Source: Candidatus Heimdallarchaeum aukensis (GTDB lineage Archaea; Asgardarchaeota; Heimdallarchaeia; Heimdallarchaeales; Heimdallarchaeaceae). From it: a DNA stretch of 64,000 nucleotides. Shown one piece after another: positions 1 through 64,000 of the stretch. The position numbers and the translations under genes are program-made. The notes under the pieces are model-generated. The model saw only the letters and a list, made by a program, of their open reading frames with translations. It was not told the origin of the DNA and did not search any database. The first letter of the stretch is position 1. Each line of letters begins with the position of its first letter. The DNA is taken from contig CP084166.1 in assembly GCA_021513695.1 (NCBI GenBank), positions 192,001 through 256,000 on the forward strand, in the 5' to 3' direction.

Positions 1-996
1 ATATTTTTTATTGTCAATTATTAAATAATCTACTGGAAAGAAAAAGTGATTATCTTCAAATTTAACAGGGTTAATGGATATATGAGCCATTCCTTGTATT
101 TTATCTGCAACAATAAGTGAGAGGGGATTTTTAGCATTTGGATTTGTTCCTATTCCAAATTGATCAACATATAGATTGGTTTTTTTCATAAGTTCTTTCA
201 TCATTTTACCTTTTTTTCCTCCTCCTTCTACTTCTGTAATTAGATTATTTTTTATCCACAAAGTTATTTGCTCTGAAAGATCTTCAGTCCAACCAGGAAA
301 AATGTTTAATCTCCCATTAACAAGTATATTGTCATTGTTAGGACCTATAATATCTATACCTACTTCTCCAGATGGAATATTCATTATTAACCCTTTTTCT
401 TCGAAAATTCCTGTGTCACAGTACATACCAACTTGTTTATTTATATTAATTTCAAGAGAACTCCCGGATGGGTCAAATATCCTAAAATTGTTTGTCTTTT
501 TAATTATATTATATAATTTGGTAGTTAGTTTCTTTAAATAAGGAACATTAACGTCTATTGGCCCGTTTGGCAGAAAATCTTCAATAGAAATTTGTGGAGA
601 AGAACATTGATTTATTGCTTTTCTTTTGAGTAAATCATTGAAAACTGTCACTCTGGTAAGAGAAAAATGAGTGATTGTGAATACAAAATCTGATTCGCTA
701 ACTTTCTTGTTTAGTATTGGGTCATCAGGATCAACATAATGCTGATATGTAGGTTTAATAAAATAGATTTTAGTAGGGTTAGGAAAATTTGACTCAATAA
801 CTTTTTTTATGCTTCTAGCAAGTAAATTTCGTTCAATCATATCTGAAAGTAAAGAAATTTGTTTATCTACAAAATCAGTTGATGTGGGATAATCGCTTAC
901 AATTAAAATTTTATCACTTTTATCTAATAACCAGTATTCTTCCACTAATTTTTTAACTGTAGGAGTAATTTTTCTCTCAAGTGTTTTTATTGACAT
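1..996 (-). CDS. Aminopeptidase-like protein (peptidase M29/AmpS-like, tentative). The 3' end runs off the window start; the ATG is at 996.
   Basis: A long minus-strand ORF is open to position 1 and translates to MSIKTLERKITPTVKKLVEEYW.... It is absent from the supplied track because it has no stop inside the window. The C-terminal region EVEGGGKKGKMMKELMKK...FGIGTNPNAK...GMAHISINP loosely resembles thermophilic aminopeptidase T. Confidence 0.4.
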   Translation of the reverse strand, partial: MSIKTLERKITPTVKKLVEEYWLLDKSDKILIVSDYPTSTDFVDKQISLLSDMIERNLLARSIKKVIESNFPNPTKIYFIKPTYQHYVDPDDPILNKKVSESDFVFTITHFSLTRVTVFNDLLKRKAINQCSSPQISIEDFLPNGPIDVNVPYLKKLTTKLYNIIKKTNNFRIFDPSGSSLEININKQVGMYCDTGIFEEKGLIMNIPSGEVGIDIIGPNNDNILVNGRLNIFPGWTEDLSEQITLWIKNNLITEVEGGGKKGKMMKELMKKTNLYVDQFGIGTNPNAKNPLSLIVADKIQGMAHISINPVKFEDNHFFFPVDYLIIDNKKY

Positions 997-1111
997 TCTT
1001 TATGAAATAATAAATTTAACACTTAAAAATTCATTGATAAGATGTGTTTTGAATAAACAGTAAAATTATAAAAAATAGAAGAAGGTAAGGAACAATTATT
1101 ATCGACTAAAA

Positions 1112-1690
1112 TTATTTACTTGGTAAAAATGATTCAAGAGAATGGTTCTTTATATGTTGAATTATAGAATTCTTTGTATCAAAAGTTTCTTTACAAATTT
1201 TACATACGAAAATCTTCTTTTCTTGAATATAATCCCCAAAATTTATAACTATAAATTCTGATTTGAAACTTGATTCTTTTTCTAGATTATTCACAACATT
1301 ACTACAGATTTCATTTTTTGTATTTAATAGGTCAGGTGGGAAATCTAAAGTATCTTCATTTTCTTTAAGATAATCTTCGACTTTTTTTGAGAAATCTCTG
1401 GGAAAATACCATTTATTACCCTTTCTCTCAACAAATTTTTTTAGAAAGTAGTTTATTCTGTTATATAAATTAACCCATGAAGGATGCTGTGAAGCCCCCA
1501 GAAATGATTCAAATTGGCCATATGCTATATATCGAGCAATCGTAGATGTGTCTATTGCTACTGGTTGCCAATCTGCTTTATTCTCAAAATGCTTGAATGA
1601 TTCCACTGCGTCAACTATAGATTTTAGCAAATTTACCTTATCGATATCAAAATTCGCTTCTGTATGTGATGACCCTTTTTCACTAATCAT
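1112..1690 (-). CDS. Small protein with a C-terminal classical C2H2 zinc finger
   Basis: The C-terminus reads FVCKICKETFDTKNSIIQHIKNH, which is C-x2-C-x12-H-x3-H, the canonical C2H2 spacing. The ORF is 192 aa. Confidence 0.55.
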   Translation of the reverse strand: MISEKGSSHTEANFDIDKVNLLKSIVDAVESFKHFENKADWQPVAIDTSTIARYIAYGQFESFLGASQHPSWVNLYNRINYFLKKFVERKGNKWYFPRDFSKKVEDYLKENEDTLDFPPDLLNTKNEICSNVVNNLEKESSFKSEFIVINFGDYIQEKKIFVCKICKETFDTKNSIIQHIKNHSLESFLPSK

Positions 1691-2034
1691 AATTATAGAA
1701 GCTATAAACCTACTACTTTTAAGTATTATTCTTTTTTCAGAAAGTTGTAAAAAATTGACAAATTTTTATAACTTTTTACTTTTTTAAAATAGTTTGCTAA
1801 ATAATTCCTTATTTAGTGATAAGAAGAGCAATTTCACCAAAATATCTTGGTATTTTAACTAAAAGGTATATTAAGAAAAAAGGTCAATGTTATTGTGAAA
1901 TTATTAGTGATTTTGAGAAATTAATACTTTTTCATATCTTTTTTTAAATAACTAGAAAAAATTATGCTAGAGCAAACACAATCTTTTTATTTTTTAATAC
2001 TATCTATAAATTAAAGAATTCTTGAGTGGTTAAA

Positions 2035-2175
2035 ATGTCAGAAGAAGAAGAAAGAAAAATTGATCCAGACTTGAAGAAAGAATTACTCGAAAAAACTGGG
2101 GAATCAAGTTCCGATGTTGATGAAATAGCAAAAAAATTGGAAGGTAAAATACCAACAAAACCTAAAGAAGAATAA
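2035..2175 (+). CDS. Hypothetical small acidic/lysine-rich protein (46 aa)
   Basis: ATG at 2035 gives MSEEEERKIDPDLKKELLEKTGESSSDVDEIAKKLEGKIPTKPKEE and a TAA stop. It is too short for the ORF track and lies in an otherwise empty 580 bp spacer. Confidence 0.25.
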   Translation: MSEEEERKIDPDLKKELLEKTGESSSDVDEIAKKLEGKIPTKPKEE

Positions 2176-2374
2176 TAACTTTTTTTAACATTTTTTTAAA
2201 AAATTATTCTTTCTATTTTGTTTCTATTTTTGTTTAAGTTTTTGATAGAATTTCTTTTCTGGGAGATTCAAGATTTTTAGATTTTAATTAAATTTTGTAA
2301 TTCTTTTTTTATTTAGAATTACTTCTTTATTATTAGAGTTACATAGTGAACTTTAAGAAATAAATATCTTTTTT

Positions 2375-3571
2375 TTGTTTAGCATGCTTAAGAAAGAGAC
2401 TTATAAAGATATGATTACTGCAAATCAAGCTGTTGCATTAGCTGTTGTTCGTGCAAAACCCAAAGTTATTGCTGCTTATCCTATATCTCCTCAAACTACA
2501 ATTGTTGAATATCTCGCTGATTATTGTGCTTCAGGTGATCTTGATGCAGAATATGTTAGAGTAGAGTCTGAGCATAGTGCAATGACTGTTGTAGCTGCTG
2601 CACAAGGAACAGGTGTTAGAACTTTTACAACCACTGCATCTCAAGGTTTAGCTTATATGCATGAAGTAGTGGCTGCTACTGGAGGAATGCGATTACCTGT
2701 TGTAATGTTTGTAGCTAATCGCACACTCATGAGTCCTGGGGGTATTTGGCCTGAATATTCAGATACCATGCCTGAAAGAGACACAGCTTGGCTTCAAGTT
2801 TATGTTGAAGATAATCAAGAAGTTTTTGATATGATTATTCAAGCTTATAAAATAGCTGAACATAAAGATGTGTTATTACCAATAATGGTCTGTGGAGATG
2901 GATATATTCTTACTCATACATCAGACACTGTTGAAATTTTAGGAGAGAAAGAAGTAGATGAATTTCTTCCACAATATAAATCAGAGCATGCATATTTGGA
3001 TATTGAAAGACCTTTGGCACAAGGAATAATTGTTCCACCTGCATACCATATGGAAGCAAAATATCAAATGCATATGGCTATGAGAAAAGCAAAAAAAGTA
3101 ATCCAAGAAGTTAATGAGGAATTTTCAAAGAAATTCGGTCGAGATTACGGGGGGTTAATAGATACTTATAAGCTAGAAGACGCAGAAATAGCATTAACAG
3201 TTGTAGGTTCAACTACAGGAACAGCAAGAACAGTAGTTGACGAATTAAGAAAAAAAGGGGTAAAAATAGGTCTTCTTAAAATTAGATTCTTTAGACCTTT
3301 TCCATTTGAAGAAATAAGAAAAGCTTTGGAAAATATGAAAGCTATAGGTGTTTTTGATAGAAGCTTATCTTATGGTTCTACAGGACAATTTTTTGGTGAA
3401 GTTAGAAACGCGTTATATGGGTTAAATATTCCTATAGTTAATTTTATTGCAGGATTAGGTGGGAGAGACATTAGAGAAGAAGATATTCGAACAATGATTA
3501 ACAAAATCGATGAACTAAAGGACAAAGAACAACCAGAAGATCCTATAATATTCGTTAATACTCGATTTTGA
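2375..3571 (+). CDS. porA: 2-oxoacid (pyruvate):ferredoxin oxidoreductase alpha subunit
   Basis: The 398 aa product begins ...ITANQAVALAVVRAKPKVIAAYPISPQT..., typical of a PorA/KorA N-terminus. The length fits a stand-alone alpha subunit. A T-rich stretch follows the stop. Confidence 0.8.
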   Translation: MFSMLKKETYKDMITANQAVALAVVRAKPKVIAAYPISPQTTIVEYLADYCASGDLDAEYVRVESEHSAMTVVAAAQGTGVRTFTTTASQGLAYMHEVVAATGGMRLPVVMFVANRTLMSPGGIWPEYSDTMPERDTAWLQVYVEDNQEVFDMIIQAYKIAEHKDVLLPIMVCGDGYILTHTSDTVEILGEKEVDEFLPQYKSEHAYLDIERPLAQGIIVPPAYHMEAKYQMHMAMRKAKKVIQEVNEEFSKKFGRDYGGLIDTYKLEDAEIALTVVGSTTGTARTVVDELRKKGVKIGLLKIRFFRPFPFEEIRKALENMKAIGVFDRSLSYGSTGQFFGEVRNALYGLNIPIVNFIAGLGGRDIREEDIRTMINKIDELKDKEQPEDPIIFVNTRF

Positions 3572-3805
3572 GTATACAATTTTTTTATTTCTCTTTTTTT
3601 TAAGAAAACTAGAAAAAGTGAAGCTAAAAACTTTAAGTTTAATTATTTTTTATCTAGAGACGCTATTACCTTCTATATCATTTACAAGCAGTTAGATTAG
3701 CATTTAGATTCACACTGTTTATAGGATTAACTTAGAGGTTTTTTTCCTTGATTTTAGACTAAAGTTTAAATACTAGTTCTTTTATAACTAGTACTTGAAC
3801 CTTTT

Positions 3806-3812
3806 AGGAGGT
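3806..3812 (+). promoter_or_regulatory. Shine-Dalgarno-like AGGAGGT, 8 nt upstream of the histone-fold gene start
   Basis: aggaggttagaactATG. Confidence 0.45.
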
Positions 3813-3819
3813 TAGAACT

Positions 3820-4026
3820 ATGGCGAAAAAGAAGAAAGCTGCACCAAAAGCTGATATCCTTATCGTCAAATCAAAAGTTCGAGAATATGTTAAGAGCCTT
3901 GGAGAATTCCAAATGAGTTCAGACTTTATTGAAGCTCTAAATACTGAAGTAGCTGGATTAATCAAATCAGCTGCTGAGAGAACAAAGGCTAACAACAGAA
4001 AGACACTCTCTGCAAGAGACGTATAA
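3820..4026 (+). CDS. Archaeal histone-fold protein with a lysine-rich N-terminal tail
   Basis: The tail MAKKKKAAPKAD precedes ...SSDFIEALNTEVAGLIKSAAERTKANNRKTLSARDV. This matches the histone alpha2-L2 pattern (...AKHAGRKTIKAEDI...). A strong SD lies upstream. Helix alpha3 looks short. Confidence 0.6.
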   Translation: MAKKKKAAPKADILIVKSKVREYVKSLGEFQMSSDFIEALNTEVAGLIKSAAERTKANNRKTLSARDV

Positions 4027-4055
4027 AATTCTCGACGTGATTTGATAGGGAAAAA

Positions 4056-4130
4056 GAAGACTCAACTAGGTTGAATCTTCCTTAAGTATAAAAATAATTA
4101 TATCTTTTTATTTCTTTCTATTTTTTTGTC
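4056..4130 (+). terminator. Hairpin (gaagactcaac-tag-gttgaatcttc) followed by T-tracts, downstream of the histone-fold gene
   Basis: The stem is 11 bp with one mismatch. It is followed by tttttatttctttctattttttt. Confidence 0.3.
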
Positions 4131-4199
4131 GGATGAATATTTAACTTTTAGGCTTTTTTACCAAAAAGTTAATAGTTTTTAGATAATTCTTCCTTAATA

Positions 4200-4910
4200 A
4201 TGCAGATAGAAGGAGAATATACATATGCCAAATTTATAGAAAGGCCAAACAGGTTTTTAGCAAAAGTAAAACTTTATTCTACAGAAAAAGTAGAGTATTG
4301 TCATGTTCCAGATCCAGGAAGATTAAAGGAATTACTTTTACCTAACGTTGAAGTTTTTTTAAGAAAAGAAAAGAGTCAAATTAGAAAAACAAAATATTCT
4401 CTAATAGGTGTTAAAGCGGAAAATGGTACTTGGGTCAACATTGACTCACAGATTAGTAATAAGCTCTTTTATTTAGAGATGAAAAAAATTGAAAATTTTA
4501 GTAACTATAAGATCCTAAAGAAAGAATTTAGTTTAGGAAAAAGTAGAATAGACTTCTTGTTAAGAAATGTTGAAAACAGTAAGCAAGCTTTGGTTGAAGT
4601 GAAAAGTGTTACTTTGGTTGAAGAAAACACAGCTTTATTTCCTGATGCTCCGACGAAGAGAGGAGTAAAGCATCTGAAAGAACTTGAAGAAGCGGTTAAA
4701 GAAAACAAATATAATGCTTTTATTGTTTTTATTGTAAAGAGATCTGATGCTAAAAGTTTTAGTCCTAATTGGGAAAGAGATAAAAATTTTGCTAGCGCAC
4801 TAGTTGAAAGTTCTAAAAAAGGAGTTAAAATAATAGCTGTTGTATGCTCTTTTTCTCCTGAAAGAAAGGAATTGAGTATAATAAATAAAATCCCTATATT
4901 TCTGAATTAA
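4200..4910 (+). CDS. sfsA: Sugar fermentation stimulation protein SfsA family
   Basis: ERPNRFLAKV...YCHVPDPGRL...RIDFLL..., plus the conserved SfsA N-terminal and C-terminal motifs. Confidence 0.6.
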   Translation: MQIEGEYTYAKFIERPNRFLAKVKLYSTEKVEYCHVPDPGRLKELLLPNVEVFLRKEKSQIRKTKYSLIGVKAENGTWVNIDSQISNKLFYLEMKKIENFSNYKILKKEFSLGKSRIDFLLRNVENSKQALVEVKSVTLVEENTALFPDAPTKRGVKHLKELEEAVKENKYNAFIVFIVKRSDAKSFSPNWERDKNFASALVESSKKGVKIIAVVCSFSPERKELSIINKIPIFLN

Positions 4911-4928
4911 TATCGCGTCATTTGTTCT

Positions 4929-6404
4929 TTAACTTAACGATTTTTTTCTCATTTTCTCTATATATTCTTGACTATAACCAAACAAAATAAACTTTCTAGA
5001 ATTTTCAAAAGTGATTTTCACTGAAATTTCTTGTTCATTATCTAAAAATATTTCAGGTAGTAGCATGTTTGATTTTATATTTTCAATTTTTATTATAGGT
5101 ATAGATTTTAGAACTCTGTCTTTTGTTGTTAATACAAATAAATGTTCATCAACAATTGTCCATTTTGCTACATATTCTTTTTTTACGACCTCATTTATTG
5201 AATTTATATAGATATCATCGAAGAAAACTTGTTCTGTTTTTATTATTGCTTCTATTATGAAACTGGTCAGTAGGTAGAGAACTATAAACCAATAAACATA
5301 ATTTTCATCCCAAAAATGAATAACAAATAAAACCATTGAAACAATTAAGAACGCAAAATTACCCAGAAATTGAAGAAAATATTTGTGTGCCTTTTTTAAT
5401 CCCTCTTTTACCTTCGTTTTCTGTTTATAAGCAGTAAAATGCTTAAAATTTAGATATTTTTCATAATCGTTTTCATAATCTTTAAAGAAAAAAGGTTGAA
5501 AGATTTTTTTCCATTTAACTACTCTTGCAGGAATTTTGTAAAACATTTCTTCTTCATTACCAAATGATATTTTAGATGAAATCCAATTTTTAGGTAGATC
5601 TTCTTTTTCTTTTACTCTTAAGAAAACATTTTTTATTTCTCTTTTCATTTTTACTTTTTCTCTTAATTTTACTATTTTAAAATATGAAAAAATTAGTATA
5701 ATTGAGAAAAAAGTACTAAGTACAGTAAGTGTGAAAGTTGTATAATATGCAGTTTTCAGACTTATATTATTGTTAAAAGCAATATAGAGCGAGGGTAATG
5801 TTAGGGCCAACATAAACAAAATCCCTATTGCTTGAATATTGTTTTCTAATCTAAAATTCTGATTTCTAGTTCTCCTAATAGATTTCTTTAACAAATAAGA
5901 TAGTAATTTAAAGGCTTTGTAGTATGCTAAAAAGAAGAAAGTAGGAAAAAGTACAAACATACATATATACAACCATATTGAAAATATAGAAGGTTGTGTG
6001 TAATCTTCTGTTCTAAGAAATGAGCTGAAAATAAGAAAGCTAAGTAAAGTTGAGAAACCTAAAACAAATATGTTAGGAAAAATAAAAGTCCAAATCGCAA
6101 ATGATTCCATTATTAACTTCCTTGAATCAACGATTTGATTCAAAGGATATAAATCAGAAAGAGGATCTTGAATGCTTTTATCATCTGTTTCATTCTTGAA
6201 ATAGTAGCCCTCAAATATTATTTCTTTCTGATTCTTTGATTTCCAATTAACAAAATCTATTATTAGTTCTCTTTGGTTATTGGAAATATCTTTGGTATGG
6301 ATGTTGTAATCTTCAATTTCTCCTTTTTTTCTAAAATAATCAGTTTTAATCCTGACAGATTTTTTATTTCTTGAAATATATTTTTCTTTATTTGTTACCT
6401 TCAT
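4929..6404 (-). CDS. Polytopic membrane protein with soluble N- and C-terminal beta-rich (PH-like?) domains; hypothetical
   Basis: The 491 aa product has at least six hydrophobic helices in its central part. Its start is 4 nt downstream of the helicase stop, which suggests an operon. Confidence 0.45.
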   Translation of the reverse strand: MKVTNKEKYISRNKKSVRIKTDYFRKKGEIEDYNIHTKDISNNQRELIIDFVNWKSKNQKEIIFEGYYFKNETDDKSIQDPLSDLYPLNQIVDSRKLIMESFAIWTFIFPNIFVLGFSTLLSFLIFSSFLRTEDYTQPSIFSIWLYICMFVLFPTFFFLAYYKAFKLLSYLLKKSIRRTRNQNFRLENNIQAIGILFMLALTLPSLYIAFNNNISLKTAYYTTFTLTVLSTFFSIILIFSYFKIVKLREKVKMKREIKNVFLRVKEKEDLPKNWISSKISFGNEEEMFYKIPARVVKWKKIFQPFFFKDYENDYEKYLNFKHFTAYKQKTKVKEGLKKAHKYFLQFLGNFAFLIVSMVLFVIHFWDENYVYWFIVLYLLTSFIIEAIIKTEQVFFDDIYINSINEVVKKEYVAKWTIVDEHLFVLTTKDRVLKSIPIIKIENIKSNMLLPEIFLDNEQEISVKITFENSRKFILFGYSQEYIEKMRKKSLS

Positions 6405-6408
6405 CTTT

Positions 6409-9393
6409 CTACTTCCATATTATTTTTTTATTGACTTTGAAGATTTTATTCTGTTTTTCTCTTTCCTGAGTTATATTTTCTTTTACAATTTCTCCAAGAG
6501 CAACTATCCTGTTCCAAATAACAACTAATTGACTAATTTCATCTGTTTTTAAAAATGAAAGACCTATAACTATTAATTGTTTTAATGCTTTTTCGTTTAT
6601 TTTTTGATTGTTTTTAATTATTGTTTCATCTTCTTTTAATTCTTTAATCGAGATTCCAATATTAGCATTTTGAAGCATGAGCATGGAATCTAATACCGTT
6701 TCTACTTTTGGATTGATTCTTGGTAACAATAGTCGAAAATAATTACCTATTCTTTGGCTAAATGTAACATATTTTATTTCTTCACTGATTAAGTTCAATG
6801 CGTCATTTTTCTTCTTCAGGGCTATTTTATACTCATTTAATAAAATTAAACTTTGAAATACATCAGATAGTAATTCTGTGAAAAGTTTCTTTTCAAAATC
6901 AATGTATCCCTTACGGAAAAACCTTTTTTCATTATTCTTATATTTTATAACTCCATAACTATCGTTCACTACAGGAATGATAAAAGTTCTATCTTCAAAT
7001 TTTAAGTCATAAGATAATAATTCAACGTTGTCATATTTTTCTCCAATTTTCCACTGCTCATAAGTTTTTTCTCTTTGCAACGCCTTATTTATCATGATTT
7101 GGTTAAATTTACTGATATCTTTTGCTATCTCACTTATATCTTCAGAGATTGAAGGAAAAATATGTCCTATTCCTTTTTCTATTATTCCATCTTCTGACAA
7201 TCCATAAAAGTGTTCATGTTTTCGTTGTATATTAAAAAAGGTGCTAAGACCGAAAGGTAAACTAGGCTCAATTACAGCTATATCCCATATGTTGCTTATT
7301 TTTTTGTCATCTGTTTCATCTACTCTATATGCTCTTCCTTTAGTTTGAATAACAGTTTGATAAGCAGATACTGAAGTTAAATCAATAAGTGTATTTAGTT
7401 TAACAGAGTCCCACCCTTCTCCTAATATGTTTCTTGGCCCAATCAGACATTTAGTTATCCCCTTCTCAAGTAAATAAGTAAAAAGAAGAGTGTATATTCC
7501 TGTTCTCCAATCAAATCCCTCTCCTATAATTTGGACAATTTTCTCGTTTTCTGTTCTTTTTATTGACAATTTAAAATCAAATTTGAAATTCTCTTTCCAT
7601 TTTTCACTTTCTTTTAGTATTTGATTAGCTATGTCTCTATCTGTAAGTATTGATGAAGAAGAAATGGAAACTGGATCTAACTGGTTGGTTTTAGTATTTG
7701 AAATAAGCTTTTCTAAGATACTTAACGACAGATTTTCTGTAGTAAAATCATAAATTATTGCTGAACGTAATTTATCCTTTAAATATGAGAATTCATACTC
7801 TAGAATCTCAACAATAGCATTTATTTTTGATTTACTTGAATTAAGAAAACTAAAAGTTACTTCTCTCTCTTTCATTAAATTATCTACATTCTCTAGTTTC
7901 TCAAAAAATCGACCTAATTCGTTATAATAATTTAAAGCTTTTTTAGAATTGAATTTCTGTTTTCTAAGATAATTCCAATAATAGGCGTGAAGAATAATAA
8001 ATAATTCATTTAATGTAAATTTTTCTTGATCAATTGCTTCTTGATTTTCAAAAATCAGATAAATTTTGTTTACTAAATCATCATTCTTGTATCGTTTTAT
8101 TATGTTTAGATGATTATTTTCATATTCTTCTTTAAGAAATTCAATAGGGTCTTTTAGATTTTTAGATTTTAATGAAGAAAAGAGCTTTCTCAAAGGTTTG
8201 AATTTTTTTTCTATTTCCTTTCTTTCTTCCTCTTGAGGATAGACAAAGTATAACAAATCTTGATAAGGGGCTATGTTTTTTTGTTTTACCGCTGCTGGAG
8301 TAGGTATTTCGATATCAACAGAACCAAAAAGTAATTCGTATATTCCTACTTCTTCATCCTCGACATTCACATCAGTTGGAGGAGTTGCAGTTAAACCCAA
8401 AATGAATGGGATGTTAAATTCTTCAATAAGATAGTTTACAATATATGCCCAAATTGATGTAAGATGATGACACTCATCTAAGATTATTAGACCTATTCCT
8501 TTGTTTTTTAGGGTGTCAATTATCTCTAATGTGTTTTTGTGTAGAATGTCTTTAATCTTTATATCTGAAAAATTAAACTCTCCTTTTATTATCTTATGCC
8601 TTATTTTGTTGATATATTCATTTATTTTTGCTTTATACTCTTCATAATTACTTTTTTTTAAAGATTCAATAAATTCTTTATTTTCATTTTTTTCTTTTAA
8701 CCACATTTTTTCAGCAAAATGCTGTAACATCTCTTCTTCTTGAGAATAAACAGAAAAACGTTGGTAGGTCATTACTGTAATTGGAGCTCTTGATTTAGGG
8801 TCTGTATTTCCAATCATCGTGTTAATGATATTGTTTTCTTTGTCAAGAAACAATTTAATTTTATCTATCCATTGGTCCTGAGTAGAAAAATTTGGTGTTA
8901 GCACTAGAGTATTTTTTGCTATTTGTTTTGCTATTTCAAGACCTACAATAGTTTTTCCTGAACCAGGAGGAGAAACAACATAAAACTTCCTTTCTACTGT
9001 GCTAATTTTTTGTTCAAATTTTTCTAAAATAAGTTTTTGAGATTGCCAAAATTCTCCTCGAAAATACATGTTTGTTAATAAAGAAGGATCAATTTGTCCA
9101 TCTCTGTCTAAATCAAATCTGTATTCACGGAAAGAATTTATTGAAATTTTGATAAAATTATTTATTTTCTCTACTTTTTTACAGTGGGGACAATATTCAT
9201 TTATTTTATACCATTGCTCTAAATGTTCAGAATGAAAAAGACTTCTACAATAAGGGCATAGATAGACTATATCTTCTTTATCAAAAGGTGTAAAGCATAT
9301 CTCACATTTAACAATTTCAGCTCTGCAATTTTCACAGAAATTCCAATCTAACTCAATTTTTGAGTTACAGTTTGTACAACTGTAATGATTCAT
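6409..9393 (-). CDS. Superfamily-2 (DExH/ResIII-like) helicase with N-terminal multi-Cys zinc-ribbon module
   Basis: The N-terminus carries repeated C-x2-C pairs (CTNC, CENC, CEIC, CPYC, CPHC). Walker A is VVSPPGSGKT. Motif II is ILDECHH, motif III is LTATPP and motif VI is QTKGRAYR. A long insert lies between the RecA lobes. Confidence 0.7.
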   Translation of the reverse strand: MNHYSCTNCNSKIELDWNFCENCRAEIVKCEICFTPFDKEDIVYLCPYCRSLFHSEHLEQWYKINEYCPHCKKVEKINNFIKISINSFREYRFDLDRDGQIDPSLLTNMYFRGEFWQSQKLILEKFEQKISTVERKFYVVSPPGSGKTIVGLEIAKQIAKNTLVLTPNFSTQDQWIDKIKLFLDKENNIINTMIGNTDPKSRAPITVMTYQRFSVYSQEEEMLQHFAEKMWLKEKNENKEFIESLKKSNYEEYKAKINEYINKIRHKIIKGEFNFSDIKIKDILHKNTLEIIDTLKNKGIGLIILDECHHLTSIWAYIVNYLIEEFNIPFILGLTATPPTDVNVEDEEVGIYELLFGSVDIEIPTPAAVKQKNIAPYQDLLYFVYPQEEERKEIEKKFKPLRKLFSSLKSKNLKDPIEFLKEEYENNHLNIIKRYKNDDLVNKIYLIFENQEAIDQEKFTLNELFIILHAYYWNYLRKQKFNSKKALNYYNELGRFFEKLENVDNLMKEREVTFSFLNSSKSKINAIVEILEYEFSYLKDKLRSAIIYDFTTENLSLSILEKLISNTKTNQLDPVSISSSSILTDRDIANQILKESEKWKENFKFDFKLSIKRTENEKIVQIIGEGFDWRTGIYTLLFTYLLEKGITKCLIGPRNILGEGWDSVKLNTLIDLTSVSAYQTVIQTKGRAYRVDETDDKKISNIWDIAVIEPSLPFGLSTFFNIQRKHEHFYGLSEDGIIEKGIGHIFPSISEDISEIAKDISKFNQIMINKALQREKTYEQWKIGEKYDNVELLSYDLKFEDRTFIIPVVNDSYGVIKYKNNEKRFFRKGYIDFEKKLFTELLSDVFQSLILLNEYKIALKKKNDALNLISEEIKYVTFSQRIGNYFRLLLPRINPKVETVLDSMLMLQNANIGISIKELKEDETIIKNNQKINEKALKQLIVIGLSFLKTDEISQLVVIWNRIVALGEIVKENITQEREKQNKIFKVNKKIIWK

Positions 9394-9609
9394 CAGATTC
9401 TATTTCCTAAACATCTATATAATATCTTTCTTTCAAAAAGTGTAAAAATAGAAAGAGTTGAGAATCATAATATGCAATTATCATCATAATTCAGACAGGG
9501 GTAACTTAATCATTTTCTCAACAAAAAAAAGATTTCTTCTTGTTTTTTTAATTTTCCCTTTTGTAAAACTTCTTGAACAGTAAATTTTTGATAAAATATT
9601 GAAAATTTA

Positions 9610-9972
9610 TTATCCGTGCCCTAGCAAGTCATTGGCTACCATGTTAATTACTTCTTGTGCTTCTTTTGATAGTAGGTGTCTTTTAGGAGTAATAGCTGCT
9701 TTATAGATATCATTTAGAATTTTAGCTCTATTCTTATTCACTACATCGAGCAAAGTCATATCATCAATATTATCTGCTTGCTCTTTATATAAAGCAATAA
9801 TGTCGTCTTCAAGTTCTTTTGTTGCTTCTTTTATTGCTTTAATAATTCTTTTTTCTGAAGCTGTAATCTTGCCTGATTTTGAACAGAAGTCAATTACTGA
9901 TTGAACCATATTCTTCAAAATCAATTTAACTTCTTCAATTTCTTTTTCAGTGTCTACTGATTCTGCCAACAA
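9610..9972 (-). CDS. Hypothetical alpha-helical protein
   Basis: The ORF is 120 aa. No motif was recognised. Confidence 0.3.
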   Translation of the reverse strand: MLAESVDTEKEIEEVKLILKNMVQSVIDFCSKSGKITASEKRIIKAIKEATKELEDDIIALYKEQADNIDDMTLLDVVNKNRAKILNDIYKAAITPKRHLLSKEAQEVINMVANDLLGHG

Positions 9973-10045
9973 TAAGCACCTATATTTTTGTATATAGTCT
10001 CATATTTATTCTTTTCCGATATCATAAAAATTAATAGAAAAAAAC

Positions 10046-10969
10046 CTAATCATTTTTTATGCTTTCGTCTAGGTTGGTAGCTTTTTCTAATCCTCTATAT
10101 ATCTTCCATCTTCTATCGATATATTCTTTAAGTTTTTCAACTTGTTCAGGGGTTATATTTTTGAATCGTCCTTGTTTTGACAAAAATTCTTCTAATCCTG
10201 TAAATTTAGGTTTTCTGTTAATTTTCACTCTTCCATTTTCATATTCAATTAGTAGCCAATAACCTGATTCAACAGCTTCTTTTGCTAATTGGGGACCTAA
10301 ATGAGTTGGTACTTTCCATCCTGGAGTGCAGATAGACAAAACTTCTATATATCTAAATCCCTTCATCTTCTTTGCTTTTTCTATTTTATTGATAAAATCT
10401 TGAATGTAAGCTGTTGAAGCAGTAGCTACATAGGTAGCTTCATGTGCAATAAGTATCCTTGGAATATCTTTTGGAAACCATTCATTTCCTTTCGATTTTC
10501 CTTTAACAGGAGTTGTTGTAGACCACGAACCATAAGGAGTCAATCCTGAAGCTTGAATTCCTGTATTCTCATATGCTTGATTGTTGTAACAAATATACAA
10601 TATATTTTCATCTCTTTGAGCTGCTCCAGATAGAGCTTGTAGACCTATATCTGCCGTACCTCCATCTCCAGCCATCCCCAAGACTACTATATCTTCCTTG
10701 TTTTGAGCTTTTAAAGCTCTTGAGATCCCAGTAACAGTTGAAGCGGTATTCGCAAACTGTAGATGGAAATAAGGAACATCCCAGTTAAGATTAGGAAAAG
10801 TTCCTCCAAAAACACTTAGACAACAAGGGGGAACACTCACAATTGTTTTTTTCCCTAAAATACGCATTACGTTAATAGCGATATTTGACGCCATACAACC
10901 TGCACAAGCACTGTCTCCGCTTACAAACTCTGCTCTATCTGGAAGATCTTTTAATCTCATAGCTTTCAC
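10046..10969 (-). CDS. porB: 2-oxoacid:ferredoxin oxidoreductase beta subunit (TPP-binding)
   Basis: GMAGDGGTADIG is the TPP-binding GDG motif. Cys residues near the N-terminus are of the kind that bind the proximal FeS cluster. The product is 307 aa. Confidence 0.8.
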   Translation of the reverse strand: MKAMRLKDLPDRAEFVSGDSACAGCMASNIAINVMRILGKKTIVSVPPCCLSVFGGTFPNLNWDVPYFHLQFANTASTVTGISRALKAQNKEDIVVLGMAGDGGTADIGLQALSGAAQRDENILYICYNNQAYENTGIQASGLTPYGSWSTTTPVKGKSKGNEWFPKDIPRILIAHEATYVATASTAYIQDFINKIEKAKKMKGFRYIEVLSICTPGWKVPTHLGPQLAKEAVESGYWLLIEYENGRVKINRKPKFTGLEEFLSKQGRFKNITPEQVEKLKEYIDRRWKIYRGLEKATNLDESIKND

Positions 10970-11201
10970 TCTAATGGTTATTTTCTCAAATTATTGTTTG
11001 ACTTTTAAATGATTAGGTATATTCGCTTTATCGCTGTCTTGTCCTTCTGCTTTCTGAATTAGTTTTCTAGATTTTTAAATGTTGCATTTTAGACTTTAAT
11101 TTTCAAATATTTTATACTGTTTTATCAAATTATTTATAAGTAAGTATTTTTTTGCTCTTCTGAATAGTTACGTTGTTTACGTAGATTATAGGTGATAGTA
11201 A

Positions 11202-12944
11202 ATGAGTGACAATAGAAGTATAGAGAAAAATCTTGAAAAGCTTGTCCCCCCACATGGAGGAAAACTTGTAGACAAACACATAATAAGTGAAGAAGAAAGG
11301 TACAATTATGTTGAAAAAGCAAAAACTTTGCCTGTTTTAGAATTAAATGAAAGAACATTAGCTGATCTTGAATGTATAGCTACTGGAGTTTACTCTCCTC
11401 TAACAGGATTTATGACAGAAGAAGATTACAATAGTGTTGTCGAAACAATGCGATTGAAAAATGGTATAATTTGGCCTATTCCAGTAACTCTTCCAGTTGA
11501 TGATAACTTTGCTGAAAGTTTAAGTAAAGGAGATGAAATTGCATTAAAGTGGAATGGCATATATATGGGTTTAATGACTGTTTCTGATATTTACAAACCT
11601 GATAAAAAGAAAGAAGCTCTTAATGTTTATAAAACAGAAGATAGCGCTCATCCTGGAGTAGCTGCTCTATACCAAACTGGAAGCTATTATTTGGGAGGAG
11701 AAGTTTTATTAATTGATGATCTTCCTCACAAAGATTTTGTAGAATATAGATTTACTCCAAAACAAACAAGAACTGAATTTGCAAAAAGAGGGTGGAAAAC
11801 AGTCGTAGCTTTCCAAACAAGGAACCCAATACACAGAGCACATGAATATTTACAGAAAGTTGCTTTAGAATCTGTTGATGGATTATTCATAAATCCTCTT
11901 GTGGGTTCAACAAAAAGTGATGATGTTCCAGTTCAAACTAGAATGGAAACTTACAAAGTAATATTAAATGCTTACTATCCAAAAGATAGATTCTTCCTAG
12001 GAGTATTCCCTGCAAACATGAGGTATGCTGGCCCTAGAGAAGCAATTATGCATGCAATTGCTAGACAAAATTATGGTTGTTCTCACATTATTATTGGAAG
12101 AGACCATGCTGGAGTTGGAAACTACTATGGAACTTATGAAGCTCAAGAGATTTTTGAACAATTTAGTGATAATGAGTTAAAGATTAAACCTTTCAAATTT
12201 GAGCACGCTTTTTATTGTAAAATTTGTGAGCAAATGGCTACTCAAAAGACTTGTCCTCATGGTAAAGAGAGTCATGTTTATCTCTCTGGAACAAAAGTTA
12301 GGCAGATGTTAAGAGAAGGACAAATGCTTCCTAGAGAGTTTACTCGACCAGAAGTAGCTATGATTTTAACTGATGCTTATAATGGAAAGGCAAAAATAGA
12401 ACAAAAGGGTGTAACTTTACTATTTACTGGTCTTAGCGGATCAGGAAAAACAACAATAACTAAAGCTCTTGCTCAGGAATTAAAGAAAAGAGGATATCAA
12501 GTAGAACGTCTTGATGGAGATGTTGTAAGACAGTATCTAACCAAAGATTTGGGCTTCAGTAAACATGACAGAGATGAAAACATTAGAAGAGTAGGCTTCG
12601 TTGCTCATATGTTAACTCGTAACAATGTTATAGTTTTAATGGCTAATATTGCTCCTTATCAAGCAGTAAGAGACGAAATCAGACAACTAATTGGAGACTT
12701 TATGGAAGTATATGTAAAAGCTCCTCTAGAGGTTTGTGAATCTAGAGATGTAAAAGGATTATATAAGAAAGCAAAAGCAGGTGAAATATTAAATTTCACA
12801 GGAGTCAATGATCCATATGAACCTCCAACTAACCCTGAAATTGTTTGTGAAACTGATAAAGAAACTGTAGAAGAATCAGTCCATAAAGTATTAGCAAAGT
12901 TAGTCGAATATGGATATGTTGATTCTAGTGTTTTAGAGAAATAA
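11202..12944 (+). CDS. Bifunctional sulfate adenylyltransferase (ATP sulfurylase) / adenylylsulfate kinase fusion
   Basis: The N-terminal half has [11 protein letters not shown] and GRDHAG, the ATP sulfurylase motifs. The C-terminal half has [13 protein letters not shown], the APS kinase P-loop. Confidence 0.85.
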
Positions 12945-13019
12945 CTAACTTCTATTTTCTTCTTTTTTTTAAAAATTCTCCCAAAAACATTATTAAATAT
13001 TGAGAAAATAAAATAAAAT

Positions 13020-13658
13020 ATGGAAAAAAATATTGAATCTGTTCCTTTATGGAAGAAAATCGGAGAGAAACTAACACCATATTTAACGAGAGATGATTTC
13101 ATTTCTATGGATAAAGAACGATATATCAGCCTTATTAAAAGATTGAAAGCAATAAATGAATTATCTGAAAAACAATATACTTACGCAAACATTAATCGAG
13201 ATTTAATTTTAATCCGAATGGGGCTTATTCACAATCTTCCAGAAATAACAGATGATTCATTAGAAACAATATTGAAGCAACTAGCTGTTCACTTAGCAAT
13301 ATTATATTACAATGATAATGATGTTAGTAGTTGGACTGAAGCAGAAAATAAGGTTTTAGAAGTTATTTCTTCTGGATTTGAATCAAGAGTAACTATGGGT
13401 TTAAGTCCTACAGAGCATTTAGAAACTTTAAGCTCGAAAATAAAAGAAATAGGACAGATAAATAAAGAAACAATTGCACAAATTATAAATGAAATTGAAG
13501 AAACAAAAGATAAACTCATGCAGTCAGGTATCTCTGGTGTCACTTTGCATAAATTCACTCAATACGCACAAAAACTTAAAAGAGCTGATGATGAATTACC
13601 AACAAAATATGATATATTAGAAGAAATTGCGAGTTGGCAAGAACTTATCTCAAAATAA
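13020..13658 (+). CDS. Hypothetical protein
   Basis: The ORF is 212 aa. No recognisable motif was found. Confidence 0.3.
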   Translation: MEKNIESVPLWKKIGEKLTPYLTRDDFISMDKERYISLIKRLKAINELSEKQYTYANINRDLILIRMGLIHNLPEITDDSLETILKQLAVHLAILYYNDNDVSSWTEAENKVLEVISSGFESRVTMGLSPTEHLETLSSKIKEIGQINKETIAQIINEIEETKDKLMQSGISGVTLHKFTQYAQKLKRADDELPTKYDILEEIASWQELISK

Positions 13659-14520
13659 AAAGACTAGGGGAGTAAAATTGAGTAAGAACAAGAAAGAAGA
13701 CAAAAAGAAAAGTGAAGACATAGTCAACAATGTTAAAGAAACAATTCCAGATCTACCAGAAATTTTCAGACACGAAAAGAAAGAAGAAACAGAAGAAATA
13801 GCTAGTATTCCAAAAGTAAAAATTGAGAAAAAAGAAAAAGAGCAAGTTGAAGAAACAAAGTCTAGTAATCTTTTTGGTCAGAAAATTCAAGGTCTAAAAG
13901 AAAAAGTTGAACAAATTGTAAATGTTAACAAATTACGTCCCCGAATTGAAAAAGATATTGAAAATCTACTTAAAGATGGAAACACATTACTTATCGGTAA
14001 AAATGTAGGTGTCTTTGCAGAGAGATTAACAGAAAAAGGAATGAATATAATAGCTCGAGACACATCAATTACCTTTATCAGTCCCAAAACTGAAGTGAAT
14101 AATGTAAAAATATTAGAAAAAATGGAATTAAAACCCTTTTCTCTGGAAAAGATGAATAATCTTAAAGGTCCTTTCATAAATATTATTTTATTTTTTGCTT
14201 TAAAAGGAAGAAAAAAGGAAGAAATTTACTCAATAGTAAATAAGTGTAAACAACTATTGTACTCCTCTGGTCTTCTCTTTATTGTAGAAGAATCTACTTC
14301 AGGGTTAAATATTTTTTTAAATTTCTTTAAGTATTTAACCTATGTAAATAAATTCATTAAAAGTAAGATTAAGAAAGAAGAATATACTTGGCCAGTAGTT
14401 AAAATAAAAAAAGTAATTAAACAACTCGAACTAAGAAAATTCAAGACATTCGTTTATGGGGGAAGAAATGTTCAAACTTATGTTCTAGCAAAAAGACTAA
14501 GTGCCTTTCTTTCTAGATAG
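13627..14520 (+). CDS. Hypothetical protein with Lys/Glu-rich N-terminal region and possible Rossmann-like C-terminal domain
   Basis: LLIGKNVGVFAERLTEKGMNIIARD resembles MTase motif I. The start codon is uncertain because the ORF overlaps the previous one. Confidence 0.3.
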   Translation: MRVGKNLSQNKKTRGVKLSKNKKEDKKKSEDIVNNVKETIPDLPEIFRHEKKEETEEIASIPKVKIEKKEKEQVEETKSSNLFGQKIQGLKEKVEQIVNVNKLRPRIEKDIENLLKDGNTLLIGKNVGVFAERLTEKGMNIIARDTSITFISPKTEVNNVKILEKMELKPFSLEKMNNLKGPFINIILFFALKGRKKEEIYSIVNKCKQLLYSSGLLFIVEESTSGLNIFLNFFKYLTYVNKFIKSKIKKEEYTWPVVKIKKVIKQLELRKFKTFVYGGRNVQTYVLAKRLSAFLSR

Positions 14521-14867
14521 CCTTTTTTTTCAAAGAACAATCTGAAAGAAATGAAGAATTAAAGAAGATGTAAGAGTTGCTACAGTTGTTATAAGCGACA
14601 AACTATAGTACAATAGAATATATAAATTAATAATTCTAGTTATGTAAGTTTTAAAAGTAATTTTTGTTCCAGTTTATTTTTAATTTTTAATATAAATTAT
14701 GTAATACTCAAAACTATGTTTTTGTCTTATCTAAATAATATATCAAACACTTTCTAACTACAGATAAAGAATTTGGCCGACATAATTTGTTTAACAGTAA
14801 TATTCACTTTCAATGCACCCTCTCTGTCGCTTTAAATAGTACCATTCGAGAAGTTACATGAAAAGAT

Positions 14868-15833
14868 ATGATAAGAACAGAGCAAGAGAATAAAGCTAGA
14901 ATTGTGTGTTCAGAGTGTGGAGAAAGTAATTTTGTTGAAACTGTTTCAGATGTTGTTTGTAGAAATTGTGGTCTTGTAATTGATCAAAGATACAGTTCAG
15001 ATCATTTTGTTGAAAATGATTCCACAGATTGGAGAAAAAAACGTTTTGGTAGTCCTGAAAGTAGAAGAAGTAAAAATACATATTTTTCATCTTTTGAAGT
15101 TTCTCCAGGAGAAAGCAGAGCACAATTTCAGAGAATGTGGTTTGCTGAAAAAAAGTTGGAATATGATGCAATAGAAGAGAACAAGTCAAGATTATTAAAT
15201 ATTCTAACAAAATTAGGCTTTTCTTCTAATCAAAAAAACCAAATAATGTATGAATTAAGAAAGCGATATGAAGCTGAAAAAAGAGCAGGTAACAAAGTAT
15301 CAAACATTTTCCTATTAGCTTCAGCGTTAGCAATTATTTTTTCAAAAAACCTTAATATTCCAGTGAGTATTCGTACTGTAGTTGATGTTTTTAAAAGCTA
15401 TGGCTGTAAAATTAGCTCAAAAGCAGTTAGAGATTATATCATTTCAAACAATTTGGCTTATACCAATTCATCTACAAGTGTTTGGGTAACAAAACATATG
15501 GCAACCTTGAGGTCTGATTTGTCGATTAGAGAGCAAATAAGGCAAGAATTACAAAATGTTGGAGACTCGTTAGAAATAACTGAACTAGATATAGACAAAA
15601 TCTTGACTTCAATTGAACTATTTGCAGTTAAACTTTCCAAAATTGAAGCCAAAAGCAGACGTCCTAGTGTTCTAAGTGTAGCATGTATATTCCTTGCTTC
15701 AGAGATGATAGCTGAAAAGATTAATATTACATTATTTAACCAAGCTTTTTTGGCAAGAACTTGCAAAGTTAGTCCTGCGACATTACGAAGTCACTTAATC
15801 TATCTGAGAAGTAACATAAAAACAAAGATTTAG
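14868..15833 (+). CDS. tfb: Transcription initiation factor IIB (TFB) homologue
   Basis: The N-terminal zinc ribbon is CSECGESNFVETVSDVVCRNCG. Two cyclin-like repeats follow (…IFLLASALAII… and …SVLSVACIFLASEMIAEK…). Confidence 0.7.
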   Translation: MIRTEQENKARIVCSECGESNFVETVSDVVCRNCGLVIDQRYSSDHFVENDSTDWRKKRFGSPESRRSKNTYFSSFEVSPGESRAQFQRMWFAEKKLEYDAIEENKSRLLNILTKLGFSSNQKNQIMYELRKRYEAEKRAGNKVSNIFLLASALAIIFSKNLNIPVSIRTVVDVFKSYGCKISSKAVRDYIISNNLAYTNSSTSVWVTKHMATLRSDLSIREQIRQELQNVGDSLEITELDIDKILTSIELFAVKLSKIEAKSRRPSVLSVACIFLASEMIAEKINITLFNQAFLARTCKVSPATLRSHLIYLRSNIKTKI

Positions 15834-15863
15834 TTTTTTTCCATTCTAAAAAGTTTTATAAAT

Positions 15864-16793
15864 ATGTTCACAACTTCAAGAGTTATGGTATTATCTCCCA
15901 CAACATTATTTTTGATTTCTATAATTGCTCTAGTCGTTGGTATTTTAAGTGTGATTGCAGGATTAGGTGGTGGGGTATTTATAGTTCCTATCTTAACTGT
16001 TTTATTTAAATATGAGATGCCTATTGTTGTTGGAACAACTTTAGCTTCAACTACATTTATTTCTCTAGTTGGGGTAATAGGTGCAAGAAAAAGAAAAGAA
16101 ATTGATTTTAAATTTGCTTTCGCATTTTTGATTCCTGCCACGATATCAACTTTTTTTGGAGCTCTAATTACAGATATGATTCCTGAAATTATTTTACTCT
16201 CAATATTGTTTTCTTTAGCTCTGTTATTAAGTATTAGGATGCTACTTGAGTCAAGAAAAAAGAAAAAACTTGGAATAAAGACTTATAGACGAGATAAAAT
16301 ACAAGAATTAAAAAAAGAAAAGAAAGAACAAGAAGAACATAGTCATAAAATAGCTTTTTTCGCAAGGTTTCATTATCCTTGGTTAAGACCTTTTATAACT
16401 ATCAAAAGAGATGAATACGAGTTCAAAATAAGTATACCAGTAATAATTGTATTTGGTTTATTAATTGGTTTTATCACTGGGCTTTTAGGATCATCTGGAG
16501 GATGGCTTATATCTCCGTTAATGATCTTAGGATTTGGTTATACTCCTATTGTAGCTTCTGGTACTTCTCTTTTTATCATTCTAATTAAAGCAATTGTAGG
16601 AGGTACAACTCATGTTATACAAGGTCATTTTGATATGATTCTGTTTTTTGTATTATCTGTATTTTTACCGATTGGGGGTTTTATTGGAGATTTAATAAAA
16701 AGACGTATGAAAAATAGAATAGTTGGTTTAATATTAGGATTTTGTCTGTTGGGTGTTTCTGCTGTAATACTTGTGTTCTATTTCATTCTTTAA
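15864..16793 (+). CDS. TauE/SafE (DUF81) family sulfite/anion exporter
   Basis: Two 4-TM repeats each carry a G-rich motif (GLGGGVFIVPIL and GLLGSSGGWLISPLM). Confidence 0.65.
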   Translation: MFTTSRVMVLSPTTLFLISIIALVVGILSVIAGLGGGVFIVPILTVLFKYEMPIVVGTTLASTTFISLVGVIGARKRKEIDFKFAFAFLIPATISTFFGALITDMIPEIILLSILFSLALLLSIRMLLESRKKKKLGIKTYRRDKIQELKKEKKEQEEHSHKIAFFARFHYPWLRPFITIKRDEYEFKISIPVIIVFGLLIGFITGLLGSSGGWLISPLMILGFGYTPIVASGTSLFIILIKAIVGGTTHVIQGHFDMILFFVLSVFLPIGGFIGDLIKRRMKNRIVGLILGFCLLGVSAVILVFYFIL

Positions 16794-16899
16794 CAAATTT
16801 TTTTAAGTTTAGAAACTTTTATGGTGAAAGCTTTTTTTGAATAATTGAATTTTTTTTTATTAAGATACCTTTATATTTTTCCATATAACTCGGTGCATA

Positions 16900-17634
16900 A
16901 TGAGTGAGAATAGTGCAGAAGATATAATATTAACTAAAGATCTAGTTAAGAACTTTAAACTTGATAGAGATACTATAGTAAAAGTTCTTACTGGAGTAAA
17001 CATGAGAATAAAAAAAGGCGAATTTGTTGCTATAATGGGGCCCAGTGGTTCAGGAAAGAGTACGCTAGTAAATATATTATCAACTTTAGAGACAATTACA
17101 GATGGTGACGTATATATTGTTGGAACTAATTTAAAAGAGTTAACAAACAAAGAATATTTAGAAATTAGGAGAAAAACTTCCTCAATCGTTTTTCAAAATT
17201 TCAGTTTGATCTCTTATCTCACAGCTTTAGAAAATGTAAAACTTCCTATGATTTTAAGAGGAGAAGATGATGAAACAGCTACAAGAAAAGCTATAGCATA
17301 TCTAGAAAATGTAGGTCTTTACGGAAGAATGCATCATTTACCAGAACAACTCTCAGGGGGAGAACAGCAAAGAGTTGCAATAGCACGTGCATTAGCTCAT
17401 GAACCAGATATTATATACTGTGATGAACCTAGTGGCAATTTAGATACTGTTACAGGAAGAGAAATAATAAGTTTGTTTAAACAGTTGAGCAAAGAGAAGA
17501 ATATTACTGTAGTTATGGTTACTCATGATCATGAAGCAGCAAAACAGACAGATCGATTATACATTTTGCGTAATGGAAAACTTGCAGAAGAGCAGATTTC
17601 AATTTTAAACAAGCGTAGAGGTGAAAGAAAATGA
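16900..17634 (+). CDS. ABC transporter ATP-binding protein (MacB/LolD-like)
   Basis: Walker A is GPSGSGKST. The signature is LSGGEQQRVAIARAL. Walker B is IIYCDEPSGNLD. Confidence 0.85.
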   Translation: MSENSAEDIILTKDLVKNFKLDRDTIVKVLTGVNMRIKKGEFVAIMGPSGSGKSTLVNILSTLETITDGDVYIVGTNLKELTNKEYLEIRRKTSSIVFQNFSLISYLTALENVKLPMILRGEDDETATRKAIAYLENVGLYGRMHHLPEQLSGGEQQRVAIARALAHEPDIIYCDEPSGNLDTVTGREIISLFKQLSKEKNITVVMVTHDHEAAKQTDRLYILRNGKLAEEQISILNKRRGERK

Positions 17635-20444
17635 GTATTTCAGGTAAAATTATTGCAATGATTAATTATATTCAACTTGCATTTAAGTCTATTATCTCAT
17701 ATAAGAGAAGATCTCTATCGATTGTTGCTGGGTTAATTCTAGGAGCAGCAATCTTCTCGAGTATTTTCTTTTATGGTTCTATTGTAAAAACAATAGCTGT
17801 AATGGATATAGTAAATAACATTGAAGCTGAAGTTATCTTTTATCCAAATGATTTAGGATTTAATAACCCATGGGAGCTTTCTAATGAGATAGCAAATGAA
17901 CCAGAAGCGAAAGAGGCAACGATTATTTACACAAAAAGTTATGGTTATATAAGTGGAGAAGATTTTTTTGAGTTTAGTTTTGAACTTACAGAAAATGTAA
18001 GTGATACGAAATATCAACCTGAATATCTGAATCCAATTGTTATCGATGAAGAGGATGTAAATAATGAGTTCGTTAATTCAATAGATTTAGTTGATGGAAA
18101 TCTATCTCTTAACGAGGGCGAATGTATAGTATCTGAAACTTTGTCTCTAATATATGGTTTGGAGATTGGTGATAATTTACCTGTAAATATAACAGCATCC
18201 ACTCTTGTATTTGATGATCTTACTCGAAACTTTACTGTTACTGAATCAGTAAATCTTGTAACTAATCTTACAATTTCAGGATTCTTTAACATTGAACGAG
18301 TAAGAACAGGAATAAGTTTCTTCAGTTCTGAAGATGTTATTTTTTCTTCTTCTAATCTAATAGATGAAATGATTGATTCACTTGTAAAACATGGGTATTA
18401 CATAATTGGAGTGAAATTAGATTATAGTAACTTATCAGTCGACGATATAAATAAAATGAGTGAAGAAATTGACATTTTCATTGATAGAATAATTAGAAGG
18501 CATCCAAATCAACTAGAAGGAATTAACCTTGTTGGTTTAGTGTTGCAAGCAAACTCAATATTAACTTTGATAATGCAAATAATAGATTTTGTTCTTTATA
18601 TTCCTGCGTTAATACTTTCTATAATTTTAATTAACTTTGGTGCTGATCTTGCATTACAAGAAAGGAAATACGAGGTAGGAGTACTAAAAGCTCAAGGAGC
18701 AAGTCCAAAGCAAATAAAAAGGATGATTTTTACAGAAATCATTATTATTGGAATTATAGGTGAAACTATAGGCATCAGTCTTGGAACAATTGGAGCAGCA
18801 GTCGTGGTATCTTCTTATAGCTTTATGAATGTGAATATATCACAGTTCAGTGAAGCTTTTACTTTTTTAAGTATTAAAGCTGGAGGAATTATCACTACAA
18901 TAATTGTTACACTAGGCATTTTACTAATTACAACTAACAAGAAAACAAAAACATTCTTAAAACAAGAAATAGCAGTAGTGAAAACAATAGATAAACCAAA
19001 GATTGGTTTCTTTAAACGTATTTATGCAGATGTCTTCGCTTTTTCATTTGGAATGATAGGCGTATTTCTATCATTTTTAAGAGAAATAAATGAAAATGTT
19101 AAATTCCAAGGTTGGGCAATCTTTCTCCAGATTACTTCACCTATTTTACTATGGTACGCTTCAGGATTGGTTGCTTCTAGAATCGCTCCTAAGATCCCAC
19201 AAGTTTTGGATAAGTATATAGTTAGAGTATTTAAAAGGATTGGACTCTTAATAAAAGGAAGTTTAAGTAGAAGACACCAATATTTCCCAAGAATAACTTT
19301 GCTTCTCTGCTTATCAGTTTCTCTTTCAGTTTTTACTGCCATTCAAGGAGCGACAGGGAACGAATTTCTTATCCAACAAGTAGAGACCAATGTAGGCGGA
19401 GATATGAGAATAGAATTAGTTGGTAATATCAACTCTCTTAGTATATCAAACTTCACAGGATTTGAAGACAAAATAGAGAGTGTAGTCCCTATATATTATA
19501 AATCTGCAGAACTGTTTTGGGGAGGTAAGATATTTATCTTTGGAGTAGACATTGAATTATACTCCGAAGAATGCTTCTGGCATAAAAATGCGATAGAAGA
19601 TTATAAAAATCCAAAAGATGGGTTAGATGTTCTACTTGCAGATCCTCTTAATAACATGGCTGTAGACAAGATGACTGCCAACTATCTTGAAATTGATACA
19701 AATTCCACTATCTCATTAACTGAAGTCAACAAAACAATTACTGCAGAAGCTAAAATTGTTTATGATCATGCTCCAGCATTGTTGGATGTAGAAAATGAAT
19801 GGGGTTTCCATGCTTTGGTCGATAAAAGATTCCTAATTGCTCATTTTCCAGATACGACAAAGATTGTAAGAGCAGTCATAAACTTTAAACTAGGAGTAAA
19901 TGTGGAAAAAGAAAGGTTAGCTTTTGAATTCAAGAAGAATTTTGAGTGGATAAGCGATATTTATACTTATGATGAGGTGCTAGAAGATTTACAAAAAGCT
20001 GAAGGACGAAGCTTTGGAATACCAGGACTTCTTTCGATTAACTATATCGTTGCTATTACTATTTCAATCATCGGAGTATTTATCTTTATGATGTTAATAA
20101 TTAATAAACGAAGAAAAGAATTTGCGATTTTAATTGCTGAAGGTGCTTCGAAAAAGCAACTAATTCTACTAGTAATAAGTGAAATACTTTCTATTGCTAT
20201 ATTTGCGACATTATTTGGTTCAATCATAGGTTATTTATTTGCTTATCAATTCAATATCTTCATCTCGTTCTTTGATTCGGTATTAGGCTTTTCTCAAGTA
20301 ACCTTTAAACGGAATTTATACATACCAATAGTGTCATTATCAATTACAATAGTAATATCTTTTGTGTCGATAATAATAGCTACGTTAATACCTGCAATTA
20401 GCGCATCAGAAGTAAACGTAGTCGAAGAAATGAGAGTAGTTTAG
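17631..20444 (+). CDS. ABC transporter permease, FtsX/MacB-type with two FtsX modules and large extracytoplasmic domains
   Basis: LKAQGASPKQIKRMIF and LIAEGASKKQLILLVI are FtsX signatures. The product is 937 aa. It overlaps the upstream ATPase gene by 4 nt. Confidence 0.75.
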   Translation: MSISGKIIAMINYIQLAFKSIISYKRRSLSIVAGLILGAAIFSSIFFYGSIVKTIAVMDIVNNIEAEVIFYPNDLGFNNPWELSNEIANEPEAKEATIIYTKSYGYISGEDFFEFSFELTENVSDTKYQPEYLNPIVIDEEDVNNEFVNSIDLVDGNLSLNEGECIVSETLSLIYGLEIGDNLPVNITASTLVFDDLTRNFTVTESVNLVTNLTISGFFNIERVRTGISFFSSEDVIFSSSNLIDEMIDSLVKHGYYIIGVKLDYSNLSVDDINKMSEEIDIFIDRIIRRHPNQLEGINLVGLVLQANSILTLIMQIIDFVLYIPALILSIILINFGADLALQERKYEVGVLKAQGASPKQIKRMIFTEIIIIGIIGETIGISLGTIGAAVVVSSYSFMNVNISQFSEAFTFLSIKAGGIITTIIVTLGILLITTNKKTKTFLKQEIAVVKTIDKPKIGFFKRIYADVFAFSFGMIGVFLSFLREINENVKFQGWAIFLQITSPILLWYASGLVASRIAPKIPQVLDKYIVRVFKRIGLLIKGSLSRRHQYFPRITLLLCLSVSLSVFTAIQGATGNEFLIQQVETNVGGDMRIELVGNINSLSISNFTGFEDKIESVVPIYYKSAELFWGGKIFIFGVDIELYSEECFWHKNAIEDYKNPKDGLDVLLADPLNNMAVDKMTANYLEIDTNSTISLTEVNKTITAEAKIVYDHAPALLDVENEWGFHALVDKRFLIAHFPDTTKIVRAVINFKLGVNVEKERLAFEFKKNFEWISDIYTYDEVLEDLQKAEGRSFGIPGLLSINYIVAITISIIGVFIFMMLIINKRRKEFAILIAEGASKKQLILLVISEILSIAIFATLFGSIIGYLFAYQFNIFISFFDSVLGFSQVTFKRNLYIPIVSLSITIVISFVSIIIATLIPAISASEVNVVEEMRVV

Positions 20445-20455
20445 GTGATAAAAAA

Positions 20456-21457
20456 ATGTATACAGGAATAATGAAAAAAGCAGAACTCCCGGAAGATTTA
20501 GCTTTGCAGTGTTTAGACCTTTATCATGTATATGGGACTGAACTAGAAAATAAAGTAGTAGCTCTTAGAGGGGTAAGTTTTGATATTAAAAAAGGAGAAA
20601 TACTTTCAATAATTGGCCCATCTGGAGCAGGAAAATCAACATTGCTTTTGAGTTTAGGTGGAATGTTAAAACCTTCAGCAGGTCAGATAATATTCAGTGA
20701 TGGAACAGATATTACTAAATTACCGGAGAAGTTCCTTTTTGAGTTTAGAAGAAAGAAGGTAGGGTATGTTTTCCAAGAACAGAACCTATTACCTCATTTA
20801 AGTGCAGAAAAGAACATAGAAATGCCCATGAAACTTTTAAATACTCCTTACTTAGAAATGAAAAGAAAATCAAAAGAACTTATGCAAAGATTAGGAATTT
20901 TCCATAGAAGACATCATATTCCCACTAAACTATCAGGTGGAGAAAGGCAAAGAGTAGCTATAGCAAGAGCTTTAGCAAATAATCCTGAAATAATACTCGC
21001 AGATGAACCTACAGGAGCTGTAGATGCTGAAACATCAGTACAAATTTTGGAGTTATTTACAGAACTTTCTGATGAATTTGGAACAAGTTATCTTATATGC
21101 TCTCATGACCCTATTGTTGCAGATTTCTCCAATCGTTCTTTGGAAATTCGAGATGGAATAATCATAGGAGAACATGGAATGGGTTTTGACCTCGAGAATC
21201 TTGATCAAACTCGATTGCTTGTTCCAGATAATCAAGGTAGATTGAGTATTCCAGAAGAAGCTATGCGACAATTAGGAGGAGCTTTTCTTTTCTCTTGGGA
21301 GGTTACAGAACAAGGTCTTTTGTTGAAACCTATCAAATCTCCAGAAAAAAGAGAAGGGCCAAAAATAAAGTTTTGCCCAAGTTGTGGGCTGGAAATACCA
21401 CCTAATACCTATTCTTGTCCTCGCTGTGGAACTAAACTAACAAGAGTAATTCATTAA
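20456..21457 (+). CDS. Second ABC ATP-binding protein with C-terminal zinc-ribbon extension
   Basis: GPSGAGKSTLL, LSGGERQRVAIARAL and ILADEPTGAVD are the ABC motifs. The C-terminal tail carries CPSCG...CPRCG. Confidence 0.8.
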   Translation: MYTGIMKKAELPEDLALQCLDLYHVYGTELENKVVALRGVSFDIKKGEILSIIGPSGAGKSTLLLSLGGMLKPSAGQIIFSDGTDITKLPEKFLFEFRRKKVGYVFQEQNLLPHLSAEKNIEMPMKLLNTPYLEMKRKSKELMQRLGIFHRRHHIPTKLSGGERQRVAIARALANNPEIILADEPTGAVDAETSVQILELFTELSDEFGTSYLICSHDPIVADFSNRSLEIRDGIIIGEHGMGFDLENLDQTRLLVPDNQGRLSIPEEAMRQLGGAFLFSWEVTEQGLLLKPIKSPEKREGPKIKFCPSCGLEIPPNTYSCPRCGTKLTRVIH

Positions 21458-21531
21458 TTTCTTTTATCTTTTTTAAACTAGTTTTTTAATTAGTAATATT
21501 TTTAACTAATGAATGTTCTATAAGGCTGAAA

Positions 21532-23337
21532 ATGGTTAAACAAGAAATCATTCCTCCAGAAGATAAAATTGACTCATGGGTTTATCGCCGAAAAATAGGT
21601 GAATATTCCAGTTTAAAAGAATTAGCAAGAAGAATTACTCAAGAAGAAAATATTCCTTTATTAGACTTAACACTTTTTCCAGATGTTTCTTATAATGAGA
21701 TAGAAGGAAAGCCAATAAGCGAAAAAAGCATACCTTATTTGTTAAACAAAGTTATGATTCAGAAGCCTACTGATAATCCAAATGATCATTTATTTGTTCT
21801 AGCTATGGATTATGGATATTTAGGAAAGAATATTACAAAAAAAATAGTTTCCATAAATAAAAAATATCCTTCACAAAGTAAACCTAAAGGAAAAGTAATT
21901 TTTTCTCTTTACAACGAAAATAAAATAAAAATTGCAGAAGTACCTTTTTTGCACTCTTCAAGTTTTCAAGGTCATCCTGTCTCTTCAGCTCCTCAAATAT
22001 TCTTGTGTTTCCTACCAAATTTAGAGGAGAATCAGAAATTTTATTATCAGATAATAGGTTATTCTAATGGAAATACAATAATTTGTGGATCTAAATTATT
22101 ATCGTTTAAGAATTATAGAAATAGCTCTTCTGAACCTTTTTTCTTTGTTGCAGCTTCAGATTTACATGCAGGCGCAGGAGCAAGATTCAAAAGAGGAAGA
22201 GTATGGGGGCTCTTTCCTCGAAATAATAAACATTTAATGAAGTTAATGAATAACATCGCAGAAAATGAAAGTACATACAGTTTTGATCATGGATATAATG
22301 CTTTTATGACTTCAGGAGATAATATAGATAATGGTTCTTATCACGAATATTGGGAAGATTTTTTAGACTGTAGTTCAATAGTATTATCTAAAATTCCTAT
22401 TTATCCTACAATAGGGAATCATGATTATTTGTTTGGAGGAATTTTTAGAGGAACATATCTCTCTTCTTGGAAAAAAACCCAAAAAAGTTTTCACGCTCTT
22501 TTCCATGTTCCACGAACTAGTCCTAAAGGTGCATTCTACGCTCATTCAAATGGAAACGTGAAATTCATCCACCTAGACTCAATGGGGTTGAATTGGGGAA
22601 ATGAGTCAATATATTGTGGAAGTAGACAATATGAATGGGTAAAATATCAGCTTAAAGAATGGAGGAGAAATCAGAAAAAGAATGAAGAAGAACCCGATTT
22701 CTGTGTAGTTTTTCTACATTCTGCTATTCTCACAATAGGTTTCTTTGGAAGAACGCAAGGAAAATCATCTGATGCTCTAGCAAATAAAAGCTTAATACCC
22801 TTGTTCAACACCTACGACGTTAATCTAGCAGTTTTTGGACATGATCATATGTACCAAAGATCAGAAGTAGACAAAACTTCATATTGCTGTATAGGATTGT
22901 CAGGGAAGACTCCCATAAATTATTTTGATTTCTTAAGGAATGTAGTAGGATATAAAATTCACAGAGATGAAGAAGGAGAAATAGCAAGGGGTTATGCAGT
23001 AATTTATGTGCCACCAAAAGTAAAAAATCAAACTGAAGAACAAAAAAGAGAGTTTGACAATTTTCTAGAGAGTGTTAGAAAAAAAGCAATGGAAAATATA
23101 GAACTTTATTATTACTTTAGTAAAAAAGAAAAAAGAAAAAACAAAGAACTATTTACTGATAAAGATAAATTAAGTGAGTTTGTTAAGAATAAAATAATAG
23201 CTAAACTAAAAGATCATCTGTGGTGGAGATTCTATAACTTAAAAGGAGAACTAGTGGATAGCTGCTTTATTCAAAAAACAACTGGAAATTATGATGACAT
23301 TGAAAAAATACAATGTCCGGGAGAGCACATAAGATAG
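21532..23337 (+). CDS. Calcineurin-like metallophosphoesterase (purple-acid-phosphatase-like)
   Basis: The motifs GDNIDNG, GNHDY, VFLHSA and GHDHMYQR are present. The product is 601 aa. Confidence 0.65.
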   Translation: MVKQEIIPPEDKIDSWVYRRKIGEYSSLKELARRITQEENIPLLDLTLFPDVSYNEIEGKPISEKSIPYLLNKVMIQKPTDNPNDHLFVLAMDYGYLGKNITKKIVSINKKYPSQSKPKGKVIFSLYNENKIKIAEVPFLHSSSFQGHPVSSAPQIFLCFLPNLEENQKFYYQIIGYSNGNTIICGSKLLSFKNYRNSSSEPFFFVAASDLHAGAGARFKRGRVWGLFPRNNKHLMKLMNNIAENESTYSFDHGYNAFMTSGDNIDNGSYHEYWEDFLDCSSIVLSKIPIYPTIGNHDYLFGGIFRGTYLSSWKKTQKSFHALFHVPRTSPKGAFYAHSNGNVKFIHLDSMGLNWGNESIYCGSRQYEWVKYQLKEWRRNQKKNEEEPDFCVVFLHSAILTIGFFGRTQGKSSDALANKSLIPLFNTYDVNLAVFGHDHMYQRSEVDKTSYCCIGLSGKTPINYFDFLRNVVGYKIHRDEEGEIARGYAVIYVPPKVKNQTEEQKREFDNFLESVRKKAMENIELYYYFSKKEKRKNKELFTDKDKLSEFVKNKIIAKLKDHLWWRFYNLKGELVDSCFIQKTTGNYDDIEKIQCPGEHIR

Positions 23338-23393
23338 CATTAAGTCTTCTATAAAAAAAGAAAAAAGGAAAAAAGAAAAAGGTTGCTTAGAAA

Positions 23394-24818
23394 TTATTTA
23401 GCAGGTTTTAGTGAAGCACCACATTTTATGCAAAATGAACTGTCTCCTGGGTTCTTAGCCTCACAGAAAGGACAGATAATTTCTTTATCTTTTGCTGGAG
23501 AACTTACAGAAAGAATCTCGTCAAACTCTGATGAACTTTTATTAACCGATAGAGGTTGATGGGTTGGAAAAGTCGCTTTTCTCGTAGAATATTCATGTTT
23601 AACCTTTTTAGCTTGTTCTGATTTTTGTATTCCAGGAATGAAAACAATGTCATTTTTCACATCATAAGCTATATTTGCAAGTCCTAAATTAATTATCTTC
23701 CAGATGTCTTGATGCACAACTTTGTATGGGGAGTTAAGTATTTTTGTTAGATCTCGAATATATATTGCTCCGTAACCTTGAACTATCTGGATAAGTTTTT
23801 CTCTCCTGTTCCTTGAATTATACATTACAATTGCAGTAATGATAGCTAGTATAATTGGCATTGCAAAAATGTTCCAAAAAGTAGCTGTAAAGCAACCAAT
23901 CAAGAAGAAGAATACTGACAGTAATATAAGAACTCTTTCGGTAATATCTGTTTGGTCATATTGATAATGTAATTTATTTATGAATTTGTTTTTGCTAACG
24001 TAAGTTTTTGGTGATTTAGCAACAATAAAGTTCTCAGAGATATTTGCTAATGCAGGTATGTACCTTGTTTTTCTATCAACTGCTTCAGTTATAGTAGATG
24101 GAGTTACTCTTGCTGAAGGCTTTGTTTTGTCGTTTGAACTAGATATATCTTTTTCTGCTCTAGAAACTGGTGCGCTAGAGGGTTTACTAGTCTCTTTTTC
24201 ACTGTGTTTACTGGGCCTTGAATAATAGTAACTTTCTCGTCTAGCACTTCTATCATAGCCCTTTCGTTCATCATATTTCGAAGCTCCTCCTGTAATTGGT
24301 ACTATAAATATATTCTTGATTAGGTATCCAATTGTGTGTAGAAACAACAATAACAAGAAGAAACCATCTATTACCCCGAAAATGAATGCTGAAATAACAA
24401 AAGCTCTTGGTATACTTACCATAATATAATATATAGAAATTGTAAAGTCATTTTCATTGACTAAGTATATTGCAGCATCATTATTATCATTTCCGAATAT
24501 TATTTCGCTATGTTTCTTATTTTTTACAGCATCATATTGATCAATATTTGAATATATGTCTTCAATATAATTCTCTATATGATATGTTGTTACTTTTACA
24601 TCTTCACCTGCATTTACATAATATTGAATGAAGTGGTAATATGAACTGTCTAATTCTAGAATTGTGTAATTGCCAGGATCAAGTGTAATTGTAGTCTCAT
24701 TATAATTTGTGTTTAATCCTCCAATCGTTACTACAATTCCAAGAGGTATTGTAGCGATTGCAATGAATACGATGGATGTTACTGCTAATCCGTTCAAATA
24801 TTTTGCGTGATTACCCAT
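23394..24818 (-). CDS. Membrane protein with Ser-rich linker and C-terminal zinc ribbon; hypothetical
   Basis: It has an N-terminal TM, several internal TMs and an S-rich segment. It ends CPFCEAKNPGDSSFCIKCGASL. Confidence 0.4.
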   Translation of the reverse strand: MGNHAKYLNGLAVTSIVFIAIATIPLGIVVTIGGLNTNYNETTITLDPGNYTILELDSSYYHFIQYYVNAGEDVKVTTYHIENYIEDIYSNIDQYDAVKNKKHSEIIFGNDNNDAAIYLVNENDFTISIYYIMVSIPRAFVISAFIFGVIDGFFLLLLFLHTIGYLIKNIFIVPITGGASKYDERKGYDRSARRESYYYSRPSKHSEKETSKPSSAPVSRAEKDISSSNDKTKPSARVTPSTITEAVDRKTRYIPALANISENFIVAKSPKTYVSKNKFINKLHYQYDQTDITERVLILLSVFFFLIGCFTATFWNIFAMPIILAIITAIVMYNSRNRREKLIQIVQGYGAIYIRDLTKILNSPYKVVHQDIWKIINLGLANIAYDVKNDIVFIPGIQKSEQAKKVKHEYSTRKATFPTHQPLSVNKSSSEFDEILSVSSPAKDKEIICPFCEAKNPGDSSFCIKCGASLKPAK

Positions 24819-24837
24819 TTTTCATCACTTTCTACTT

Positions 24838-24918
24838 TTTACTACTGTGGTAGTAGTTTCTACCTATTTATAAATGTATCTATTTATTTCTAAATTTTTA
24901 CTACTCAAGTAGTAATAT
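24838..24918. promoter_or_regulatory. Divergent promoter region with two palindromes sharing the half-site TACTACT/AGTAGTA (candidate TrmB operator)
   Basis: ACTACT-gtggt-AGTAGT lies at 24841-24857. TTACTACT-ca-AGTAGTAA lies at 24898-24915, just upstream of the TrmB-like gene. A TATA-like tttataaat sits between them. Confidence 0.4.
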
Positions 24919-24950
24919 TTATATACAATCAAGTGTGAAAAAACATGTAA

Positions 24951-25895
24951 GTGAGAAAATTGTCAAAGAGAGAGCAGTTGGAAAAGAATATAAGAAGATT
25001 ACAACAACTGGGATTTTCACAATACAGTGCTAAAGCTTACTTAGCTTTGGTTAGATTAGGAAAAGGAACTGCCTCTGAAATTGCTAAGAAGGCAGAGATT
25101 CCTCAAGCAAAAATATATGGTGTACTAGATGATTTATATGAGCGAGGATTTATAAGCAAAATAGAAGATGTTACCCCTGCATCGTTCATAGTAGAAAAAC
25201 CAAAAGAGCAATTCTTAAAGTTCTTAGAGAATTTTACAGAGCTAGCAGACTACCTGAATGAGATATACAACAGCGCTGGAGCAGAAAGTAAGTATGGTTT
25301 TGTGACTAAAGGTAACTTTACAGGAAAGCTACAAGCAACAGACTTTTTTTATATTTTTGATATGAGCGATAATTTATTCAAAAAATTCTTTGAGAGAAAA
25401 ATTCACAATTATTTCAAAGTTGGAGGGCCTTCAAACTCATTGATTGCAATTGGAGAAAAATACACAATTCTGCTAATTGAAAAAGATCATGGAATACAAT
25501 ATATTAAAATTGAAGATCAGATTTTTTCAAGGATGATAGATACATTATTAGCTTTATCGCCGTCTAATAGGCATATTACAGAAGAGATGTACGAAATAAG
25601 TATGGGAGAACCTATCTTATACATTGATTCAGTTTTAACTTCTTCAGGATATGTTTTTGGTCAATATGGCACAATATGGCTCTCTCCTGAAAGATTTTTT
25701 ATAAAAATTCCTGGAAAGGATGTTTACGCTCGTCCTCTCTCTTCTCTAGCAAGCTATGTTCTTACTGAAGATGACTCAATAGAACTTAATGTAGCAAGAT
25801 TAGATGGTGAGAGGGAGTTAAGTGAGATATTTACATTATCAGATCCTACAATTATTTTGAATTTGATAGATTTCATAAAAAATAAAAGAAAATAG
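24951..25895 (+). CDS. TrmB-family transcriptional regulator
   Basis: The N-terminal wHTH reads LGFSQYSAKAYLALVRLGKGTASEIAKKAEIPQAKIYGVLDDLYERGFISK. A long C-terminal effector domain follows. Confidence 0.7.
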   Translation: MRKLSKREQLEKNIRRLQQLGFSQYSAKAYLALVRLGKGTASEIAKKAEIPQAKIYGVLDDLYERGFISKIEDVTPASFIVEKPKEQFLKFLENFTELADYLNEIYNSAGAESKYGFVTKGNFTGKLQATDFFYIFDMSDNLFKKFFERKIHNYFKVGGPSNSLIAIGEKYTILLIEKDHGIQYIKIEDQIFSRMIDTLLALSPSNRHITEEMYEISMGEPILYIDSVLTSSGYVFGQYGTIWLSPERFFIKIPGKDVYARPLSSLASYVLTEDDSIELNVARLDGERELSEIFTLSDPTIILNLIDFIKNKRK

Positions 25896-25930
25896 TTAAA
25901 TTTCGTATTCGAAGCTACTTTATAAAAAAA

Positions 25931-26926
25931 TCACTTTTTTCTTTTTTCTTTATTATTATTAATGTAGTCCCGTTCTGAATCTTTAATCATATCTTCTAAT
26001 GACATCATTGGCTTATATCCAATTTTCATTATCTTTTCATTTGAAAGTGTCCAACATTTACCTATCATCTGTGCATATTCACGATTAAATAGTGGTTCTC
26101 TATGTGGTTTGATTATTCGAGACATAAACTCAAAAATCATTGCACCAAACAACAATAAAGGATATGGTAACATGAATTTAAATCGCTGTTTATTAAAAGC
26201 AATTAATTCTATCTTTTTTATAAGTTCTTCAAATTCAGCGTCATAGCTTGAAACATTATATACTTCTATTTTGTTATTACTATGTTCTGTAATTGTAAGG
26301 ATAGCTCTAGCGACATCATAGGCATGAATAGTACCGATTTTGTGATTTCTTTTCCCCATAATAGGAAAAAGATTTCTTTTTATTAGCTTTCTTGCAAAAA
26401 CATAAAAATGTCTGCTTCCTTTGCCAAGAACCAAAGGTATTCTGATAATAGCTCCTTTAATACCTGCTTCCTCACATAATTGTTGAACATATTTTTCTGC
26501 CTTTACTTTCGATTTAGCATAATAACCAATAGGATTAAGGGGACTGTCTTCTGTAATTGGACATTCTTTAAAAATCCCATAAACTGCCGCACTACTGGAA
26601 AAGAAAAACCTCTTTACTTGATTCCTTTTGGCAGCTTCAATCAGATTAATAGTCCCTTGAACATTTACTTTTTCATAAAGATCTTTGTGTTCATTGTTTA
26701 CAGCGGCAGCAAAATGGTAAATGTCTGTGATTCCCGTCTTTTTAATTAAGACATCTAAACTTTCATAATCTGTTAAATCACATATTAGATATGTAACTCC
26801 TTTGATCAAGTTTTCTATTGGTCTTCTGACTAACCCAAATAACTCGTAGTCTGTATTTTTACTAAGATATTCTAACACTCCTTGGCCTATACATCCGGAA
26901 GCTCCAGTAACTAATACCTTTATCAT
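25931..26926 (-). CDS. NAD-dependent epimerase/dehydratase (extended SDR)
   Basis: VLVTGASGCIGQGV is the glycine-rich NAD motif. YAKSK is the YxxxK catalytic motif. Confidence 0.75.
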   Translation of the reverse strand: MIKVLVTGASGCIGQGVLEYLSKNTDYELFGLVRRPIENLIKGVTYLICDLTDYESLDVLIKKTGITDIYHFAAAVNNEHKDLYEKVNVQGTINLIEAAKRNQVKRFFFSSSAAVYGIFKECPITEDSPLNPIGYYAKSKVKAEKYVQQLCEEAGIKGAIIRIPLVLGKGSRHFYVFARKLIKRNLFPIMGKRNHKIGTIHAYDVARAILTITEHSNNKIEVYNVSSYDAEFEELIKKIELIAFNKQRFKFMLPYPLLLFGAMIFEFMSRIIKPHREPLFNREYAQMIGKCWTLSNEKIMKIGYKPMMSLEDMIKDSERDYINNNKEKRKK

Positions 26927-27158
26927 TCAGTCCTTTCTTTTTTCACCTATTTTTATAACTATTGCTAGTGGAAAATTAACTTTTTTTATATCGCTTTTAA
27001 TTATACTTAAGTAAGGATTCTAAATACTTCCAAAAAACTTCTTTTTCAATTACATTTAGTTAAAATTTTTCATACAAATTTTCATTTCAAATTTAATGGA
27101 ATTCAAAACTAGATGTGTAAAAAACTCGCACTACAAAAGGTAAGGCGAAAGTTTTTAT

Positions 27159-28229
27159 ATGTGTTGTGTCTCACACATTAAAATGAAGACCTATAAATTA
27201 ATGAAAGAAGATTTTCCACAATTTCTAAGTCTTCTGCAAGAAAAAGGGAATCTTTATGGTCCAGTAAAGTCAAAAAATCATTATTCTTTCGAAAAGATTG
27301 ATGATTTGTCTAAGTTGACTTTTGACTACACAAGGACGCTAATGGGATTAAAAAAATTTGTAACTCCTCCCAAGTATAAAGTAAAACATTTTGATAAATC
27401 AGGCTCAGAGGATGTAATTCCTGAAGATGAAACAAATATAGTAATTGGTGCTCATCCTTGTGATATCCATGCGATGAAAATTCTTGATAAGCTATTTCTA
27501 GGACAGATCAAAGACCCATATTATAAAAAAAGGAGAGAAAATTTGGTGATTGTTGGACACTCATGTTTGCCAGATGAGAACTGCCTTTGCACTTCGACAG
27601 GTACAGATATGGTGTCGGATGGATTTGATTTGTTCTTAACGGAACTACAAGATTTCTATTTAGTGTGGGTAGGTTCTAGTAAAGGTTTATTTATTATCAT
27701 GTCTTCAGAAGATTTGTTTAATGATAAAATAGAAATGTGTGACATTGCAGAATATACAAGTTGGCAAGAAAACAGACAAAATTCATTCAAGACGACTATT
27801 CCATTTCATTTAATGCCTGATATAGTCCATCTAATATATGAAGAAGATGAATTATGGGATCAATTTGGAGAAAAATGTTTAAGCTGTGGTACTTGCAGTC
27901 TTGTATGTCCAACATGTAATTGTTTCAATGTTGAAGATAAGATACTTATTCATGCCGATGAAGTAGTTAGAGAAAGAATGCTAGACAGTTGTACCCTACC
28001 CTACTACTCTGTAGTAGCAGGAGATCATGATTTTAGGCCTGACAGAACTAAGAGGTTGAAACTCTATTACACTCATAAATTAAAAGAATATATAGGAAAA
28101 TGGGGTCAACCAGCTTGTGTTGGTTGTGGACGATGTGTCACTTATTGTCCTGTTGGTATAAATGTTAAAACAGTTTCAAATGCTTTTTACGAAGCGATTC
28201 AATGTGTTCGGGAGGTAAAGAAAATATGA
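27159..28229 (+). CDS. hydB: Sulfhydrogenase/[NiFe] hydrogenase group 3b beta subunit (FeS). The true start is probably the ATG at 27183.
   Basis: Ferredoxin-like cysteine clusters are present (CLSCGTCSLVCPTCNC and CVGCGRCVTYCP). Its position is first in the hydBGDA order. Confidence 0.75.
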   Translation: MCCVSHIKMKTYKLMKEDFPQFLSLLQEKGNLYGPVKSKNHYSFEKIDDLSKLTFDYTRTLMGLKKFVTPPKYKVKHFDKSGSEDVIPEDETNIVIGAHPCDIHAMKILDKLFLGQIKDPYYKKRRENLVIVGHSCLPDENCLCTSTGTDMVSDGFDLFLTELQDFYLVWVGSSKGLFIIMSSEDLFNDKIEMCDIAEYTSWQENRQNSFKTTIPFHLMPDIVHLIYEEDELWDQFGEKCLSCGTCSLVCPTCNCFNVEDKILIHADEVVRERMLDSCTLPYYSVVAGDHDFRPDRTKRLKLYYTHKLKEYIGKWGQPACVGCGRCVTYCPVGINVKTVSNAFYEAIQCVREVKKI

Positions 28230-29086
28230 TATCAGATAGAACTAAATTAGAAAATCCATATGAAGACCATTTGGCTACAATCATTGATTATCGCGATTTA
28301 ACAAGCGATACAAGATATTATAAGTTGAAATTTGTAGAACCAGAAGTACAAGAACACACTGGTGATTACAAACCAGGTCAGTTTGCGATGTTCTCCATTC
28401 CTGGTGTTGGAGAAGCTCCATTCTCTATATCTTCAACTCCGACAAGACCAGCTTTTCTAGAGTTTGGAATTAGAAAAGTGGGTTCATTTACTGATGCTTT
28501 ATTCAAGAAAAAAGAAGGAGATACTGTTTATATCCGTGGTCCTTATGGAAATGGATTTGACATGAAAAGCATGGAGGGAAAAGATATAGTTATAGTAAGT
28601 GGAGGATTAGGTGCAGTTCCATTAAGATCTGTTTTACTTTATCTAGAAGATAAAAGAGAATTATATAATAATGTATTCTTCCTAAATGGAGCTAGAACAC
28701 CTGAAGATATGCTTTTTAAAGAAGACTTCTTAGCTATGCATGCAAGAGAAATAATTGAAACACATTTAACAGTAGATAAAGATCCTACTGGAGAATGGAA
28801 ACACAATGTAGGTGTTGTAACTACACTATTCGAAAAAATTAACGGTCGAGTGGATAAAGATAATGCATATGCCTTAATCTGTGGGCCCCCAGTAATGTAT
28901 AAATTCGTTATAAAAGAATTGCTAAAAATGGAATTTTCAAAGAAAAATATACTAATGACACTAGAAAGAAGAATGAAGTGTGGTCAAGGACACTGTGGAC
29001 ATTGTGCTATTCACGGTGTTTATACTTGCTTAGATGGACCAGTGTTTAACTACTGGGATTATGAACGTATGGTGGAGTTGATTTAA
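28226..29086 (+). CDS. hydG: Sulfhydrogenase gamma subunit (FAD/NAD(P)-binding oxidoreductase with 2Fe-2S C-terminal cysteines)
   Basis: The start overlaps the hydB stop as ATGA. RBS GGAGGT is at 28211. GGLGAVPL suggests an FNR-like fold. The C-terminal cysteines are CGQGHCGHC. Confidence 0.75.
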   Translation: MISDRTKLENPYEDHLATIIDYRDLTSDTRYYKLKFVEPEVQEHTGDYKPGQFAMFSIPGVGEAPFSISSTPTRPAFLEFGIRKVGSFTDALFKKKEGDTVYIRGPYGNGFDMKSMEGKDIVIVSGGLGAVPLRSVLLYLEDKRELYNNVFFLNGARTPEDMLFKEDFLAMHAREIIETHLTVDKDPTGEWKHNVGVVTTLFEKINGRVDKDNAYALICGPPVMYKFVIKELLKMEFSKKNILMTLERRMKCGQGHCGHCAIHGVYTCLDGPVFNYWDYERMVELI

Positions 29087-29087
29087 G

Positions 29088-29879
29088 ATGTGGACAAGTG
29101 AGCATAAACCTATTGTTGGTGTTTTTGGTTTCAGTGGTTGTGCTGGAGATCAGTTGCGATTAATTCATATGGAGGATGAACTTGTTAGTTTATTTACCAC
29201 AGCAGAGATTAAATTCTTTCATATGGCTCAATCTCATCAAGAAGTTGAGCATGTTGACATTGCTCTAGTTGAAGGTAGTATAAATACCAAAAAGCAACTT
29301 GAAGAACTGAAAGAGATACGTGAAAAATCTACTTTTCTAGTTGCATTAGGTACTTGTGCTTGTTTTGGCGGTATTCAATATTTGAACGAGAAAGATGAAG
29401 CTTTTGAAGAGCGATTTAGACATGTATACGGTTCAAATATCAAGAAAAAAGAATTTATAGTCGGAGAAGCTATCCCTCCTCAACCTTTATGCAACTTTGT
29501 AAAAGTCGATGCCATGGTTCCAGGATGTCCAATAGAAAAAGATAATCTTTTACCTATATACACTAAATTGATAAAAGGTATTAGACCTCAAAAATATCCT
29601 GCTCCCGTTTGCGTTGAATGTAAATTGGAAGGTAATGATTGTCTTCTTCTTCACGGTATTCCTTGTATAGGACCTGTGGTCTCTGCAGGTTGTGGAGCTA
29701 TATGCCCTAGTCATAATCTCCCATGTGTAGGTTGTTGGGGTCCTTATGAAGCAGCGAACTATAAATCAATGATTGACAAGCTCGAAGAGATAGGTGTAGA
29801 TAAAGAAACAGCGTTACGCAAGATCAAGTTATTTGGCGGAAGTAAGGCAGAAGAAGAATTGGAAAAGGTGATAAAATGA
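29088..29879 (+). CDS. hydD: [NiFe] hydrogenase small (delta) subunit
   Basis: GFSGCAGDQ and GTCACFGG are cluster motifs, followed by C-rich segments. It overlaps hydA by 4 nt. Confidence 0.75.
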   Translation: MWTSEHKPIVGVFGFSGCAGDQLRLIHMEDELVSLFTTAEIKFFHMAQSHQEVEHVDIALVEGSINTKKQLEELKEIREKSTFLVALGTCACFGGIQYLNEKDEAFEERFRHVYGSNIKKKEFIVGEAIPPQPLCNFVKVDAMVPGCPIEKDNLLPIYTKLIKGIRPQKYPAPVCVECKLEGNDCLLLHGIPCIGPVVSAGCGAICPSHNLPCVGCWGPYEAANYKSMIDKLEEIGVDKETALRKIKLFGGSKAEEELEKVIK

Positions 29880-31159
29880 GTAAGGATATTAATGTAAAAG
29901 TTCTCTCTCGTGTTGAGGGCGATGGAGGAATAAAAGTATATGTGAAGAACAATAAAGTGGAACAAGTGCTAGTTGATATTTTTGAAGGACCACGAATGAT
30001 CGAAGCTTTAGTAAGAGGAAAAACTTTTCAGGAAAACGTTTCTCTCGTATCAAGGATTTGTGCAATTTGTACAGTTTCACATCGTTATGCTTCAATCAAA
30101 GCAATAGAGAAAGCTCTGAAGGTTGAAGTTCCTGAGAAGATACAATTGTTAAGAAAACTTCTACATTTAGCTGAATATATAGAATCTCATATTTTACATG
30201 TTTACTTCTTAGCCCTTCCTGATTTCTTTAGGAAACCTAGTGCTATCGCTTTACTTCCTACACATAAAGAAACTGTTGTAGAAGCAATAACATTGAAGAA
30301 GTACGGAACAGAATTAATGAAATTGTTAATGGGGAGAAAGATTCATGGAGAAAATCCACAAGTAGGCGGTTTTGGAAGAATACCAACTAATAAAGAACTA
30401 GATGAATTTGCTGAAAAAGCAAAAGAATATATTCCTCAACTTGCTGCATTTATCGATGTGTTAGCTTCACTTGAAATACCAGATTATTGCGAGAGAGAAA
30501 CAACATTTATGTGTTGTAATCCTCCAAACAATGAATTTGGATTTGAAGGAGACACTATTCTTATTTCTACTGGAGAGGAATATCCTGTTGAAGAATACAA
30601 GAAACTAACAAATGAGCGAGTTGTTCCTCATTCATATGCTAAAAGATCAAGATACAAAGATAAACCATTCACCGTTGGAGCACTAGCAAGACTTATTTTA
30701 ATTGGTGATAGACTAACAGGATTAGCTAAAGAAAAATTTGAGAATTACTATAATGAAAAATGGAAAGTTAATCCATTATACAATAACTTAGCTCAAGCAA
30801 TAGAAGCTCTCTGGTCATTTGAACAGATTCCAGAACTAGTAGAAAAAATAAAGTCTCTTCCTGACTCAGAAATCGTTGAAGTGAAAAACCTTAACGGAAA
30901 AGCAACTGCAGCTGTTGAAGCTCCTAGAGGTATACTCTATCACACCTATGAAATTAAGGATGGAAAGATGGTCAGCGCTGACATTATTACACCAACTGCT
31001 CAATTCCTTGATGATGTTGAAGAGTACATTAGAGTTGCAGCAGAGAAGCTAATTGCCGAGAAAAACGAAGAAACCGAGTTACATTTAGAAATGATTGCTA
31101 GAGCTTATGATCCTTGTATCTCTTGCAGTTGCCACATGGTAAAACTAATTGAAGAATAA
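29876..31159 (+). CDS. hydA: [NiFe] hydrogenase large (alpha) subunit
   Basis: The N-terminal Ni-binding motif is RICAICTVSH (RxCxxCxxxH). The C-terminal motif is DPCISCSCH (DPCxxCxxH). Confidence 0.9.
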   Translation: MSKDINVKVLSRVEGDGGIKVYVKNNKVEQVLVDIFEGPRMIEALVRGKTFQENVSLVSRICAICTVSHRYASIKAIEKALKVEVPEKIQLLRKLLHLAEYIESHILHVYFLALPDFFRKPSAIALLPTHKETVVEAITLKKYGTELMKLLMGRKIHGENPQVGGFGRIPTNKELDEFAEKAKEYIPQLAAFIDVLASLEIPDYCERETTFMCCNPPNNEFGFEGDTILISTGEEYPVEEYKKLTNERVVPHSYAKRSRYKDKPFTVGALARLILIGDRLTGLAKEKFENYYNEKWKVNPLYNNLAQAIEALWSFEQIPELVEKIKSLPDSEIVEVKNLNGKATAAVEAPRGILYHTYEIKDGKMVSADIITPTAQFLDDVEEYIRVAAEKLIAEKNEETELHLEMIARAYDPCISCSCHMVKLIEE

Positions 31160-31170
31160 AAGTGTGGTAA

Positions 31171-31650
31171 TTGACAGAAGAAAATTCAAACCCTTTTTCT
31201 TTTTCTTGTTTTACAAAACCAGAACACACTGCTTTTCTTTGTTTTGGAAATTTAGATAGAAGTGATGACGCTATAGGTCTTCTTATAGCTCGAGATTTAA
31301 AAAACCTTTTTCCACACGTTTTTAGTGAAGAATTCGACGACCCCATTGGCGAACTACTAATGATTCTTGAAGATGAAAGTATAGAGTGCATAACTGTAAT
31401 TGATGCATGTGATCTAAAAGCTGAAAATGGAAGTGTAATTGTATCTTCTAATATTAAAGTTGCAGAAAGTCGTTTGAGTACACATACTATACCTATAAAG
31501 CAATTGATAGAACTGATCCACAACGAAGGAAAAGAATTTGTTTTTATTGGTGTTCAAGTTTATAATGTAGAATTTATGGGAGAAATGAGTGAAGAAGTAT
31601 TAAAAGCTAAAGAAAAAATCCTTTCTTGGTTTGTTAAAGAAAATCAATGA
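31171..31650 (+). CDS. hycI: Hydrogenase maturation endopeptidase (HycI/HybD family)
   Basis: LCFGNLDRSDDAIGLLIA matches the protease family N-terminus (GN.L..DDG.G). The gene lies directly downstream of the large subunit. Confidence 0.7.
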   Translation: MTEENSNPFSFSCFTKPEHTAFLCFGNLDRSDDAIGLLIARDLKNLFPHVFSEEFDDPIGELLMILEDESIECITVIDACDLKAENGSVIVSSNIKVAESRLSTHTIPIKQLIELIHNEGKEFVFIGVQVYNVEFMGEMSEEVLKAKEKILSWFVKENQ

Positions 31651-32980
31651 GTTCTCTCATTTTTGAATAAGCATCTATTCCTTTTCTTGTAATTGAATAA
31701 TATTTTTTGTTTTTCCCTTTTATTTTTGAAGAAATCAGATTCTTTTCTTCAAGCTCATTGAGATGTTGGTATATTGATTGAAGCGATTTTCTTTTTCCTA
31801 GAGCTTTCCAGATAGCGTAACCGTGATTTGCTTTCTTTCTGGAAATCAGATCCAATATTTCAAACTTTGTTGTAGATTTTTCAGAAAGACCCCATACTGC
31901 TTTTTTAATTCCTCTTAATTTAGAAGCAAATATGTTTAACGCATTCAAGCCTGACCCAGAAAGAAGAGCAACTGTAGAATCGACGTTGATTCCTTCATTT
32001 TCTAATAATTGATTAGCAGCAACAACAACAGAAGCTGAAGCAGGTTCAATAAATAAGCCTTCTTTTTTTGCTAAAAGAAGGGCTTGATCTATCATTTTTT
32101 CTCCCTCTATTTCAATTTCTTTTCCTTTAGTTTTTAGAAGAATATCGCCGATTTTTTGAGAAAGTGTCTGAGGTGTAGGAATCTTTAGAGATTCTGCATA
32201 AAAGTCTAAATCTTCTTGTTTCAAAGACACAGCATAAAATGAGGGGATTTTTTCTATCCAACCAGATGCTAAAGCATCTTCAAAACCCCTATATATAGAA
32301 TAGAAAAGAGAGCCAGAACCTTTTGGAATAATAATATTTTCAATTGTTTCAGATAAGTGAGCGATTTCTAAACCTATAGTTTTCTGACCTTCAACAGTCA
32401 AAATATTGTCAGATGAAGCGAAAAAAACTCCACCCTTTTGTAGTTCTCTCCCCTTCTCAATTGCTTCTTCAGTAGTAGAACCATGTTCGACTACTTTACT
32501 TCCATAAACTTTCATCTGTTCAATTTTTGATAATTCTAAATTCGAAGGTACAATGTTAGTGAGTTCTAAACCTGCTAATGCAGAGTAAGCTGATAAACTT
32601 ATGCCTAAAGAACCAGAACTAGAGCACACCAGTTTAGAAATAGAGGAAGAAGAAAGATAAGAAGCAATAAGTGAAGATGCACGGTCTCTGAATGATCCAG
32701 TTGGATTTCTAAATTCAAGTTTTAGTTTTAATCCTTTTAGTGATGAAATGTTGTTAATTAATAAAATAGGTGTATTTCCTTCAGACAATGTATAAACCTT
32801 CTCTAGTGAAGGTAAAAAAGGACTGAATGACCATATATTTGATATTTTTATCTTACTTTTTTCAGGTCCTTGAATAGGGTCTATGTTTTGGATAGAACCA
32901 CAAAAAGGGCAAAGAAGATCAAAATTAATAGATAATGTATCTTTCTTACATTTGATACAATACGGTTTTTTCTTCCACAT
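31634..32980 (-). CDS. Threonine-synthase-like (fold-type II PLP) domain protein with N-terminal zinc ribbon and C-terminal PadR-type winged helix; the PLP-lysine is replaced by Arg
   Basis: The N-terminus has CIKCKK...CPFCG. The core reads LSEGNTPIL...FRNPTGSFRDRAS. The Lys position is codon AGA at 32687-32689 on the minus strand. The C-terminus FEILDLISRKKANHGYAIWKAL...KKYYSITRKGIDA is a PadR pattern. Confidence 0.7.
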   Translation of the reverse strand: MWKKKPYCIKCKKDTLSINFDLLCPFCGSIQNIDPIQGPEKSKIKISNIWSFSPFLPSLEKVYTLSEGNTPILLINNISSLKGLKLKLEFRNPTGSFRDRASSLIASYLSSSSISKLVCSSSGSLGISLSAYSALAGLELTNIVPSNLELSKIEQMKVYGSKVVEHGSTTEEAIEKGRELQKGGVFFASSDNILTVEGQKTIGLEIAHLSETIENIIIPKGSGSLFYSIYRGFEDALASGWIEKIPSFYAVSLKQEDLDFYAESLKIPTPQTLSQKIGDILLKTKGKEIEIEGEKMIDQALLLAKKEGLFIEPASASVVVAANQLLENEGINVDSTVALLSGSGLNALNIFASKLRGIKKAVWGLSEKSTTKFEILDLISRKKANHGYAIWKALGKRKSLQSIYQHLNELEEKNLISSKIKGKNKKYYSITRKGIDAYSKMRELIDFL

Positions 32981-32991
32981 TTTTTAGCTCC

Positions 32992-33186
32992 TTATTCTGT
33001 TAAAACAGGCTCTTCTTTTGGATCGATTCTAATATCGCTATTACAGAGTGCATCAAAAATTTCTTCGATCTTAAAAGAATCAGGGTCTTTAAAGTAGAGA
33101 TAAAGTTCCAAATCTCTCTTGATTAAGAAATCAAGAAGTTTTATAAGCAATTCTTTTTCTGTTTTTGAGTTAACAATAATTTGCAT
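32992..33186 (-). CDS. Hypothetical small protein (64 aa), 12 nt upstream of the ThrC-like gene on the same strand
   Basis: The ORF reads MQIIVNSKTEKELLIKLLDF.... It is tightly spaced with the downstream gene. No motif was recognised. Confidence 0.3.
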   Translation of the reverse strand: MQIIVNSKTEKELLIKLLDFLIKRDLELYLYFKDPDSFKIEEIFDALCNSDIRIDPKEEPVLTE

Positions 33187-33371
33187 TATATAAACATAGA
33201 TTTTCTATTCTTATATTTTTTGAATAAATATTACATTATTTTTGAATAAACAAAGTTGTCCTAAACATTCTTTAAATCAATATCTTTCATATTTTTTTGA
33301 TTTGAAAAATAATTGTTTTTAAGATAATTTTATAAATAACCTCTATCTTTTGATAAAATAAGGAGTTAAAA

Positions 33372-35081
33372 ATGCCACAGAAATTATGGAAATATATACC
33401 TTCAATACCTGATGAAATTGAAATACCAGATAAGAGTATTATTGAATTATTTAGAGAAACAGCTAGCAATTTTCAAGATTTACCACTAACTTATTTTGAA
33501 GGAAAATACAAAACCTACAAAGAAGTAGTTGATGACATTAATCGTTTAGCAAATGGTTTAAGAGATTTGGGTATAAAGAAAGGTGATAGGGTTGCAGCCT
33601 TTTTACCCAATAGCCCTCAATTTGTAGTAACTTTCTTAGCTGTACATTCATTAGGAGCTATTTTTACAGGTATTAGTGCACTCAGTTCCCAAAAAGAACT
33701 TCAATATCAACTAGAAGATAGTGGAGCAAAAGCTATAGTCACTTTTGATGTATTTTTAGACAAAGTCAGAGAAGTTAAAGGTGAAACATCACTAGAGCAT
33801 ATCATTGTCACATCTGCAGCTGATGAGTTGCCTTCAATTAAAGCATTTTTATATAGATTAATAATAGGTAGAAAGAATCCTAAAGTAAAAAATGAAATAA
33901 AATACAAGGATTTATTAAAGAAAAGTTCAAATGAACCAATTATTACAAAAGTAGATCCAAAGGAAGATATAGCAATTCTGCAATATACTGGTGGTACAAC
34001 TGGTGTAATGAAGGGTGCAATGCTTACTCACAGAAACTTAGTTGCCCAAGCGATTACTCTAGATTATTGGAAAAATTGGTTAGATAACGTGCCAGAAAAG
34101 CCATATAGAATAGTTGGAGCTTTACCGTTTTCTCATATTTTTGGACTTTCAACTTCGTTATTATGGCCTGCGATTGCTGGAGCAACAATATATCTGTTCC
34201 CTGACCCAAGAAAATTAGAAGCAATAATGAAGTCAATAGACAAATTCAAAATTCAATTTTTCATGGGTATTCCTGTAATGTTCTTGAAAATATCAGAACA
34301 TCCTAATGTGGATAAATATGATCTATCCTCTTTACTAATGTGCATTTCTGGAGGAGAATCCTTACCGCAAGTAACAGTTGAAAAATTTGAATCAAAAACA
34401 GGTAATGTTCTAGTTGAGGGATATGGTTTAACTGAATCTTCACCTGTTACACATGTCAACCCTGCAAATCGAAAATATAGGAAAATAGGAACAATCGGTA
34501 TACCAATACCTAATGTAAAAGCAATGATAGTCGATACAGATACATTAGAAGAAATAACAGAGTTTGGAAAACCAGGAGAATTATGGATTCGAGGACCTTC
34601 AGTGATGAAAGGATACTGGAACAATAAAGAAGCAACAGAAAACTCTCTAGTGAAAGGTTGGTTAAGAACAGGAGATATAGCTGTCATGGATGAAGAAGGG
34701 TTCTTTGCAATAGTAGATAGAATAAAAGATATGATTATCGTTTCAGGCTATAAAGTGTGGCCTAATGAAGTTGAGGATGTGCTATATAGTCACCCTGCAA
34801 TAAATATGGCAGCAGTAATTGGTGAAAAAGCTGAAACAAAAGAAATAGTAAAAGCATATCTAGTAAAAGAACCAGGACATGAAGAGTTGTCGCTAGAAGA
34901 AGTAAGAGAATATTGTAAGAAACACTTGGCTCCTTATAAAGTTCCAAGAAAAATAGAATACTTAGAAGAATTACCACGCACAGCTCTTGGAAAAGTTCTA
35001 AGAAAAGAACTAAGAGCATTATCAGCGGTAACATCTGCTCAATCATTACCAAAAGAAACTATTGAAAAACTAGCTAAATAG
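33372..35081 (+). CDS. AMP-dependent synthetase/ligase (acyl-CoA synthetase)
   Basis: YTGGTTGVMKGA is the AMP-binding motif. The product is 569 aa. An SD-like aggag lies upstream. Confidence 0.85.
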   Translation: MPQKLWKYIPSIPDEIEIPDKSIIELFRETASNFQDLPLTYFEGKYKTYKEVVDDINRLANGLRDLGIKKGDRVAAFLPNSPQFVVTFLAVHSLGAIFTGISALSSQKELQYQLEDSGAKAIVTFDVFLDKVREVKGETSLEHIIVTSAADELPSIKAFLYRLIIGRKNPKVKNEIKYKDLLKKSSNEPIITKVDPKEDIAILQYTGGTTGVMKGAMLTHRNLVAQAITLDYWKNWLDNVPEKPYRIVGALPFSHIFGLSTSLLWPAIAGATIYLFPDPRKLEAIMKSIDKFKIQFFMGIPVMFLKISEHPNVDKYDLSSLLMCISGGESLPQVTVEKFESKTGNVLVEGYGLTESSPVTHVNPANRKYRKIGTIGIPIPNVKAMIVDTDTLEEITEFGKPGELWIRGPSVMKGYWNNKEATENSLVKGWLRTGDIAVMDEEGFFAIVDRIKDMIIVSGYKVWPNEVEDVLYSHPAINMAAVIGEKAETKEIVKAYLVKEPGHEELSLEEVREYCKKHLAPYKVPRKIEYLEELPRTALGKVLRKELRALSAVTSAQSLPKETIEKLAK

Positions 35082-35161
35082 ACTTTTTTATTTTTATTTT
35101 TGTTTTTATTTTTCTAAATTTTGGTCTTATTTTATTGGAAAATGAAGGTGATGTTAGTTTA

Positions 35162-36112
35162 TTACTTTGTTAGAAACTCAAGTTTCTCGATATTAATAAA
35201 ACCAAAACTCACTAGATTTGAAAATAAAGAGAGAAAATAGGGGAAAGAAATAATTAATTCTTCATTCTTAAAAATCTCATAAATATCGTAAATCGTATGA
35301 TTAATATTTCCACAGCATTCTTTTAGCATTTTTATGAAAAGTTTGTAAACTTTAACTGGTGTCATCGGGAAAATCTCATCAAAATTTTTTTCGAATATAT
35401 CAATATTTGTTTTGTAACTGTGTGGAATAGCGATTCTAGATTGTAATAACAAATCCAACTCTAGCAATGAAATATCATCAGGGGGATTTTCAATAATTCT
35501 ATCAATGTAAGCAGGGATAAAAGCTAGTGAAAAATTGTCTAAATAAACAAGCTGTTCTATTAAATCGTTAATTTTCTTAATCCACAGTTGAGCTATTTTA
35601 GTATTTAGTGATGAATTGATGCAGATCTTAGTTTCTATGAAGTTGAGAATAGAGTATTCAACAATTTCATTGCACTGTTTATCAGTATTATTGGAATTCT
35701 CTTCAAGATAGTATATTTCTTCTCTTAATTTGTCTATTATCTTAAGAGAGTATAGGTTTACTCCTCCGTAATCAATCGTTGGGGTTAATATTTGCTGATT
35801 ATATTTTGAAATTGATGGTATTGGAATCCCGAATTCTACATCTTGTTCTCCTATTATTGAAGGTGTTTTATCAATATCCGTACGCAAAAGAACATGAGAT
35901 CTAACTGAATTGTTAGTGTCTATAAAGAGTTTTGTAGCTCTTAATGAGCTATCTCCACACTCATGTACATCTACAAGTTCAAAGATATCTTTACCTTCGT
36001 TCAAAAAAGGTAAAATCGTCTTTGGAATGAAAATTATTCTTTGTTTTTGACATGCTGTACATAAATACTCTATTGAAACTCGAGATTCAGCTCTTATTGT
36101 CAATTTCTTCAA
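35162..36112 (-). CDS. Hypothetical protein with N-terminal C-x2-C...H-x-C module; paralogue of 48127..48990
   Basis: It shares YLCTACQKQRI...DVHECG with YQCNICLKQRI...DVHKCKG in the other copy. The C-terminus is wHTH-like (...LFSNLVSFGFINIEKL). Confidence 0.4.
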   Translation of the reverse strand: MKKLTIRAESRVSIEYLCTACQKQRIIFIPKTILPFLNEGKDIFELVDVHECGDSSLRATKLFIDTNNSVRSHVLLRTDIDKTPSIIGEQDVEFGIPIPSISKYNQQILTPTIDYGGVNLYSLKIIDKLREEIYYLEENSNNTDKQCNEIVEYSILNFIETKICINSSLNTKIAQLWIKKINDLIEQLVYLDNFSLAFIPAYIDRIIENPPDDISLLELDLLLQSRIAIPHSYKTNIDIFEKNFDEIFPMTPVKVYKLFIKMLKECCGNINHTIYDIYEIFKNEELIISFPYFLSLFSNLVSFGFINIEKLEFLTK

Positions 36113-36507
36113 TAAAAAGTATACTTAATTATTTATATATTTATACATACGGTTTTTCTTTCTACTCGATGTGAAGAGAAATACTTGTTGTATGTAATTT
36201 ACAGAAAATGAGAACTTAAGTTTCAATGAACATATGACCATTTTCTAGCCAAAAAAGACCTGAAAGAAAGTCAGTGTTTTGAAAATAAAAAGATAAAAAT
36301 TTATTTGAAAACAATTTTATTAAATAGAACCTTTGTCAAACAGTTTCAAAGTAAATAGAAGAATGTTTAGTATAGTTTTCTTTTTTAGTTTAAAAGATTT
36401 AAAAAGGGAGTTTATAGTTTAAGAAAAAAACATTTATTCTTTTAATTGAATATTGTTAGAGTAGATAAGTTTTAATAGAATAAAGGTGAATTATATTAAG
36501 TAAACCA

Positions 36508-37092
36508 GTGGTACAAATGAACTCATTGAATCAAAACATCTTTAAAATCGTACTCCTTGGAGAAGGAGCTGTAGGAAAAACCTCTTTAAAACGAACTTAT
36601 ATGGGTGAAGAATTCGTAGAAGGATATAAAATGACAGTAGGTGCTGATTTCGCAGTCAAGAAACTGGAGGTAGATTTCTACAAAATAACTTTGCAGATAT
36701 GGGATCTAGCAGGGCAACCTAGGTTTGATGCGGTAAGAGAGGCATACTATAGAGGAGCTAAAGGAGCTTTACTAGTTTTTGATATCTCTAGACCAGAAAC
36801 ATACGAAATACTACCTAAATGGCTAAATGAGTTAATAAAAAACAGTGGTGGACGAAAGGTACCAATAATTCTAATTGGAAATAAATCTGACTTGCGCGAA
36901 AAACATGATCAAACTGTTCCAATTAACTATGCTGAAGATTATGCTGAAAAGCTAACAATGTGGTCTGGATATCACGTGTCTTACGTTGAAACAAGTGCAA
37001 AAACGGGAGAAAATGTAGAAAAAGCCTTTAGTGAATTAGCTCTTCAACTTGTACGTAATTTAGAAAAATTAAAAGTTGAACTAGGGATATAA
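36508..37092 (+). CDS. Rab/Ras-like small GTPase
   Basis: G1 is GEGAVGKT. G2 is YKMTVGADF. G3 is WDLAGQPRF. G4 is GNKSDL. G5 is ETSAK. There is no C-terminal prenylation motif. Confidence 0.85.
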   Translation: MVQMNSLNQNIFKIVLLGEGAVGKTSLKRTYMGEEFVEGYKMTVGADFAVKKLEVDFYKITLQIWDLAGQPRFDAVREAYYRGAKGALLVFDISRPETYEILPKWLNELIKNSGGRKVPIILIGNKSDLREKHDQTVPINYAEDYAEKLTMWSGYHVSYVETSAKTGENVEKAFSELALQLVRNLEKLKVELGI

Positions 37093-37096
37093 AAAA

Positions 37097-37867
37097 TTAC
37101 TTTCTAAAATATGGTATTTTTACATAAGGTAATTTAATAATAAATTTGTCTTTTGAATAAACAATTATTCCACCAAGTCCTTTAACACAATGTTCGATAA
37201 AATCTTGTTCTATTGACTTTACTTTTTCTCTTTTACCTAAAGTTTCAACCAATTTAAACTTATCATAAAGATTAATTTTAAATACAAAATCCAGCATGTT
37301 CTGCTCATTACTGTATATAATTATAATCTCTGAATTTTTTTGTTGTTGCAATAAGGATTGAAACATAAGATATTCAAATAGGATATCGAGATTTTCATCT
37401 TTAACTATACATAAATCAGCAGAACCTTCAGGAAAAATAATGTCTGGAGATTGTTTAGTATAATGAGTGAGAAGATAGTGAGAAGTTAATTCTTTTATGA
37501 ACTCATGCAAGTTAACAAATGTCTTTTTGTACAATCTTCTAGATAATAACGTTATCAACTGTCTAGTAAATTTAATTTTAAAAATACTCTCTTCTAAAAG
37601 TAGAAGTGATTCATTATTCTCAAAACTTCCTTCTTTCATTGCTGATAAAATACTTAAATTATATACTGTATGGAGAAGATTTCCCATGTCATGGGTTAAA
37701 ATTTCAACTATTTTTGTTGTTCTTTGGTTTTCAGTCTCTATTTCTCGAGTCTTAATTTTTAGATTTTTACTTAACTGATAATTCCAAAGAAATAGAGATA
37801 TGATTAATATAAGTACTAAAGCGAATATAGAGACTACAGCGATTAGAAAAATTGCATAGCTATTCAA
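37097..37867 (-). CDS. Membrane-anchored histidine-kinase-like protein (H-box present; ATPase domain degenerate)
   Basis: An N-terminal TM is followed by ILTHDMGNLLHTV (H-box). The C-terminus has VKGLGG (G2-like). No clear DxGxG was found. Confidence 0.4.
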   Translation of the reverse strand: MNSYAIFLIAVVSIFALVLILIISLFLWNYQLSKNLKIKTREIETENQRTTKIVEILTHDMGNLLHTVYNLSILSAMKEGSFENNESLLLLEESIFKIKFTRQLITLLSRRLYKKTFVNLHEFIKELTSHYLLTHYTKQSPDIIFPEGSADLCIVKDENLDILFEYLMFQSLLQQQKNSEIIIIYSNEQNMLDFVFKINLYDKFKLVETLGKREKVKSIEQDFIEHCVKGLGGIIVYSKDKFIIKLPYVKIPYFRK

Positions 37868-37953
37868 GAATCTTCATTAATGTCTACATTTTATTACTTA
37901 TATTTTTTTTTAATTAGATAATGTGATGAAAAATAAAGAAAATAAAAAACGCT

Positions 37954-39330
37954 TTACCCTGAAACTGTAATATTGGCTATTGAAACAGCAGGAGCATCTA
38001 AAGGCCAAGGTGATTGTAGTACATCATCACCAATTGAAATAAAGTTTTCAAAGACTTGGTAATAGTTTCCTGCAATGCTTACAGATCTTAAAGGTAATGT
38101 ACGTTCTCCTTTTTCAATTAGAAAAGCGTTGTTTGAAGTTATACTGAAATCTCCTGTAATTACATTTGCTGTGAATAGTCCTATTGGTGTCTCTTCAATA
38201 TAGATTCCTTTATCTATTTCTGCTATCTGTTCTTCGAGGTTTTTCTTTACTGGTTCAACTACGAGTTTTCTAGGAGAAACACTTGGGATATTTTCGAAAG
38301 CAATTCCTCCCATCATACCTCCTCTGCTTGCATTAGCTGTTGTTTCTGTATTTGCAGCTTTAGCATACATTCTATCAAAGAGGAAAGTTTTCAAAATTCC
38401 TTTTTCGATGATTGAAGTTTTACCTACTGGGCTTCCTTCTCCGTCAATTGCTACTGTACTTTGACTTTCAGGTATTTGTCCGTCGTCAATTAAGTTGAAC
38501 CTTTCATCAGCAATCTTTTTACCTAGCTTGTCTCCTAAAGGATTCCTTTTTTCCACATATGCAGCTCCAGAGAGTGATTGCATAAATGGAACAGTAAGAA
38601 ATGCTGAAGAAGTATAAGGATGAAGTACAATAGGAAGTTTTTCACTCACATTAAAGGGTTTTGAACCTAAATGCTGAAAACCTTTTTCTACTGCTTTTTG
38701 ACCTAGTTCACTAATATCTTCATTCTTTCTACTAAGGACAAATTCAGATGCAGTTTTCCTATCTCCTTCTTTCATTACAACTGCATACGCTGATCCTCCA
38801 AAGACAGTAGATAAAGTAGAAACTAAACATCCTTCAGTAGTTCCAATAGCGTATCCTCTTACTACTTTTTCGACGTTTACAGATACACCTATGATTCTTT
38901 GATCATTTTTATCAACATTGTAAAGTAGTTCTGAAATTTTGTCTGCTAATTTCTCAGGAGTTAAATGTAAAACTTCATGGTCGAGAATACCATCTTTAGA
39001 TTGTTTACTTTCACTTACAAAACTTTCAAAAAGAGGATTTTTTGGGCTAGCTTTAGCAATAGCATAAGCTTTTCTTAAAGCTTCCTTGATTGATTTTTCA
39101 GAAAAACCAGTACAAGAGGAGAAACCTAGTTGTTTTCCTATTGCAACTCGAATTCCTACCCCCTGAACTACACCATCTCTACTGTCTACTTTACCTTTGT
39201 TTTCGCTTAAACTGGTCTCTAACGAATTATAAACAAAAGCTTCAGCAGACGGAATGTTAAGATCTCTAGCATATTTAATCGTAGTATCGGCAATATTCAA
39301 TATTTTTTCTCGTATTTCATTCAGTTCCAT
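37954..39330 (-). CDS. pmbA: TldE/PmbA family protein (peptidase U62, non-HExxxH partner)
   Basis: It has the U62 family architecture without the metal-binding motif. It overlaps the tldD stop by 1 nt. Confidence 0.65.
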   Translation of the reverse strand: MELNEIREKILNIADTTIKYARDLNIPSAEAFVYNSLETSLSENKGKVDSRDGVVQGVGIRVAIGKQLGFSSCTGFSEKSIKEALRKAYAIAKASPKNPLFESFVSESKQSKDGILDHEVLHLTPEKLADKISELLYNVDKNDQRIIGVSVNVEKVVRGYAIGTTEGCLVSTLSTVFGGSAYAVVMKEGDRKTASEFVLSRKNEDISELGQKAVEKGFQHLGSKPFNVSEKLPIVLHPYTSSAFLTVPFMQSLSGAAYVEKRNPLGDKLGKKIADERFNLIDDGQIPESQSTVAIDGEGSPVGKTSIIEKGILKTFLFDRMYAKAANTETTANASRGGMMGGIAFENIPSVSPRKLVVEPVKKNLEEQIAEIDKGIYIEETPIGLFTANVITGDFSITSNNAFLIEKGERTLPLRSVSIAGNYYQVFENFISIGDDVLQSPWPLDAPAVSIANITVSG

Positions 39331-40781
39331 TATTTTGCACCTCCAACTAAAACTTCATCTACAAGTAACTCTGCACCCCCAAGTCCAACAGGTAATGGAA
39401 ATTGTCCACCTTTACCACATCCACCAAAATAACCAGTCATAATGTTGAAATCTTTGGTTACTCCTTGAACTTGTTTGATTAATTCTAAGATATTTCCTGA
39501 AAGTGATGCATCTCTTACAGCATACTTTATCTCTCCATTTTCAACCCAATAACCTCTATTGCAATTGAATAGAAAGTTTCCATCTAAACCCACTTGACCA
39601 CCTGATGAAGAAACTGCATAAAAACCATCTTTAAGCTGTTCTAGAGCTTCCTCTAGACTTAAGTCTCCAGGAGCAAAGTAAGTATTTTTCATTCGTGGGA
39701 TAGGTGGATACATAAAGGTGATAGCTCTTGAATTTCCTGTTGGTTCAGCATTCATCTTTTTAGCTGTTCCTCTGTTATGTAAGTATCCTTTCAATACTCC
39801 TTTCTCTAAAAGAACAGTTTTGTCAGTTTTAATTCCTTGGTCATCATAAGGAAGCCACAGACCATTTGTTTCTCTTGGGATTGTTCCTTCATCGATAATT
39901 GTTGCCATTTCAGTACCTAAAACTTCGCCTATTTTATCAGATAATGGAGACATTCCAGTTACAACAAAATCACTTTCAGATAAATGTCCAAAGGATTCGT
40001 GAGCCAATACTCCTCCTAATCTCCATCCAATAAGGGCTTTCTGTTTTCCCGCTTTAATTGGCTTTGCTTCAGTTTGCTCTTTGCAATATTTTCCAGCATT
40101 GGTTCCAATTGTTTCAGGAAGATATTTCTCTTTTTCAAAAACTTCTAAACCAAGTGAAGAACCAATTCCATCAATACCCATAGCTCTTTTTCCTTCAATC
40201 ATGGATATAGCTTGTATTCGAAGGTCAACTATCAAAGGTTGCCAGAAGATTTCACTTTCTTCAGAATTCACAAAATATTTGTCTCCATATAGTTCTCCGT
40301 ATAACCCTGTTGTACTACTCGGTTGAATGTGATTTTCAATAGCTTTTACTCCCCGTTTTAACATGGATAATTTTTCATCAAACTCTACATTCTTAGGGTG
40401 CTTCTTTACCTCTGTAAATTGTTTATCAACAATAGGATTCTGTGTTTCAAATTCCATTTTGACTTTATTTCTAGGAGCTGTTGCTTTAGCTATCTTGACT
40501 GCATTTTCAACTGTCTGAAGAATACTTTCCCAGTTTCTCTCTGGAGTGAAAGAAAAACCAGGAGAACCATCGAAATAAGCCATTATTCCAAAACCTTTTC
40601 TTAATTTAGTAGAAGCCTCTCTAATTCTTTCGTTGAGCAGATTAACTGTCATTAAGCTCATATCATCGTATCTAGCCTCAACAAAATCTGCTCCTAAATC
40701 TAATCCTTTATTTACTGCTTTATGTAGTAAATCAAAAATATATTCGTCTATAGCCTTCATCTCGAAAACAACATTGCTCAA
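39330..40781 (-). CDS. tldD: TldD family metalloprotease
   Basis: GVLAHESFGHLSE carries the HExxxH motif. The glycine-rich C-terminus reads GGCGKGGQ. Confidence 0.75.
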   Translation of the reverse strand: MSNVVFEMKAIDEYIFDLLHKAVNKGLDLGADFVEARYDDMSLMTVNLLNERIREASTKLRKGFGIMAYFDGSPGFSFTPERNWESILQTVENAVKIAKATAPRNKVKMEFETQNPIVDKQFTEVKKHPKNVEFDEKLSMLKRGVKAIENHIQPSSTTGLYGELYGDKYFVNSEESEIFWQPLIVDLRIQAISMIEGKRAMGIDGIGSSLGLEVFEKEKYLPETIGTNAGKYCKEQTEAKPIKAGKQKALIGWRLGGVLAHESFGHLSESDFVVTGMSPLSDKIGEVLGTEMATIIDEGTIPRETNGLWLPYDDQGIKTDKTVLLEKGVLKGYLHNRGTAKKMNAEPTGNSRAITFMYPPIPRMKNTYFAPGDLSLEEALEQLKDGFYAVSSSGGQVGLDGNFLFNCNRGYWVENGEIKYAVRDASLSGNILELIKQVQGVTKDFNIMTGYFGGCGKGGQFPLPVGLGGAELLVDEVLVGGAK

Positions 40782-40885
40782 GTATTAATAAATCTATACT
40801 TTCACTTTGAGCTAAATCATTTCACCCTTTGGTTAAAAATCTTTTTTTAACCGTTTTTCTTGATCTGATAAAGGTAAAGATAATT

Positions 40886-42922
40886 TTACTCAAAATAAAC
40901 TTCTTTGATCTTTGTATCAATATATTCTTTTATTTCTTCATATTCCAATATATCTTCATGAGGATACTCTAATAGCTTTTTTTCAATCAAGACGGCTATT
41001 TCTTCAGTCTTTTTCTTTAGTGCATACGAAAAACGGTCTACGAATAAAGCAATTGTAAATTCACTTTTTCCTAATAAAAGCATTATATATTCAGAGTGTT
41101 CCAAAATTCTTAGCTCTCCTTTCTTTAGTTTTAGAGTTTTGCTTATATTTTTTATAGCATTAATCATTCCAACAATAAGCAACTCATCAGAATGGAAAAT
41201 ATCTCCATAAGAGTAACTATAGAAAGGAACATTTTCAACAATTAATAAGAAATGAAAAAGATGGAAGTTATTTCTACTGCTTCTAATCTCTGAAGTGAGT
41301 AATCCCTTTGTAGTGTATTGTTTTATTAGATTATCTATTTCTAAAGAAAAATCCATAGAAAAGGGAGTTTGTTCGAATTCTGAGTTTGCTTTTGCCTTCT
41401 TTAGTAGTTGATAGATTTGTCTAATATTCTCTTCTTTATAATTTAAATTATGCTTTTTACATATTATTTCCACTCTTTTTAGCAAATCTTCTGAAAGGTG
41501 AAGTTTGTTTGTATATATGTAAACTGTTGCTAATAGCAACATATAATTTACTAATTGATAAAAGGCATTAAGTTCTTTCAATAGAATAATTATTTCTTGA
41601 GAATATAACTCGATTTCCTCTAATATTTTTTGCTTATTAATTTTATTAGTCTCGATTTTAAACATTACAAGATATAATTCAATCAAGTAAAGAAGAGCAT
41701 TTAATGCTTGGGGAAAAAGGTTCAATTCTCTGGCATAATTTATTCCTTTTAGTAAATAATCTCTGGATGAATAGTAATTCATTTTATAAAATTCAAAAAT
41801 GCCTTTAGTTGTAATATAGGTAGTATAATAAGCGTTAAGTTTAGGCTCATCTAATTTAAATGTCTTTGAATATTTTTCTAAATACAATCCTGCTTTATCA
41901 AAATTGTTAGATATAGCGTATGTCTCTGCTGCTAAAGGATAAATATAATCAAGAGCAATATTGTATTGTTCACTAATTTTAATAGCCTGTTCTAGAAATT
42001 TAAGGGATTCAGGAATGTTATTTAACAGTCTGTAAGCATAGATTATTTCTGCATTTATCATGGCTATATTTCTTAATTCTTTCTTTTTTTCCATAAAAAT
42101 AAGAATGTTAAATAAGTGTTTTAAACCCTCTTTGAAAAATCCTTGTTTGAGCAAAACTACTGCATAATTTGCTTTAGCAACTATTTTTCCTCTTTCAATT
42201 TTTTCAGAACTGAATAATTTAATTGCCTCTGCATAGGCAACCTTACTTTCTATTATTGATCCAGAATAAAGAAGGCAATTTCCTTGCATATTTAGTAAAT
42301 ATGCGTGCAAGTAAACATCTGAAATATCATGTTTTAGGATTTTTTGTAATGCTTTCTCTGAAATGTAAATTCCTTTAATATATTGATGTTTCATGTAGTT
42401 GAACAAGGTTTCTGTATAAAGATACATTATTTCGTAAAATCTACAAAGTTTTTTATCTTTTTCAAATTCACTAACTTGGTCCAATATCTCTAATGCTTTA
42501 TTCAAATATTCTTCTGCTTGCTCAAGTTCGTTTATAACAGAATAGTATTCTACTACATGAAGAAAAAAATCAAAAAGATAGATAATTTGAGTATTGATTT
42601 TACCTTTATCCAGTTTTTCTATTATTTCTTCGATTTTTGGATAATCTCCTTGTATTGCTACAATACGCGAAAAAGAAGCAAAAATTTCAAAAGATTTAAA
42701 CTTCAGATAAAACTCTGATAATTTTTCTCTATCATCATAAATTAATAGAATTTTAGCAATTAAAGCTTGATAATCTGAAGGAACTGAAGAAGATAGAATT
42801 TCATCCCAATACTTTAGGATTGTATTGTAGAAATCAAAATAAGTGTTAAACAACTTTGGATGCATTTTTCCATGTAAGAAATCTTCTTCTAAAAACCTCT
42901 CATATCGCTTTATTTGCATCAT
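40886..42922 (-). CDS. Large TPR-repeat protein with C-terminal roadblock/LC7-like domain (paralogue 1)
   Basis: The 678 aa product has TPR-like amphipathic repeats through the central part. The C-terminus reads FHLFHFLLIVENVPFYSYSYGD...LIVGMINAIKNISKTL...FTIALFVDRF. Confidence 0.5.
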   Translation of the reverse strand: MMQIKRYERFLEEDFLHGKMHPKLFNTYFDFYNTILKYWDEILSSSVPSDYQALIAKILLIYDDREKLSEFYLKFKSFEIFASFSRIVAIQGDYPKIEEIIEKLDKGKINTQIIYLFDFFLHVVEYYSVINELEQAEEYLNKALEILDQVSEFEKDKKLCRFYEIMYLYTETLFNYMKHQYIKGIYISEKALQKILKHDISDVYLHAYLLNMQGNCLLYSGSIIESKVAYAEAIKLFSSEKIERGKIVAKANYAVVLLKQGFFKEGLKHLFNILIFMEKKKELRNIAMINAEIIYAYRLLNNIPESLKFLEQAIKISEQYNIALDYIYPLAAETYAISNNFDKAGLYLEKYSKTFKLDEPKLNAYYTTYITTKGIFEFYKMNYYSSRDYLLKGINYARELNLFPQALNALLYLIELYLVMFKIETNKINKQKILEEIELYSQEIIILLKELNAFYQLVNYMLLLATVYIYTNKLHLSEDLLKRVEIICKKHNLNYKEENIRQIYQLLKKAKANSEFEQTPFSMDFSLEIDNLIKQYTTKGLLTSEIRSSRNNFHLFHFLLIVENVPFYSYSYGDIFHSDELLIVGMINAIKNISKTLKLKKGELRILEHSEYIMLLLGKSEFTIALFVDRFSYALKKKTEEIAVLIEKKLLEYPHEDILEYEEIKEYIDTKIKEVYFE

Positions 42923-43046
42923 TTTATTTCATTATTACTTTATCATAGTATATCTCAAGAGTCGTTAAAAGTTTATCTGATTTTCAAAAATTGATTGATT
43001 CTCGGCGACTCAAAAATAATAAAATAGCTAGAGTTCAAAAGAATAA

Positions 43047-45095
43047 CTACTTTTCAAATATTTCAATTCTTAAATTATCTATTTCTTGTTTTATAGGAGT
43101 TAAAATCTTATTGGTAAAATAGTCAATCTGCAAAACTTCTGTTTGTTGCAATAAACTCTCAATTTTGTTAGCAAATTGAATCAAACGTTCTTTTACAGAA
43201 TAATAGAACTCATCAATGAAGAGAACAACTGAATATTTCTTTCGTTTTTCAATCATTACTATAAAATCAGTAAACTCGATAAGCTTAAAGATTCCATGTT
43301 TTTTTGTCAGAGAGTCACTGAACGATTCAATAGCTTTGAATAATCCAGATAGAAGAAGTTGTTTTTCTTCAATTTTTTCTCCTTTAAATTGATGTGAATA
43401 TAATGGTAAACCGTTAAAGTGAATAATTATTAGATTTATTAGGTGATCTTTGTTATATAAATTGAGGTTTACTTCTATGTTCCTAATTTCTGTAGAAGGT
43501 TTCTGTAATGTTTTTGTTATACTATTCAAACTGAATATTTGAAGAGCTTTATCATCTAACTTTTCAGGATTCTGTTCCATTTTTTTCAGTGTTTGCATTT
43601 CACGTAAAATTTCTTTAAGTTGAGTATTCATATTGTAGTTTTTACATAACTCTACAGTTAAAGAGTAAATATGGTTCGCAAGATCGAATTTCTCCTGAAG
43701 TGCATAAATCCTAGCTAAAAGTAATTGAAAATCTATTTTTAAGTAAATGTTGCTGTGTTTTCGTAATATTAGGGATATCTCTTCGCAAATTTCCTCTAAT
43801 TCACTTATAATTTCTTCAGAATACTGTATTTGTAATTTCTTAATCAAGTAAATTGAATGATATTTCAGTCCAGTTAGATAAAGGGGAAAATTTTTGATAC
43901 TTTTAGCTATTTCTATTCCTTTTTCCAGGAAAATAGATGCATTGTATAAATTTCCTCTTATTAATTCGTAATATCCCTTTAAAGAATAAAATGCACCATT
44001 ATGGAAACTGATGTTTTCTTTATCTTTTAAGATAATATTTTCAAATGTTTTCAAAAGTTTTTCAACAATATCAAATTTTTGAATTTGTATTGCGAACTCG
44101 ATTGATGATATTAATACTTCGTCGTCATAGACTAATCTTGTTTCTAAGAGTTTTATATTTTCTTTAAGATATTCTACTGCTTTTTCTGTTTTACCAATTT
44201 CTATTAGGCATTGCATAATCTCTCTATTTATTAAAGCTACATTTCTCAACTCATTGTTTTCAGAGAAAAATTCTTTGATTTTTATTAACTTAGGTAGAGC
44301 TTCTTTATGTTTTCCGAGTTTGATATCTAAAGAAGCTATATTTCCTTCTGTTACAATTTTTCCTCGATTATTATTCATTTCATTAAACAAATTAAATGAT
44401 TTATAGTAATTTGACTTCGATTGTTTAAGCAACCCTTTAAACATGTAAGCGTTACCTAGAGTGTTGTAAGTAACTGCTAAAAGAAATTCATCTGTTTTTT
44501 CAATATTTTCTAATATTTTTTTGGCTTCACTAAAGTAAAAAATAGCTTTATCTGACTCTCGATATCTAAAAACAGTGAAACCCAGAGTATAGAATAAATT
44601 TGCTTGAAGAAAAAGAAACAATTGACCTTCACTCTTATTTAAGAGAAGTTTGCATTGTGAAATTAGCTGAGAAGCTAATTCATTATTGAAAGTTGTAGCA
44701 AATATTTTTATTTCAGAGTTGTAGAAGTAAAATCTAGGAAAAATTGAAGATTTAGAAATAGATGCTAGATCAGTTTCTGCAATATATGTTTGTGCTTTAA
44801 TTAATCCTCTTTTTAATCGTAATATGTTGAGTAAAGGGCCTAAAGTTTCGATTGAATTATATTTTTTATAAAGAAATTCTAATTTATCATATTCTCCATA
44901 CATATTAAACAAATAACTAATTAAAAATTGAACATCAGGGGGTATGAAAATGTCTCTTATCTTTTTCCAATAATTTTGAACATTTCTGTAAAGATTAAAC
45001 TCTTTCACTTCTGTTATAGTTTTTAACTTTAGATATTTTTTTATCCAATTTTGATCATCAGAGTTTAATAACTGTAAATACCAATCCAAAACCAT
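43047..45095 (-). CDS. Large TPR-repeat protein with C-terminal roadblock/LC7-like domain (paralogue 2)
   Basis: The 682 aa product has the same architecture as paralogue 1. The C-terminus LIIIHFNGLPLYSHQF...LLLSGLFKAIESFSDSL...YSVVLFIDEF fits the roadblock alpha-beta-beta pattern. Confidence 0.5.
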   Translation of the reverse strand: MVLDWYLQLLNSDDQNWIKKYLKLKTITEVKEFNLYRNVQNYWKKIRDIFIPPDVQFLISYLFNMYGEYDKLEFLYKKYNSIETLGPLLNILRLKRGLIKAQTYIAETDLASISKSSIFPRFYFYNSEIKIFATTFNNELASQLISQCKLLLNKSEGQLFLFLQANLFYTLGFTVFRYRESDKAIFYFSEAKKILENIEKTDEFLLAVTYNTLGNAYMFKGLLKQSKSNYYKSFNLFNEMNNNRGKIVTEGNIASLDIKLGKHKEALPKLIKIKEFFSENNELRNVALINREIMQCLIEIGKTEKAVEYLKENIKLLETRLVYDDEVLISSIEFAIQIQKFDIVEKLLKTFENIILKDKENISFHNGAFYSLKGYYELIRGNLYNASIFLEKGIEIAKSIKNFPLYLTGLKYHSIYLIKKLQIQYSEEIISELEEICEEISLILRKHSNIYLKIDFQLLLARIYALQEKFDLANHIYSLTVELCKNYNMNTQLKEILREMQTLKKMEQNPEKLDDKALQIFSLNSITKTLQKPSTEIRNIEVNLNLYNKDHLINLIIIHFNGLPLYSHQFKGEKIEEKQLLLSGLFKAIESFSDSLTKKHGIFKLIEFTDFIVMIEKRKKYSVVLFIDEFYYSVKERLIQFANKIESLLQQTEVLQIDYFTNKILTPIKQEIDNLRIEIFEK

Positions 45096-45104
45096 ATTTT
45101 TCCC

Positions 45105-45800
45105 CTAAGTATATCTATCTTTAGGTCTCCTTTCTGGTATCATTTCAATTTCTTGATTTTTTGTGAAATCATAATCTTTCTTAAAGAATAGAGCACAATA
45201 GCATCTTCCATATTCATTGATATCTTCTTCTGCATAATCACAAGGACAACAAATATCTCTATCAAGCTGAATATTTTCGTTTGTATCTCGACAAGGACAA
45301 TTAAAATAACCTATTCTATTATAATTATCTTTTAGTCCTTGTATTAACATGTCTAAAGTTCCATCGTTATTTGGATGTAACTTCCAATTCTTCTTTTTAG
45401 CTATATTCTGAACATATTTCTTTACTTCTTCAAAAGTTTTTGACTTTTTACTTCTTCCAATACCATGAAAGAGTTTCTCCCATTTCTTTTTGTTAAATCC
45501 CATTTCATATTTTTCTCCGTCAATAACTACGAATGGAAAAGCTATAAACTCCAAATTAAAAGCATGTCTTATTTCTTTTTTGATCTCTTTTTTTTCATTA
45601 TAGTTTATTAGATCTATATCGATAAAATAGTAAGAAATTTTATTATCTTTTAGCCAATTTTTACTTTTTTTACACCATTGACATGTAGAGATAGCAAAGA
45701 GAAAAACTTCAAAATCAGTTGTTGAATCTTCAAATAGCTCTAAATTATAGTTTGGCAAACTCTTAATTTTTTTTGCTATCTTTAAGTTTAGTTTCTCCAT
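45105..45800 (-). CDS. Glutaredoxin-like / ferredoxin:thioredoxin-reductase catalytic-subunit-like fusion
   Basis: The N-terminal half has the CxxC motif CQWC. The C-terminal half reads CPCRDTNENIQLDRDICCPCDYAEEDINEYGRCYCALF, an FTRc-like motif with Tyr in place of the usual His. Confidence 0.6.
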   Translation of the reverse strand: MEKLNLKIAKKIKSLPNYNLELFEDSTTDFEVFLFAISTCQWCKKSKNWLKDNKISYYFIDIDLINYNEKKEIKKEIRHAFNLEFIAFPFVVIDGEKYEMGFNKKKWEKLFHGIGRSKKSKTFEEVKKYVQNIAKKKNWKLHPNNDGTLDMLIQGLKDNYNRIGYFNCPCRDTNENIQLDRDICCPCDYAEEDINEYGRCYCALFFKKDYDFTKNQEIEMIPERRPKDRYT

Positions 45801-45875
45801 AGTATCACTTATTCGTCAATATTATACTAACTGTGTTGATTAATAATAAATGTTCTTCTACTATCAATCCAATAA

Positions 45876-46427
45876 TTATAAAGTATTTAAAAAGGCTATT
45901 TCATTGAAATTCTTTCTTGGAGGTCTATTTTTTTCAGAGTTTGCATCCTTTTCTGATAATACTTCAGTATAATTCTCATTATGTCTTCCCACTATAATTA
46001 ATGTAATAATTCTGTATTCTTGGGGAATATTCAATACATTTTTAGCTTCTTCTTCGTTAAACCCAGCTATTGGATGGGCAACAAGTCCCATTTCTGTTAA
46101 ACGTAGGATAATATTTGCTGTTGCCATTCCTGTATCAAAAAGATAGTATTCTCTTCCTTTAACTATACAATCTAAATCTGGTTTAGAGAAAACAGCAATT
46201 ACCATTGAAGCTTTTTTCGCCCAAGCATTTGCTTCAGATAAAGTAGAAAAGATTTTTTCCAGATTTTCTTTCCCGTAAACAAAGACAAATCTCCAAGGTT
46301 GTTTGTTAAAACAAGAAGGAGCTAAACTTGCTAATTCAACCAATTCCTTTATCATTTCTTCTTTTACTTCAAAGGGAAGTAATGATCTGTATGCTCTCCT
46401 TTTATTAACTATTTCATAAAAATTCAT
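45876..46427 (-). CDS. Nitroreductase family protein
   Basis: VNKRRAYRSL...LAPSCFNKQPWRFVFV is the nitroreductase N-terminal signature. Confidence 0.7.
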   Translation of the reverse strand: MNFYEIVNKRRAYRSLLPFEVKEEMIKELVELASLAPSCFNKQPWRFVFVYGKENLEKIFSTLSEANAWAKKASMVIAVFSKPDLDCIVKGREYYLFDTGMATANIILRLTEMGLVAHPIAGFNEEEAKNVLNIPQEYRIITLIIVGRHNENYTEVLSEKDANSEKNRPPRKNFNEIAFLNTL

Positions 46428-46904
46428 TTAATCACCTTTTATATTTAAAATTGTAGACAAAACATCCATAGAATGCTCTTTAACTTTTACTTTTTCCCAT
46501 ATCTTAGCAACTTTTCCTTCAGGAGAAATAAGGAAGGTCTTTCTAGCTGTACCAAAAAACTTCTTCGGTCCCATTTTCTTCTTAACCCAACAACCATAAG
46601 CTTCAATTATTTCATGGTTTTCATCGCTTAGTAAAATTACTTTTAGATCCTTTTTCTCTTCAAATTTCTTAAGTTTACTAATTGGGTCATTACTTATCCC
46701 AAAAATTATGGCATCTCTTTTCTTGAATTCTTCAATTTGTTCAGAGAATGTTTTTGCTTCAATTGTACATCCTGGAGTATTTGCTCTGGGGTAAAAATAA
46801 ACTACAACCCATTTTCCTAAATAGTCTTTTAGACAATGTTCTTTCCCATTTTGGTCCTTTAGACAAAAATCAATGGCTTTATCACCAACTTTTAAATTTG
46901 ACAT
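46428..46904 (-). CDS. bcp: Peroxiredoxin (Bcp/PrxQ type)
   Basis: FYPRANTPGCTIEA is the peroxidatic Cys motif. Confidence 0.8.
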   Translation of the reverse strand: MSNLKVGDKAIDFCLKDQNGKEHCLKDYLGKWVVVYFYPRANTPGCTIEAKTFSEQIEEFKKRDAIIFGISNDPISKLKKFEEKKDLKVILLSDENHEIIEAYGCWVKKKMGPKKFFGTARKTFLISPEGKVAKIWEKVKVKEHSMDVLSTILNIKGD

Positions 46905-47006
46905 AATATCAAAGACTAGTTGTTTTTCAAATTATTTAAAAATGATGTTCTAACAAAAAAAATTTAGAAAGTTAGTTAAGAGAAAATTGAGAAAATTAAG
47001 AATTTT

Positions 47007-48023
47007 TTATCTGTGATATCCAACACCAATATCTTCTTTTACATCTAGATCAACAAAAATACATTCTTTCTTCTGTGGTACTGGATTAAGAGAATCTGCC
47101 ATCCAAAATTGATAATTTTTGAAGTTTGCAGCAGAAGCAACGTTTCCATCTTTATCCATTACCAAAATAGACAGAGTTCCTACATTAGGTTCCAAATTTT
47201 CAATCATTTTTATGGCATAAACAGCAGCTTCTTCTACATTTTTTCCTTTAGATAATTCATATACAGCTATTCTAGCGAGAGATAATCTGATGGCTATTTC
47301 TCCTACGCCTACACAAGCAGCTGCTCCATATCTGCTATCAGCATAATTCCCAGCACCAATTAAAGGAGAATCACCCGCTCTACCAGGAAACTTGAAAGAT
47401 AAACCACTAGTTGAAACTCCTGAGCAAATATTTCCATTAATATCTCGTGCAATAACATTGACTGTTCCATGTTTCTCTTTGGCATATTTTTCATACCAGG
47501 ACATTAAATCATTATTTTCGACCATTTTCTTGAAAGATTTAAAATATCTCTCTTTAAGTTTCATAGTTTTCTCGTTGTCGTAAGGATAAGTCTCGATCTT
47601 TTTCTTTTTTAAGAAATCATTGTATATAGCTTTGGCATTTTCTGTAAGTAATTCTGATTGAGGGAATCCAATAACATCTGCGAACAAATCAGCAAATTCC
47701 CCAACTAAAAGAACATGTGGGGTTAATTCTAATACTTTTCTTGCAATTGAAATGGGATTTTTGTGTTTTCTAACTCCTGCAACCGCTCCAGCTTTTAAGG
47801 TAGTTCCATCCATTATAGAGGCATCTAGTTCCACTTCACCTAGTAAATTGGCTAATCCTCCAATACCAACTGTCCAGTCATCCAAATTGTCTTCAACAAT
47901 CTTTATTGTCTCTTCTACAGCATCTATTGCCTTATTTCCTTGTAACAAAAGCTCAATCCCTTTAGGTAAACCAACATCAGAACGAATCGTTCCTGCAATA
48001 ACAGCTCTTTCCAATTTAATCAA
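47007..48023 (-). CDS. Isoaspartyl peptidase / L-asparaginase (Ntn hydrolase) with an internal insertion
   Basis: ...GTIRSDVG...HGTVNVIARD...GRAGDSPLIGAGNYAD... matches the family. A roughly 60 aa Lys-rich insert precedes the nucleophile Thr. Confidence 0.6.
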   Translation of the reverse strand: MIKLERAVIAGTIRSDVGLPKGIELLLQGNKAIDAVEETIKIVEDNLDDWTVGIGGLANLLGEVELDASIMDGTTLKAGAVAGVRKHKNPISIARKVLELTPHVLLVGEFADLFADVIGFPQSELLTENAKAIYNDFLKKKKIETYPYDNEKTMKLKERYFKSFKKMVENNDLMSWYEKYAKEKHGTVNVIARDINGNICSGVSTSGLSFKFPGRAGDSPLIGAGNYADSRYGAAACVGVGEIAIRLSLARIAVYELSKGKNVEEAAVYAIKMIENLEPNVGTLSILVMDKDGNVASAANFKNYQFWMADSLNPVPQKKECIFVDLDVKEDIGVGYHR

Positions 48024-48126
48024 TTGAGAGTTCAGCTGGAATTAAAAAGATTTACTATTTGGAATCAGAAGATGAAGTCTTAAGCTATTTAATAGTAGAA
48101 AAACATGTGGATAAAGAAAAGAAAAA

Positions 48127-48990
48127 TTATTTTTTATCTACAAAATTTATGGTTAAGATATTAATTATACCTTTTTCAACTAAATTAGCTAAGATTGCGA
48201 TATATTCACTAAAAGAAAAATTATACTTTAGTTCATTGTATATTAGTAATATGTTGTTTTTATCATTGTTTTTACACTTTTCAATAATAGAAGCTAGATT
48301 TCGACTTTCAACAGTATCAAGGTCATTAAAAATCTCTCCAAATTCAGTGTCTTCTTTTATAGTTTGAGGAATTGAGCAAATACTATTTATTATTAATTCA
48401 AGAGCAAGTTTATCGCTCAAGTTCATCTCGTTCGTTACCTTATCATCTAAAAATTTTAGTACAAGTTCTAAAGCTTTGACATCAATATAGGTTGCTTTAG
48501 AGTAAGCTTCTTCAATTCCAGTTAACCATTTTTTAACTTGTTTTTTCTGAACTTCTTTTTCTGTTAATATTTGAATTTCAAGGAATTGGTCATCAATAAT
48601 TATTTTATCTAAGTCGTTTTTTTTAGTTTGATCAAAAACAAATATCTTATTTCTAATTTTATCGTTTATTTGGAAATAATCAATGTTTCTGATTCTAATA
48701 AGATGATCAGTAATGATTTCAATTTTCGATCTCTCTACTTTTTGAGGAGAAGGAAGAGGAAGTCCAGGAATACTAGATTCATCATTTTCCTTTTTTACTG
48801 GAATCTGTGTCCTTACATTTAAATCAGAATCCACATGAAGTAGAATAGCATTTTCCTTATTACCTTTGCATTTGTGAACATCAATAATATCCATTAAACC
48901 TCTCGTATCTACATTAAAATTTATATTTTCAGGAAGACCCATTATTCTTTGTTTTAAGCAGATGTTACATTGATATTCTATCTTCTTCAT
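48127..48990 (-). CDS. Hypothetical protein, paralogue of 35162..36112 (C-x2-C...H-x-C N-terminus, wHTH-like C-terminus)
   Basis: YQCNICLKQRI...IDVHKCKG; C-terminus ...IAILANLVEKGIINIL. Confidence 0.4.
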   Translation of the reverse strand: MKKIEYQCNICLKQRIMGLPENINFNVDTRGLMDIIDVHKCKGNKENAILLHVDSDLNVRTQIPVKKENDESSIPGLPLPSPQKVERSKIEIITDHLIRIRNIDYFQINDKIRNKIFVFDQTKKNDLDKIIIDDQFLEIQILTEKEVQKKQVKKWLTGIEEAYSKATYIDVKALELVLKFLDDKVTNEMNLSDKLALELIINSICSIPQTIKEDTEFGEIFNDLDTVESRNLASIIEKCKNNDKNNILLIYNELKYNFSFSEYIAILANLVEKGIINILTINFVDKK

Positions 48991-49153
48991 TCAAACTCTA
49001 CCATTAAATTATATATTTATTTTATTCATGAAGGAATTAATTAATATTTTGGTTTTTTCTTTTAAAATTTCTTAGAGATAAAATTATATTTTAAAAAGTA
49101 ATCTTAAATTATGGCTTAAAACCTTTCTAGTTTAAACTTTTTTGTAATTTAAA

Positions 49154-50062
49154 TTAAGTTGGAATTTTATCAATTATTTTTTTCATTGTTTGTGTAAATT
49201 CGTATACACCAGGTTTGATATGAAAGTAATCATATGTTGGAACAGTTAATGTTTTACAGTTTGGAATAATCTCTTCTAATTTCTTTGACTCTTGATAATT
49301 GTGATATTTATCATGTTCTGTTAATATTAAGAAAACAGGGCTTTTAATACCTTTAAAGTCGTTTGTAGCATCCCACTTCCTAACTTGATTACAGTTTTTC
49401 CACTTTTCGATATTGATTTTTTCAACTCTCTGGTAATAAACTTCTTTCTGAAAACCTTCAGACACTTTGTTCCTTAAATACATTCTACCTATTTTTTTGC
49501 CTAACCAATTTACAATATTTTTAGGAAGAATTAGTGCTAATGTGATCAAAAAACCAGGCGCTCTAGGTTTTCTAGCAGGACTTGCAAAAAAGCAACACTT
49601 TGGCTCAATTTTTTCTTGAGTTATACAATGAGCAATGTATGTTGCTCCTACACTCGAACCGAAAAATACTATGTTCTTTTCTTCAATTTGGTAATGTTTA
49701 ATGATCTCTGCTATATCTTTTGCCATTCTCTGAACAGAACATTCTGAATCTTTTTGTAAATTGATAGTGTCTTTATCTCTAGGATCAATAACAAGTAAGT
49801 TGTATACTTCAGCTATAGCATCCCAAAGATCTGTCCATGTTTCTTTTTCAGAACCAAAACCTTGAATAAAGACAAAAGTGGTTCTATTAGTATTCTTATT
49901 TTTATTAGAATAAATGCAATAAATATCTAGGTTGTCAGAAACAGTAACATATTCTTTTTTTGCTTCATTAATGAATTTCCAATCGAACTTGTATTTTGAT
50001 TCAAAGTCGTTTTTAGGCATAAAAATGATTGTGAAAAACTTGTATAAAAAGTAATCCATCAT
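49154..50062 (-). CDS. Alpha/beta hydrolase
   Basis: FFGSSVGATY is a GxSxG nucleophile elbow. The product is 302 aa. Confidence 0.55.
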   Translation of the reverse strand: MMDYFLYKFFTIIFMPKNDFESKYKFDWKFINEAKKEYVTVSDNLDIYCIYSNKNKNTNRTTFVFIQGFGSEKETWTDLWDAIAEVYNLLVIDPRDKDTINLQKDSECSVQRMAKDIAEIIKHYQIEEKNIVFFGSSVGATYIAHCITQEKIEPKCCFFASPARKPRAPGFLITLALILPKNIVNWLGKKIGRMYLRNKVSEGFQKEVYYQRVEKINIEKWKNCNQVRKWDATNDFKGIKSPVFLILTEHDKYHNYQESKKLEEIIPNCKTLTVPTYDYFHIKPGVYEFTQTMKKIIDKIPT

Positions 50063-50259
50063 AAATGGAATTTATAGGCCTTTAAACAAATAAATATACA
50101 AATTCGTGAAAATAAATTTATGTTGTTTCATAGGTTAATTTCAGTTTTATTCATTGTTAATCACATACCCTCGTAACCCACTTTCTATATTTTTGTTACC
50201 TATTTTTCTTGAGTAAACAAGATAGAACAGAGCCTTAAATGTTAAAAAAAAGAGAAGGC

Positions 50260-50730
50260 TTACTCTCCAAGAATTTTTGTTTTAAGATTAGCCATTTCAA
50301 TTGCTGAAAGAGCAGCATCTACTCCTTTATTTCCCATTTTTGTTCCTGCTCGCTCTATTGCTTGTTCTAGTGTATCAGTTGTTAATATTCCGTAACTTAT
50401 TGGTACATCTAGGTTCAATGATGCTTTAGCAACTCCTTTTGATACTTCACTGGCTACGTAATCAAAATGTGGCGTTGCACCTCTAATAACTGCCCCCAGA
50501 GCTATTATTGCATCATATTTTTTCTTTTCGCCCATTATTTTGAGAGTATAAGGTATTTCAAAAGCTCCTGGAGTCCATACTACATCTATATCTTCATTCT
50601 CGACTTCATGTCGTATTAATGTATCTATGGCTCCTTTTAGCAATTTACTTGTAATTAGTTCATTAAACCTACTTACAACTATTCCGATCTTTAAATTTTT
50701 TCCTGTTTGTTTTCCTTCAAAAATTTTCAT
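50260..50730 (-). CDS. ribH: 6,7-dimethyl-8-ribityllumazine synthase
   Basis: [11 protein letters not shown]...[14 protein letters not shown] are the lumazine synthase hallmark segments. Confidence 0.85.
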
Positions 50731-50741
50731 TTATACTCCTC

Positions 50742-51944
50742 TCAATTATCGATAATATTCAACAAATGACCCAATTTCTCTTGTTTCGCTTTTAAGTAAG
50801 CATAATTTTGTATATTAGGATCCATTCTCAAAGGTATTCTCTGTGCTATTTTTATGTTGTATTTCTCAAGTTTTTTTATTTTATCAGGATTGTTTGTTAA
50901 TATTCTGATCTCGTTTATTCCTAAATCTTTCAAAATATCCGCAGCTATCTTATAATCTCGCAAATCTGCAGGAAAACCTAATTTTAGATTTGCATCGAAA
51001 GTATCATATCCACACTCTTGAAGTTTGTAAGCTTTCAATTTATTTAATAAACCAATTCCTCTTCCTTCTTGTCTTAAATAGAGTAGTACTCCCGTTCCTT
51101 CCTCTGCTATCATTTCCATAGATTTCTCAAGTTGCGAACCACAATCACATTTTAATGATTTTAAAACATCACCTGTAAGACATTCAGAATGTAATCGGAT
51201 CAATATTGACTGATTTTCTTTTATTTCTCCTTTAATTAAAGCAATATGTTCTAATCCATTATACTTGTCGCTATAACCTATAATCTTGAATGTTCCAAAT
51301 TTTGTAGGTATATTTGTTTCTACTACACGTTCAACAAAGCTCTCATTTTTTAATCTATATTCAATCAATGAAGATATTGTTATAATTTTCAATCCATATC
51401 TTTGAGCAAAAGAGAGTAACTCTGGAACTCTTGCCATGTGTCCATCATCTTTTATTATTTCGCAAATAACAGCTGCGGGAAAAGCATTACAGATTTTTGC
51501 TAAATCAACAGATGCTTCTGTATGTCCCTCTCTTTTTAGAACTCCTCCTTCTACAGCAATTAAAGGAAAAATGTGTCCGGGTCGTCTGAAATCTTCTGCT
51601 TTTTTAGTACGGTCTGTAATGTCACGAACAGTTTTTGCACGTTCATAAGCAGAAATTCCTGTAGTACAATCAATACTGTCAATCGATACCGTAAAAGCAG
51701 TTTGGTTGGGATCATTATTCTTTGTAACCATAAGAGACAAGTTTAACTCTCTTGCTCTTTCAGAAGTAATGGGCACACAGACCAACCCTCGAGCAAAACG
51801 GATCATAAAATTAATTGTATCTGGTGTGATTCTATCGGCTAAAGCTACAAGATCTCCCTCATTCTCTCTCTCTTCATTATCAATTACAATGATACATTTT
51901 CCTTCTTTTAAATCTTTTATGGCTTCTTCTATTGAATTAAACAT
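50742..51944 (-). CDS. ribBA: Bifunctional 3,4-dihydroxy-2-butanone-4-phosphate synthase / GTP cyclohydrolase II
   Basis: The N-terminal DHBP synthase half has ...[12 protein letters not shown].... The C-terminal GCH-II half has CLTGD...CDCG zinc ligands and ...[11 protein letters not shown].... Confidence 0.85.
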
Positions 51945-51954
51945 TTAACCACTC

Positions 51955-52611
51955 CTAAAAACTATGTTCAAACAAAAATTCTTTTGAAAGAATGATTGAT
52001 TGCCTTTTCTCCTCATTGAACTTTTGCAGCAAATGTTCAACATATTTTGATAATATGTCGCACTCGATATTAACTACAGAACCTATCGAATATTTTCTCA
52101 TGATAGTATTTTCCAAAGTATGAGGAATAATAGAGACAGTAAAGCTACTAGAATTTTTATAGACACCGACAACAGTCAAACTTACACCATCAATAGCAAT
52201 CGAACCCTTTGGAACAATATAATTTAGAAGAAATGAACGAGTTTTTATTCTAAAAATTATTGAATTTTGTTTTGTTTCTTTCTTAACTATTTCTCCCATG
52301 GCATCAACATGCCCTTGTACAAAGTGGCCGTTTAATCGATCTTGTAACTTCAAAGCTCTCTCAAGATTAACAAATGAACCTCTCTGAAGAAATTTTAGAT
52401 TTGTTCGTTCTAATGTTTCTGGCATCATATCAGCTGTAAAGGCTGTACTAGTAAAACCAGTAACTGTTAAACATACTCCATTAACAGAAATACTTTCTCC
52501 AATACGTATATCTTGTAAAACTGTTCTAGCCTTTATCTCAATTTTACACTGGCTTCTTGACCTATTTAGATGATTAACTAAACCTATTTCTTCAATAATT
52601 CCTGTAAACAT
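51955..52611 (-). CDS. ribE: Riboflavin synthase alpha chain (bacterial type)
   Basis: MFTGIIEEIG begins the protein. An internal repeat follows (...NGVCLTV... and ...DGVSLTV...). Confidence 0.85.
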   Translation of the reverse strand: MFTGIIEEIGLVNHLNRSRSQCKIEIKARTVLQDIRIGESISVNGVCLTVTGFTSTAFTADMMPETLERTNLKFLQRGSFVNLERALKLQDRLNGHFVQGHVDAMGEIVKKETKQNSIIFRIKTRSFLLNYIVPKGSIAIDGVSLTVVGVYKNSSSFTVSIIPHTLENTIMRKYSIGSVVNIECDILSKYVEHLLQKFNEEKRQSIILSKEFLFEHSF

Positions 52612-53163
52612 TGGTTCGACCTACATTGTTCCATTTGTGTGAAATTACGGTAATTTGAATTTAGGAACTCTAATTGAATTAAAAACCTACTCATATATTA
52701 ACATTGTTACTCATATACTGGTAATTGCTCTATAGAGAAAACAAAGAAAAGAGTATTTTAAACGTAATTCTTTGTTATTATTCAAAAATAGGAGTACAAA
52801 ACTGTCAAAATATATAAAATACTAAACAAATTATTTTGATAAATCTGTTTTAAAATTAATTAAAAAACTTTCAAATAAAGAATAAGACCCTCAACAACCT
52901 TCTATGGCTTTACTTTTTAGTTTTGTTTTTTTATATCTGTTCTAAAAAGATGCCTTTTTGTAACAACCTCTTTCTTATTTATTACCCCCTTTATTTCGAG
53001 TGGAAAGACCTTTTTTTCGAGTGGAAAAAATGATAGATAAAAGATTGGAATCATTAAAGTAGGACGTTGTAATAGGTCTGAAAATTTATTTAAAATGTAA
53101 TAATTTGAAAACTTAATTTCATTACTTTCTGGTAATAAGTATTAAATGAGGAAAAAGTAGAAA

Positions 53164-53802
53164 TTAAATTCCACTAGATATTAAGATATAGTGCAAAGCT
53201 GCTCCTATTATTATGAAGATATGGAAAAATTCATGTCCTTCAATTACTCCAGGAATGAGAATAGGCTTTTTGTAATAGCTCATTATCGCACCGACAGTGT
53301 AAGCAATTCCCCCTAAAAATAAAAACATAATCTTAACAAATCCTAGATTATTTAACATGTAAGGTAGAGCAAGGACTGCTAACCAACCCATTATTATGTA
53401 CATAGTTGTATCCCATATATTTTTTTTCTTTATTTTTTTAGACAACTTGAGATAAACGCCTGCTATAGCTACAATCCACTCTATAATAATCATGGGGATA
53501 TAGTATAATTTGGGAAGGAAAAGATAAGAAATAATGGTATAAGAGCCTGCAATCATTAGGTAAATAGCTGCATGATCTATTTTTCTTGCCAACAATTTCT
53601 CGTAATTATCACCCTTTTGGGAGTGATATATGGCACTAGCACTAAACATTGCTAACATACAGATTGAATAAAGAAGAGCAATAAAGAATACTCTTAAATC
53701 ACTAAAACTGTTAATAAGAAGAAAAACTGAACCAATTAAAGCTAAAACAGCTCCTAATGCATGACTAATAGTGTTAAAGGTTTCTTGTTTATTGTAGAAC
53801 AT
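53164..53802 (-). CDS. Hemolysin III / PAQR family membrane protein
   Basis: Seven predicted TM helices. ...NTISHALGAVLAL... and C-terminal HEFFHIFII carry His motifs. Confidence 0.65.
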   Translation of the reverse strand: MFYNKQETFNTISHALGAVLALIGSVFLLINSFSDLRVFFIALLYSICMLAMFSASAIYHSQKGDNYEKLLARKIDHAAIYLMIAGSYTIISYLFLPKLYYIPMIIIEWIVAIAGVYLKLSKKIKKKNIWDTTMYIIMGWLAVLALPYMLNNLGFVKIMFLFLGGIAYTVGAIMSYYKKPILIPGVIEGHEFFHIFIIIGAALHYILISSGI

Positions 53803-53916
53803 AAGTAATGGTTTTCTAACTTGTATTTATTTATTTTCAAACAAAATTTTGTTAACCTAATTTTTGGAAAAAAGAAAGACTAATTAAGACAATGAATCTT
53901 TCGAAGTTAGACAAAG

Positions 53917-54798
53917 ATGGTTAGACGACCAAAAAAAGAATACTGGCTTGAAGAAGAAGCAGAAAAAATGATTTTAGAACTAGAAAATGGAGCAAAGTTA
54001 AGAATACTTTATTTTAAAGCAAAAAATAAAAGCAAAGAGACTTTAAATTTAGTGTTCTATTCTGGTTTTATTTCTTATGTTTATATCTGGGAAAAAGCTA
54101 TAGAAAAACTCCGAGAAAAGCATGATATTTACTTTATAGAAACAAGAGAAAAAGAATTTTCACGCTTTCCTAAAGATGAAGTAGTATATAACACAGAAAC
54201 TTTAGCTGAAGATTTCGTTTTGGTTCTTAAAGAATGTAAAATAATAGGGCATGATTTAGAAAATACTGTATTTATAGGTTCTTCAATAGCTTCTGTAGCT
54301 ATGCTTGAAGCAATGGGAAAATATGACATTAATCCTCTGATATCTTTCCACTCTTCTCCTCAAATGAAATATACAGCAGCTGACAGAAGAAAAAATATGC
54401 ATATAGTAGGAAGAATACCCTATTTTATTGTTCTTCTCATTAAACCACTGATTTTCTTCTTTTATGGTTTGAAATTTAGAAAGGATAGAGATTCTGCAAG
54501 AAGAAGAAAACATACATTAGCCAGATTGCTGCAACCTTCTCAACAAAAATGGATGAGAAAAGCTAAAACATTTGCAGCACCATATGAAGTAGATAAAGAA
54601 GCTCTAAAAAAGATTAAGTCCCCAGTAATAATAATTGGTGCAAAAGAAGATCCAGAACACGATGAAGAAGAAGTACAAAAACTAATAAATCTTATTCCTA
54701 GGAGCAAGTTCAGAAAAGTTAAAGAAAAAGCAGATACTCACAACGAAGTCTTAGCTGAGATAGTTTTTGAAGAATTAAGCAAATTAAGGAAAAAGTGA
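53917..54798 (+). CDS. Alpha/beta-hydrolase-like protein with basic C-terminal extension
   Basis: VFIGSSIASVAM is nucleophile-elbow-like (GxSxA). The product is 293 aa. Confidence 0.4.
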   Translation: MVRRPKKEYWLEEEAEKMILELENGAKLRILYFKAKNKSKETLNLVFYSGFISYVYIWEKAIEKLREKHDIYFIETREKEFSRFPKDEVVYNTETLAEDFVLVLKECKIIGHDLENTVFIGSSIASVAMLEAMGKYDINPLISFHSSPQMKYTAADRRKNMHIVGRIPYFIVLLIKPLIFFFYGLKFRKDRDSARRRKHTLARLLQPSQQKWMRKAKTFAAPYEVDKEALKKIKSPVIIIGAKEDPEHDEEEVQKLINLIPRSKFRKVKEKADTHNEVLAEIVFEELSKLRKK

Positions 54799-54931
54799 AA
54801 AAAAGAACTTTGCCCTAAATAATCAGAATAGTGTTTAGGAAATGATTCACTTTATTTTTAGACAAATCTCGCAAATATTTTTATAATAGTCAATTTTTTT
54901 TTAAGATATAACTCTTAAAGGCGAATTTTGT

Positions 54932-55563
54932 TTGAATATGCGAGAAAATGAAGAAATAGAAATTAAAGGAAAAAGTAAAATTAGAAGAATAGCATCTCTT
55001 GATTTTCAAAGAGGATTGGCAATTTGGATGATGGTTTTTTTACACGTCTGGAATCATATTTACGACTTTAGTTGGATAGATTTAGGAACAATATTTCAAG
55101 AAGCAAACTTTCTTTTTGGAATTTGGGTAATTTTCTGTGGATTTTTCGGCGGGTGGGCTGGATATTTCCTTTAATTTCTTCAACAGTTAACGCTTTAGCT
55201 TCTGTGAAAAAAGTAAGAAAAAGTGGAAGTGCTGAAAGAGTTTTAGCAAAGCAAATTCTTACAGGAATAGGGGTTCTTATAGCTGGAAGATTGACAGAAG
55301 CTTTTGGATACTACGGTTATTTTGAAGAGTCTTTAGGTCAGGAAAATCACTTTTTTCGATAGAAACTTGGACCGATACACACTACTACTCTTTTATTTGG
55401 AGAAGAATCTTTATGGTTGAAGCTCTTCAGATTATTGGCTGGGCTATGATAATTAACGCTGTTATTCAATTTTTCTTGATCAAGAATGGAGGAGCAGAAA
55501 AAACGGTAAGAAACTTGATGATTTATGCTTCTTTAGTTGTTCTTGTTGCTACTCCTTTCATAT
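54932..55563 (+). pseudogene. Disrupted membrane acyltransferase-like gene (DUF1624/HGSNAT-like) split over three frames
   Basis: Frame A (54932-55174) reads ...SLDFQRGLAIWMMVFLH...FGGWAGYFL*. Frame B (55072-55362) continues ...GWIFPLISSTVNALAS.... A third short frame (55380-55563) reads ...MVEALQIIGWAMIINAVIQFF.... The total is much shorter than family members. Confidence 0.45.
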
Positions 55564-55590
55564 GAGTTGAAATTTTACTTAATTTCTTCA

Positions 55591-55765
55591 GGACTCTACC
55601 CAACCAGTCAACAAACATATCGAAAGTTGTGAGGACTGGGTTAAGAGAACATGAAAGACACAGTCTTAAGTGAGTTCTCTAAAGGGTTCATCTCCTGATC
55701 CCGGGCACTCATCACTCCCACATGGAAGACCGGGTGTCGTAGGAATGAAACCTACGTCTTTAAGC
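55591..55765. ncRNA. GC-elevated (about 45-48% versus about 30% background) hairpin-rich non-coding segment; candidate small structured RNA or insertion remnant
   Basis: Nested perfect stems are gagaac...gttctc enclosing agac-aca-gtct, cgtagg-aatgaaa-cctacg, ccagtc...gactgg and CCCGG...CCGGG. There is no ORF. No tRNA cloverleaf was found. Confidence 0.25.
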
Positions 55766-56043
55766 ATATAGATCAAAACACTAGATAAATGAGAATTGAA
55801 TATATAAAGACTGCAGAAAAGTTGTGACACTTCCCAATATCGTGTATTCTTTATTAATCCAAATGTGCTTCTGGTTGTTCTTGGTCTAATAACTCCACAA
55901 ACTAAAAATTTAGTTCTTTACGTAAAAAAGTATTTCATCAAAACTAAACTTCAGAGAGATGCTAAAATAATGTGGAATGGTTAAATTATAAAGAACTTTC
56001 CAGATCCTAACTCTTTTTTTCTTTTAAAAAAATGAGAAAAAGA

Positions 56044-56856
56044 TTACTCTTTAACTGCTTTTAAGGCAAATAAAAGAGGAAAATCAATTTTTTCATCTTT
56101 GAAGTACCAATATCTGTCTTCATGTTGTACTAAAAAAGGAAATTGCTTAAATTCACTAAACGGATATTCGTTAAACAATTCAATTTTTAGTCCTTCTTTT
56201 ATCAAAGAATTGAGGATTTCACTTATAGTATGCATCCACTCGTAAGTCTTTAAATGTTCGATTTTTTTATCAGAATCAGTGTAAGTGTATTCAGAATCAA
56301 ATTCCATTGCTTCTTTTGAGAAATAACTGTATCTAATTTTTAGTTCTTTTTCATTTTCATCATCAAAGACATGTGAGAGAGGGTGCGATTCTACAATTAG
56401 AAAATTTCCACCTTTTCTTAAAAATTTGGAAATTATTTCTGCCCATTTTCTTATGTCAGGTAACCAAGGTAGAACACCATAAGTAGTGAAAACAATATCA
56501 AACTTTTCTTTTAGAAGCTTATCAAGATCATAAATGTTTGCACAAATAAATTTAGCACGAACATTAATTTGTTCACTTAATTTTTTGGCAAAGGTAATAG
56601 CTTTTTCAGAAAAGTCTACTCCAGTCACTTGAGCTCCCATTCTAGCTAAAGAAAGGGTATCCATTCCAAAGTGACATTGTAAATGGAGTATTTTTTTTCC
56701 TTTTATATTTCCAAGCAGTTCAAGCTCAACTGAGTGTAAAGAGTTTTTTCCTTTTAGAAAACCCTCTAAATCATAGCTTTTTGATTTTGAATGAATCTCA
56801 ACAAGTTCATCCCATCGCTTTTTATTTGTTTCCATAAATTCTTTGTTGCTATCCAT
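56044..56856 (-). CDS. Class I SAM-dependent methyltransferase
   Basis: KILHLQCHFGMDTLSLARMGAQVTGVDFS is motif I plus the post-I acidic residue. Confidence 0.6.
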   Translation of the reverse strand: MDSNKEFMETNKKRWDELVEIHSKSKSYDLEGFLKGKNSLHSVELELLGNIKGKKILHLQCHFGMDTLSLARMGAQVTGVDFSEKAITFAKKLSEQINVRAKFICANIYDLDKLLKEKFDIVFTTYGVLPWLPDIRKWAEIISKFLRKGGNFLIVESHPLSHVFDDENEKELKIRYSYFSKEAMEFDSEYTYTDSDKKIEHLKTYEWMHTISEILNSLIKEGLKIELFNEYPFSEFKQFPFLVQHEDRYWYFKDEKIDFPLLFALKAVKE

Positions 56857-56967
56857 TATGGAAAACTGAAAAGTTAGCTAATAAGAATTTCTATATATTA
56901 TCTTTTACAATATTTTAAATAGAAGTTTTTTCTAAATAGGCAAAAAGCAAATACCTACGAAGAGTAG

Positions 56968-58365
56968 ATGATCTTGAATTTTAGAAAAATATCTATCAAA
57001 GAAAATTTATTGAAAATGGTTATTCCTTTAGTACTATTCATCATTTCAATTACTGTTCGTTTACTCCTCAGAAAATGGTTTTATGCAAATTATGATGTAA
57101 CACATTATATTTCTGAAGAAGGATACTATTGGGAAACATATTTAGACGCAGATACTTACTATCAGTACTACCTTTACGCTTTTAAGCATGAAAATTGGTT
57201 AATTTACGATCCTTCCAGTCCATATCCTCTCTCAGGATATGTTTATGGCCCTTTATTCGTATACTTTTTGACTATACTATCTTATTTTGTAGGTATATTT
57301 TTTCCTAACTCCACAAAACTTGAAATAGCTTGGAAAACAGTGATTTTTGCCCCTCAATTGTTTGACTCTCTATCAACAGTTGTTATTTATTATATTATTA
57401 AAGCAATGGCAAAAGAGATATCAGAAGAAAAAGTAAAAAGCAAAGTAAGAACAGAAATAATAGCTATTTCTACTTCCATCATTTTCATTTTTATGCCTGT
57501 AGTTTTATTCTACAATAATTTTCTTTATCTTAATTCTTATATGTATACCTTCTATGCGTTACTAGCTTTCTTATTTCTGATAAAAGAAAAGTTTGATCTT
57601 TCTGCATTTTGGTTAGCTATCTCGATAATGACAAAGCAATTATCTCTTTTTCTTCTCCCACTGTGGTTTTTGTATATTTTTAGAATAGATAAGAAAAAAG
57701 CGCTGAGATATGGGATTTTAACTTTCTTACTAGGTTCACTTCTTTCTCTTCCTTGGATAGTTCTTTTTCCTGAAAGCTTTTTGGTAAGAATGTTTTTTCA
57801 AGGTACTCCTAAACTCACTTCTTTCTCTATTGAATATAGATGGATTTTATGGTCAACAACTCCTTTCCATGCTTTCCTGTATTGGGGCTGGGATAAAGCT
57901 GCTTTGTTTTACTTTAAACTGAATCAGAAATATATTCCTTTTATAATATTCAATGTTTTGAGCTATTTCTGGATTATTTTAACAGGAAAAAAACTCAACG
58001 AAAATAAAAGTAATTTATTAACATCTCAAGCTCTTTTTGCTCTAGGGATGCACATTTTTCTGTCTAGAGGATGTTACAAATATTATGACGCATTTTTTAT
58101 TCCTTTTGTAATTCTTGCTTTAGGAGGAAAAACATTATCAATAAAGAGAGATTGGTTAAAAATCCTATATCTAAGTTCCTTTAGCATATGGATTTTCTTC
58201 TTAAATTTGTGGATAGTAATTAAAATTAAGTGGTTACATCAATTTTATGTTTTCTTGATATTTCTGACGGTATTATTGTTAATTGATGAAGATCTATTTC
58301 TTTACTTATTTAAGAAAGAAGCTTACTCCTCAATTATCAAAGAAATAGATTTTAGAAGAAAATAG
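56968..58365 (+). CDS. Polytopic membrane protein, GT-C-like glycosyltransferase candidate
   Basis: The 465 aa product has more than 10 predicted TM helices. An aromatic-rich loop (YYWETYLDADTYYQYYLYAF) follows TM1. Confidence 0.3.
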   Translation: MILNFRKISIKENLLKMVIPLVLFIISITVRLLLRKWFYANYDVTHYISEEGYYWETYLDADTYYQYYLYAFKHENWLIYDPSSPYPLSGYVYGPLFVYFLTILSYFVGIFFPNSTKLEIAWKTVIFAPQLFDSLSTVVIYYIIKAMAKEISEEKVKSKVRTEIIAISTSIIFIFMPVVLFYNNFLYLNSYMYTFYALLAFLFLIKEKFDLSAFWLAISIMTKQLSLFLLPLWFLYIFRIDKKKALRYGILTFLLGSLLSLPWIVLFPESFLVRMFFQGTPKLTSFSIEYRWILWSTTPFHAFLYWGWDKAALFYFKLNQKYIPFIIFNVLSYFWIILTGKKLNENKSNLLTSQALFALGMHIFLSRGCYKYYDAFFIPFVILALGGKTLSIKRDWLKILYLSSFSIWIFFLNLWIVIKIKWLHQFYVFLIFLTVLLLIDEDLFLYLFKKEAYSSIIKEIDFRRK

Positions 58366-58428
58366 ACTTATCACTTATATTTCTATTATTATGTATGTTC
58401 TTGGAAATTTTTAAGATTAATTATTGAT

Positions 58429-59424
58429 TTGTTGTTAGTGTTAAAACAAAAAAGAAATAAAAAGATAGTTTGTGCTCTTACAATGACCTCTCTACGCGAA
58501 ATTATCAAACCAAACAAAAAGTTCAATCTAATCAATTTAGATGAAAAAAAAACTGTAGAATTTTGGATTATTTGCTTAGTTGTTGTTATAGATTTGATTT
58601 TTTCAGTTATCATAAATTTGGTTATTTATCGCTTTGGAATATTTAATTGGATTTACGATATAACAGGTTTTGTAACGCCAACAATGCTTGCTTATACAAT
58701 ATTATATTTAGTTATTATAGGTTTATTAATAATTTATTTAGGAAAGCTAAAACCTAAAGATTTAGGATTTTCAACTAGCAAACTTTGGCAAGGTGTTTTA
58801 ATTGTGTTTGTTGGTTGGTTCATTATTCAAATTGCAGGTGTAATTTATTCACTAATTATAAGTGGGACATTAACAATTGATAGTTATATGGTTCAATCTT
58901 CTGCAAAGTTAATAATTATAAAAAACGTTGTTCAATGGTTTTTTAATGCACCATTTGAAGAATTTTTATTTAGAGAATTTTTACTTACACAACTATATTT
59001 ACAGTTCAAAAATAGATTAATTGATGATCCTAAATCGGTTAAGAAGTCTCTAACTCGTTCTTTGATAATATCACAACTAATATTCTCGTTTATGCATATT
59101 CCAAATCGTATTCTATGGGTAGTGAGTTCAGAAAGTTATACTGTAAAAGAAATAATCTGGGCAGCGGTTAATCCTCTTCAATACGGAGTTTTGTTCCTAA
59201 TAGGATTAACATTTGCCATGTTGTATCACAGGACTGATAATATTTTCATTGTTATAGGAATACATGCACTTTTTAATGAACCTAACTCTTTGTTCTTTCC
59301 TAAATGGATAGGTTCAATCTTAATTTATGTTCTTGCAATAATTATAATCCTTTTCTATCCGTTTTTCTTGAGTAAATACTCTAAAGAAAAAGAAATAATT
59401 ATTGAAAAAGATAAAATCCCTTAA
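58429..59424 (+). CDS. CPBP (CAAX protease/Abi) family intramembrane metalloprotease
   Basis: EEFLFREF is motif 1 (EExxxR). FSFMHIPN is motif 2 (FxxxH). HALFN is motif 3. Confidence 0.7.
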   Translation: MLLVLKQKRNKKIVCALTMTSLREIIKPNKKFNLINLDEKKTVEFWIICLVVVIDLIFSVIINLVIYRFGIFNWIYDITGFVTPTMLAYTILYLVIIGLLIIYLGKLKPKDLGFSTSKLWQGVLIVFVGWFIIQIAGVIYSLIISGTLTIDSYMVQSSAKLIIIKNVVQWFFNAPFEEFLFREFLLTQLYLQFKNRLIDDPKSVKKSLTRSLIISQLIFSFMHIPNRILWVVSSESYTVKEIIWAAVNPLQYGVLFLIGLTFAMLYHRTDNIFIVIGIHALFNEPNSLFFPKWIGSILIYVLAIIIILFYPFFLSKYSKEKEIIIEKDKIP

Positions 59425-59509
59425 GCTTTTTCATTTTTCATCATATATTTTAGTCGTTTGCTAAACAATTGCTTCGTTTCGCTTTATATTTAAACGTAAA
59501 AGTTTTTTA

Positions 59510-60337
59510 ATGCAAAATAAAAAGCAATTTATGAAAAATCTTTCTTCAATTGAAGACATTGAAGATGAGTATGTAAGAATCCGTCTTCAAGAATTAGCTA
59601 AAGAAGATTATGTACTAGGAATTCAGATAAATGGTAGCAGAGCAACAGGTTTTGCTCGACCAAACGCTGATTGGGATGGTTTTTTGTATGTCACAGAGGA
59701 ATATTACAGTTCATTGTCTCTTAGAGAAATTCATATTTTAGAATTTGATGAAACAGTTGAACCAAAAAGATTACTTTTTGATTTTCTCCTAATTACAGAC
59801 AAATGGATGGGAGAAAGGTTAAACTCTCCTCAAGATGTAGAGCACTATGCATTTGTTGAAGGTAAAATAATTTATGATCCTACTGGAAAACTCAAAGCAT
59901 GGACAAAAAAAATAGCTCAATATCCTGAAGAAGAGCATGAAATTAGACTAAAAGCAAAATATATGCTGTGGAGAGAATCATTAGGTTTTGGACTAATAAA
60001 TGATAAACGGGGATTTGAAACAAATAAGAATGTTAATTTGCATAGAGCAGTTCTTGCTGCTGTTCATTTATGGTTTACAATTCGAAAAAGTTGGACTCCT
60101 CCTTTGAAGTGGTGGAGTTTTCATGCAAAGAAAATGGGTATGGATAATAATACTTACAAACTTTTTGAAAAAATAATTAATAATCCTGACTTAGAAGATA
60201 TGAAAAAGATAGATGCAAAGTTCAAGGAAATGATTAAGGAAAGTGGATTTGATTTTGTAGATAATATGTATGACGTTTATATGGAATATTATAGAGCAAA
60301 TCGCGATGAAGCTTTCCATAGACACATGTTCTTGTAA
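59510..60337 (+). CDS. Nucleotidyltransferase-fold (Pol-beta-like minimal NTase) domain protein
   Basis: INGSRATGFARPNADWDGFLYV fits hG[GS]-x10-D-x-D. Confidence 0.5.
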   Translation: MQNKKQFMKNLSSIEDIEDEYVRIRLQELAKEDYVLGIQINGSRATGFARPNADWDGFLYVTEEYYSSLSLREIHILEFDETVEPKRLLFDFLLITDKWMGERLNSPQDVEHYAFVEGKIIYDPTGKLKAWTKKIAQYPEEEHEIRLKAKYMLWRESLGFGLINDKRGFETNKNVNLHRAVLAAVHLWFTIRKSWTPPLKWWSFHAKKMGMDNNTYKLFEKIINNPDLEDMKKIDAKFKEMIKESGFDFVDNMYDVYMEYYRANRDEAFHRHMFL

Positions 60338-60415
60338 TTTTTTTGTAAAAAAATTAAAAAGCGAATAGAGTATCTTCTATCTAGAATGTTTTTTTCCTTT
60401 GTTCTAAACTGAATA

Positions 60416-61279
60416 ATGATTTTTCTGATCTCTCTTAAAAAAATTCAAAAAAAAAATAAATATCAAGAAGAAGAAAAAAGAACCATGAGCGAAGAAAAAT
60501 CAAAAGTTAAGTCATTCTTTAATCCAATTTCTTTTGTAGTTATTTTGCTAATTTGGAATTGGTTAGGTGGTTATCTACTTGATCTTTTTTCAGTTCCGTC
60601 TCAATGGATAGGGACTTATTATCTAGCAGGAACACTTATTTGGAGTTTAGTTTTTGCTAGAGTAGTCAATAAGAAACTAGAAAATATTGGTGTTACAGTT
60701 AAAGTCAAATTTGATTTAAAGTCTTTATTACTAATTATTTTAGCTGCTTTAATAGGTTCAGTATATTTGCTTTTGTCTGCGATCTACAAGTATTCTTTAC
60801 CTTTGGTTGAAATAAACACAGAAATCATAGTCACACTTATTGTTTTACCTATCTCAATTCTAATACAAGCTTTTTTTGAAGAGATAGCTTGGGCAGGATG
60901 GCTTTATTCAAACTTGAAAATGAGAGAAGAAGTAAAGAACTTGATTATAGGTTTGGTATGGGCTGTCTGGCATGTTCCTTTCTATCTATGGGGAATCAAA
61001 TATTTCACATATACACCCTTGTTATACTCTCTTAATGTCATAGGGATAATCTTATCACGTTTTGTTATTAACTGGTTCAGAAAAGAAATGGACAATGTAT
61101 GGTGGCCAACTTTCTATCATGGAGGAATAAATTTAGGTGGATTTATAATCATAGTATTGTATCCTGGTATCGAAAAAATAGCTGAAGTTATAGTATATTC
61201 AGGGTTAATACGAACAGTTATAATCTTGATTTTACAGATTGTAATAACTTTTATTGGAAAGAAAAGAGAAAAAGTTTAA
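60416..61279 (+). CDS. CPBP-like membrane protein (second paralogue; motif 1 Arg replaced). The start is probably the internal ATG at about 60486.
   Basis: FFEEIAWAGW, WAVWHVPFY and FYHGGINLGG are present in multi-TM context. Confidence 0.5.
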   Translation: MIFLISLKKIQKKNKYQEEEKRTMSEEKSKVKSFFNPISFVVILLIWNWLGGYLLDLFSVPSQWIGTYYLAGTLIWSLVFARVVNKKLENIGVTVKVKFDLKSLLLIILAALIGSVYLLLSAIYKYSLPLVEINTEIIVTLIVLPISILIQAFFEEIAWAGWLYSNLKMREEVKNLIIGLVWAVWHVPFYLWGIKYFTYTPLLYSLNVIGIILSRFVINWFRKEMDNVWWPTFYHGGINLGGFIIIVLYPGIEKIAEVIVYSGLIRTVIILILQIVITFIGKKREKV

Positions 61280-61291
61280 TTTTTCTCCTTT

Positions 61292-64000
61292 TCAATCCAA
61301 TTTTAGCATTTTTATTTCTATTGGATCAAAGCCAACTTTTAATTTGTTTTCTACTTTTTCTAATTCCTTTACAACTGTTCCATCAATCATAATTTGATTT
61401 ACTTTAGAAACAGTAGCAGGTACTTGAATCGTAGTTTCTTGTTTCTTTTCAGATAGATTGTATAATGTAACTAAAATTGCTCCATCTTTCTTTCTTAATG
61501 AAGATATTCTGATAAAAGGGTTAGAATTGGTTATTATTGGTTCAATCTTTTTATTTTCACTGTTATTACTTACAACAATAGAAATAGGTTGTAAACAAGC
61601 ATTTTCAGAAAGATTATCTGAATAAACAATGTTCTTATTTTTGGAGTGAGCTACAATTGAATACTCAAACTCGAAAGACTTGTTTTCTTCTTGTGCTCCT
61701 GGAGTGTATAAAAAGGGGCCAGCATGCATAGGTCTTTCTGGAAAATCAGAACGAGATAACCAACCTACAGATCTGAGGAGTGTAAGACATAATTTTGAAC
61801 CTTCTACAAGCTCAACTTCAGGTAAACCTTTGTTTATTAAAGTAAAAGCTTCTTCACCTTTCTCATTTCCTACTCTGATCCACCTTTTCTGTGCTTGTAT
61901 TCCAGAAGGTTTTTCTACATAATTTTCTGCTTCTTTCGGATAAGAATTTCTTTCAATATAACCAAAATGAGTAGAAGTGTAAGTTTTTTTACTTGAGAAA
62001 GGTAATGAGAAAGTAATTCTTAAACGATGGTCTTTTGCAGTATTGAATATTTTTGTTTTTATATCAATTCGTGGAGAATCTCTGAAAAAAGTAAAATGAG
62101 TAACTACATCAATTTTTGTTTTTCCTATTCTCTTTTCTCTTTTCTCATCTAATTGCCTAAATGTTTTAAAAGTGGCTTTTTCTTCGACTACTGTGAAAAC
62201 TTCACCTTTTGTTATAATTCTTCTTTTAGTTTTTGACAATTTAGTCTTTACAGGACCTACAAAACTGTAAGTGTATTCATCTCCTCTATCTCCAGTGTCT
62301 TCAAATTGATGAAGTAGAGAATATTCAGTTTTTGTTTTCTTATCATAAAGAGAAAAGGAACCATTTCTCTTAAATTTGACAATATAATAATTGTTAGAAA
62401 TAGTATTCTTTGTTACATTAAATTCTTTTTGAGTTATTGTGTTATCATTTGCTTTTATTGATGAATTAACAGTAAAGCGAGTAAAAGACCAAGGTTTAAG
62501 AGGAGCAAATGAAGCGTATTTTTGCTTAACTCCTCTAGTAGCAACAACATGAAAAAGCTTAAACTTACCACTATTGATCATCTCTTTCAATTCTTTCTTC
62601 ATTTTATCGATATTTAGTTCACCAATAGGTTTCTTTCCACATATAATTTTAATCTCACAAATAGAGTTTTCCTCATCTTTGTTAATAATTACCTCATTGA
62701 TGTAATCATCAATTATTTTTCTACCAGGAAGAAGTTTTAATCCTGATTTTAACATCAATGGTTTCATCTTTTCGTCTAAAATTTTTTCTTGCGAACTATA
62801 AAGTGGTTGAATAGTGTATCTTTGACCGTCTTCACTTATTATCGTCTTTATAGGGAAGTCTAATGGAAAATCAAATTCAAAATAAGTAGGTTCACTACTA
62901 TTTGTCGGGTTGAAAATCATAATCTCTTTAGGCTTTTCAGATTCGTCTAAAGACATTTTAGCTAAAATATTTTCTAAAATGATGTTAGCAATACTTTCAG
63001 ACCAATAAAACCTTGATTTCATTTCTTCATGAGTTTGATCAATTGAACACCCACAAATCGAGTCATGAGGGTGGTTTTTTAGTAACCATTTCCAAGCTAA
63101 ATCTAAATAGGTTTTAGGATATTCAAACGTATAATAATAAGATAAATAAGTTGAAAGTGGTTCTGCATAATGTACAAGGAGATCCTCTATTTTTTGGTTC
63201 CACTGTTTAATCCAAACCCTACTGGAATATGTGTCTTGCAAAAGAGGAGCTCTTTCTGAAGAACGAAATTCTCCTGCATAATGAGCAGGTCCATAATTTT
63301 CCTTTTTCATTTTTTCATTCAATTTTTCTATGAATTCACTAAGAGAACCTAATTTTACTTCAAGATTTTCATATTTTATTTCTTTTAACATTCTGGGGAT
63401 TTTTTCCTTTGGAAATTGGTGGTCCGTTCCATTCATAAGTAAATATAAAGGAAAAGGAGAAAAACTTTCTAGATCTTTTACACAAGTTTCTATTTGAGAT
63501 TTAAGTTCTTCTTTATTTTCGTCTGTTAAATGAGCTGCATTTCCATATCCATAAGGCATGTAAATTCCTAAAATTGATTTAGTAGAGTTTTCATTTCCTT
63601 TCCAAATGAAGGGTACTGTATTTATTTCCTCTCCTACTCCTCTCCAGATAATAGAACCAGAAAAATCAGTTAAATCTGAAACTAATTGAGGAATAGCTCT
63701 TGTATGACCAAACTGGTCAGGAAGATAAGCGAGTTTCATTAATGGAATGTTGTATTTTTTTGAAAGATTATAACTAACTTCAAGATTTCTTATCAAACTT
63801 TCTTGTCCAACTAACCATTCGTCTGGAAGAACATACCAGGGTCCTACTTCAATTTTTCCTTTTTTAATCAAATCCAGTAATTCTTCTTTATTTTCTTTTC
63901 TAATCTCAAAATAATCTTCCAAAACTATAGTTTGTCCATCTAGCATAAAGTAATAATCTTGTTTTCTATTTATCTCAATTAGCTTGTCGATTAATTTTAC
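61292..64000 (-). CDS. Glycoside hydrolase family 38 (alpha-mannosidase). The N-terminus lies beyond the window end.
   Basis: LPDQFGH and NHPHDSICGCS are GH38 catalytic-region motifs. The ORF stays open upstream of 63946 to position 64000. Confidence 0.75.
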   Translation of the reverse strand, partial: VKLIDKLIEINRKQDYYFMLDGQTIVLEDYFEIRKENKEELLDLIKKGKIEVGPWYVLPDEWLVGQESLIRNLEVSYNLSKKYNIPLMKLAYLPDQFGHTRAIPQLVSDLTDFSGSIIWRGVGEEINTVPFIWKGNENSTKSILGIYMPYGYGNAAHLTDENKEELKSQIETCVKDLESFSPFPLYLLMNGTDHQFPKEKIPRMLKEIKYENLEVKLGSLSEFIEKLNEKMKKENYGPAHYAGEFRSSERAPLLQDTYSSRVWIKQWNQKIEDLLVHYAEPLSTYLSYYYTFEYPKTYLDLAWKWLLKNHPHDSICGCSIDQTHEEMKSRFYWSESIANIILENILAKMSLDESEKPKEIMIFNPTNSSEPTYFEFDFPLDFPIKTIISEDGQRYTIQPLYSSQEKILDEKMKPLMLKSGLKLLPGRKIIDDYINEVIINKDEENSICEIKIICGKKPIGELNIDKMKKELKEMINSGKFKLFHVVATRGVKQKYASFAPLKPWSFTRFTVNSSIKANDNTITQKEFNVTKNTISNNYYIVKFKRNGSFSLYDKKTKTEYSLLHQFEDTGDRGDEYTYSFVGPVKTKLSKTKRRIITKGEVFTVVEEKATFKTFRQLDEKREKRIGKTKIDVVTHFTFFRDSPRIDIKTKIFNTAKDHRLRITFSLPFSSKKTYTSTHFGYIERNSYPKEAENYVEKPSGIQAQKRWIRVGNEKGEEAFTLINKGLPEVELVEGSKLCLTLLRSVGWLSRSDFPERPMHAGPFLYTPGAQEENKSFEFEYSIVAHSKNKNIVYSDNLSENACLQPISIVVSNNSENKKIEPIITNSNPFIRISSLRKKDGAILVTLYNLSEKKQETTIQVPATVSKVNQIMIDGTVVKELEKVENKLKVGFDPIEIKMLKLD

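What the first reader, a model, noticed from the sequence alone, without database searches (positions are those of the whole stretch)
3820..4026. Histone-fold protein with eukaryote-like lysine-rich N-terminal tail
The 68 aa product starts MAKKKKAAPKAD and then shows histone alpha1-L1-alpha2-L2 features (…AERTKANNRKTLSARDV). N-terminal tails on archaeal histones are reported mainly from Asgard lineages. Helix alpha3 appears truncated (ends …ARDV), which would alter dimer and tetramer contacts.
Basis: partly seen in the sequence, partly recalled or inferred. Interest (0 to 1): 0.5.

Follow-up and report, generated by a model that had tools for sequence, protein, structure and literature searches.

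The report
Face-to-face archaeal histone, short basic tail
This small gene of the Asgard archaeon Candidatus Heimdallarchaeum aukensis encodes a "face-to-face" histone, a known type with a naturally shortened last helix; its stop codon is genuine and its lysine-rich tail is short and common in related archaea, so the finding is real but ordinary.

Summary
The 68-aa ORF at 3820-4026 (+) is real, exactly as quoted. It is protein K9W45_00750 of Ca. Heimdallarchaeum aukensis.

It is a histone-fold protein, but not a damaged or eukaryote-like one. It belongs to the published alpha3-truncated "face-to-face" (FtF) histone family. Its closest solved structures are HTkC (9F2C), HLp (9QT0) and HBb (8CMP). 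The 95%-identical orthologue from Ca. H. endolithica (A0A9Y1FPJ9) already appears as the Asgard FtF representative in Hu et al. 2025.

The early stop is the family hallmark. All 28 aligned homologues and all 80 genome loci end at the same residue. That residue lies 14 positions after an invariant arginine (R54), which in HTkC salt-bridges to the C-terminal carboxylate to close a ring-shaped tetramer. N58, R60, T62 and D67 are also invariant.

The tail (MAKKKKAAPKAD, 5 Lys) is genuinely translated. It is only about 12 residues long, varies from 0 to about 20 residues among relatives, and 38 of 43 other Asgard FtF genes start MAKK.

The most likely function is wrapping and compacting DNA without sequence preference, as a homotetramer. 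This is inferred, not shown.

Novelty is low. The only mildly new point is that short basic tails are the rule on Asgard FtF histones.

The parts
3820..4026 (+). Complete coding sequence (68 codons plus TAA) of the face-to-face histone; = K9W45_00750 / UJG41003.1 / UniProt A0A9Y1BL11 of Ca. Heimdallarchaeum aukensis
   Evidence: 100% identity; third-codon-position bias
3820..3855 (+). N-terminal basic tail, residues 1-12 (MAKKKKAAPKAD): 5 Lys, 1 Asp, predicted disordered
   Evidence: Residues 1-4 have pLDDT<50 and the block 1-10 averages 50. The tail raises net charge from +3 to +7. Its length varies from 0 to about 20 aa among homologues.
3868..3900 (+). Helix alpha1 (residues 17-27, KSKVREYVKSL). 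K17, S18, K19 and R21 align with the HTkC DNA-contact residues K7, S8, K9 and K11.
   Evidence: Model; alignment; HTkC-DNA contacts; invariance
3925..3990 (+). Helix alpha2 (residues 36-57, 22 residues). It includes R54 (3979-3981), the counterpart of HTkC R45, the arginine needed for tetramer formation.
3991..4023 (+). Loop L2 and the alpha3 stub (residues 58-68, NNRKTLSARDV). N58 is the dimer-dimer contact; R60, T62 and D67 form the RxTxxxxD motif; K61 and T62 are DNA contacts; V68 is the C-terminus, 14 residues after R54.
4024..4026 (+). TAA stop codon: genuine and conserved in position, not premature
   Evidence: All 28 sequences of A1 and all 80 genome loci end at this column. An identical protein occurs in independent assemblies. 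There is no downstream alpha3 in any frame.
3806..3811 (+). Shine-Dalgarno-like AGGAGG, 8 nt upstream of the ATG
   Evidence: Read; identical in Ca. H. endolithica; function inferred
3765..3772 (+). TTTAAATA, a match to the archaeal TATA-box consensus, 48 nt upstream of the ATG. Its role as a promoter is an inference; such words are frequent in DNA of 30% G+C.
   Evidence: the last ~120 nt before the ATG differ at only 2 positions between the two Heimdallarchaeum species
4105..4127 (+). Oligo-T runs (T5 ... T7) about 80-100 nt after the stop, the kind of signal that terminates archaeal transcription (inferred)
   Evidence: the T-run is conserved in the more distant L006 lineage

Best explanation
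The gene encodes a face-to-face (FtF) histone, a member of the alpha3-truncated histone family. By analogy with the solved relatives HTkC and HLp, two chains form a histone-fold dimer. Two dimers then close into a flat ring-shaped tetramer. This closure is possible because the chain ends exactly 14 residues after R54, so the free C-terminal carboxylate of one dimer can salt-bridge to R54 of the other, while N58 contacts R60 across the interface. DNA is bound without sequence specificity through the start of helix alpha1 (K17, S18, K19, R21) and loop L2 (K61, T62), and is wrapped around the ring to compact the chromosome. The 12-residue lysine-rich tail emerges right next to the DNA-contacting end of alpha1. 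It most likely adds electrostatic grip, taking each chain from +3 to +7. The gene stands alone with its own ribosome-binding site, a TATA-like box and downstream T-runs, as expected for an independently expressed chromatin protein.

Shown here: the fold, family placement, conservation of the key residues and of the stop position, and the reality of the tail.

Inferred: tetramer formation, DNA wrapping, the role of the tail and the expression level.
For: Sequence: HTkC (9F2C) E=1e-9, HLp (9QT0) 4e-8, HBb 3e-7. With the family profile these become 1.8e-18, 2.6e-16 and 1.5e-13.

Structure: the AF2 model has mean pLDDT 84.6. Its best Foldseek match is HTkC, TM 0.88, rmsd 1.1 A, 47% identity.

FtF signature residues (Schwab 2024; HTkC R45A becomes a dimer): R54, N58, R60, T62 and D67 are invariant in 28 homologues. 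The pattern R-x3-N-x-R-x-T-x4-D-x-stop is present in 80 of 80 genome loci and 66 of 77 single-fold representatives. HBb, which is only a dimer, has S and D at the R54 and N58 columns and runs past the FtF C-terminus.

DNA contacts: the HTkC DNA-contact residues K7, S8, K9, K11, K52 and T53 align with conserved K17, S18, K19, R21, K61 and T62.

Prior publication: the orthologue A0A9Y1FPJ9 (95% identical) is listed as the Asgard FtF histone in Hu et al. 2025.

Abundance in a relative: a Heimdallarchaeia MAG (KowaHeim1) lacks nucleosomal histones and has abundant alpha3-truncated histones in its proteome.

Context: the gene is monocistronic, and the POR - histone - sfsA arrangement is conserved.
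Against: No multimer could be predicted or measured here, so the tetramer is inferred from residues only. HTkC's minor-groove arginine in loop L1 (R22) is Q31 here and N/Q in relatives, although HBb and HLp also lack an arginine at that column. Whether Ca. H. aukensis lacks nucleosomal histones was not established. The 64-kb window has no second histone, and a word-based protein search returned no Heimdallarchaeum nucleosomal histone, but neither test covers the whole genome.
Confidence: 0.8

Rival explanations
1. It acts only as a dimer that bends DNA, like the bacterial histone HBb (Bd0055), and does not form a DNA-wrapping tetramer.
For: The fold is equally close to HBb (TM 0.84-0.87). Schwab 2024 notes that dimer-type and FtF histones are near neighbours in sequence space.
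Against: HBb-type histones lack the two tetramer residues. In the alignment HBb has S and D where this protein has invariant R54 and N58, and HBb extends past the FtF C-terminus. The 'bacterial dimer' group is described as exclusive to bacteria. The C-terminus lies exactly at R+14 in all 80 loci.
Confidence: 0.1
2. It is a nucleosomal (HMfB-type or eukaryote-like tailed) histone whose alpha3 was lost through a premature stop, sequencing error or pseudogenisation.
For: Taken alone, the sequence ends where alpha3 of HMfB would begin, and it carries the RKTxxxxD motif shared with nucleosomal histones.
Against: The stop position is identical in 28 of 28 homologues and 80 of 80 genome loci from many phyla. 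The identical protein occurs on 8 independent contigs. Nothing alpha3-like follows the stop in any frame, and the downstream sequence is not conserved as coding. Helix alpha2 is also shortened (22 residues), as in the family definition. Substitutions show purifying selection.
Confidence: 0.01
3. It is a histone-fold protein with a job other than general chromatin packaging, for example a specific transcription regulator (as proposed for low-abundance haloarchaeal histones) or a non-DNA-binding DUF1931-type protein, which is the label databases give it.
For: NCBI and UniProt call it 'DUF1931 domain-containing' or 'hypothetical'. Schwab 2024 cautions that not all prokaryotic histone-fold proteins need be genome organisers. 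An 8-bp palindrome overlaps the putative promoter, hinting at regulation of the gene itself.
Against: Pfam DUF1931 matches only 3 of 28 family members, with a best E of 0.012. DUF1931 proteins are two-fold pseudodimers that lack the DNA-binding residues, whereas this is a single fold with those residues conserved. Characterised FtF relatives are abundant, compact DNA and matter for growth. Alpha3-truncated histones are abundant in a Heimdallarchaeia proteome.
Confidence: 0.07

Closest known systems
FtF histone of Ca. Heimdallarchaeum endolithica (UniProt A0A9Y1FPJ9, K9W46_00960), shown as the Asgard face-to-face representative in Fig. 1b of Hu et al. 2025 (PMC12701072)
   Same: 95% identical orthologue in the same gene neighbourhood (POR alpha - histone - sfsA - RING/helicase). 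The last ~120 nt upstream of the ATG differ at only 2 positions. Same C-terminus.
   Different: Its tail is one lysine shorter and has Ser for Pro (MAKKKTASKAD). It has K49Q in the fold.
HTkC of Thermococcus kodakarensis (PDB 9F2C; face-to-face histone; Schwab 2024 and the HTkC preprint of 2025)
   Same: Same fold (rmsd 1.1 A, 47% identity). The tetramer arginine is conserved (R45 = R54). The chain ends 14 residues after it. The alpha1 K-S-K and L2 R-K-T DNA contacts are conserved.
   Different: HTkC has no basic tail. It has E49 and H58 where this protein has the family-typical N58 and D67. It has an L1 arginine (R22) where this protein has Q31. HTkC coexists with the nucleosomal histones HTkA and HTkB.
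HLp of Leptospira perolatii (PDB 9QT0-9QT2; bacterial face-to-face histone)
   Same: Best profile hit (1.8e-18), 42% identity in the fold. The R and N of the tetramer interface are conserved. It has a short disordered N-terminal extension (first 6-7 residues invisible in crystals). It wraps DNA as a stable tetramer.
   Different: It is bacterial and falls in a separate sequence cluster from archaeal FtF histones. The tail sequence is unrelated.
HBb / Bd0055 of Bdellovibrio bacteriovorus (PDB 8CMP, 8FVX; 'bacterial dimer' histone)
   Same: Alpha3-truncated histone fold; 35-36% identity; RKTxxxD motif; alpha1 lysines.
   Different: It lacks the tetramer residues (S and D at the R54 and N58 columns) and has 5 more C-terminal residues. 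It is a dimer that bends DNA. Membership was tested here and not met.
Tailed nucleosomal histones of Asgard archaea (HLoB, HMpB; Heimdall LC3 A0A1Q9NJR1) and eukaryotic H3/H4
   Same: Histone-fold superfamily; lysine-rich disordered N-terminus.
   Different: Those have a full-length alpha3 and build (hyper)nucleosomes. This one has a 4-residue alpha3 stub and a shorter alpha2. Its match to H4 or HHoB is only E about 0.1, and its tail is about 12 residues.

Membership tests
Histone-fold superfamily | Helix-loop-long helix-loop architecture recognisable by profile or fold comparison | tested here: met
   Pfam PF00808 alone is sub-threshold (14 bits against 21.4), but 17 of 28 family members hit it. 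The family profile reaches H2B, NF-YB, M. kandleri histone, Asgard HHoB and H4 at E 0.04-0.2, after strong hits to the alpha3-truncated histones. Foldseek lists nucleosome H4/H2B chains at probability 0.9-0.99.
Alpha3-truncated histones (Schwab et al. 2024) | Alpha3 reduced to 3-4 residues | tested here: met
   The chain ends at ...T62-L-S-A-R-D-V68. The model has no helix after residue 57. All homologues end at the same column.
Alpha3-truncated histones (Schwab et al. 2024) | Alpha2 about 4-5 residues shorter than in nucleosomal histones | tested here: met
   Alpha2 spans residues 36-57, 22 residues. The comparison with HMfB's longer alpha2 rests on the family description.
Face-to-face (FtF) histones | Conserved arginine in alpha2 (HTkC R45, H. 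volcanii R41) that salt-bridges to the opposing C-terminal carboxylate | tested here: met
   R54 aligns with HTkC R45 and is invariant in 28 sequences.
Face-to-face (FtF) histones | Chain terminates 14 residues after that arginine, so the carboxylate reaches it | tested here: met
   V68 = R54+14. The same holds in 80 of 80 genome loci and 66 of 77 single-fold representatives.
Face-to-face (FtF) histones | [quoted passage not shown] | tested here: met
   N58, R60, T62 and D67 are all invariant; the definition is.
Face-to-face (FtF) histones | Closed ring-shaped homotetramer (the feature by which the category was defined) | not testable with these tools
   Only single-chain prediction was available and no interface output is given. 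The tetramer is inferred from the residues above.
Bacterial dimer histones (HBb type) | Absence of the two tetramer residues; bacterial host | tested here: not met
   Both residues are present and invariant, and the organism is an Asgard archaeon.
Nucleosomal archaeal / eukaryote-like tailed histones | Full alpha3 (~10 residues) forming the four-helix-bundle interface for (hyper)nucleosome stacking | tested here: not met
   There is no alpha3 in the ORF or downstream of it in any frame. HMfB against the ORF gives E=3.9.
DUF1931 (PF09123) pseudodimeric histone-like proteins (the database label of this protein) | Two histone folds in one chain; DNA-binding residues absent | tested here: not met
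   This is a single 56-residue fold. PF09123 gives no hit for this protein at E<=10, and 3 of 28 relatives hit with a best E of 0.012. The DNA-contact residues are conserved.

The most novel reading that the evidence does not exclude
Short lysine-rich 'MAKK...' tails are a lineage-wide feature of Asgard face-to-face histones. They are seen here on 38 of 43 non-Heimdall Asgard loci and on Heimdallarchaeaceae and Kariarchaeaceae proteins, but not on Aenigmatarchaeota ones. The reading is that these tails are acetylated and deacetylated like the tails of Asgard nucleosomal histones. If so, Heimdallarchaeaceae, which may lack nucleosomal histones, would run tail-based chromatin regulation on a non-nucleosomal histone ring. 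Published surveys say archaeal FtF histones 'generally lack tails', and one large survey scores related genomes as having no histones at all.
Probability: 0.15. Interest if true: 0.5.

Novelty: already known. Interest (0 to 1): 0.15.

Why it matters
The protein itself matters little, because its family, its truncation, its presence in Asgard archaea and even its sister-species orthologue are already published.

Two practical points do follow.

1. Standard histone models miss this gene. Pfam PF00808 and NCBIfam are both sub-threshold, and databases label it 'hypothetical' or 'DUF1931'. As a result, a recent archaeal histone census lists related Heimdallarchaeaceae and Kariarchaeaceae genomes as having no histone, or only one non-canonical histone. 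Claims about which Asgard lineages have histone-based chromatin depend on recognising this family.

2. The short basic tail appears to be the rule on Asgard face-to-face histones, not an oddity of this gene. That could be tested for post-translational modification in existing Asgard proteomes.

Tried and rejected
1. Premature stop or lost alpha3. I translated all three frames downstream of the stop in the window and six relatives. Nothing alpha3-like or conserved was found.

2. A second histone nearby that could partner with this one. phmmer of HMfB, HTkC, H4 and the protein itself against all 577 open frames of the window found only this ORF.

3. RNA elements. The window has no tRNA and no Rfam hit. 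The 3'UTR hairpin (4056-4080) and the 5' palindrome (3771-3793) fold no better than shuffled sequence, with z of -0.95 and -1.08. I therefore make no claim of a histone-mRNA-like stem-loop.

4. The sigma-70 promoter and intrinsic-terminator scan is not informative for an archaeon and found nothing above background.

5. Does the organism lack nucleosomal histones? A protein search with a Heimdallarchaeales nucleosomal histone returned 52 hits, none named Heimdallarchaeum or Heimdallarchaeaceae. The search is word-limited and not genome-targeted, so the result is inconclusive. The supplement of PMC13260811 is cut in storage and does not list the Heimdallarchaeum genomes.

6. A linker-fused tetramer prediction was considered and dropped.

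7. The antisense ORF 3804..3995 (63 aa) was rejected as a gene, because substitutions follow the codon phase of the + strand ORF.

Full report
**1.
Positions 3820-4026 (+) carry an ATG-started ORF of 68 codons ending in TAA. The open frame starts only four codons before the ATG. AGGAGG sits 8 nt upstream. The next in-frame start is Met32, inside the fold, so the lysine-rich N-terminus (MAKKKKAAPKAD) is genuinely part of the protein. The window has 30% G+C.

**2. Source organism.**
The protein is 100% identical to K9W45_00750 (UJG41003.1, UniProt A0A9Y1BL11) of Candidatus Heimdallarchaeum aukensis, on a 3.08-Mb contig. So the window comes from that Asgard archaeon.

**3. It is a real, selected gene.**
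- The identical protein is encoded on eight contigs from independent samples and assemblers.
- Against 12 orthologues, nucleotide differences in the fold fall 168/90/317 on codon positions 1/2/3. Against the sister species, 9 of 10 differences are at third positions.
- The antisense ORF 3804..3995 is therefore not the gene.

**4. What it is.**
- Curated general models barely see it. Pfam PF00808 gives E=0.062 and 14 bits against a cut-off of 21.4. NCBIfam 'archaea_histone' gives 17 bits against 50.
- Direct comparison with solved structures is clear: HTkC of Thermococcus kodakarensis (9F2C) 1e-9, HLp of Leptospira perolatii (9QT0) 4e-8, HBb/Bd0055 of Bdellovibrio (8CMP/8FVX) 3e-7.
- With a profile of 28 homologues these become 1.8e-18, 2.6e-16 and 1.5e-13. 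They are followed by HmvA at 6e-5, then H2B, NF-YB, the M. kandleri histone, Asgard HHoB and H4 at E 0.04-0.2.
- An AlphaFold2 model (mean pLDDT 84.6) has residues 1-4 disordered (pLDDT<50), helix 17-27, helix 36-57 and no further helix.
- Foldseek ranks HTkC first (TM 0.88, rmsd 1.1 A, 47% identity), then HBb and HLp, then nucleosomal H4/H2B chains.
The protein is in the histone-fold superfamily, specifically among the alpha3-truncated histones defined by Schwab et al. 2024.

**5. The truncated alpha3 is the family hallmark, not damage.**
- Schwab et al. define face-to-face (FtF) histones by a ring-shaped tetramer. The tetramer is held by an alpha2 arginine (H. volcanii R41, HTkC R45), an asparagine four residues later, and the RxTxxxxD motif. 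The arginine salt-bridges to the C-terminal carboxylate of the opposing dimer.
- HTkC R45A is a dimer in SEC-MALS.
- In the window protein the corresponding residues are R54, N58, R60, T62 and D67. The chain ends at V68, exactly R54+14.
- All five residues are invariant in the 28-sequence alignment, and every sequence ends at the same column.
- A scan of one genome per prokaryotic species returned 80 loci, all with R-x3-N-x-R-x-T-x4-D-x-stop. 66 of 77 single-fold cluster representatives share the pattern.
- No alpha3-like sequence follows the stop in any frame, in the window or in six relatives.
- By contrast HBb, a DNA-bending dimer, has Ser and Asp at the R54 and N58 columns and runs on past the FtF C-terminus. 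I therefore file the protein as FtF, not as an HBb-type 'bacterial dimer'.
- The database label 'DUF1931 domain-containing protein' is imprecise. DUF1931 proteins are two-fold pseudodimers lacking DNA-binding residues, and PF09123 does not match this protein.

**6. It is already in the literature.**
- The 95%-identical orthologue P0002 is UniProt A0A9Y1FPJ9 of Ca. Heimdallarchaeum endolithica. Hu et al. 2025 list that accession in their Fig. 1b alignment alongside the archaeal FtF histones HTkC and D4GZE0.
- FtF histones are stated to occur across Euryarchaea, Asgard, DPANN, TACK and Thermoplasmatota.
- A 2026 preprint reports that a Heimdallarchaeia MAG (KowaHeim1, Kariarchaeaceae) lacks nucleosomal histones and has abundant alpha3-truncated histones in its proteome.

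**7. The tail.**
- It is about 12 residues with five lysines and raises the net charge per chain from +3 to +7.
- Among close relatives it ranges from absent (P0024, where a stop lies four codons upstream of the start; also P0019) to about 20 residues (P0026, and P0070 from a Kariarchaeaceae MAG). Its sequence is not conserved beyond being basic.
- In the genome scan, 38 of 43 loci from other Asgard groups (Promethearchaeota/Loki, Hermod-, Thor-, Odin-, Hodarchaeota) start MAKK with 8-14-residue extensions. Nine Aenigmatarchaeota loci have 3-6 residues and at most one basic residue.
- The tail is thus ordinary for Asgard FtF histones and at the lysine-rich end of their range. It is much shorter than the tails discussed for eukaryotic and Asgard nucleosomal histones.
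- Schwab et al. say archaeal FtF histones 'generally lack tails' while bacterial ones often have positively charged tails. The Asgard pattern is a small refinement of that statement.

**8. How it most likely works (inferred from HTkC and HLp).**
- HTkC contacts DNA through K7, S8, K9, K11, R22, R51, K52, T53 and Y55. It wraps DNA around the tetramer and compacts it about twice as much as hypernucleosomes. Its deletion slows growth.
- The window protein conserves K17, S18, K19, R21, K61 and T62 at the aligned positions. It has Q31 in place of the L1 arginine, and HBb and HLp also lack an arginine there.
- The tail leaves the fold immediately before the DNA-contacting start of alpha1, so extra electrostatic contact with DNA is the simplest role.
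- The gene stands alone between a pyruvate:ferredoxin oxidoreductase alpha-subunit gene and sfsA. This arrangement is kept in Ca. H. endolithica and a more distant Heimdallarchaeaceae lineage.
- Upstream are a TATA-like TTTAAATA (3765-3772) and the Shine-Dalgarno-like site. The last ~120 nt upstream of the ATG differ at only 2 positions between the two Heimdallarchaeum species. T5 and T7 runs follow about 80-100 nt after the stop. These signals are read from the sequence, and their function is inferred.

**9. What remains open.**
- The tetramer itself could not be predicted or measured with the tools available.
- Whether this is the organism's only histone is not settled. The window has no other. 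The complete Ca. H. endolithica chromosome gave only one locus among the 80 best, where other genomes gave two. A search with a Heimdallarchaeales nucleosomal histone returned no Heimdallarchaeum protein. None of these covers the whole genome.
- A large archaeal histone census lists one Heimdallarchaeaceae genome with a single 112-aa non-canonical histone-fold protein, another with none, and a Kariarchaeum genome with none. This shows both that nucleosomal histones are scarce there and that its pipeline misses the FtF family.

**10. Verdict.**
It is a histone fold with a basic tail and a truncated alpha3. It is not eukaryote-like, the stop is not premature, and it is not unusual for its lineage.
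- It is a known kind of protein whose near-identical orthologue is already published, so interest is low.

Noticed in passing
Not in the window: proteins P0032-P0040, P0042, P0043 and others from the representative search: About 50 of the 150 best hits to the family profile are 115-135-aa proteins with two alpha3-truncated histone folds in tandem. Each half carries the NGRKTxxxxD ending. These look like natural 'face-to-face doublets'. The three looked up (P0032-P0034) carry no name in any source, and the main text of Schwab 2024 does not mention such doublets.
   Followed up: partly
window 6409..9393 (-): A 994-aa protein with an N-terminal RING-like zinc finger (zf-RING_2, 27.2 bits, just under the 27.3 cut-off) fused to a ResIII/DEAD superfamily-2 helicase. 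It is a conserved neighbour of the histone-sfsA pair in Ca. H. endolithica too. A RING plus helicase fusion recalls some eukaryotic chromatin and DNA-repair enzymes. This was not examined further.
   Followed up: no
window 1112..1690 (-): A 192-aa protein ending in a single C2H2-type zinc finger (FVCKICKETFDTKNSIIQHIKNH). The Pfam zf-C2H2_4 hit is sub-threshold, 23.8 bits against 27.
   Followed up: no
window 3771..3793 (+): An 8-bp perfect inverted repeat, TACTAGTT-N7-AACTAGTA, lies between the TATA-like box and the ribosome-binding site of the histone gene and is identical in Ca. H. endolithica. It could be an operator for a repressor. As an RNA hairpin it is no better than shuffled sequence (z = -1.08).
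   Followed up: partly
window 4056..4080 (+): An imperfect 11-bp hairpin (GAAGACTCAAC-TAG-GTTGAATCTTC) sits in the 3' untranslated region of the histone gene, kept in Ca. H. endolithica with a loop change. It is not statistically distinguishable from shuffles (z = -0.95) and is not seen in a more distant lineage.
   Followed up: partly
window 2375..3571 (+) and 10046..10969 (-); compare L006 1484..3573: The oxidoreductase alpha-subunit gene (POR_N/PFOR_II) and a TPP-binding beta-subunit-like gene are adjacent in a related Heimdallarchaeaceae lineage. In Ca. H. aukensis and Ca. H. endolithica they lie 6.5 kb apart on opposite strands, with the histone, sfsA and two large genes between them. This suggests a local rearrangement.
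   Followed up: no
Literature: supplement file 3 of PMC13260811: A 2026 census of archaeal histones lists Heimdallarchaeaceae (UBA460) and Kariarchaeum genomes with 'No histones' or a single 112-aa non-canonical protein. Yet genome scans here find FtF histone genes throughout Heimdallarchaeota MAGs. The FtF family evidently escapes that pipeline.
   Followed up: partly

Follow-up and report, generated by a model that had tools for sequence, protein, structure and literature searches.

A RING-H2-type domain fused to an SF2 helicase, and its six-TM partner protein, in a conserved gene pair of Heimdallarchaeaceae

Two adjoining genes in the genome of Candidatus Heimdallarchaeum aukensis, one for an SF2 helicase and one for a polytopic membrane protein, raise the question of whether the pair forms a functional unit and, if so, whether that unit serves in anti-virus defence, as the original prediction had suggested. 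Both genes are carried by a 64000 bp stretch of contig CP084166.1 (the window) at the predicted coordinates, and both, like the other features given coordinates below, lie on the minus strand, which had been left unstated. The first (coordinates 6409–9393; supported by ORF, Pfam, homologues and AF2) encodes the 994 aa helicase, and the second (coordinates 4929–6404; ORF and hydropathy) encodes a 491 aa partner with six TM helices. As homologues of the helicase number more than 400 and the partner has conserved orthologues, both ORFs were considered to be real genes and not chance occurrences.

The TAG stop codon of the helicase gene (6409–6411) is separated from the partner ATG by a 4 nt spacer, as predicted (junction at 6405–6411), and a spacing of 4–5 nt is kept in loci L001, L003, L009 and L016. 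The last helicase codons, Trp-Lys, read TGGAAG, and the same site in orthologues is TGGAGG or TGGATG, which look like Shine-Dalgarno sequences; translation of the partner may be coupled to that of the helicase. A candidate archaeal TATA box, ATATTATATA (9416–9425), recognised by eye, is centred ~28 nt 5' of the helicase ATG, a position suggesting that the helicase transcript would be leaderless or near-leaderless. A T8 run is also present at 9523–9530, after an upstream 120 aa ORF. The cassette is flanked by housekeeping genes (PorA, PorB, SfsA and Sat/CysC), and the flanks are fully syntenic between both Heimdallarchaeum species, indicating that the locus is not a variable island. No ubiquitin, E1 or E2 genes were found in the window or adjoining any of the loci.

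The helicase shares 99% identity with a Heimdallarchaeaceae protein and 82% with its H. endolithica orthologue, and has Pfam matches to ResIII (1.3e-20), DEAD and zf-RING_2. From its N-terminus, it comprises a zinc ribbon, a RING-H2-like domain, a linker, an SF2 motor interrupted by two helical insertions, and a C-terminal domain. In the AF2 model (pLDDT 82.6), RecA-like lobe 1 (aa 111–385; coordinates 8239–9063), also defined by Pfam, the family alignment and XPB alignments, includes the Walker A motif GSGKT (aa 144–148), DECH (aa 306–309) and TATP (aa 335–338), and contains a second, helical insertion at ~aa 215–295. The predicted insertion between the lobes was recovered as an all-helical block (~aa 388–541 in the model) forming an insertion domain (aa 386–542; coordinates 7768–8238; AF2 secondary structure) past the first strand of lobe 2, at a site presumably equivalent to Hel2i of RIG-I-like helicases or the thumb of XPB. 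Lobe 2 (aa 543–711; coordinates 7261–7767) carries QTKGRAYR (aa 683–690). These four motifs, all listed in the original prediction, correspond to motifs I, II, III and VI and occupy invariant columns in a 53-sequence family alignment; at the level of sequence, the ATPase motifs are intact. The remaining C-terminal domain (aa 712–994; coordinates 6412–7260) is specific to the helicase family, across which it is conserved, and sequence searches of Pfam and the PDB gave no relative. The nearest solved folds to the motor are those of the dsDNA translocases XPB, UvsW, Snf2 and Hef, and Foldseek matched the model not only to XPB but also to the Hef, FANCM, RIG-I, MDA5, LGP2 and Dicer helicases. The substrate would be a nucleic acid, most likely duplex DNA.

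The five C-x2-C pairs noted originally at the N-terminus (C6/C9, C20/C23, C30/C33, C46/C49 and C68/C71) fall into two modules. The first two pairs form a four-Cys zinc ribbon (aa 1–27; coordinates 9313–9393; Pfam DZR, 0.0042), and its cysteines (C6, C9, C20 and C23) are invariant in an alignment (A5) of five RING sequences, four helicase-fused and one the stand-alone L013 copy. The last three pairs, together with H54 and H57, make up a RING-H2-type cross-brace domain (aa 28–75; coordinates 9169–9312) with the ligand pattern C30-x2-C33-x12-C46-x2-C49-x4-H54-x2-H57-x10-C68-x2-C71. This domain had been overlooked previously. The zf-RING_2 match scored 27.2 bits (E 4.8e-6), 0.1 below the Pfam gathering cut-off of 27.3, and the single sequence matched RNF38 in the PDB. 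The A5 profile gave 82 PDB matches, nearly all of them RING E3s (RNF4, 5.7e-8; Arkadia, 7.9e-7), and the AF2 model is of low confidence in this region (pLDDT 40–72). All eight ligands and the E2-contact positions I32, W61 and P69 are invariant in the five sequences, and the linchpin, position 72, is Lys wherever the RING is fused to a helicase (four copies) and Gln in the copy that stands alone. In the archaeal srfp E3, the equivalents of I32, W61 and K72 (I30, W58 and R69) are needed for activity, and the third and fourth ligands are likewise shifted (PMC5654768). Genes for ubiquitin and for E2-like proteins bearing a catalytic Cys are present in Heimdallarchaeota AB125 (PMC9192718). The N-terminal module resembles a ubiquitin E3 ligase domain and may have E3 activity, which changes the most likely biology of the gene pair. 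The linker that follows (aa 76–110; coordinates 9064–9168; alignments A2 and A5) is conserved, includes FREYRFDLDxD and is a feature of the RING-helicase clade only; its pLDDT in the AF2 model is low.

The partner was predicted to be a polytopic membrane protein, and six TM helices were identified from hydropathy. Its best-conserved part is an N-terminal soluble domain (aa 1–96; coordinates 6117–6404; BLASTP and alignment A3), and aa 12–156 matched the L009 partner with a BLASTP value of 1e-10. TM helices 1–4 lie within aa 97–242 (coordinates 5679–6116; Kyte-Doolittle scan) and are followed by a central soluble loop of ~100 aa (aa 243–343; coordinates 5376–5678; hydropathy), a third soluble region that had escaped notice. 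TM helices 5–6 (aa 344–388; coordinates 5241–5375; hydropathy) precede a C-terminal soluble domain (aa 389–491; coordinates 4932–5240; alignment A6) that has no relative in Pfam or the PDB. Lys and Arg abound in the central loop (28 K/R and 13 D/E), which, like the other soluble regions, is predicted to be cytoplasmic, given the positive-inside rule and an even count of TM helices, leaving external loops of only 7–13 aa. The AF2 model of the partner has a pLDDT of 37.6, and sequence searches did not bear out the suggestion that it is bPH/YdbT-like.

Partner homologues are few, with only two matches among 5.8 billion clustered proteins and three relatives in an HMMER search that read all 1.84 billion representatives; none in either set is from outside the Heimdallarchaeaceae clade. 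The orthologues share 62%, 29% and 26% identity with the partner, whose rate of evolution is roughly double that of the helicase (62% versus 82% identity, and 26–29% versus 46%). The partner at L003 had no similarity detectable by BLASTP and was counted as homologous because of its position and layout.

The motor belongs to a family of widespread helicases of ~930–1000 aa that are encoded by solo genes and occur chiefly in bacteria. Of the 120 family members listed, the N-terminal RING module was found only in Heimdallarchaeaceae sequences. The combination of zinc ribbon and RING is limited to this clade, and the RING-helicases are monophyletic in an NJ tree. The helicase-partner pair occurs at five loci in three lineages and three genomic contexts, with the partner present wherever downstream DNA was available. 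The pair with its 4–5 nt junction recurs in H. endolithica, L009, L016 and L003, and at L009 and L016 it is kept at a stable locus. The partner is absent beside all six bacterial and MGII homologues examined, which are solo genes in ordinary contexts. The gain of the RING and that of the partner coincide phylogenetically, and their co-occurrence is clade-restricted. The original claim of a two-gene cassette therefore stands; it is conserved and is probably an operon specific to Heimdallarchaeaceae. Some 30 of the 120 homologues, for the most part those nearest to the Heimdall clade, carry a 50–60 aa doubly hydrophobic insertion at one site in the C-terminal domain, predicted by hydropathy to be a TM hairpin. 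A beta-hairpin (~aa 790–836) occupies this site in the Heimdall helicase. The predicted hairpin in the nearest bacterial relatives suggests that these are tethered to the membrane in cis, and the Heimdall helicase in trans. One further homologue, P0037, has an N-terminal zinc ribbon, and a gene for a polytopic membrane protein is next downstream.

An architecture in which a RING-helicase is paired with a six-TM partner is very probable, and a membrane-tethered, ATP-driven RING E3/translocase complex is proposed as its mechanism, with a probability of roughly 45% for the whole. The helicase would be a chimera, in which a RING-H2 domain of the archaeal srfp type, along with a zinc ribbon, was fused N-terminally to a mostly bacterial SF2 helicase. 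The partner would dock it on the cytoplasmic face of the membrane, standing in in trans for the cis TM hairpin of the nearest bacterial relatives. The ATP-driven motor would engage nucleic acid, most likely duplex DNA, while the RING recruits a ubiquitin-charged E2, and ubiquitin would pass to the partner, to the RING-helicase itself or to a bound target.

A defence role, in which the helicase would sense or translocate on invading nucleic acid and activate a membrane abortive-infection effector, with the RING regulating or signalling, is unlikely. Helicase–TM protein pairs are a recognised theme in defence, the partner is clade-restricted and fast-evolving, and Foldseek matches to RIG-I, MDA5, LGP2 and Dicer helicases point the same way. 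However, PADLOC gave only a weak type IV DinG match for the helicase (5.6e-6) and nothing for the partner, in keeping with the original view that no named system applies, and the similarity to ZorD and SauUSI is that of the generic SF2 core. Ten flanking proteins had no credible PADLOC match, the only one matched being the ATP-sulfurylase/APS kinase (E 3e-6 or weaker). The syntenic housekeeping flanks, the stable locus within each lineage and the solo bacterial and MGII relatives also argue against this role, for which there is no positive evidence.

Somewhat less likely again is a housekeeping DNA-repair or fork-remodelling helicase, in which the zinc modules are no more than structural or nucleic-acid-binding fingers and the membrane gene is merely co-transcribed, sharing no mechanism with the helicase. 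This would fit the closest characterised relatives (XPB, UvsW, Hef, FANCM and RadD), which are repair or transcription translocases, the stable chromosomal context and the broad conservation of the family as a solo gene. However, the pair and its junction survive three context changes, down to 45% helicase identity, which is not expected of unrelated neighbours, and the gains of RING and partner coincide phylogenetically. Conservation also extends beyond the zinc ligands to the E2-contact residues. The helicase falls outside any characterised repair family, scoring 59.8 against the XPB equivalog cut-off of 610 (NCBIfam), and no Bax1-like nuclease gene is adjacent. A motor that might pull DNA or RNA through or to a six-TM channel, by analogy with ComFA, which acts at the competence channel, or with SecA, whose SF2-like motor works on a channel in the membrane, is improbable, as the seemingly repeated link of the family with the membrane (predicted cis hairpins in close relatives, a trans partner here) and the P0037 arrangement are outweighed by tiny external loops with nothing to suggest a pore, by the lack of consistently adjacent competence, pilus or secretion genes (a pilin-like gene is near the cassette in L003 only) and by a RING left without a role.

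The pairing of a RING-helicase with a private membrane protein is unusual and undescribed, and each known system resembles it only in part. Alignment with archaeal and eukaryotic XPB (Rad25, Ssl2) is limited to the motor core (TM-score 0.2–0.3, normalised to the query); the Heimdall helicase has roughly double the length, the two helical insertions and a C-terminal domain of 280 aa being its own. Archaeal XPB pairs with Bax1, which has no counterpart beside the cassette, and XPB lacks both a RING and a membrane partner. In the eukaryotic RING E3 translocases of the Snf2 family (Rad5, HLTF, SHPRH and Rad16), the RING lies within lobe 2 of the motor, whereas here it is N-terminal, after the zinc ribbon. 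The Heimdall helicase has no Pfam SNF2-rel_dom match (faint or weak ones occur in some bacterial relatives only), and a common origin of the two fusions is not implied. Hef, FANCM, RIG-I-like helicases and Dicer also have a helical insertion between the RecA lobes, with Foldseek E-values (~1e-11) only slightly worse than that for XPB. However, there is no significant sequence match, and the Heimdall helicase has no nuclease, CARD or RLR C-terminal domain; the likeness may stem only from a common SF2 core and the presence of a helical insert. For Zorya (ZorAB with ZorD) and CRISPR type IV DinG, no PADLOC model fits the partner and none fits the helicase convincingly; Pfam revealed no MotAB- or ZorAB-like features in the partner, and there is no defence-island context. 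The srfp proteins of Caldiarchaeum and Asgard ubiquitin operons share with the Heimdall RING a RING-H2-type cross-brace in which the third and fourth ligands are displaced, and the Ile, Trp and basic linchpin needed for E2-dependent ubiquitylation (PMC5654768). However, srfp is small and stands alone, its gene sharing an operon with those for ubiquitin, E1 and E2, whereas the Heimdall RING is fused to a 900 aa helicase.

Both open reading frames of the original prediction were found at the expected spans, each on the minus strand and each opening with ATG: a helicase gene at 6409-9393 (994 aa) and a gene for a membrane protein, here called the partner, at 4929-6404 (491 aa), with the predicted 4 nt between the helicase TAG (6409-6411) and the partner ATG. 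The G+C content of the window is ~27-33%, where stop codons are common, so frames of this length do not arise by chance, and conserved homologues exist for the helicase and the partner alike. The top helicase match was a Heimdallarchaeaceae archaeon protein with 99% identity (P0001), and the partner is K9W45_00760 of Candidatus Heimdallarchaeum aukensis (100% identity). In every orthologue the final helicase codons, TGG-A[AGT]G, lie directly upstream of the partner ATG and resemble a Shine-Dalgarno sequence, a placement that fits the proposed translational coupling of the two genes. Upstream of the helicase gene, a T8 run follows the preceding ORF and a ATATTATATA element is centred ~28 nt 5' of the helicase ATG, suggesting that the pair is probably a separate, leaderless transcription unit.

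The preceding ORF (9610-9972, minus strand) encodes a helical 120 aa protein with a 119 aa counterpart gene in Heimdallarchaeum endolithica. No such ORF precedes the pair at two further loci that carry it, L003 and L016, and hence it is probably not a member of the cassette. Searched with PADLOC, NCBIfam and PHROGs, the helicase, the partner and this ORF yielded only generic helicase matches, and the 120 aa ORF was assigned to no family by these or by Pfam.

The five CxxC pairs noted at the N-terminus of the helicase are real. The first two make up a zinc ribbon of their own (Pfam DZR), and the others belong to a putative RING finger at aa 28-75 that the original prediction had overlooked. This segment matched Pfam zf-RING_2 (PF13639) with an E value of 4.8e-6 and 27.2 bits, against a gathering cut-off of 27.3, and also the RING of RNF38 in the PDB; PF13639 is present in the precomputed annotation of P0001, which is 99% identical to the window helicase, and of the homologue P0003. 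When five copies of the N-terminal module were aligned (A5) and used as a profile against the PDB, 82 sequences were recovered at E < 0.1, nearly all of them RING E3 ligases (5.7e-8 to 1e-4), including RNF4 (5.7e-8) and Arkadia (7.9e-7) as well as RNF126, RNF165, RNF24, EL5, RLIM, AMFR, RNF38, listerin, Rbx2 and Hrd1. Eight zinc ligands with cross-brace spacing, C30-x2-C33-x12-C46-x2-C49-x4-H54-x2-H57-x10-C68-x2-C71, are invariant in all five sequences. The arrangement is a C4H2C2 variant, in which the third and fourth ligands are C-x2-C, whereas they are C-x-H in the canonical RING-H2.

Non-canonical third and fourth ligands are also a feature of the archaeal small RING finger protein srfp of Caldiarchaeum, an experimentally active E3 in which these two ligands are out of register (PMC5654768). 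Mutation has shown that I30, W58 and R69 of srfp are required for E2-dependent ubiquitylation (PMC5654768), and these residues correspond to I32, W61 and K72 of the helicase. I32, W61 and P69 (in the final C-P-x-C) are invariant in A5, and position 72 is Lys in all four helicase-fused copies. As judged from the alignment, the module has the E2-binding surface of the RING E3 class, made up of a hydrophobic residue, a Trp, a Pro and a basic linchpin. Ubiquitin and catalytic E2-like proteins have been reported in Heimdallarchaeota AB125 (PMC9192718).

A module of this kind was found apart from any helicase on metagenome contig L013 (Ga0315279_10003637), where a neighbouring pair of genes (4083-5231 and 5383-6417) looks like Asgard-type E3 genes. 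One of the two encodes a 382 aa protein that combines an RWD domain with a RING-like cluster of Cys and His at its C-terminus. Immediately behind it, the other encodes a 344 aa protein in which a second RING-like unit comes after the zinc-ribbon-plus-RING module. The module thus seems to come from a pool of RING proteins that occur on Asgard-type contigs. Between the RING and the motor, a linker motif, FREYRFDLDRDGQID (aa 88-102; 9088-9132, minus strand), is kept in all helicases that carry the RING and is superficially EF-hand-like. Identification of its DLDRDGQID loop as an EF-hand was rejected, as EF-hand_5 matched only at E 0.089, P0003 has another residue in place of the Gly, and position 12 is non-acidic.

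The helicase motifs quoted in the original prediction are all present, in columns that do not vary across a 53-sequence alignment of the family: GSGKT (aa 144-148; Walker A, motif I), DECH (aa 306-309; DExH, motif II), TATP (aa 335-338; motif III) and QxxGRxxR (aa 683-690; the motif VI arginines). Pfam matches to ResIII (1.3e-20) and DEAD (6.6e-9) were found, and the nearest solved structures by sequence were archaeal XPBII and Rad25 (~1e-11). The AF2 model (pLDDT 82.6, pTM 0.77) contains two RecA lobes, echoed by fold matches, with a helical insertion in lobe 1 (~aa 215-295), an all-helical 150-residue domain (~aa 388-541) placed after the first strand of lobe 2, and a mixed alpha/beta C-terminal domain of ~280 residues for which no relative was found in Pfam or the PDB. 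With motifs I, II, III and VI and two RecA-like lobes, the protein is an SF2 helicase/translocase.

Assignment of the motor to XPB was rejected, as it scored 59.8 bits with the NCBIfam equivalog NF045503 (cut-off 610) and 31.5 bits with the XPB/Rad25 model TIGR00603 (cut-off 328.7), the XPB models matching ~110 residues of lobe 1 only. Archaeal XPB is adjoined by the Bax1 nuclease, whereas a Bax1-like nuclease gene was found in none of the loci, and the neighbours in the window are PorB, the 120 aa ORF, the partner and SfsA. The Snf2 model SNF2-rel_dom (PF00176) gave no match to the helicase at E up to 0.1, and matches to it in some bacterial relatives were faint or weak. The protein belongs to a large, uncharacterised family with more than 400 matches, typically of 905-1050 aa and 27-35% identical to the window helicase, in Clostridia, Planctomycetota, Lentisphaerae, cyanobacteria, CPR bacteria and marine group II (MGII) archaea. 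None of the six neighbourhoods inspected in bacteria and MGII archaea revealed a common partner, the helicase being a solo gene amid ordinary neighbours (for example rho and rpmE, Tad pilus genes or ABC transporters).

Six TM helices were predicted by hydropathy in the membrane partner (~aa 103-130, 140-162, 192-210, 224-242, 344-362 and 370-388), together with three soluble regions of ~100 residues each at the N-terminus, at aa 243-343 and at the C-terminus. All three are predicted to be cytoplasmic because the helix count is even, the internal loops are rich in Lys and Arg, and the external loops are only 7-13 residues long. The partner had no match in Pfam, NCBIfam, PADLOC or PHROG, two matches among 5.8 billion clustered proteins, and three among 1.84 billion representatives, all of which were read by HMMER. 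The possible relationship to bPH/YdbT (PF03703 and relatives) raised in the original prediction has no support from sequence, as the whole partner, its three soluble segments and its orthologues gave no Pfam match of any kind at E up to 10, and a profile of the C-terminal domain found nothing in the PDB. The observed order, with ~100 aa of soluble domain after a TM hairpin, would suit a bPH protein without being diagnostic of one. An AF2 model built from a two-sequence alignment (pLDDT 37.6) was too poor for fold comparison.

The pair was found to be co-localised elsewhere, with a helicase carrying the RING (RING-helicase) followed by the partner wherever downstream DNA was available, and the partner was next to none of the RING-less homologues examined. 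In H. endolithica (L001/L008) the helicase and partner share 82% and 62% identity with those of the window, the junction is 4 nt and the locus is fully syntenic. In an uncultured archaeon (L009) the identities are 46% and 26% (BLASTP 1e-10), the junction is 5 nt and a peroxiredoxin gene lies downstream. The related locus L016, also with a 5 nt junction, encodes a helicase 86-90% identical to that of L009 and a partner 29% identical to that of the window, flanked by ABC transporter and peroxiredoxin genes. On the Logan contig L003, where a pilin-like gene lies upstream, a helicase with 45% identity is followed after 4 nt by a gene, truncated by the contig end, for a membrane protein that has the layout of the partner and is not detectably similar to it (BLASTP E 0.31). 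Overall, the partner diverges at about twice the rate of the helicase. In L016 the RING-helicase (4937-7995) is divided between two overlapping predicted ORFs, one of 512 aa that shares 90% identity with one half of the L009 protein and one of 517 aa that shares 86% with the other half. The downstream partner is intact; the split reflects either an assembly frameshift or a decaying gene.

Among the best 120 family members, the RING module was confined to Heimdallarchaeaceae sequences, and the other members begin ~45 residues before Walker A. The one exception, P0037, is planctomycete-like and has a plain zinc ribbon and no RING. A neighbour-joining tree placed all the RING-helicases together in one clade. 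A 140 aa RING fragment (P0125) and an N-truncated helicase (P0004) are identical where they overlap, indicating a single gene split across two contigs and one more RING-helicase lineage. Searches for further RING-helicases gave two informative loci from a genome scan, one fragment and an unrelated RING protein from a metagenome scan, and one fragment from a search with the RING-module profile.

A possible link to the membrane was also seen in members of the helicase family outside the RING-helicases. In the clades nearest the Heimdall group, a 50-60-residue insertion in the C-terminal domain, at a site corresponding to aa ~800-836 of the window helicase (nt ~6886-6993), is made up of two stretches of strong hydrophobicity (19-residue Kyte-Doolittle means of up to 2.8), and in the nearest bacterial relatives it is predicted to be a TM hairpin. 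In the family alignment (A1) it is carried by P0005-P0022, P0026, P0028, P0030, P0032, P0045 and P0056. A short GGFPPF loop takes up this site in planctomycete and MGII members, and a beta-hairpin without a hydrophobic stretch does so in the Heimdall proteins. From hydropathy and gene order, membrane proximity would be a recurrent property of the family, provided in some clades by the helicase itself (in cis) and in Heimdallarchaeaceae by the partner (in trans), and this large uncharacterised helicase family may be membrane-anchored.

P0037, alone among the RING-less members of the family in having a zinc ribbon at its N-terminus, is encoded in L014 (JAXDEL010554469; 5001-8672), where a gene for a 230 aa polytopic membrane protein with a HELTH (HExxH-like) motif, unrelated to the partner, begins 13 nt further on. 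Genes for transglutaminase-like and MoxR-type AAA proteins lie upstream.

The suggestion that a helicase with a membrane protein might form an anti-phage defence system was examined against the genomic surroundings. Restriction of the pair to one clade and the rapid evolution of the partner both fit a defence role. However, when searched against PADLOC-DB 2.0 the partner had no match and the helicase matched only type IV DinG (5.6e-6, 23 bits), and the ten flanking proteins gave no credible match, with only weak P-loop matches (E 3e-6 or weaker) of the sulfate-activation enzyme. Nor is the locus a variable island, as gene order is identical in H. aukensis and its sister species H. endolithica, and L009 and L016 share another, likewise stable, context. 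Hence, while the cassette itself is real, a defence role is unsupported, with neither a PADLOC system nor a variable or defence island found. The surroundings are metabolic, with PorA, SfsA, PorB, ATP sulfurylase/APS kinase and TauE genes flanking the cassette, and ABC transporter, NiFe hydrogenase, TldD/PmbA and Arf-like GTPase genes farther away.

Several other features of this region were recorded. The genes for the alpha-type (POR_N/PFOR_II; 2375-3571, plus strand) and beta-type (TPP_enzyme_C; 10046-10969, minus strand) subunits of a 2-oxoacid:ferredoxin oxidoreductase are convergent and non-adjacent, being separated by SfsA, the cassette, the 120 aa ORF and a small ORF that was seen in H. 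endolithica, and the subunit genes are arranged in the same way in H. endolithica. A 192 aa protein (1112-1690, minus strand) has a C-terminal zinc finger of the C2H2 type (zf-C2H2_4, 6.1e-5), which is typical of eukaryotes, and a 191 aa small GTPase of the Arf/Ras/Roc family, an Asgard 'eukaryotic signature' protein, is encoded at ~36517-37092 (plus strand). Two large neighbouring genes close to the GTPase gene encode 678 and 682 aa; the product of one matches TPR faintly, and that of the other matches nothing in Pfam.

The helicase combines a complete SF2 motor, with intact catalytic motifs, and a RING with intact E2-contact motifs, and the RING and the partner occur together. The cassette is most economically read as encoding a membrane-tethered RING E3/translocase complex, for which we infer the E3 activity, tethering by the partner, a DNA substrate and the biological role. 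That it represents the first prokaryotic ubiquitin-ligase RING fused directly to an ATP-driven nucleic-acid translocase, with a dedicated partner to keep it at the membrane, is a tentative proposal, to which we assign a probability of roughly 0.3. No description of a RING-helicase fusion of this kind in Asgard archaea was found in the literature, and the helicase and partner genes are not mentioned in the Heimdallarchaeum genome paper. The enzyme is of the motor-plus-RING kind, its membrane partner is unprecedented, and the pair is limited to one Asgard family; the architecture is surprising, the distribution narrow and the function one that we infer.

Asgard ubiquitin systems have so far been tied to small stand-alone RING proteins and ESCRT sorting, and a helicase-fused RING would broaden the known scope of archaeal ubiquitylation and offer a simple two-protein system for the study of an E3 coupled to an ATP-driven motor. 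Should the E3 prove active, the reach of ubiquitin signalling in archaea related to eukaryotes would already extend to nucleic-acid transactions or nucleic-acid sensing at the membrane. The cassette also illustrates the building of composites in Heimdallarchaeaceae, close relatives of eukaryotes, from a mostly bacterial helicase family, a RING of archaeal/eukaryote type and a membrane partner that looks de novo, and the apparent pattern of cis and trans membrane anchoring offers a first functional handle on a large, widespread and uncharacterised helicase family.

In eukaryotes, 'motor plus E3' logic is in some cases split over several proteins, as in FANCM with FANCL and RIG-I with RIPLET and MAVS. 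The closest functional analogues of the window helicase are the eukaryotic Snf2-RING enzymes Rad5, HLTF, SHPRH and Rad16, and if the proposed reading of the cassette as an E3/translocase complex is true, Asgard archaea would have arrived independently at the logic they embody. In these enzymes the RING is inserted within the Snf2 motor, whereas the window helicase carries it at the N-terminus, on a motor that is not Snf2, making the relationship one of parallel rather than membership.

Follow-up and report, generated by a model that had tools for sequence, protein, structure and literature searches.

A threonine-synthase fold without its catalytic lysine, fused to a winged helix, as a probable vitamin B6-linked transcription factor of Archaea

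Introduction

What is the function of a threonine synthase (ThrC) fold in which the lysine that should hold the cofactor has been replaced, and to whose end a DNA-binding domain has been added? This question is raised by a gene in a 64,000-nucleotide stretch of the genome of Candidatus Heimdallarchaeum aukensis (contig CP084166.1, positions 192,001 to 256,000; hereafter the window), whose product a first-pass annotation, made from the letters alone, had taken for a transcription factor with a repurposed PLP-fold enzyme as its sensor. Among the vitamin regulators of Archaea, ThiR consists of a ThiN domain joined to a DNA-binding domain. A precedent for an archaeal vitamin regulator based on an enzyme domain is provided by RbkR, a fusion of riboflavin kinase with a winged helix-turn-helix (wHTH) domain, which controls ribU (PMC5397151). 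For vitamin B6, both transporters and regulation are described in reviews as poorly known, and three transporters have been described in prokaryotes (PMC9997740). The only known PLP-dependent regulators are those of the MocR family, which is absent from Archaea and whose member PdxR has in Bacteria regulons comprising pdxST, pdxK and pdxU (PMC5320631). A literature search for a ThrC-wHTH fusion or an archaeal B6 regulator, with subscription journals outside its coverage, returned nothing relevant.

Results

Domain architecture and loss of the Schiff-base lysine

The first-pass annotation described the protein as a ThrC-like core flanked by an N-terminal ribbon and a C-terminal PadR-like winged helix, and this fusion is borne out by the profile searches (Table 1). 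The core matches Pfam PALP with an E value of 7e-49, and the C-terminal segment matches PadR (PF03551) with an E value of 5e-9 and 36.5 bits, above the gathering score of 27. The best PDB matches of the whole protein, both in sequence (reaching 1e-27) and in fold, are threonine synthases (viz. 2zsj, 6cgq, 2d1f and 1uim), and the top Foldseek matches of the PALP domain are likewise ThrC structures (2zsj, 3aey and 6nmx; probability 1.00, TM (target) ~0.8). The best PDB matches of the wHTH segment, which are weak (5dym, E 0.011), are PadR-family regulators, and the Q-x-I/V-Y-Q-H-L motif of its recognition helix is near-invariant among the relatives. In an AF2 model of the protein (pLDDT 89.7) the wHTH is preceded by a low-confidence linker at residues 358-366. 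Of the ribbon cysteines, C8, C11 and C27 are invariant and C24 is at least 90% conserved in 69 sequences, and such a ribbon is also found in canonical archaeal ThrC paralogues. With the curated ThrC models the protein scores below all cut-offs (TIGR00260, 80 vs 167; NF005035, 138 vs 301), and NF004170, which it matches over its full length (profile positions 4-436 of 442), gives 252 bits with a cut-off of 421.

Table 1. Coordinates of the features of the locus within the window.
Feature	Position	Strand	Basis or remark
Candidate regulator gene, 448-aa Lys-less ThrC-like wHTH fusion	31634..32980	-	ORF, ATG start; Pfam PALP and PadR
N-terminal Cys4 zinc ribbon, C8-x2-C11...C24-x2-C27	32900..32959	-	Conserved Cys
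Fold-type II PLP-enzyme (ThrC-like) domain, residues 64-342	31955..32791	-	Pfam PALP, Foldseek
Arg98 codon AGA at the Schiff-base Lys position	32687..32689	-	Sequence; alignment to K of SFKDR in solved ThrCs
C-terminal PadR-type wHTH, residues 375-437	31670..31858	-	Pfam PadR
Conserved 64-aa acidic ORF	32992..33186	-	11 nt upstream of the candidate regulator, co-oriented
Divergent intergenic region between the 64-aa ORF/regulator unit and the acyl-CoA synthetase gene	33187..33371		Presumed promoters
Junction lacking the ECF S-AA'-T cassette	31634..31650		3' end of the candidate regulator gene overlaps the convergent HycI protease gene by 17 nt
HycI protease gene	31171-31650	+	Convergent with the candidate regulator gene

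The motif around residue 98 reads NPTGSFRDRAS, and the residue that aligns to Arg98 in the solved ThrCs 2zsj, 6cgq, 2d1f and 1uim is the lysine of SFKDR. An error of sequencing or assembly (AAA read as AGA, a single transition) is ruled out, because 118 of 119 near-full-length close homologues have Arg at this position, among them the 90%-identical orthologue from the complete genome of Candidatus Heimdallarchaeum endolithica PR6 (CP084167); the replacement noted in the first-pass annotation, which was found again when the codon was re-read, is thus real. Other ThrC motifs are also changed in this protein, viz. STGNT to SSGSL, GNAGN to GSGSL and NP[FY]RxEGQKT to NILTVEGQKT, with the canonical archaeal ThrC paralogues reading GNAGN and NPFRLEGQKT. 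From ThrC structures, we take the Arg of the NP[FY]R-x-EGQKT motif to bind the substrate phosphate and GNAGN to be the PLP-phosphate loop. This Arg is replaced throughout the wHTH-fusion family, and the contacts to the PLP ring (S/T-x-G-N, G-S/N-G-G and T-G-S-G) are mostly retained family-wide. However, the Asgard clade with Arg at the lysine position also lacks the Asn contacting the PLP O3' (STGSF/SSGSL), and its phosphate loop is GSGSL; therefore, the ligand in this clade may not be PLP itself.

Extent of the family and coupling of lysine loss to the wHTH fusion

A genome scan confirmed at least 592 relatives (at least ~590 genome stretches), and judged from these sequences the gene in the window is one of a large archaeal family, hitherto unrecognised, that joins a Lys-less threonine-synthase fold to a DNA-binding domain. 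When representatives at 50% identity are compared, the lysine is lacking in 84 of 86 members bearing the wHTH, as against 1 of 61 unfused ThrCs (Fisher p=1e-37). The column holds K in the other 60 of these ThrCs, whereas in the 86 fused representatives it holds R (21), L (21), I (18), V (8), M (4), T (4), F (3), K (2) and five singletons. The Asgard orthologues with Arg for which the first-pass annotation had suggested a search do exist, but the family extends widely in Archaea beyond Asgard, and Arg is only one of many replacements of the lysine. Genomes carrying the fusion can also have a canonical ThrC. Further, the Arg-bearing relatives L013, L014, L017, L043 and L064 exceed the 421-bit cut-off of NF004170 (PRK05638), a 'threonine synthase' equivalog with the same full-length architecture as the protein in the window, and the name of this model implies a catalysis which its members, by their sequences, almost certainly lack.

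Genes adjoining the relatives

Immediately downstream of the candidate regulator in 63 of 81 loci, which span Heimdall, Loki, Odin, Bathyarchaeia and Desulfurococcales, lies a gene for an ECF S component of PF07155 (PdxU/HmpT family), co-oriented with it in 58 of the 63 and accompanied in several loci by EcfAA' and EcfT. In eight sampled loci of other subfamilies the neighbour is pdxS-pdxT in three and an S component in five, and in one Arg-type locus (L065) pdxS-pdxT is found directly downstream. Linkage to pdxST and pdxU genes, similar to that of MocR/PdxR, is thus seen for the family but not in the window. The only PDB sequence match of the S component is 4HZU_S (HmpT/PdxU2, E 2.7e-14), which was first named HmpT and for which carriage of pyridoxamine has been reported (PMC4860826); PdxU and PdxU2/HmpT both belong to PF07155/COG4720 (PMC9997740), and the S components beside the candidate regulator have Lys where HmpT has its ligand residue His84. 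PF07155 also includes carriers predicted to take up HMP, a thiamine precursor (PMC4860826). Two arrangements are particular to Bathyarchaeia. In 27 loci the gene after the S gene codes for a protein of the AIR-synthase type, which resembles ThiL and HypE below threshold and scores under every curated cut-off. In nine loci, limited to one clade, a canonical Lys-bearing thrC divergently adjoins the candidate regulator, and several of these also have homoserine dehydrogenase on the far side of thrC (its ORF cluster comprises 6 loci).

Candidate operators

In front of the S-component genes, a conserved palindrome with the core AGTT-N2-AACT follows a TATA-like box and precedes the start codon; its form is TTCAAGTT-GT-AACTTGAA in Asgard and TAGTATAGTT-AT-AACTATACTA in Bathyarchaeia. 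The core is present exactly in 38 of the 63 intervals upstream of S genes, as against 1.1% of control intervals, and with at most one mismatch in 53 of 63, as against 9% of controls; in L065 such a site also precedes pdxS. Five other subfamilies have in common ATATATAGG-N6-CCTATATAT, located 19-31 nt before the ATG of the candidate regulator. The Desulfurococcales loci and the regions before the regulator genes of Arg type yielded neither kind of operator, and the window and the Arg-type loci both lack the TATAGG-N6-CCTATA dyad seen in the non-Arg subfamilies. An enumeration of exact dyads upstream of the candidate regulator in 80 loci gave none above shuffled controls, 7-mer enrichment in the same region yielded only the clade-specific promoter-like AACCGATAAAAG, and the aligned intergenic regions between the acyl-CoA synthetase and 64-aa genes of the Heimdall loci contain no conserved block.

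In the 64-kb window, operators of the AGTT-N2-AACT type have three matches at up to three mismatches where 2.6 are expected, which is not above chance. Four matches to the core were rejected, three of them lying inside coding sequence and the fourth 139 nt ahead of a 287-aa ORF that could not be annotated. Inverted repeats within positions 33150-33400 are weak and rich in AT, and the 90%-identical relative does not share them; neither operator of the family is present in the divergent intergenic region. A scan of the window for sigma-70 promoters and terminators was uninformative, as these models are not suited to an archaeon.

The locus in the window

In the sister loci L003/L004 and L092-L094 the order of genes is acyl-CoA synthetase, 64-aa ORF, candidate regulator, S component, EcfAA', EcfT-like protein, HycI, and the large and small NiFe subunits; L003/L004 have one more ORF between EcfT and HycI, for a 499-aa membrane protein on the minus strand. 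In the window and in L001, the order is acyl-CoA synthetase, 64-aa ORF, candidate regulator, HycI, and the large and small subunits. The adjacent S-AA'-T cassette, which is present in L003-L005 and L092-L094, is absent both here and in H. endolithica, and by this comparison the usual adjacent cassette of putative target genes and its operator are lost in the lineage of the window. A search of the 64-kb window for an S component, pdxS and pdxT found none of them. As there is also no operator above chance, the function of the local gene is read solely from orthology. The best 120 matches in a search for the pdxS of this lineage include no Heimdallarchaeaceae entry, PdxS being too conserved to single out. 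However, the candidate regulator gene is under purifying selection, with a dN/dS of 0.078 against the H. endolithica orthologue (0.031 for the wHTH), similar to the 0.044 of the neighbouring acyl-CoA synthetase. Because the gene has been retained and constrained after the loss of the cassette, its product, if a regulator, must act on sites elsewhere in the genome.

The 64-aa ORF upstream is co-oriented with the candidate regulator, as the first-pass annotation had stated, although the spacer is one nucleotide shorter than the 12 nt given there. It occupies the same position in eight Heimdall-group loci and is also called in L092-L094. It has no Pfam or NCBIfam match, its single-sequence AF2 model is poor (pLDDT 62), and its dN/dS between the window and H. 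endolithica is 0.043, with dS saturated.

Discussion

Based on these observations, the gene in the window probably encodes a non-catalytic, ligand-sensing and B6-linked transcription factor, whose archaeal family descends from threonine synthase. The proposal of a pseudoenzyme-based sensor made in the first-pass annotation finds strong support at the level of the family, where lysine loss tracks the wHTH fusion and palindromes occur in the promoters of the neighbouring genes. Because the relatives adjoin genes for synthesis and uptake of vitamin B6, the role that PdxR plays for B6 in Bacteria is most likely filled by this family in Archaea. We infer that the ligand is a form of B6, that the mode of action is repression and that the binding to DNA is dimeric. 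In the mechanism proposed, the ThrC-like fold, from which the Schiff-base lysine and the substrate-phosphate Arg are gone, would use its former cofactor pocket to bind a B6 form, most likely PLP, in a reversible and non-covalent manner. A dimer like that of ThrC would place two PadR-type wHTH domains on the palindromic operator, past the TATA box but ahead of the start of each target gene, and the target genes would be repressed when B6 is plentiful. In the relatives these targets would be the PdxU/HmpT-type ECF importer and/or pdxS-pdxT, and such targets would make the family a functional analogue of PdxR (MocR) with another PLP fold and another DNA-binding domain.

The retention of the fold and of much of the cofactor pocket, together with the NCBIfam equivalog name, could be taken to indicate that the protein is still an enzyme, acting with non-covalent PLP or by other chemistry, with the wHTH as an accessory. 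However, this is highly improbable. The Schiff-base lysine is, to our knowledge, essential in all known fold-type II enzymes, the varied residues in its place (L, I, V, M, F, T, R and others) are incompatible with a conserved catalytic role, and a canonical ThrC can be encoded in the same genome. It is nearly as hard to believe that the gene in the window is a functionless relic left after deletion of the transporter cassette; although cassette and operator are missing here and in H. endolithica, and the 64-kb window yields no operator, both genomes keep an intact ORF, and its dN/dS, lowest in the wHTH, is near that of the acyl-CoA synthetase.

Two further explanations accept a regulator but assign to it another signal. 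If ThrC specificity had been kept, then the protein would sense a metabolite of the threonine pathway (O-phosphohomoserine, threonine or homoserine) and control amino-acid metabolism, as the closeness of the domain to ThrC and the divergent thrC and homoserine dehydrogenase genes in Bathyarchaeia might suggest. This is unlikely, as the Arg for the substrate phosphate is replaced throughout the fusion family and the widespread neighbours are S components and pdxST with no threonine genes; the adjacency of thrC, seen in one clade only, may reflect origin by tandem duplication. We likewise give little credence to control of the uptake of HMP or another micronutrient, in which case the S component would be a true HmpT. 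The carriers of PF07155 first predicted for HMP, the original name of 4HZU and the AIR-synthase-type protein after the S gene are consistent with this possibility. However, that protein passes none of the curated cut-offs, including those for ThiL and HypE, the alternative neighbours in four independent loci are pdxS-pdxT with no thiamine genes, the pdxS of L065 has the same operator motif as the S genes, and a PLP-enzyme fold is a natural sensor of B6. We therefore retain the B6-linked regulator as the preferred explanation.

The family resembles the MocR regulators (PdxR, GabR and TauR) in that a wHTH transcription factor has taken the fold of a PLP enzyme for its effector domain, and the genes flanking it are of the same kinds as those of the PdxR regulon. 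However, MocR proteins have an N-terminal GntR wHTH and a fold-type I aminotransferase domain that keeps the PLP lysine, whereas the archaeal proteins have an N-terminal zinc ribbon, a fold-type II ThrC domain with the lysine replaced, and a C-terminal PadR wHTH; the family is an analogue of MocR/PdxR and no homologue. Like RbkR and ThiR, it joins the domain of a pathway enzyme to one for DNA binding; those regulators bind palindromes in the promoters of biosynthesis and ECF/transport genes, and candidate palindromes of this kind are found for the present family. The enzyme fold and the vitamin are different, and RbkR is catalytically active, whereas the catalytic residue is lacking here. Its closest relatives are the ThrCs (TIGR00260; zinc-ribbon forms PRK06450/PRK08329), with which the ribbon and the motifs NPTGSF-x-DR, EGQKT and TG-x-GLK are common; the protein in the window differs from them by the absence of the Schiff-base lysine and the substrate-phosphate Arg, the altered GNAGN loop and the added wHTH. 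A classical PadR protein (~110-180 aa) has its wHTH at the N-terminus, followed by a helical dimerisation domain, whereas here a wHTH scoring above the Pfam threshold is C-terminal to a 350-aa enzyme-derived domain; palindromic candidate operators, as for PadR, are found in the orthologous loci.

On balance, we lean towards the view that Archaea, also those of the Asgard group to which eukaryotes are related, control synthesis and uptake of B6 by a regulator invented independently of PdxR, in which a duplicated threonine synthase lost its lysine, so that PLP would bind reversibly, and gained a wHTH. The family would then offer a candidate for B6 control in Archaea, complete with predicted targets and operators, that converges with bacterial MocR proteins starting from another PLP fold. 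It would also be a clear case in nature of a pseudoenzyme, the catalytic lysine being lost exactly where the DNA-binding domain is gained. As proteins passing NF004170 are named threonine synthase, threonine biosynthesis may be wrongly credited or double-counted in reconstructions for Asgard, Bathyarchaeia and Thermoproteota. If the explanation given here is true, the curated equivalog named 'threonine synthase' consists of pseudoenzyme regulators, the archaeal B6 importer is pinpointed as an ECF system of the PdxU/HmpT type, and the AIR-synthase-type protein of the Bathyarchaeia loci is possibly a new B6-linked enzyme.

Arginine in place of the Schiff-base lysine

The regulator ORF codes for a protein of 448 aa, in which Arg98 (codon AGA; motif context EGNTP...NPTGSFRDRAS) occupies the column of the Schiff-base lysine of SFKDR in solved threonine synthases, and these enzymes are its nearest solved structures both by sequence and by fold (AF2 model, pLDDT 89.7). 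The first-pass annotation had described this replacement together with an N-terminal cysteine ribbon and a C-terminal PadR-like winged helix, and its finding is real and its interpretation essentially right: a C-x2-C...C-x2-C ribbon is seen at the N-terminus, and profile searches matched both PALP (residues 64-342, E 7e-49) and PadR (residues 375-437, E 5e-9, exceeding the gathering score). Other ThrC active-site motifs are also changed, viz. STGNT to SSGSL, GNAGN to GSGSL and NP[FY]R-x-EGQKT to NILTVEGQKT. A misread lysine is excluded, as this column holds arginine in all 120 database homologues (to ~30% identity) but one, which has serine; cultured Promethearchaeum syntrophicum and Lokiarchaeum ossiferum are among the sources of the Arg-bearing homologues. 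When one genome per species was scanned for the motif NPT[GN]SFRDR, at least 592 stretches were confirmed as relatives. Among the matches listed, these are from Heimdall-, Loki-, Odin-, Jord- and Baldr-archaea, Bathyarchaeia, Desulfurococcales, Thermoprotei and some Methanomicrobia, the closest (90% identity) being encoded by the complete Ca. Heimdallarchaeum endolithica PR6 genome. Judging from these comparisons, the arginine is no error and the gene no one-off.

Coordinates of the features in the window and in comparison loci
Feature	Sequence	Position (strand)	Remark
Regulator ORF	window	31634-32980 (-)	
Arg98 codon	window	32689-32687 (-)	
64-aa acidic ORF	window	32992-33186 (-)	SD-like GGAG ahead of regulator ATG
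HycI/[NiFe]-hydrogenase operon	window	29088-31650	
Regulator/HycI overlap	window	31634-31650	17 nt, convergent
AGTT-N2-AACT core match	window	49129-49138	CTAGTTTAAACTTT
287-aa ORF	window	48127-48990 (-)	no Pfam match
Fused ATP-sulfurylase/APS-kinase gene	window	11202-12944 (+)	PUA_2 + ATP-sulfurylase + APS_kinase
S component	L072	11476-12018	
AIR-synthase-type protein	L023	12214-13224	after S component
AIR-synthase-type protein	L065	13033-14040	after pdxST

Loss of the lysine and fusion to the wHTH domain

When 1.84 billion representatives were searched with a profile and the best 150 hits aligned to the family HMM, lysine was present in this column in 60 of the 61 representatives without a wHTH, whereas the 86 bearing one have R (21), L (21), I (18), V (8), M (4), T (4), F (3), K (2) and S, Y, H, A or N (one each), so that loss of the lysine is coupled to the fusion (Fisher p = 1e-37, 86 versus 61). 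Residues so varied argue against any conserved chemical role of this position among the fusion proteins, and would thereby rule out catalysis. Most family members retain the S/T-x-G-N Asn, the G-S/N-G-G loop and T-G-S-G, the contacts to the PLP ring and phosphate in fold-type II enzymes. The ThrC arginine for the substrate phosphate is gone in every member, and the Asgard Arg clade, inclusive of the window regulator, has lost the S/T-x-G-N Asn as well.

A small Lys-bearing Bathyarchaeia clade (L026, L027, L028, L034, L039, L041, L048, L050, L051, L057, L061 and L076) falls inside the Arg-bearing clades in a rough NJ tree, and because of this nesting its lysine is suggestive of a reversion. Its members, with the motif NPTNSFKDRS at this position, still have the wHTH, an S component downstream and an operator of the form TATAGTT-N2-AACTATA.

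Public sources label such proteins threonine synthase. The window regulator gives a full-length match to NF004170 (PRK05638, "threonine synthase", equivalog) at 252 bits, below the cut-off of 421, and the Arg-bearing, wHTH-fused relatives in L013, L014, L017, L043 and L064 exceed it. For Arg-bearing fusions this name is very probably a misnomer, and the naming by NF004170 is probably a systematic misannotation across archaeal genomes.

Genes adjacent to the regulator

ORF clustering of 80 related loci and the window identified a membrane protein of 180-270 aa immediately downstream of the regulator gene in 63 of the 81 loci (co-oriented in 58 of these), which belongs to the ECF S components of PF07155 (E 1e-24 to 2e-36). 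Genes for a fused EcfA-A' ATPase and an EcfT-like protein come after the S gene in Heimdall, Desulfurococcales and Njord loci. The sole PDB sequence match of the S component is 4HZU chain S (E 2.7e-14, 137 residues aligned without gaps), which is HmpT/PdxU2 of L. brevis, a reported pyridoxamine carrier (PMC4860826); PdxU and PdxU2/HmpT, both PF07155/COG4720, are among only three known prokaryotic B6 transporters (Denise et al., PMC9997740). When S components such as that of L072 are compared with 4HZU_S, the HmpT ligand residue Glu41 is kept as E/D (FNIGE), His84 aligns to Lys and a nearby Gln to Glu, and most archaeal S components have an insertion of 70-90 aa. Due to the changed ligand residues and the insertion, their specificity may differ from pyridoxamine.

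Eight other 50%-identity subfamilies, differing in the residue replacing the lysine, were also sampled. The neighbour is pdxS-pdxT (PF01680 + PF01174) in the Leu (Baldrarchaeia), Val and His (Hodarchaeales) subfamilies, and the PF07155 S component in the Ile, Thr (Njordarchaeales, full ECF module), Phe, a further Ile and Met subfamilies. In the Arg-type locus L065, pdxS-pdxT directly follows the regulator gene, replacing the S gene. Its contig (DATHCJ010000024.1) is labelled 'Candidatus Limnocylindrales bacterium'; with a regulator clustering with Bathyarchaeia and a Bathyarchaeia-type operator, it may be a mis-binned archaeal contig.

An AIR-synthase-type protein (PF00586/PF02769) follows the S component in 27 Bathyarchaeia loci and pdxST in L065. 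It scores under the HypE, ThiL and SelD cut-offs, and could be a B6-linked ATP-dependent enzyme, e.g. an unrecognised vitamer kinase, or a mere syntenic neighbour. In one Bathyarchaeia clade (L014, L016, L019, L025, L042, L045, L052, L059 and L074) the regulator has a divergent neighbour, a canonical thrC with the lysine, and in several of the nine loci homoserine dehydrogenase lies past thrC; this adjacency may mean that the regulator arose by tandem duplication, or that a PLP enzyme is co-regulated.

Candidate operators

In Arg/Lys-type loci a palindrome lies between a TATA-like box and the start codon of the S gene, its form being TTCAAGTT-GT-AACTTGAA in Asgard and TAGTATAGTT-AT-AACTATACTA in Bathyarchaeia, with the common core AGTT-N2-AACT. 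An exact core is present in 38 of 63 S-upstream windows versus 1.1% of random windows, and a core with at most one mismatch in 53 of 63 versus 9%; of the 71 exact hits in 1.2 Mb, 45 fall inside S-upstream windows (~195-fold enrichment). All 6 exact matches of CAAGTTNNAACTTG across 94 loci are just upstream of an S gene, and in L065 this site also precedes pdxS, as TAGTATAGCTGCAACTATACTA. The subfamilies represented by L081, L084, L085, L086 and L090 share ATAT(A/T)TA(G/A)G-N6-CCT(A/T)ATAT, located in intergenic regions that the regulator shares with either pdxS or the S gene, its 3' half terminating 19-31 nt ahead of the regulator ATG. No AGTT-N2-AACT core was found in the Desulfurococcales/Thermoprotei loci L038, L043, L062, L064 and L073 (Arg-type, S and EcfAA' present), whose operator, if any, is of another kind. 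Archaeal repressors usually have their sites over the TATA/TSS region, and by this analogy we infer repression.

Proposed role of the regulator

The best-supported reading is that the regulator is a non-catalytic B6-responsive repressor, which would sense PLP or a related vitamer, without an aldimine, in a pocket derived from ThrC, and would then bind the palindrome as a dimer; for the window regulator, ligand, mode of action and targets are all our inference. The gene content around the fusion family is that of bacterial PdxR regulons, which comprise pdxST, pdxK and pdxU, and MocR regulators are not present in Archaea (PMC5320631). The regulator would work like PdxR/MocR and like the archaeal RbkR (PMC5397151) and is a member of neither family: it is of fold type II with a PadR domain, whereas MocR/PdxR are of type I with GntR, its domain order is reversed and the lysine is absent.

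Other readings, in which the protein is a sensor of the threonine pathway, an HMP/thiamine regulator, a relic or a residual enzyme, are less well supported. Relative to H. endolithica the regulator is under purifying selection (dN/dS 0.078 for the whole and 0.031 for the wHTH only; 0.044 for the neighbouring acyl-CoA synthetase). On the B6-responsive repressor reading, this widespread and misnamed archaeal family has a coherent part in vitamin B6 homeostasis that can be put to the test. The literature searched, which covers few subscription journals, yielded no account of a family of this kind, and earlier work may exist.

Loss of the ECF cassette in the window

The Heimdallarchaeaceae loci L092-L094 and L003/L004 share the order acyl-CoA synthetase(-), 64-aa ORF, regulator, S, EcfAA', EcfT-like, HycI(-), [NiFe] large subunit(-) and small subunit(-), with one additional 499-aa minus-strand membrane-protein ORF between EcfT and HycI in L003/L004. 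The window and H. endolithica PR6 have the order of L092-L094 minus S-AA'-T, a cassette of ~3.3 kb which in related Heimdall genomes lies between the regulator and the HycI/[NiFe]-hydrogenase operon. From this order, and the overlap of the regulator's 3' end with the HycI gene in the window, this lineage has lost the cassette and its operator. The 64-kb window was found to contain neither an S component nor pdxS or pdxT, and its operator matches are not above chance; the targets are presumably outside it. The sole intergenic core match, itself not above chance, is 139 nt upstream of the 287-aa ORF.

The upstream 64-aa ORF noted in the first-pass annotation is present, its spacer being 11 nt rather than 12. 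It matches no family, its single-sequence structure model is poor, and its conservation ahead of the regulator gene is confined to Heimdall-group loci. In the window it appears to be under purifying selection (dN/dS 0.043 versus H. endolithica, dS saturated). The window also carries a fused ATP-sulfurylase/APS-kinase gene.

Follow-up and report, generated by a model that had tools for sequence, protein, structure and literature searches.

The window analysed here, a stretch of 64,000 nucleotides from Candidatus Heimdallarchaeum aukensis, contains on its + strand a gene for a small GTPase whose open reading frame runs from a GTG codon at position 36508 to position 37092. The start is likely the ATG at 36517, giving a protein of 191 aa encoded by 36517..37092, since the public records begin there and the equivalent Met starts a relative from another contig of the Heimdallarchaeaceae (L003). 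By exact-sequence look-up, the protein was identical to UJG41030.1 of Ca. H. aukensis, deposited as 'GTP-binding protein'; the existing public names are this one or 'Rab family GTPase'. The five G motifs could be read directly from the sequence within a G domain of ~170 aa, as is typical of the Ras superfamily: G1 as GEGAVGKT(S) (36559-36585), G2 with the Thr of switch I (RabF1) in YKMTVGADF (36625-36651), G3 as DLAGQ (36703-36717), G4 as NKSD (36880-36891) and G5 as ETSAK (36988-37002), all of them on the + strand. Profile searches gave strong matches to Ras in Pfam (E=9.9e-49; 165.5 bits, cutoff 21.6), followed by Roc (4e-30), and to small_GTP in NCBIfam (TIGR00231; 4e-28; 98 bits, cutoff 42.5). 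A previous sequence-only reading of this DNA, which had described a Rab/Ras-like small GTPase with five intact G motifs and the Rab-like G2 sequence TVGADF, was thus borne out.

When the protein was compared with solved structures, the top match was the Thorarchaeota Rab 7EZB (E=3e-40), followed in the ranking by Rab11, Ypt31/32, Rab30, Rab14, Rab7 and Rab1. The Rab family motifs RabF1-F5 of Pereira-Leal and Seabra reportedly read IGVDF, KLQIW, RFrsiT, YYRGA and LVYDIT; inspection by eye of the PDB alignment revealed VGADF, TLQIW, RFDAVR, YYRGA and LVFDIS in the window protein, that is, four close motifs out of five and a diverged RabF3. In the same alignment, the window protein has a Met where Thor-Rab and MglA carry the intrinsic Arg of switch I. 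A C-terminal prenylation motif (CC, CXC or CAAX) is absent from the protein, which ends in ...LEKLKVELGI, and none is possible as there is not a single cysteine in it, in agreement with the earlier claim. The protein is securely identified as a bona fide Rab-like small GTPase, a guanine-nucleotide switch whose P-loop is canonical and which has the Thr of switch I, the catalytic Gln of DxxGQ and the NKxD/SAK motifs for nucleotide specificity. The gene is also of Asgard type, as had been proposed, the organism belonging to the Heimdallarchaeia and not to the Lokiarchaeia named in that reading.

The GTPase gene stands alone on the + strand, flanked on both sides by genes of the minus strand (locus tags K9W45_00880 to 00910). 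The neighbours in the gene cluster that had been postulated all exist, and the GTPase shares an operon with none of them. On the upstream side, an AT-rich divergent intergenic region of 404 bp (36113..36516), assigned to the promoter and leader of the GTPase, separates it from the next gene; the ~90 nt proximal to the GTPase are almost unchanged in an alignment with Ca. H. endolithica, and no Rfam family was matched in this region or in the rest of the window. The divergent gene found directly upstream, as previously described, encodes a protein of 316 aa (p316; 35162..36112, - strand) with an N-terminal CxxC...HxC motif and has a paralogue at 48127..48990 (-). No family match was obtained for p316 in Pfam, even at E<=10, or in NCBIfam, and its single profile match to CdvA (E=0.006) would only weakly suggest a CdvA-like protein.

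On the downstream side, the convergent gene p256 (37097..37867, -) encodes a single-pass membrane protein of 256 aa, and its stop codon lies 4 bp from that of the GTPase. A conserved H-box-like motif, LTHDMGNLL, is seen in an alignment of three orthologues, in line with what had led to its description as a 'histidine-kinase-like' membrane protein. Nevertheless, neither HisKA nor HATPase_c was detected in Pfam at E<=10 or in NCBIfam, and a profile of the three orthologues retrieved no kinase from the PDB; as none of the profile searches produced such a signal, the assignment as a histidine kinase was rejected. Next to p256 and on the same strand are the genes of a PmbA-like protein (37954..39330, -) and a TldD-like protein (39330..40781, -), each with all three PmbA_TldD Pfam domains above cutoff, so that the tldD-pmbA pair recognised before is real. 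The archaeal TldD model of NCBIfam was matched at 9e-84, yet below its equivalog cutoff. This pair sits between p256 and two genes for TPR proteins that share its strand. Taken together, the motifs of the GTPase and the neighbours listed are by far beyond chance.

The two TPR proteins of about 680 aa that had been noticed nearby do exist. They are encoded by p678 (678 aa; 40886..42922, -) and p682 (682 aa; 43047..45095, -), at a distance of 3.8 kb from the GTPase, on the opposite strand and with three genes between, and are known in public records as 'hypothetical', 'tetratricopeptide repeat protein' or 'MalT-like TPR region'. Both are tandem paralogues with 25% identity over their full length, each consisting of a TPR region, a solenoid in p682, and a single C-terminal domain, as delimited with the HMM of the family described below (E=1e-36 for p678). 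This domain spans about 40889-41260 (-) in p678 and about 43050-43442 (-), or residues ~552-682, in p682. In the last ~140 residues of either protein no Pfam family was matched even at E<=10, Robl_LC7 included.

To collect relatives of these C-termini, an exhaustive HMMER search with both of them as query (E<=1e-3) was employed, because word-indexed searches were near-empty (two matches for the full TPR protein and three for the longin alignment), probably as a consequence of low-complexity words saturating the candidates. The search revealed a family of 140 cluster representatives, in which the domain is located at the end of TPR proteins of ~600-750 aa or of proteins of ~250-400 aa, stands alone in proteins of 120-160 aa and occurs occasionally twice per protein. 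AF2 modelling of the domain with an alignment of 48 sequences produced a confident model (pLDDT 86.5, pTM 0.80), whereas an alignment of only two sequences gave an unusable one (pLDDT 44). In the predicted structure, the elements follow the order β-β-α-β-β-β-α-α without an N-terminal helix, which is the arrangement b-b-a-b-b-b-a(-a) of a longin domain. When the family profile was run against the PDB sequences, the first longin domain of MON1 ranked top (E=0.006), ahead of Bet5 and further subunits of TRAPP, and the MON1 alignment shared those positions that are most conserved in the family, with G-x-P-x-Y-S at the β1-β2 turn and G..A in helix 1. In Pfam, family members showed sub-threshold similarity to Fuz_longin_1 (0.05-0.1), Intu_longin_1 (0.04) and Sybindin (0.02), and also to Robl_LC7; p678 and p682 themselves matched no curated longin sequence model. 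As for the signature, p682 carries G-L-P-x-Y-S in the β1-β2 loop and p678 is the only one without the Gly that is otherwise near-invariant in the G-x-P motif (EN-VPFYSY).

The modelled structure thus shows a longin fold at the C-terminus of p678 and p682 that current annotation has missed. A roadblock/LC7-like fold had been claimed for these C-termini in the sequence-only reading, and of this claim the superfamily holds, whereas its particular member does not: roadblock topology has an N-terminal helix, unlike longin (PMC10933270), and the Roadblock/LC7 assignment was discarded because the domain has two C-terminal helices, no packing of an N-terminal helix and no Robl_LC7 match. In addition, roadblocks align with the longin-domain model over only ~100 of its 145 residues.

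The conservation of the locus was then considered at two levels. The exact gene order was also found in Ca. H. endolithica (L009), where the proteins are 82-94% identical, and an identical one in a JGI contig (L008). In the Heimdallarchaeaceae contig L003, whose GTPase is 74% identical, the block p316-GTPase-p256-PmbA-TldD was retained, and a partial open reading frame at the contig end corresponds to the C-terminus of a p682-like TPR-longin protein, meaning that the block GTPase-p256-PmbA-TldD-TPR-longin persists down to this GTPase identity. GTPases with 64-67% identity are found in the different context TrmO-GTPase-TPP enzyme-ThiS. Therefore, the exact order is conserved only within the Heimdallarchaeaceae, short of the conservation of the neighbourhood in related genomes on which the sequence-only reading had staked its proposal. 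A genome scan with the p682 subfamily (10-sequence alignment) rendered ten loci, all in Heimdallarchaeota; the TPR-longin proteins of the eight loci that are not of the window's locus type, from other Heimdall genomes, are the closest to p678/p682, with 30-35% identity, and within ±10 kb of them there was neither a gene for a Ras-like GTPase nor one for TldD/PmbA or Grx-FTR.

These comparisons bear on the immediate flanks as possible partners of the GTPase, p256 as a membrane receptor or anchor and/or p316 as a Zn-motif protein, in place of the TPR-longin pair. The p316-GTPase-p256 trio is intact in L003 despite identities of just 44% (p316) and 36% (p256) and the insertion of five genes just upstream, and p256, with its gene ending so close to that of the GTPase, is membrane-anchored, a property for which the GTPase has no lipid of its own. 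However, general synteny is still intact at the divergence of L003 (AMP-ligase 75%, TldD 78%), which makes the retained adjacency a weak argument; the adjacency of p256 and the GTPase is limited to Heimdallarchaeum and L003, homologues of p256 or p316 adjoin no other member of the GTPase clade, and neither protein matches a domain family. We consider this alternative very unlikely. Much the same low probability applies to the idea that the TPR-longin genes, TldD/PmbA and the redox genes (Grx-FTR, nitroreductase, peroxiredoxin) form one minus-strand transcription unit to which the GTPase is unrelated, as could be deduced from their shared strand, from the short gaps of 9, 124, 104, -1 and 86 bp, counted from 45800 towards 37097, and from an order that is retained in H. 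endolithica and partly in L003. Against it, TldD/PmbA and Grx-FTR are missing from the eight other p678/p682-like loci and from two further GTPase loci with TPR-longin genes of their own (L019 and L020), and we know of no role of longin domains with TldD/E proteases. The link of PmbA/TldD to the GTPase is lineage-specific, and most likely p256, p316 and TldD/PmbA are all merely lineage-specific neighbours.

In contrast to the restricted conservation of the exact order, an association was detected at the level of the families when HMMs of the longin family and of the GTPase were run on every retrieved locus. A longin-family gene was present, usually within 5 kb, in 9/14 non-redundant loci with GTPases at least 47% identical to that of the window, loci which share ancestry and are not phylogenetically independent. 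The loci of more distant Rab-like GTPases contained such a gene in one case out of 74, and this as a weak match (Fisher p=3e-8), in a control set that comes mostly from non-Heimdall Asgard lineages, so that taxonomy and GTPase clade are confounded in this comparison. With regard to the Heimdall background, other Heimdall sequence contained about one stray member of the longin family per 200 kb, and the rate expected from this background is ~7%. Thus, the longin family co-localises statistically with the GTPase clade.

The proteins involved are of diverse architecture, including TPR-longin proteins, proteins of ~370 aa with a C-terminal longin, longin-wHTH proteins and one protein of 2334 aa with Ig repeats and a longin. 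In L019 (GTPase 67% identical), a TPR-longin gene of 677 aa lies 3.1 kb upstream and the gene of a 367-aa C-terminal-longin protein 0.4 kb downstream, with two more members present. A 642-aa TPR-longin gene is located 5 kb upstream in L020 (64%), and the same gene, cut by the contig edge, was found in L005 (65%). The gene of a C-terminal-longin protein of 378 aa lies 2.7 kb off the GTPase in L007 (65%), and a longin plus winged-helix gene 0.3 kb downstream in L024/L025 and L026 (48-52%); the divergent 2334-aa Ig-repeat protein with a longin domain belongs to L104 (53%). The TPR-longin proteins of L019 and L020 constitute a clade deeply separate from p678/p682 (BLAST bit scores of 20-50), and the link therefore exists at the family level and not at that of the orthologues. 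A shared PALP gene had suggested that the window locus and L019/L020 might be positional orthologues, an idea that was dropped because the identity between the PALP proteins is only ~26%. Also, whether the GTPases of 64-67% identity are orthologous to the window gene or to its paralogue in the same genome, P0034, is ambiguous; the P0034 locus has a Robl_LC7 gene in place of the longin-family one. The partnership of the GTPase with roadblock or longin proteins that had been proposed survives in this modified form, as the family-level co-localisation was confirmed and the orthologue-level neighbourhood was not. The GTPase itself is an ordinary Asgard Rab-like gene that had been annotated before; what is new is the predicted longin domain of the TPR proteins and its recurrence near relatives of the GTPase.

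The same data allow a judgement on whether the GTPase is a stand-alone switch with no partners encoded nearby, its surroundings reflecting gene order inherited within one family and the general abundance of longin and roadblock paralogues in Heimdall genomes. Several observations would fit: the gene appears monocistronic between opposite-strand genes, its exact surroundings are kept in close relatives only, the relatives of 64-67% identity have the TrmO, TPP enzyme and ThiS genes around them, genes similar to p678/p682 exist elsewhere without GTPase neighbours, and there are dozens of GTPases and many longin and roadblock families per Asgard genome (10.1101/2020.10.19.343400). Such an explanation is possible, if on the unlikely side, and what it leaves unaccounted for is the recurrence of diverse longin architectures and clades at 0.3-5 kb from the GTPase clade, at a frequency far above both the expected rate and that of the distant GTPase loci.

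Longin and roadblock domains generally dimerise, and their dimers are established GEF, GAP or platform modules, as in Mon1-Ccz1, TRAPP, FLCN-FNIP and MglB. Given this known role, the predicted fold and the co-localisation statistics, the best explanation for the locus is that the GTPase is a Rab-like switch bound and regulated by MON1-like longin proteins, represented here by the tandem TPR-longin pair p678/p682, and we give it about an even chance of being correct. As the GTPase has neither a cysteine for a lipid anchor nor the intrinsic Arg, fast cycling and its localisation should need partner proteins. Within the locus, p678 and p682 would be the best candidates for this task: their C-terminal longin domains may dimerise, the dimer could constitute the platform to which the GTPase binds with its switch regions and which serves as its exchange factor or GAP, and the TPR solenoids might recruit other proteins. 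From the fold and the gene neighbourhoods we infer the physical interaction, the dimerisation of the longins and a direction of regulation that could be either GEF or GAP.

A more specific version of this proposal is that p678/p682 are the archaeal counterpart of the heterodimeric longin Rab-GEFs (Mon1-Ccz1, BLOC-3, CPLANE) and activate the neighbouring GTPase. The two paralogous subunits, one of which has a degenerate G-x-P motif, would then pair through their MON1-like longins, with the TPR solenoids serving as scaffolds in place of the extra longin domains. We regard this version as rather improbable; if true, a Rab/longin-GEF module in Heimdallarchaeia would predate eukaryotic endomembranes.

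The interest of the broader proposal, of a Rab-like switch served by TPR-longin proteins, derives from the fact that the pairing of GTPases with longin or roadblock proteins is central to the ideas on the origin of eukaryotic membrane trafficking from Asgard archaea and that, to our knowledge, regulators have been identified for hardly any GTPase of archaea. The locus offers a concrete and testable set, UJG41030.1 plus the two TPR proteins, in a closed Heimdallarchaeum genome. If the TPR-longin proteins act as GEFs or GAPs, longin-platform regulation of Rabs would predate eukaryogenesis, and if they are neither, the locus would be another of many Asgard GTPase genes.

Among the systems known, bacterial MglA/MglB, a Ras-like GTPase with its roadblock GAP, differs from the locus in that the window GTPase is Rab-like, with DLAGQ and no intrinsic Arg, in that the domain of the putative partners is a longin and not a roadblock, no roadblock gene having been detected in the locus by profile searches, and in that there is no co-transcription, as the genes are on opposite strands. 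With respect to Mon1-Ccz1, BLOC-3 HPS1-HPS4, CPLANE Fuz-Intu and TRAPP, p678 and p682 have one longin instead of the three consecutive ones per subunit of the Mon1-Ccz1 type, and an extra TPR solenoid of ~540 aa; the sequence similarity of their family to the longin Rab-GEFs and TRAPP is marginal (E=0.006 to 0.1). GP motifs of the GAP type are already discussed for Heimdall longins (PMC12290439). Compared to the 'GP motif + Arg finger' GAP signature of the FLCN/SMCR8 type (PMC12290439), the longin family has G-x-P instead of GP and frequently, although not invariantly, R/K at the start of β3, a comparison that is not decisive.

Regarding the GTPase, the eukaryotic Rabs (Rab11/Ypt31-32, Rab7 and Rab1) are 35-40% identical to it across the G domain and share all of its G motifs and largely the RabF-type ones, whereas the hypervariable tail and the geranylgeranylation cysteines of the eukaryotic proteins are absent from it. 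In this respect, no homologues of REP or Rab-GGTase were found in Asgard sequence databases (PMC10933270). Its likeness to Thor-Rab (7EZB) extends to the DLAGQ switch II, the Rab-family motifs, the short C-terminus without a prenylatable Cys and the single-domain structure. Thor-Rab was shown by experiment to be a slow GTPase that is expected to need GAP/GEF (Tran et al., 2024; PMC10933270), and its switch I Arg37 is an intrinsic arginine of the MglA type (PMC10933270). In contrast, the window GTPase has Met for Arg37 and an insertion of six residues before G5 (KLTMWSGYHVSY), and it is located on a branch specific to Heimdallarchaeaceae.

In Asgard archaea, Rab-like GTPases and proteins with roadblock or longin domains are established themes, as is the linkage of their genes (PMC10933270; 10.1101/2020.10.19.343400), and a conserved operon of roadblock, Rab-like GTPase and DENN has been reported (Liu et al., 2021, preprint 10.1101/2020.10.19.343400; Makarova et al., 2024, PMC10936438). 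Neither a plain TPR protein with a C-terminal MON1-like longin nor its link to this GTPase clade is described in the literature checked, to which access was limited, and the asCOG tables probably include the family. Compared to the GTPase neighbourhoods of Liu et al. and Makarova et al., the window locus is devoid of a DENN, Vps28-C or LAMTOR1-like component. On the other hand, fusions of Asgard longins to domains of the TPR, Ig-like and HTH kinds are described (Makarova et al., 2024, PMC10936438), and in this the locus and its relatives resemble the multidomain longin/GTPase neighbourhoods of both studies, as the same kinds of fusion were found here.

Domains of the longin family, to which the C-terminal domains of the tandem TPR paralogues p678 (40886..42922, - strand) and p682 (43047..45095, -) belong, were also encoded beside relatives of the Rab-like GTPase in other loci. 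In three of these, the longin-family domain lay at the N-terminus of the protein and was fused to a winged helix of the HTH_24/AsnC type (L024 2958..4013, L025 3796..4764 and L026 1279..2268, all on the - strand), the corresponding genes being convergent with those of Rab-like GTPases and located about 0.3 kb downstream of them. This adjacency of longin-winged-helix fusions to Rab-like GTPases suggests a link from the GTPase to transcription. In a further locus, L104, a 2334-aa protein with Ig repeats (Big/PKD-like; 2849..9853, -) carried a longin-family domain at residues ~2130-2232, and its gene was separated by 148 bp from a divergent gene for a Rab-like GTPase (10001..10615, +) that shares 53% identity with the one in the window.

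H. aukensis itself encodes a paralogue of the GTPase, P0034, at 59% identity; its locus, L021, had a gene for a Robl_LC7 protein of 175 aa (6960..7487, +; 2.5 kb upstream) in place of a longin-family member of the p678/p682 type. In four loci of GTPase relatives (L005, L007, L019 and L020), a gene for a ThiS-like protein with a ubiquitin fold (~95-100 aa) was found 3' of the GTPase, immediately after it in L019 and elsewhere with a two-gene TPP-enzyme pair intervening. In L007 and L019, the genes near the GTPase also included one for an aldehyde:ferredoxin oxidoreductase and one for a second GTPase, which is Arf-like.

The gene convergent with the GTPase encodes p256 (37097..37867, -), a single-pass membrane protein of 256 aa that evolves fast, at 36% identity where the neighbouring GTPase retains 74%. 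Its invariant LTHDMGNLL motif resembles the H-box of histidine kinases, but no kinase domain was detectable in p256. On the other side, the divergent gene encodes p316 (35162..36112, -; 316 aa), from a family without annotation that has a second member of 287 aa in the window (48127..48990, -). Both paralogues, 25% identical, carry a CxxC...DVHxC motif near the N-terminus, and a five-member profile of the family matched the crenarchaeal division protein CdvA weakly (E=0.006).

Elsewhere in the window, whose Rab-like GTPase is entirely devoid of cysteine, a member of the Rce1-like type II CAAX prenyl endopeptidase family (58429..59424, +) was encoded; this protein is probably an unrelated protease of the CPBP family. 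A five-gene [NiFe]-hydrogenase cluster (27159..31650, +) comprised an Fe-S subunit, an FAD/NAD-binding subunit, the small and large subunits and a HycI maturation protease. In a 994-aa protein (6409..9393, -), a helicase core of the ResIII/DEAD type was joined to a RING finger (zf-RING_2) at the N-terminus, a combination of RING and helicase that is eukaryote-like.

Regarding the TPR-longin pair itself, a gene for a fusion of glutaredoxin with the catalytic subunit of ferredoxin-thioredoxin reductase (45105..45800, -) stops 9 bp ahead of p682, an association found in Heimdallarchaeum only; nitroreductase and peroxiredoxin genes lie upstream of it on the same strand. Among 29 longin-family domains compared, the G-x-P turn lacked its near-invariant Gly only in p678 (domain at 40889..41260, where the turn reads EN-VPFYSY) and its two orthologues. 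This asymmetry between p678 and p682 is reminiscent of the active/degenerate subunit pairs of eukaryotic longin complexes.
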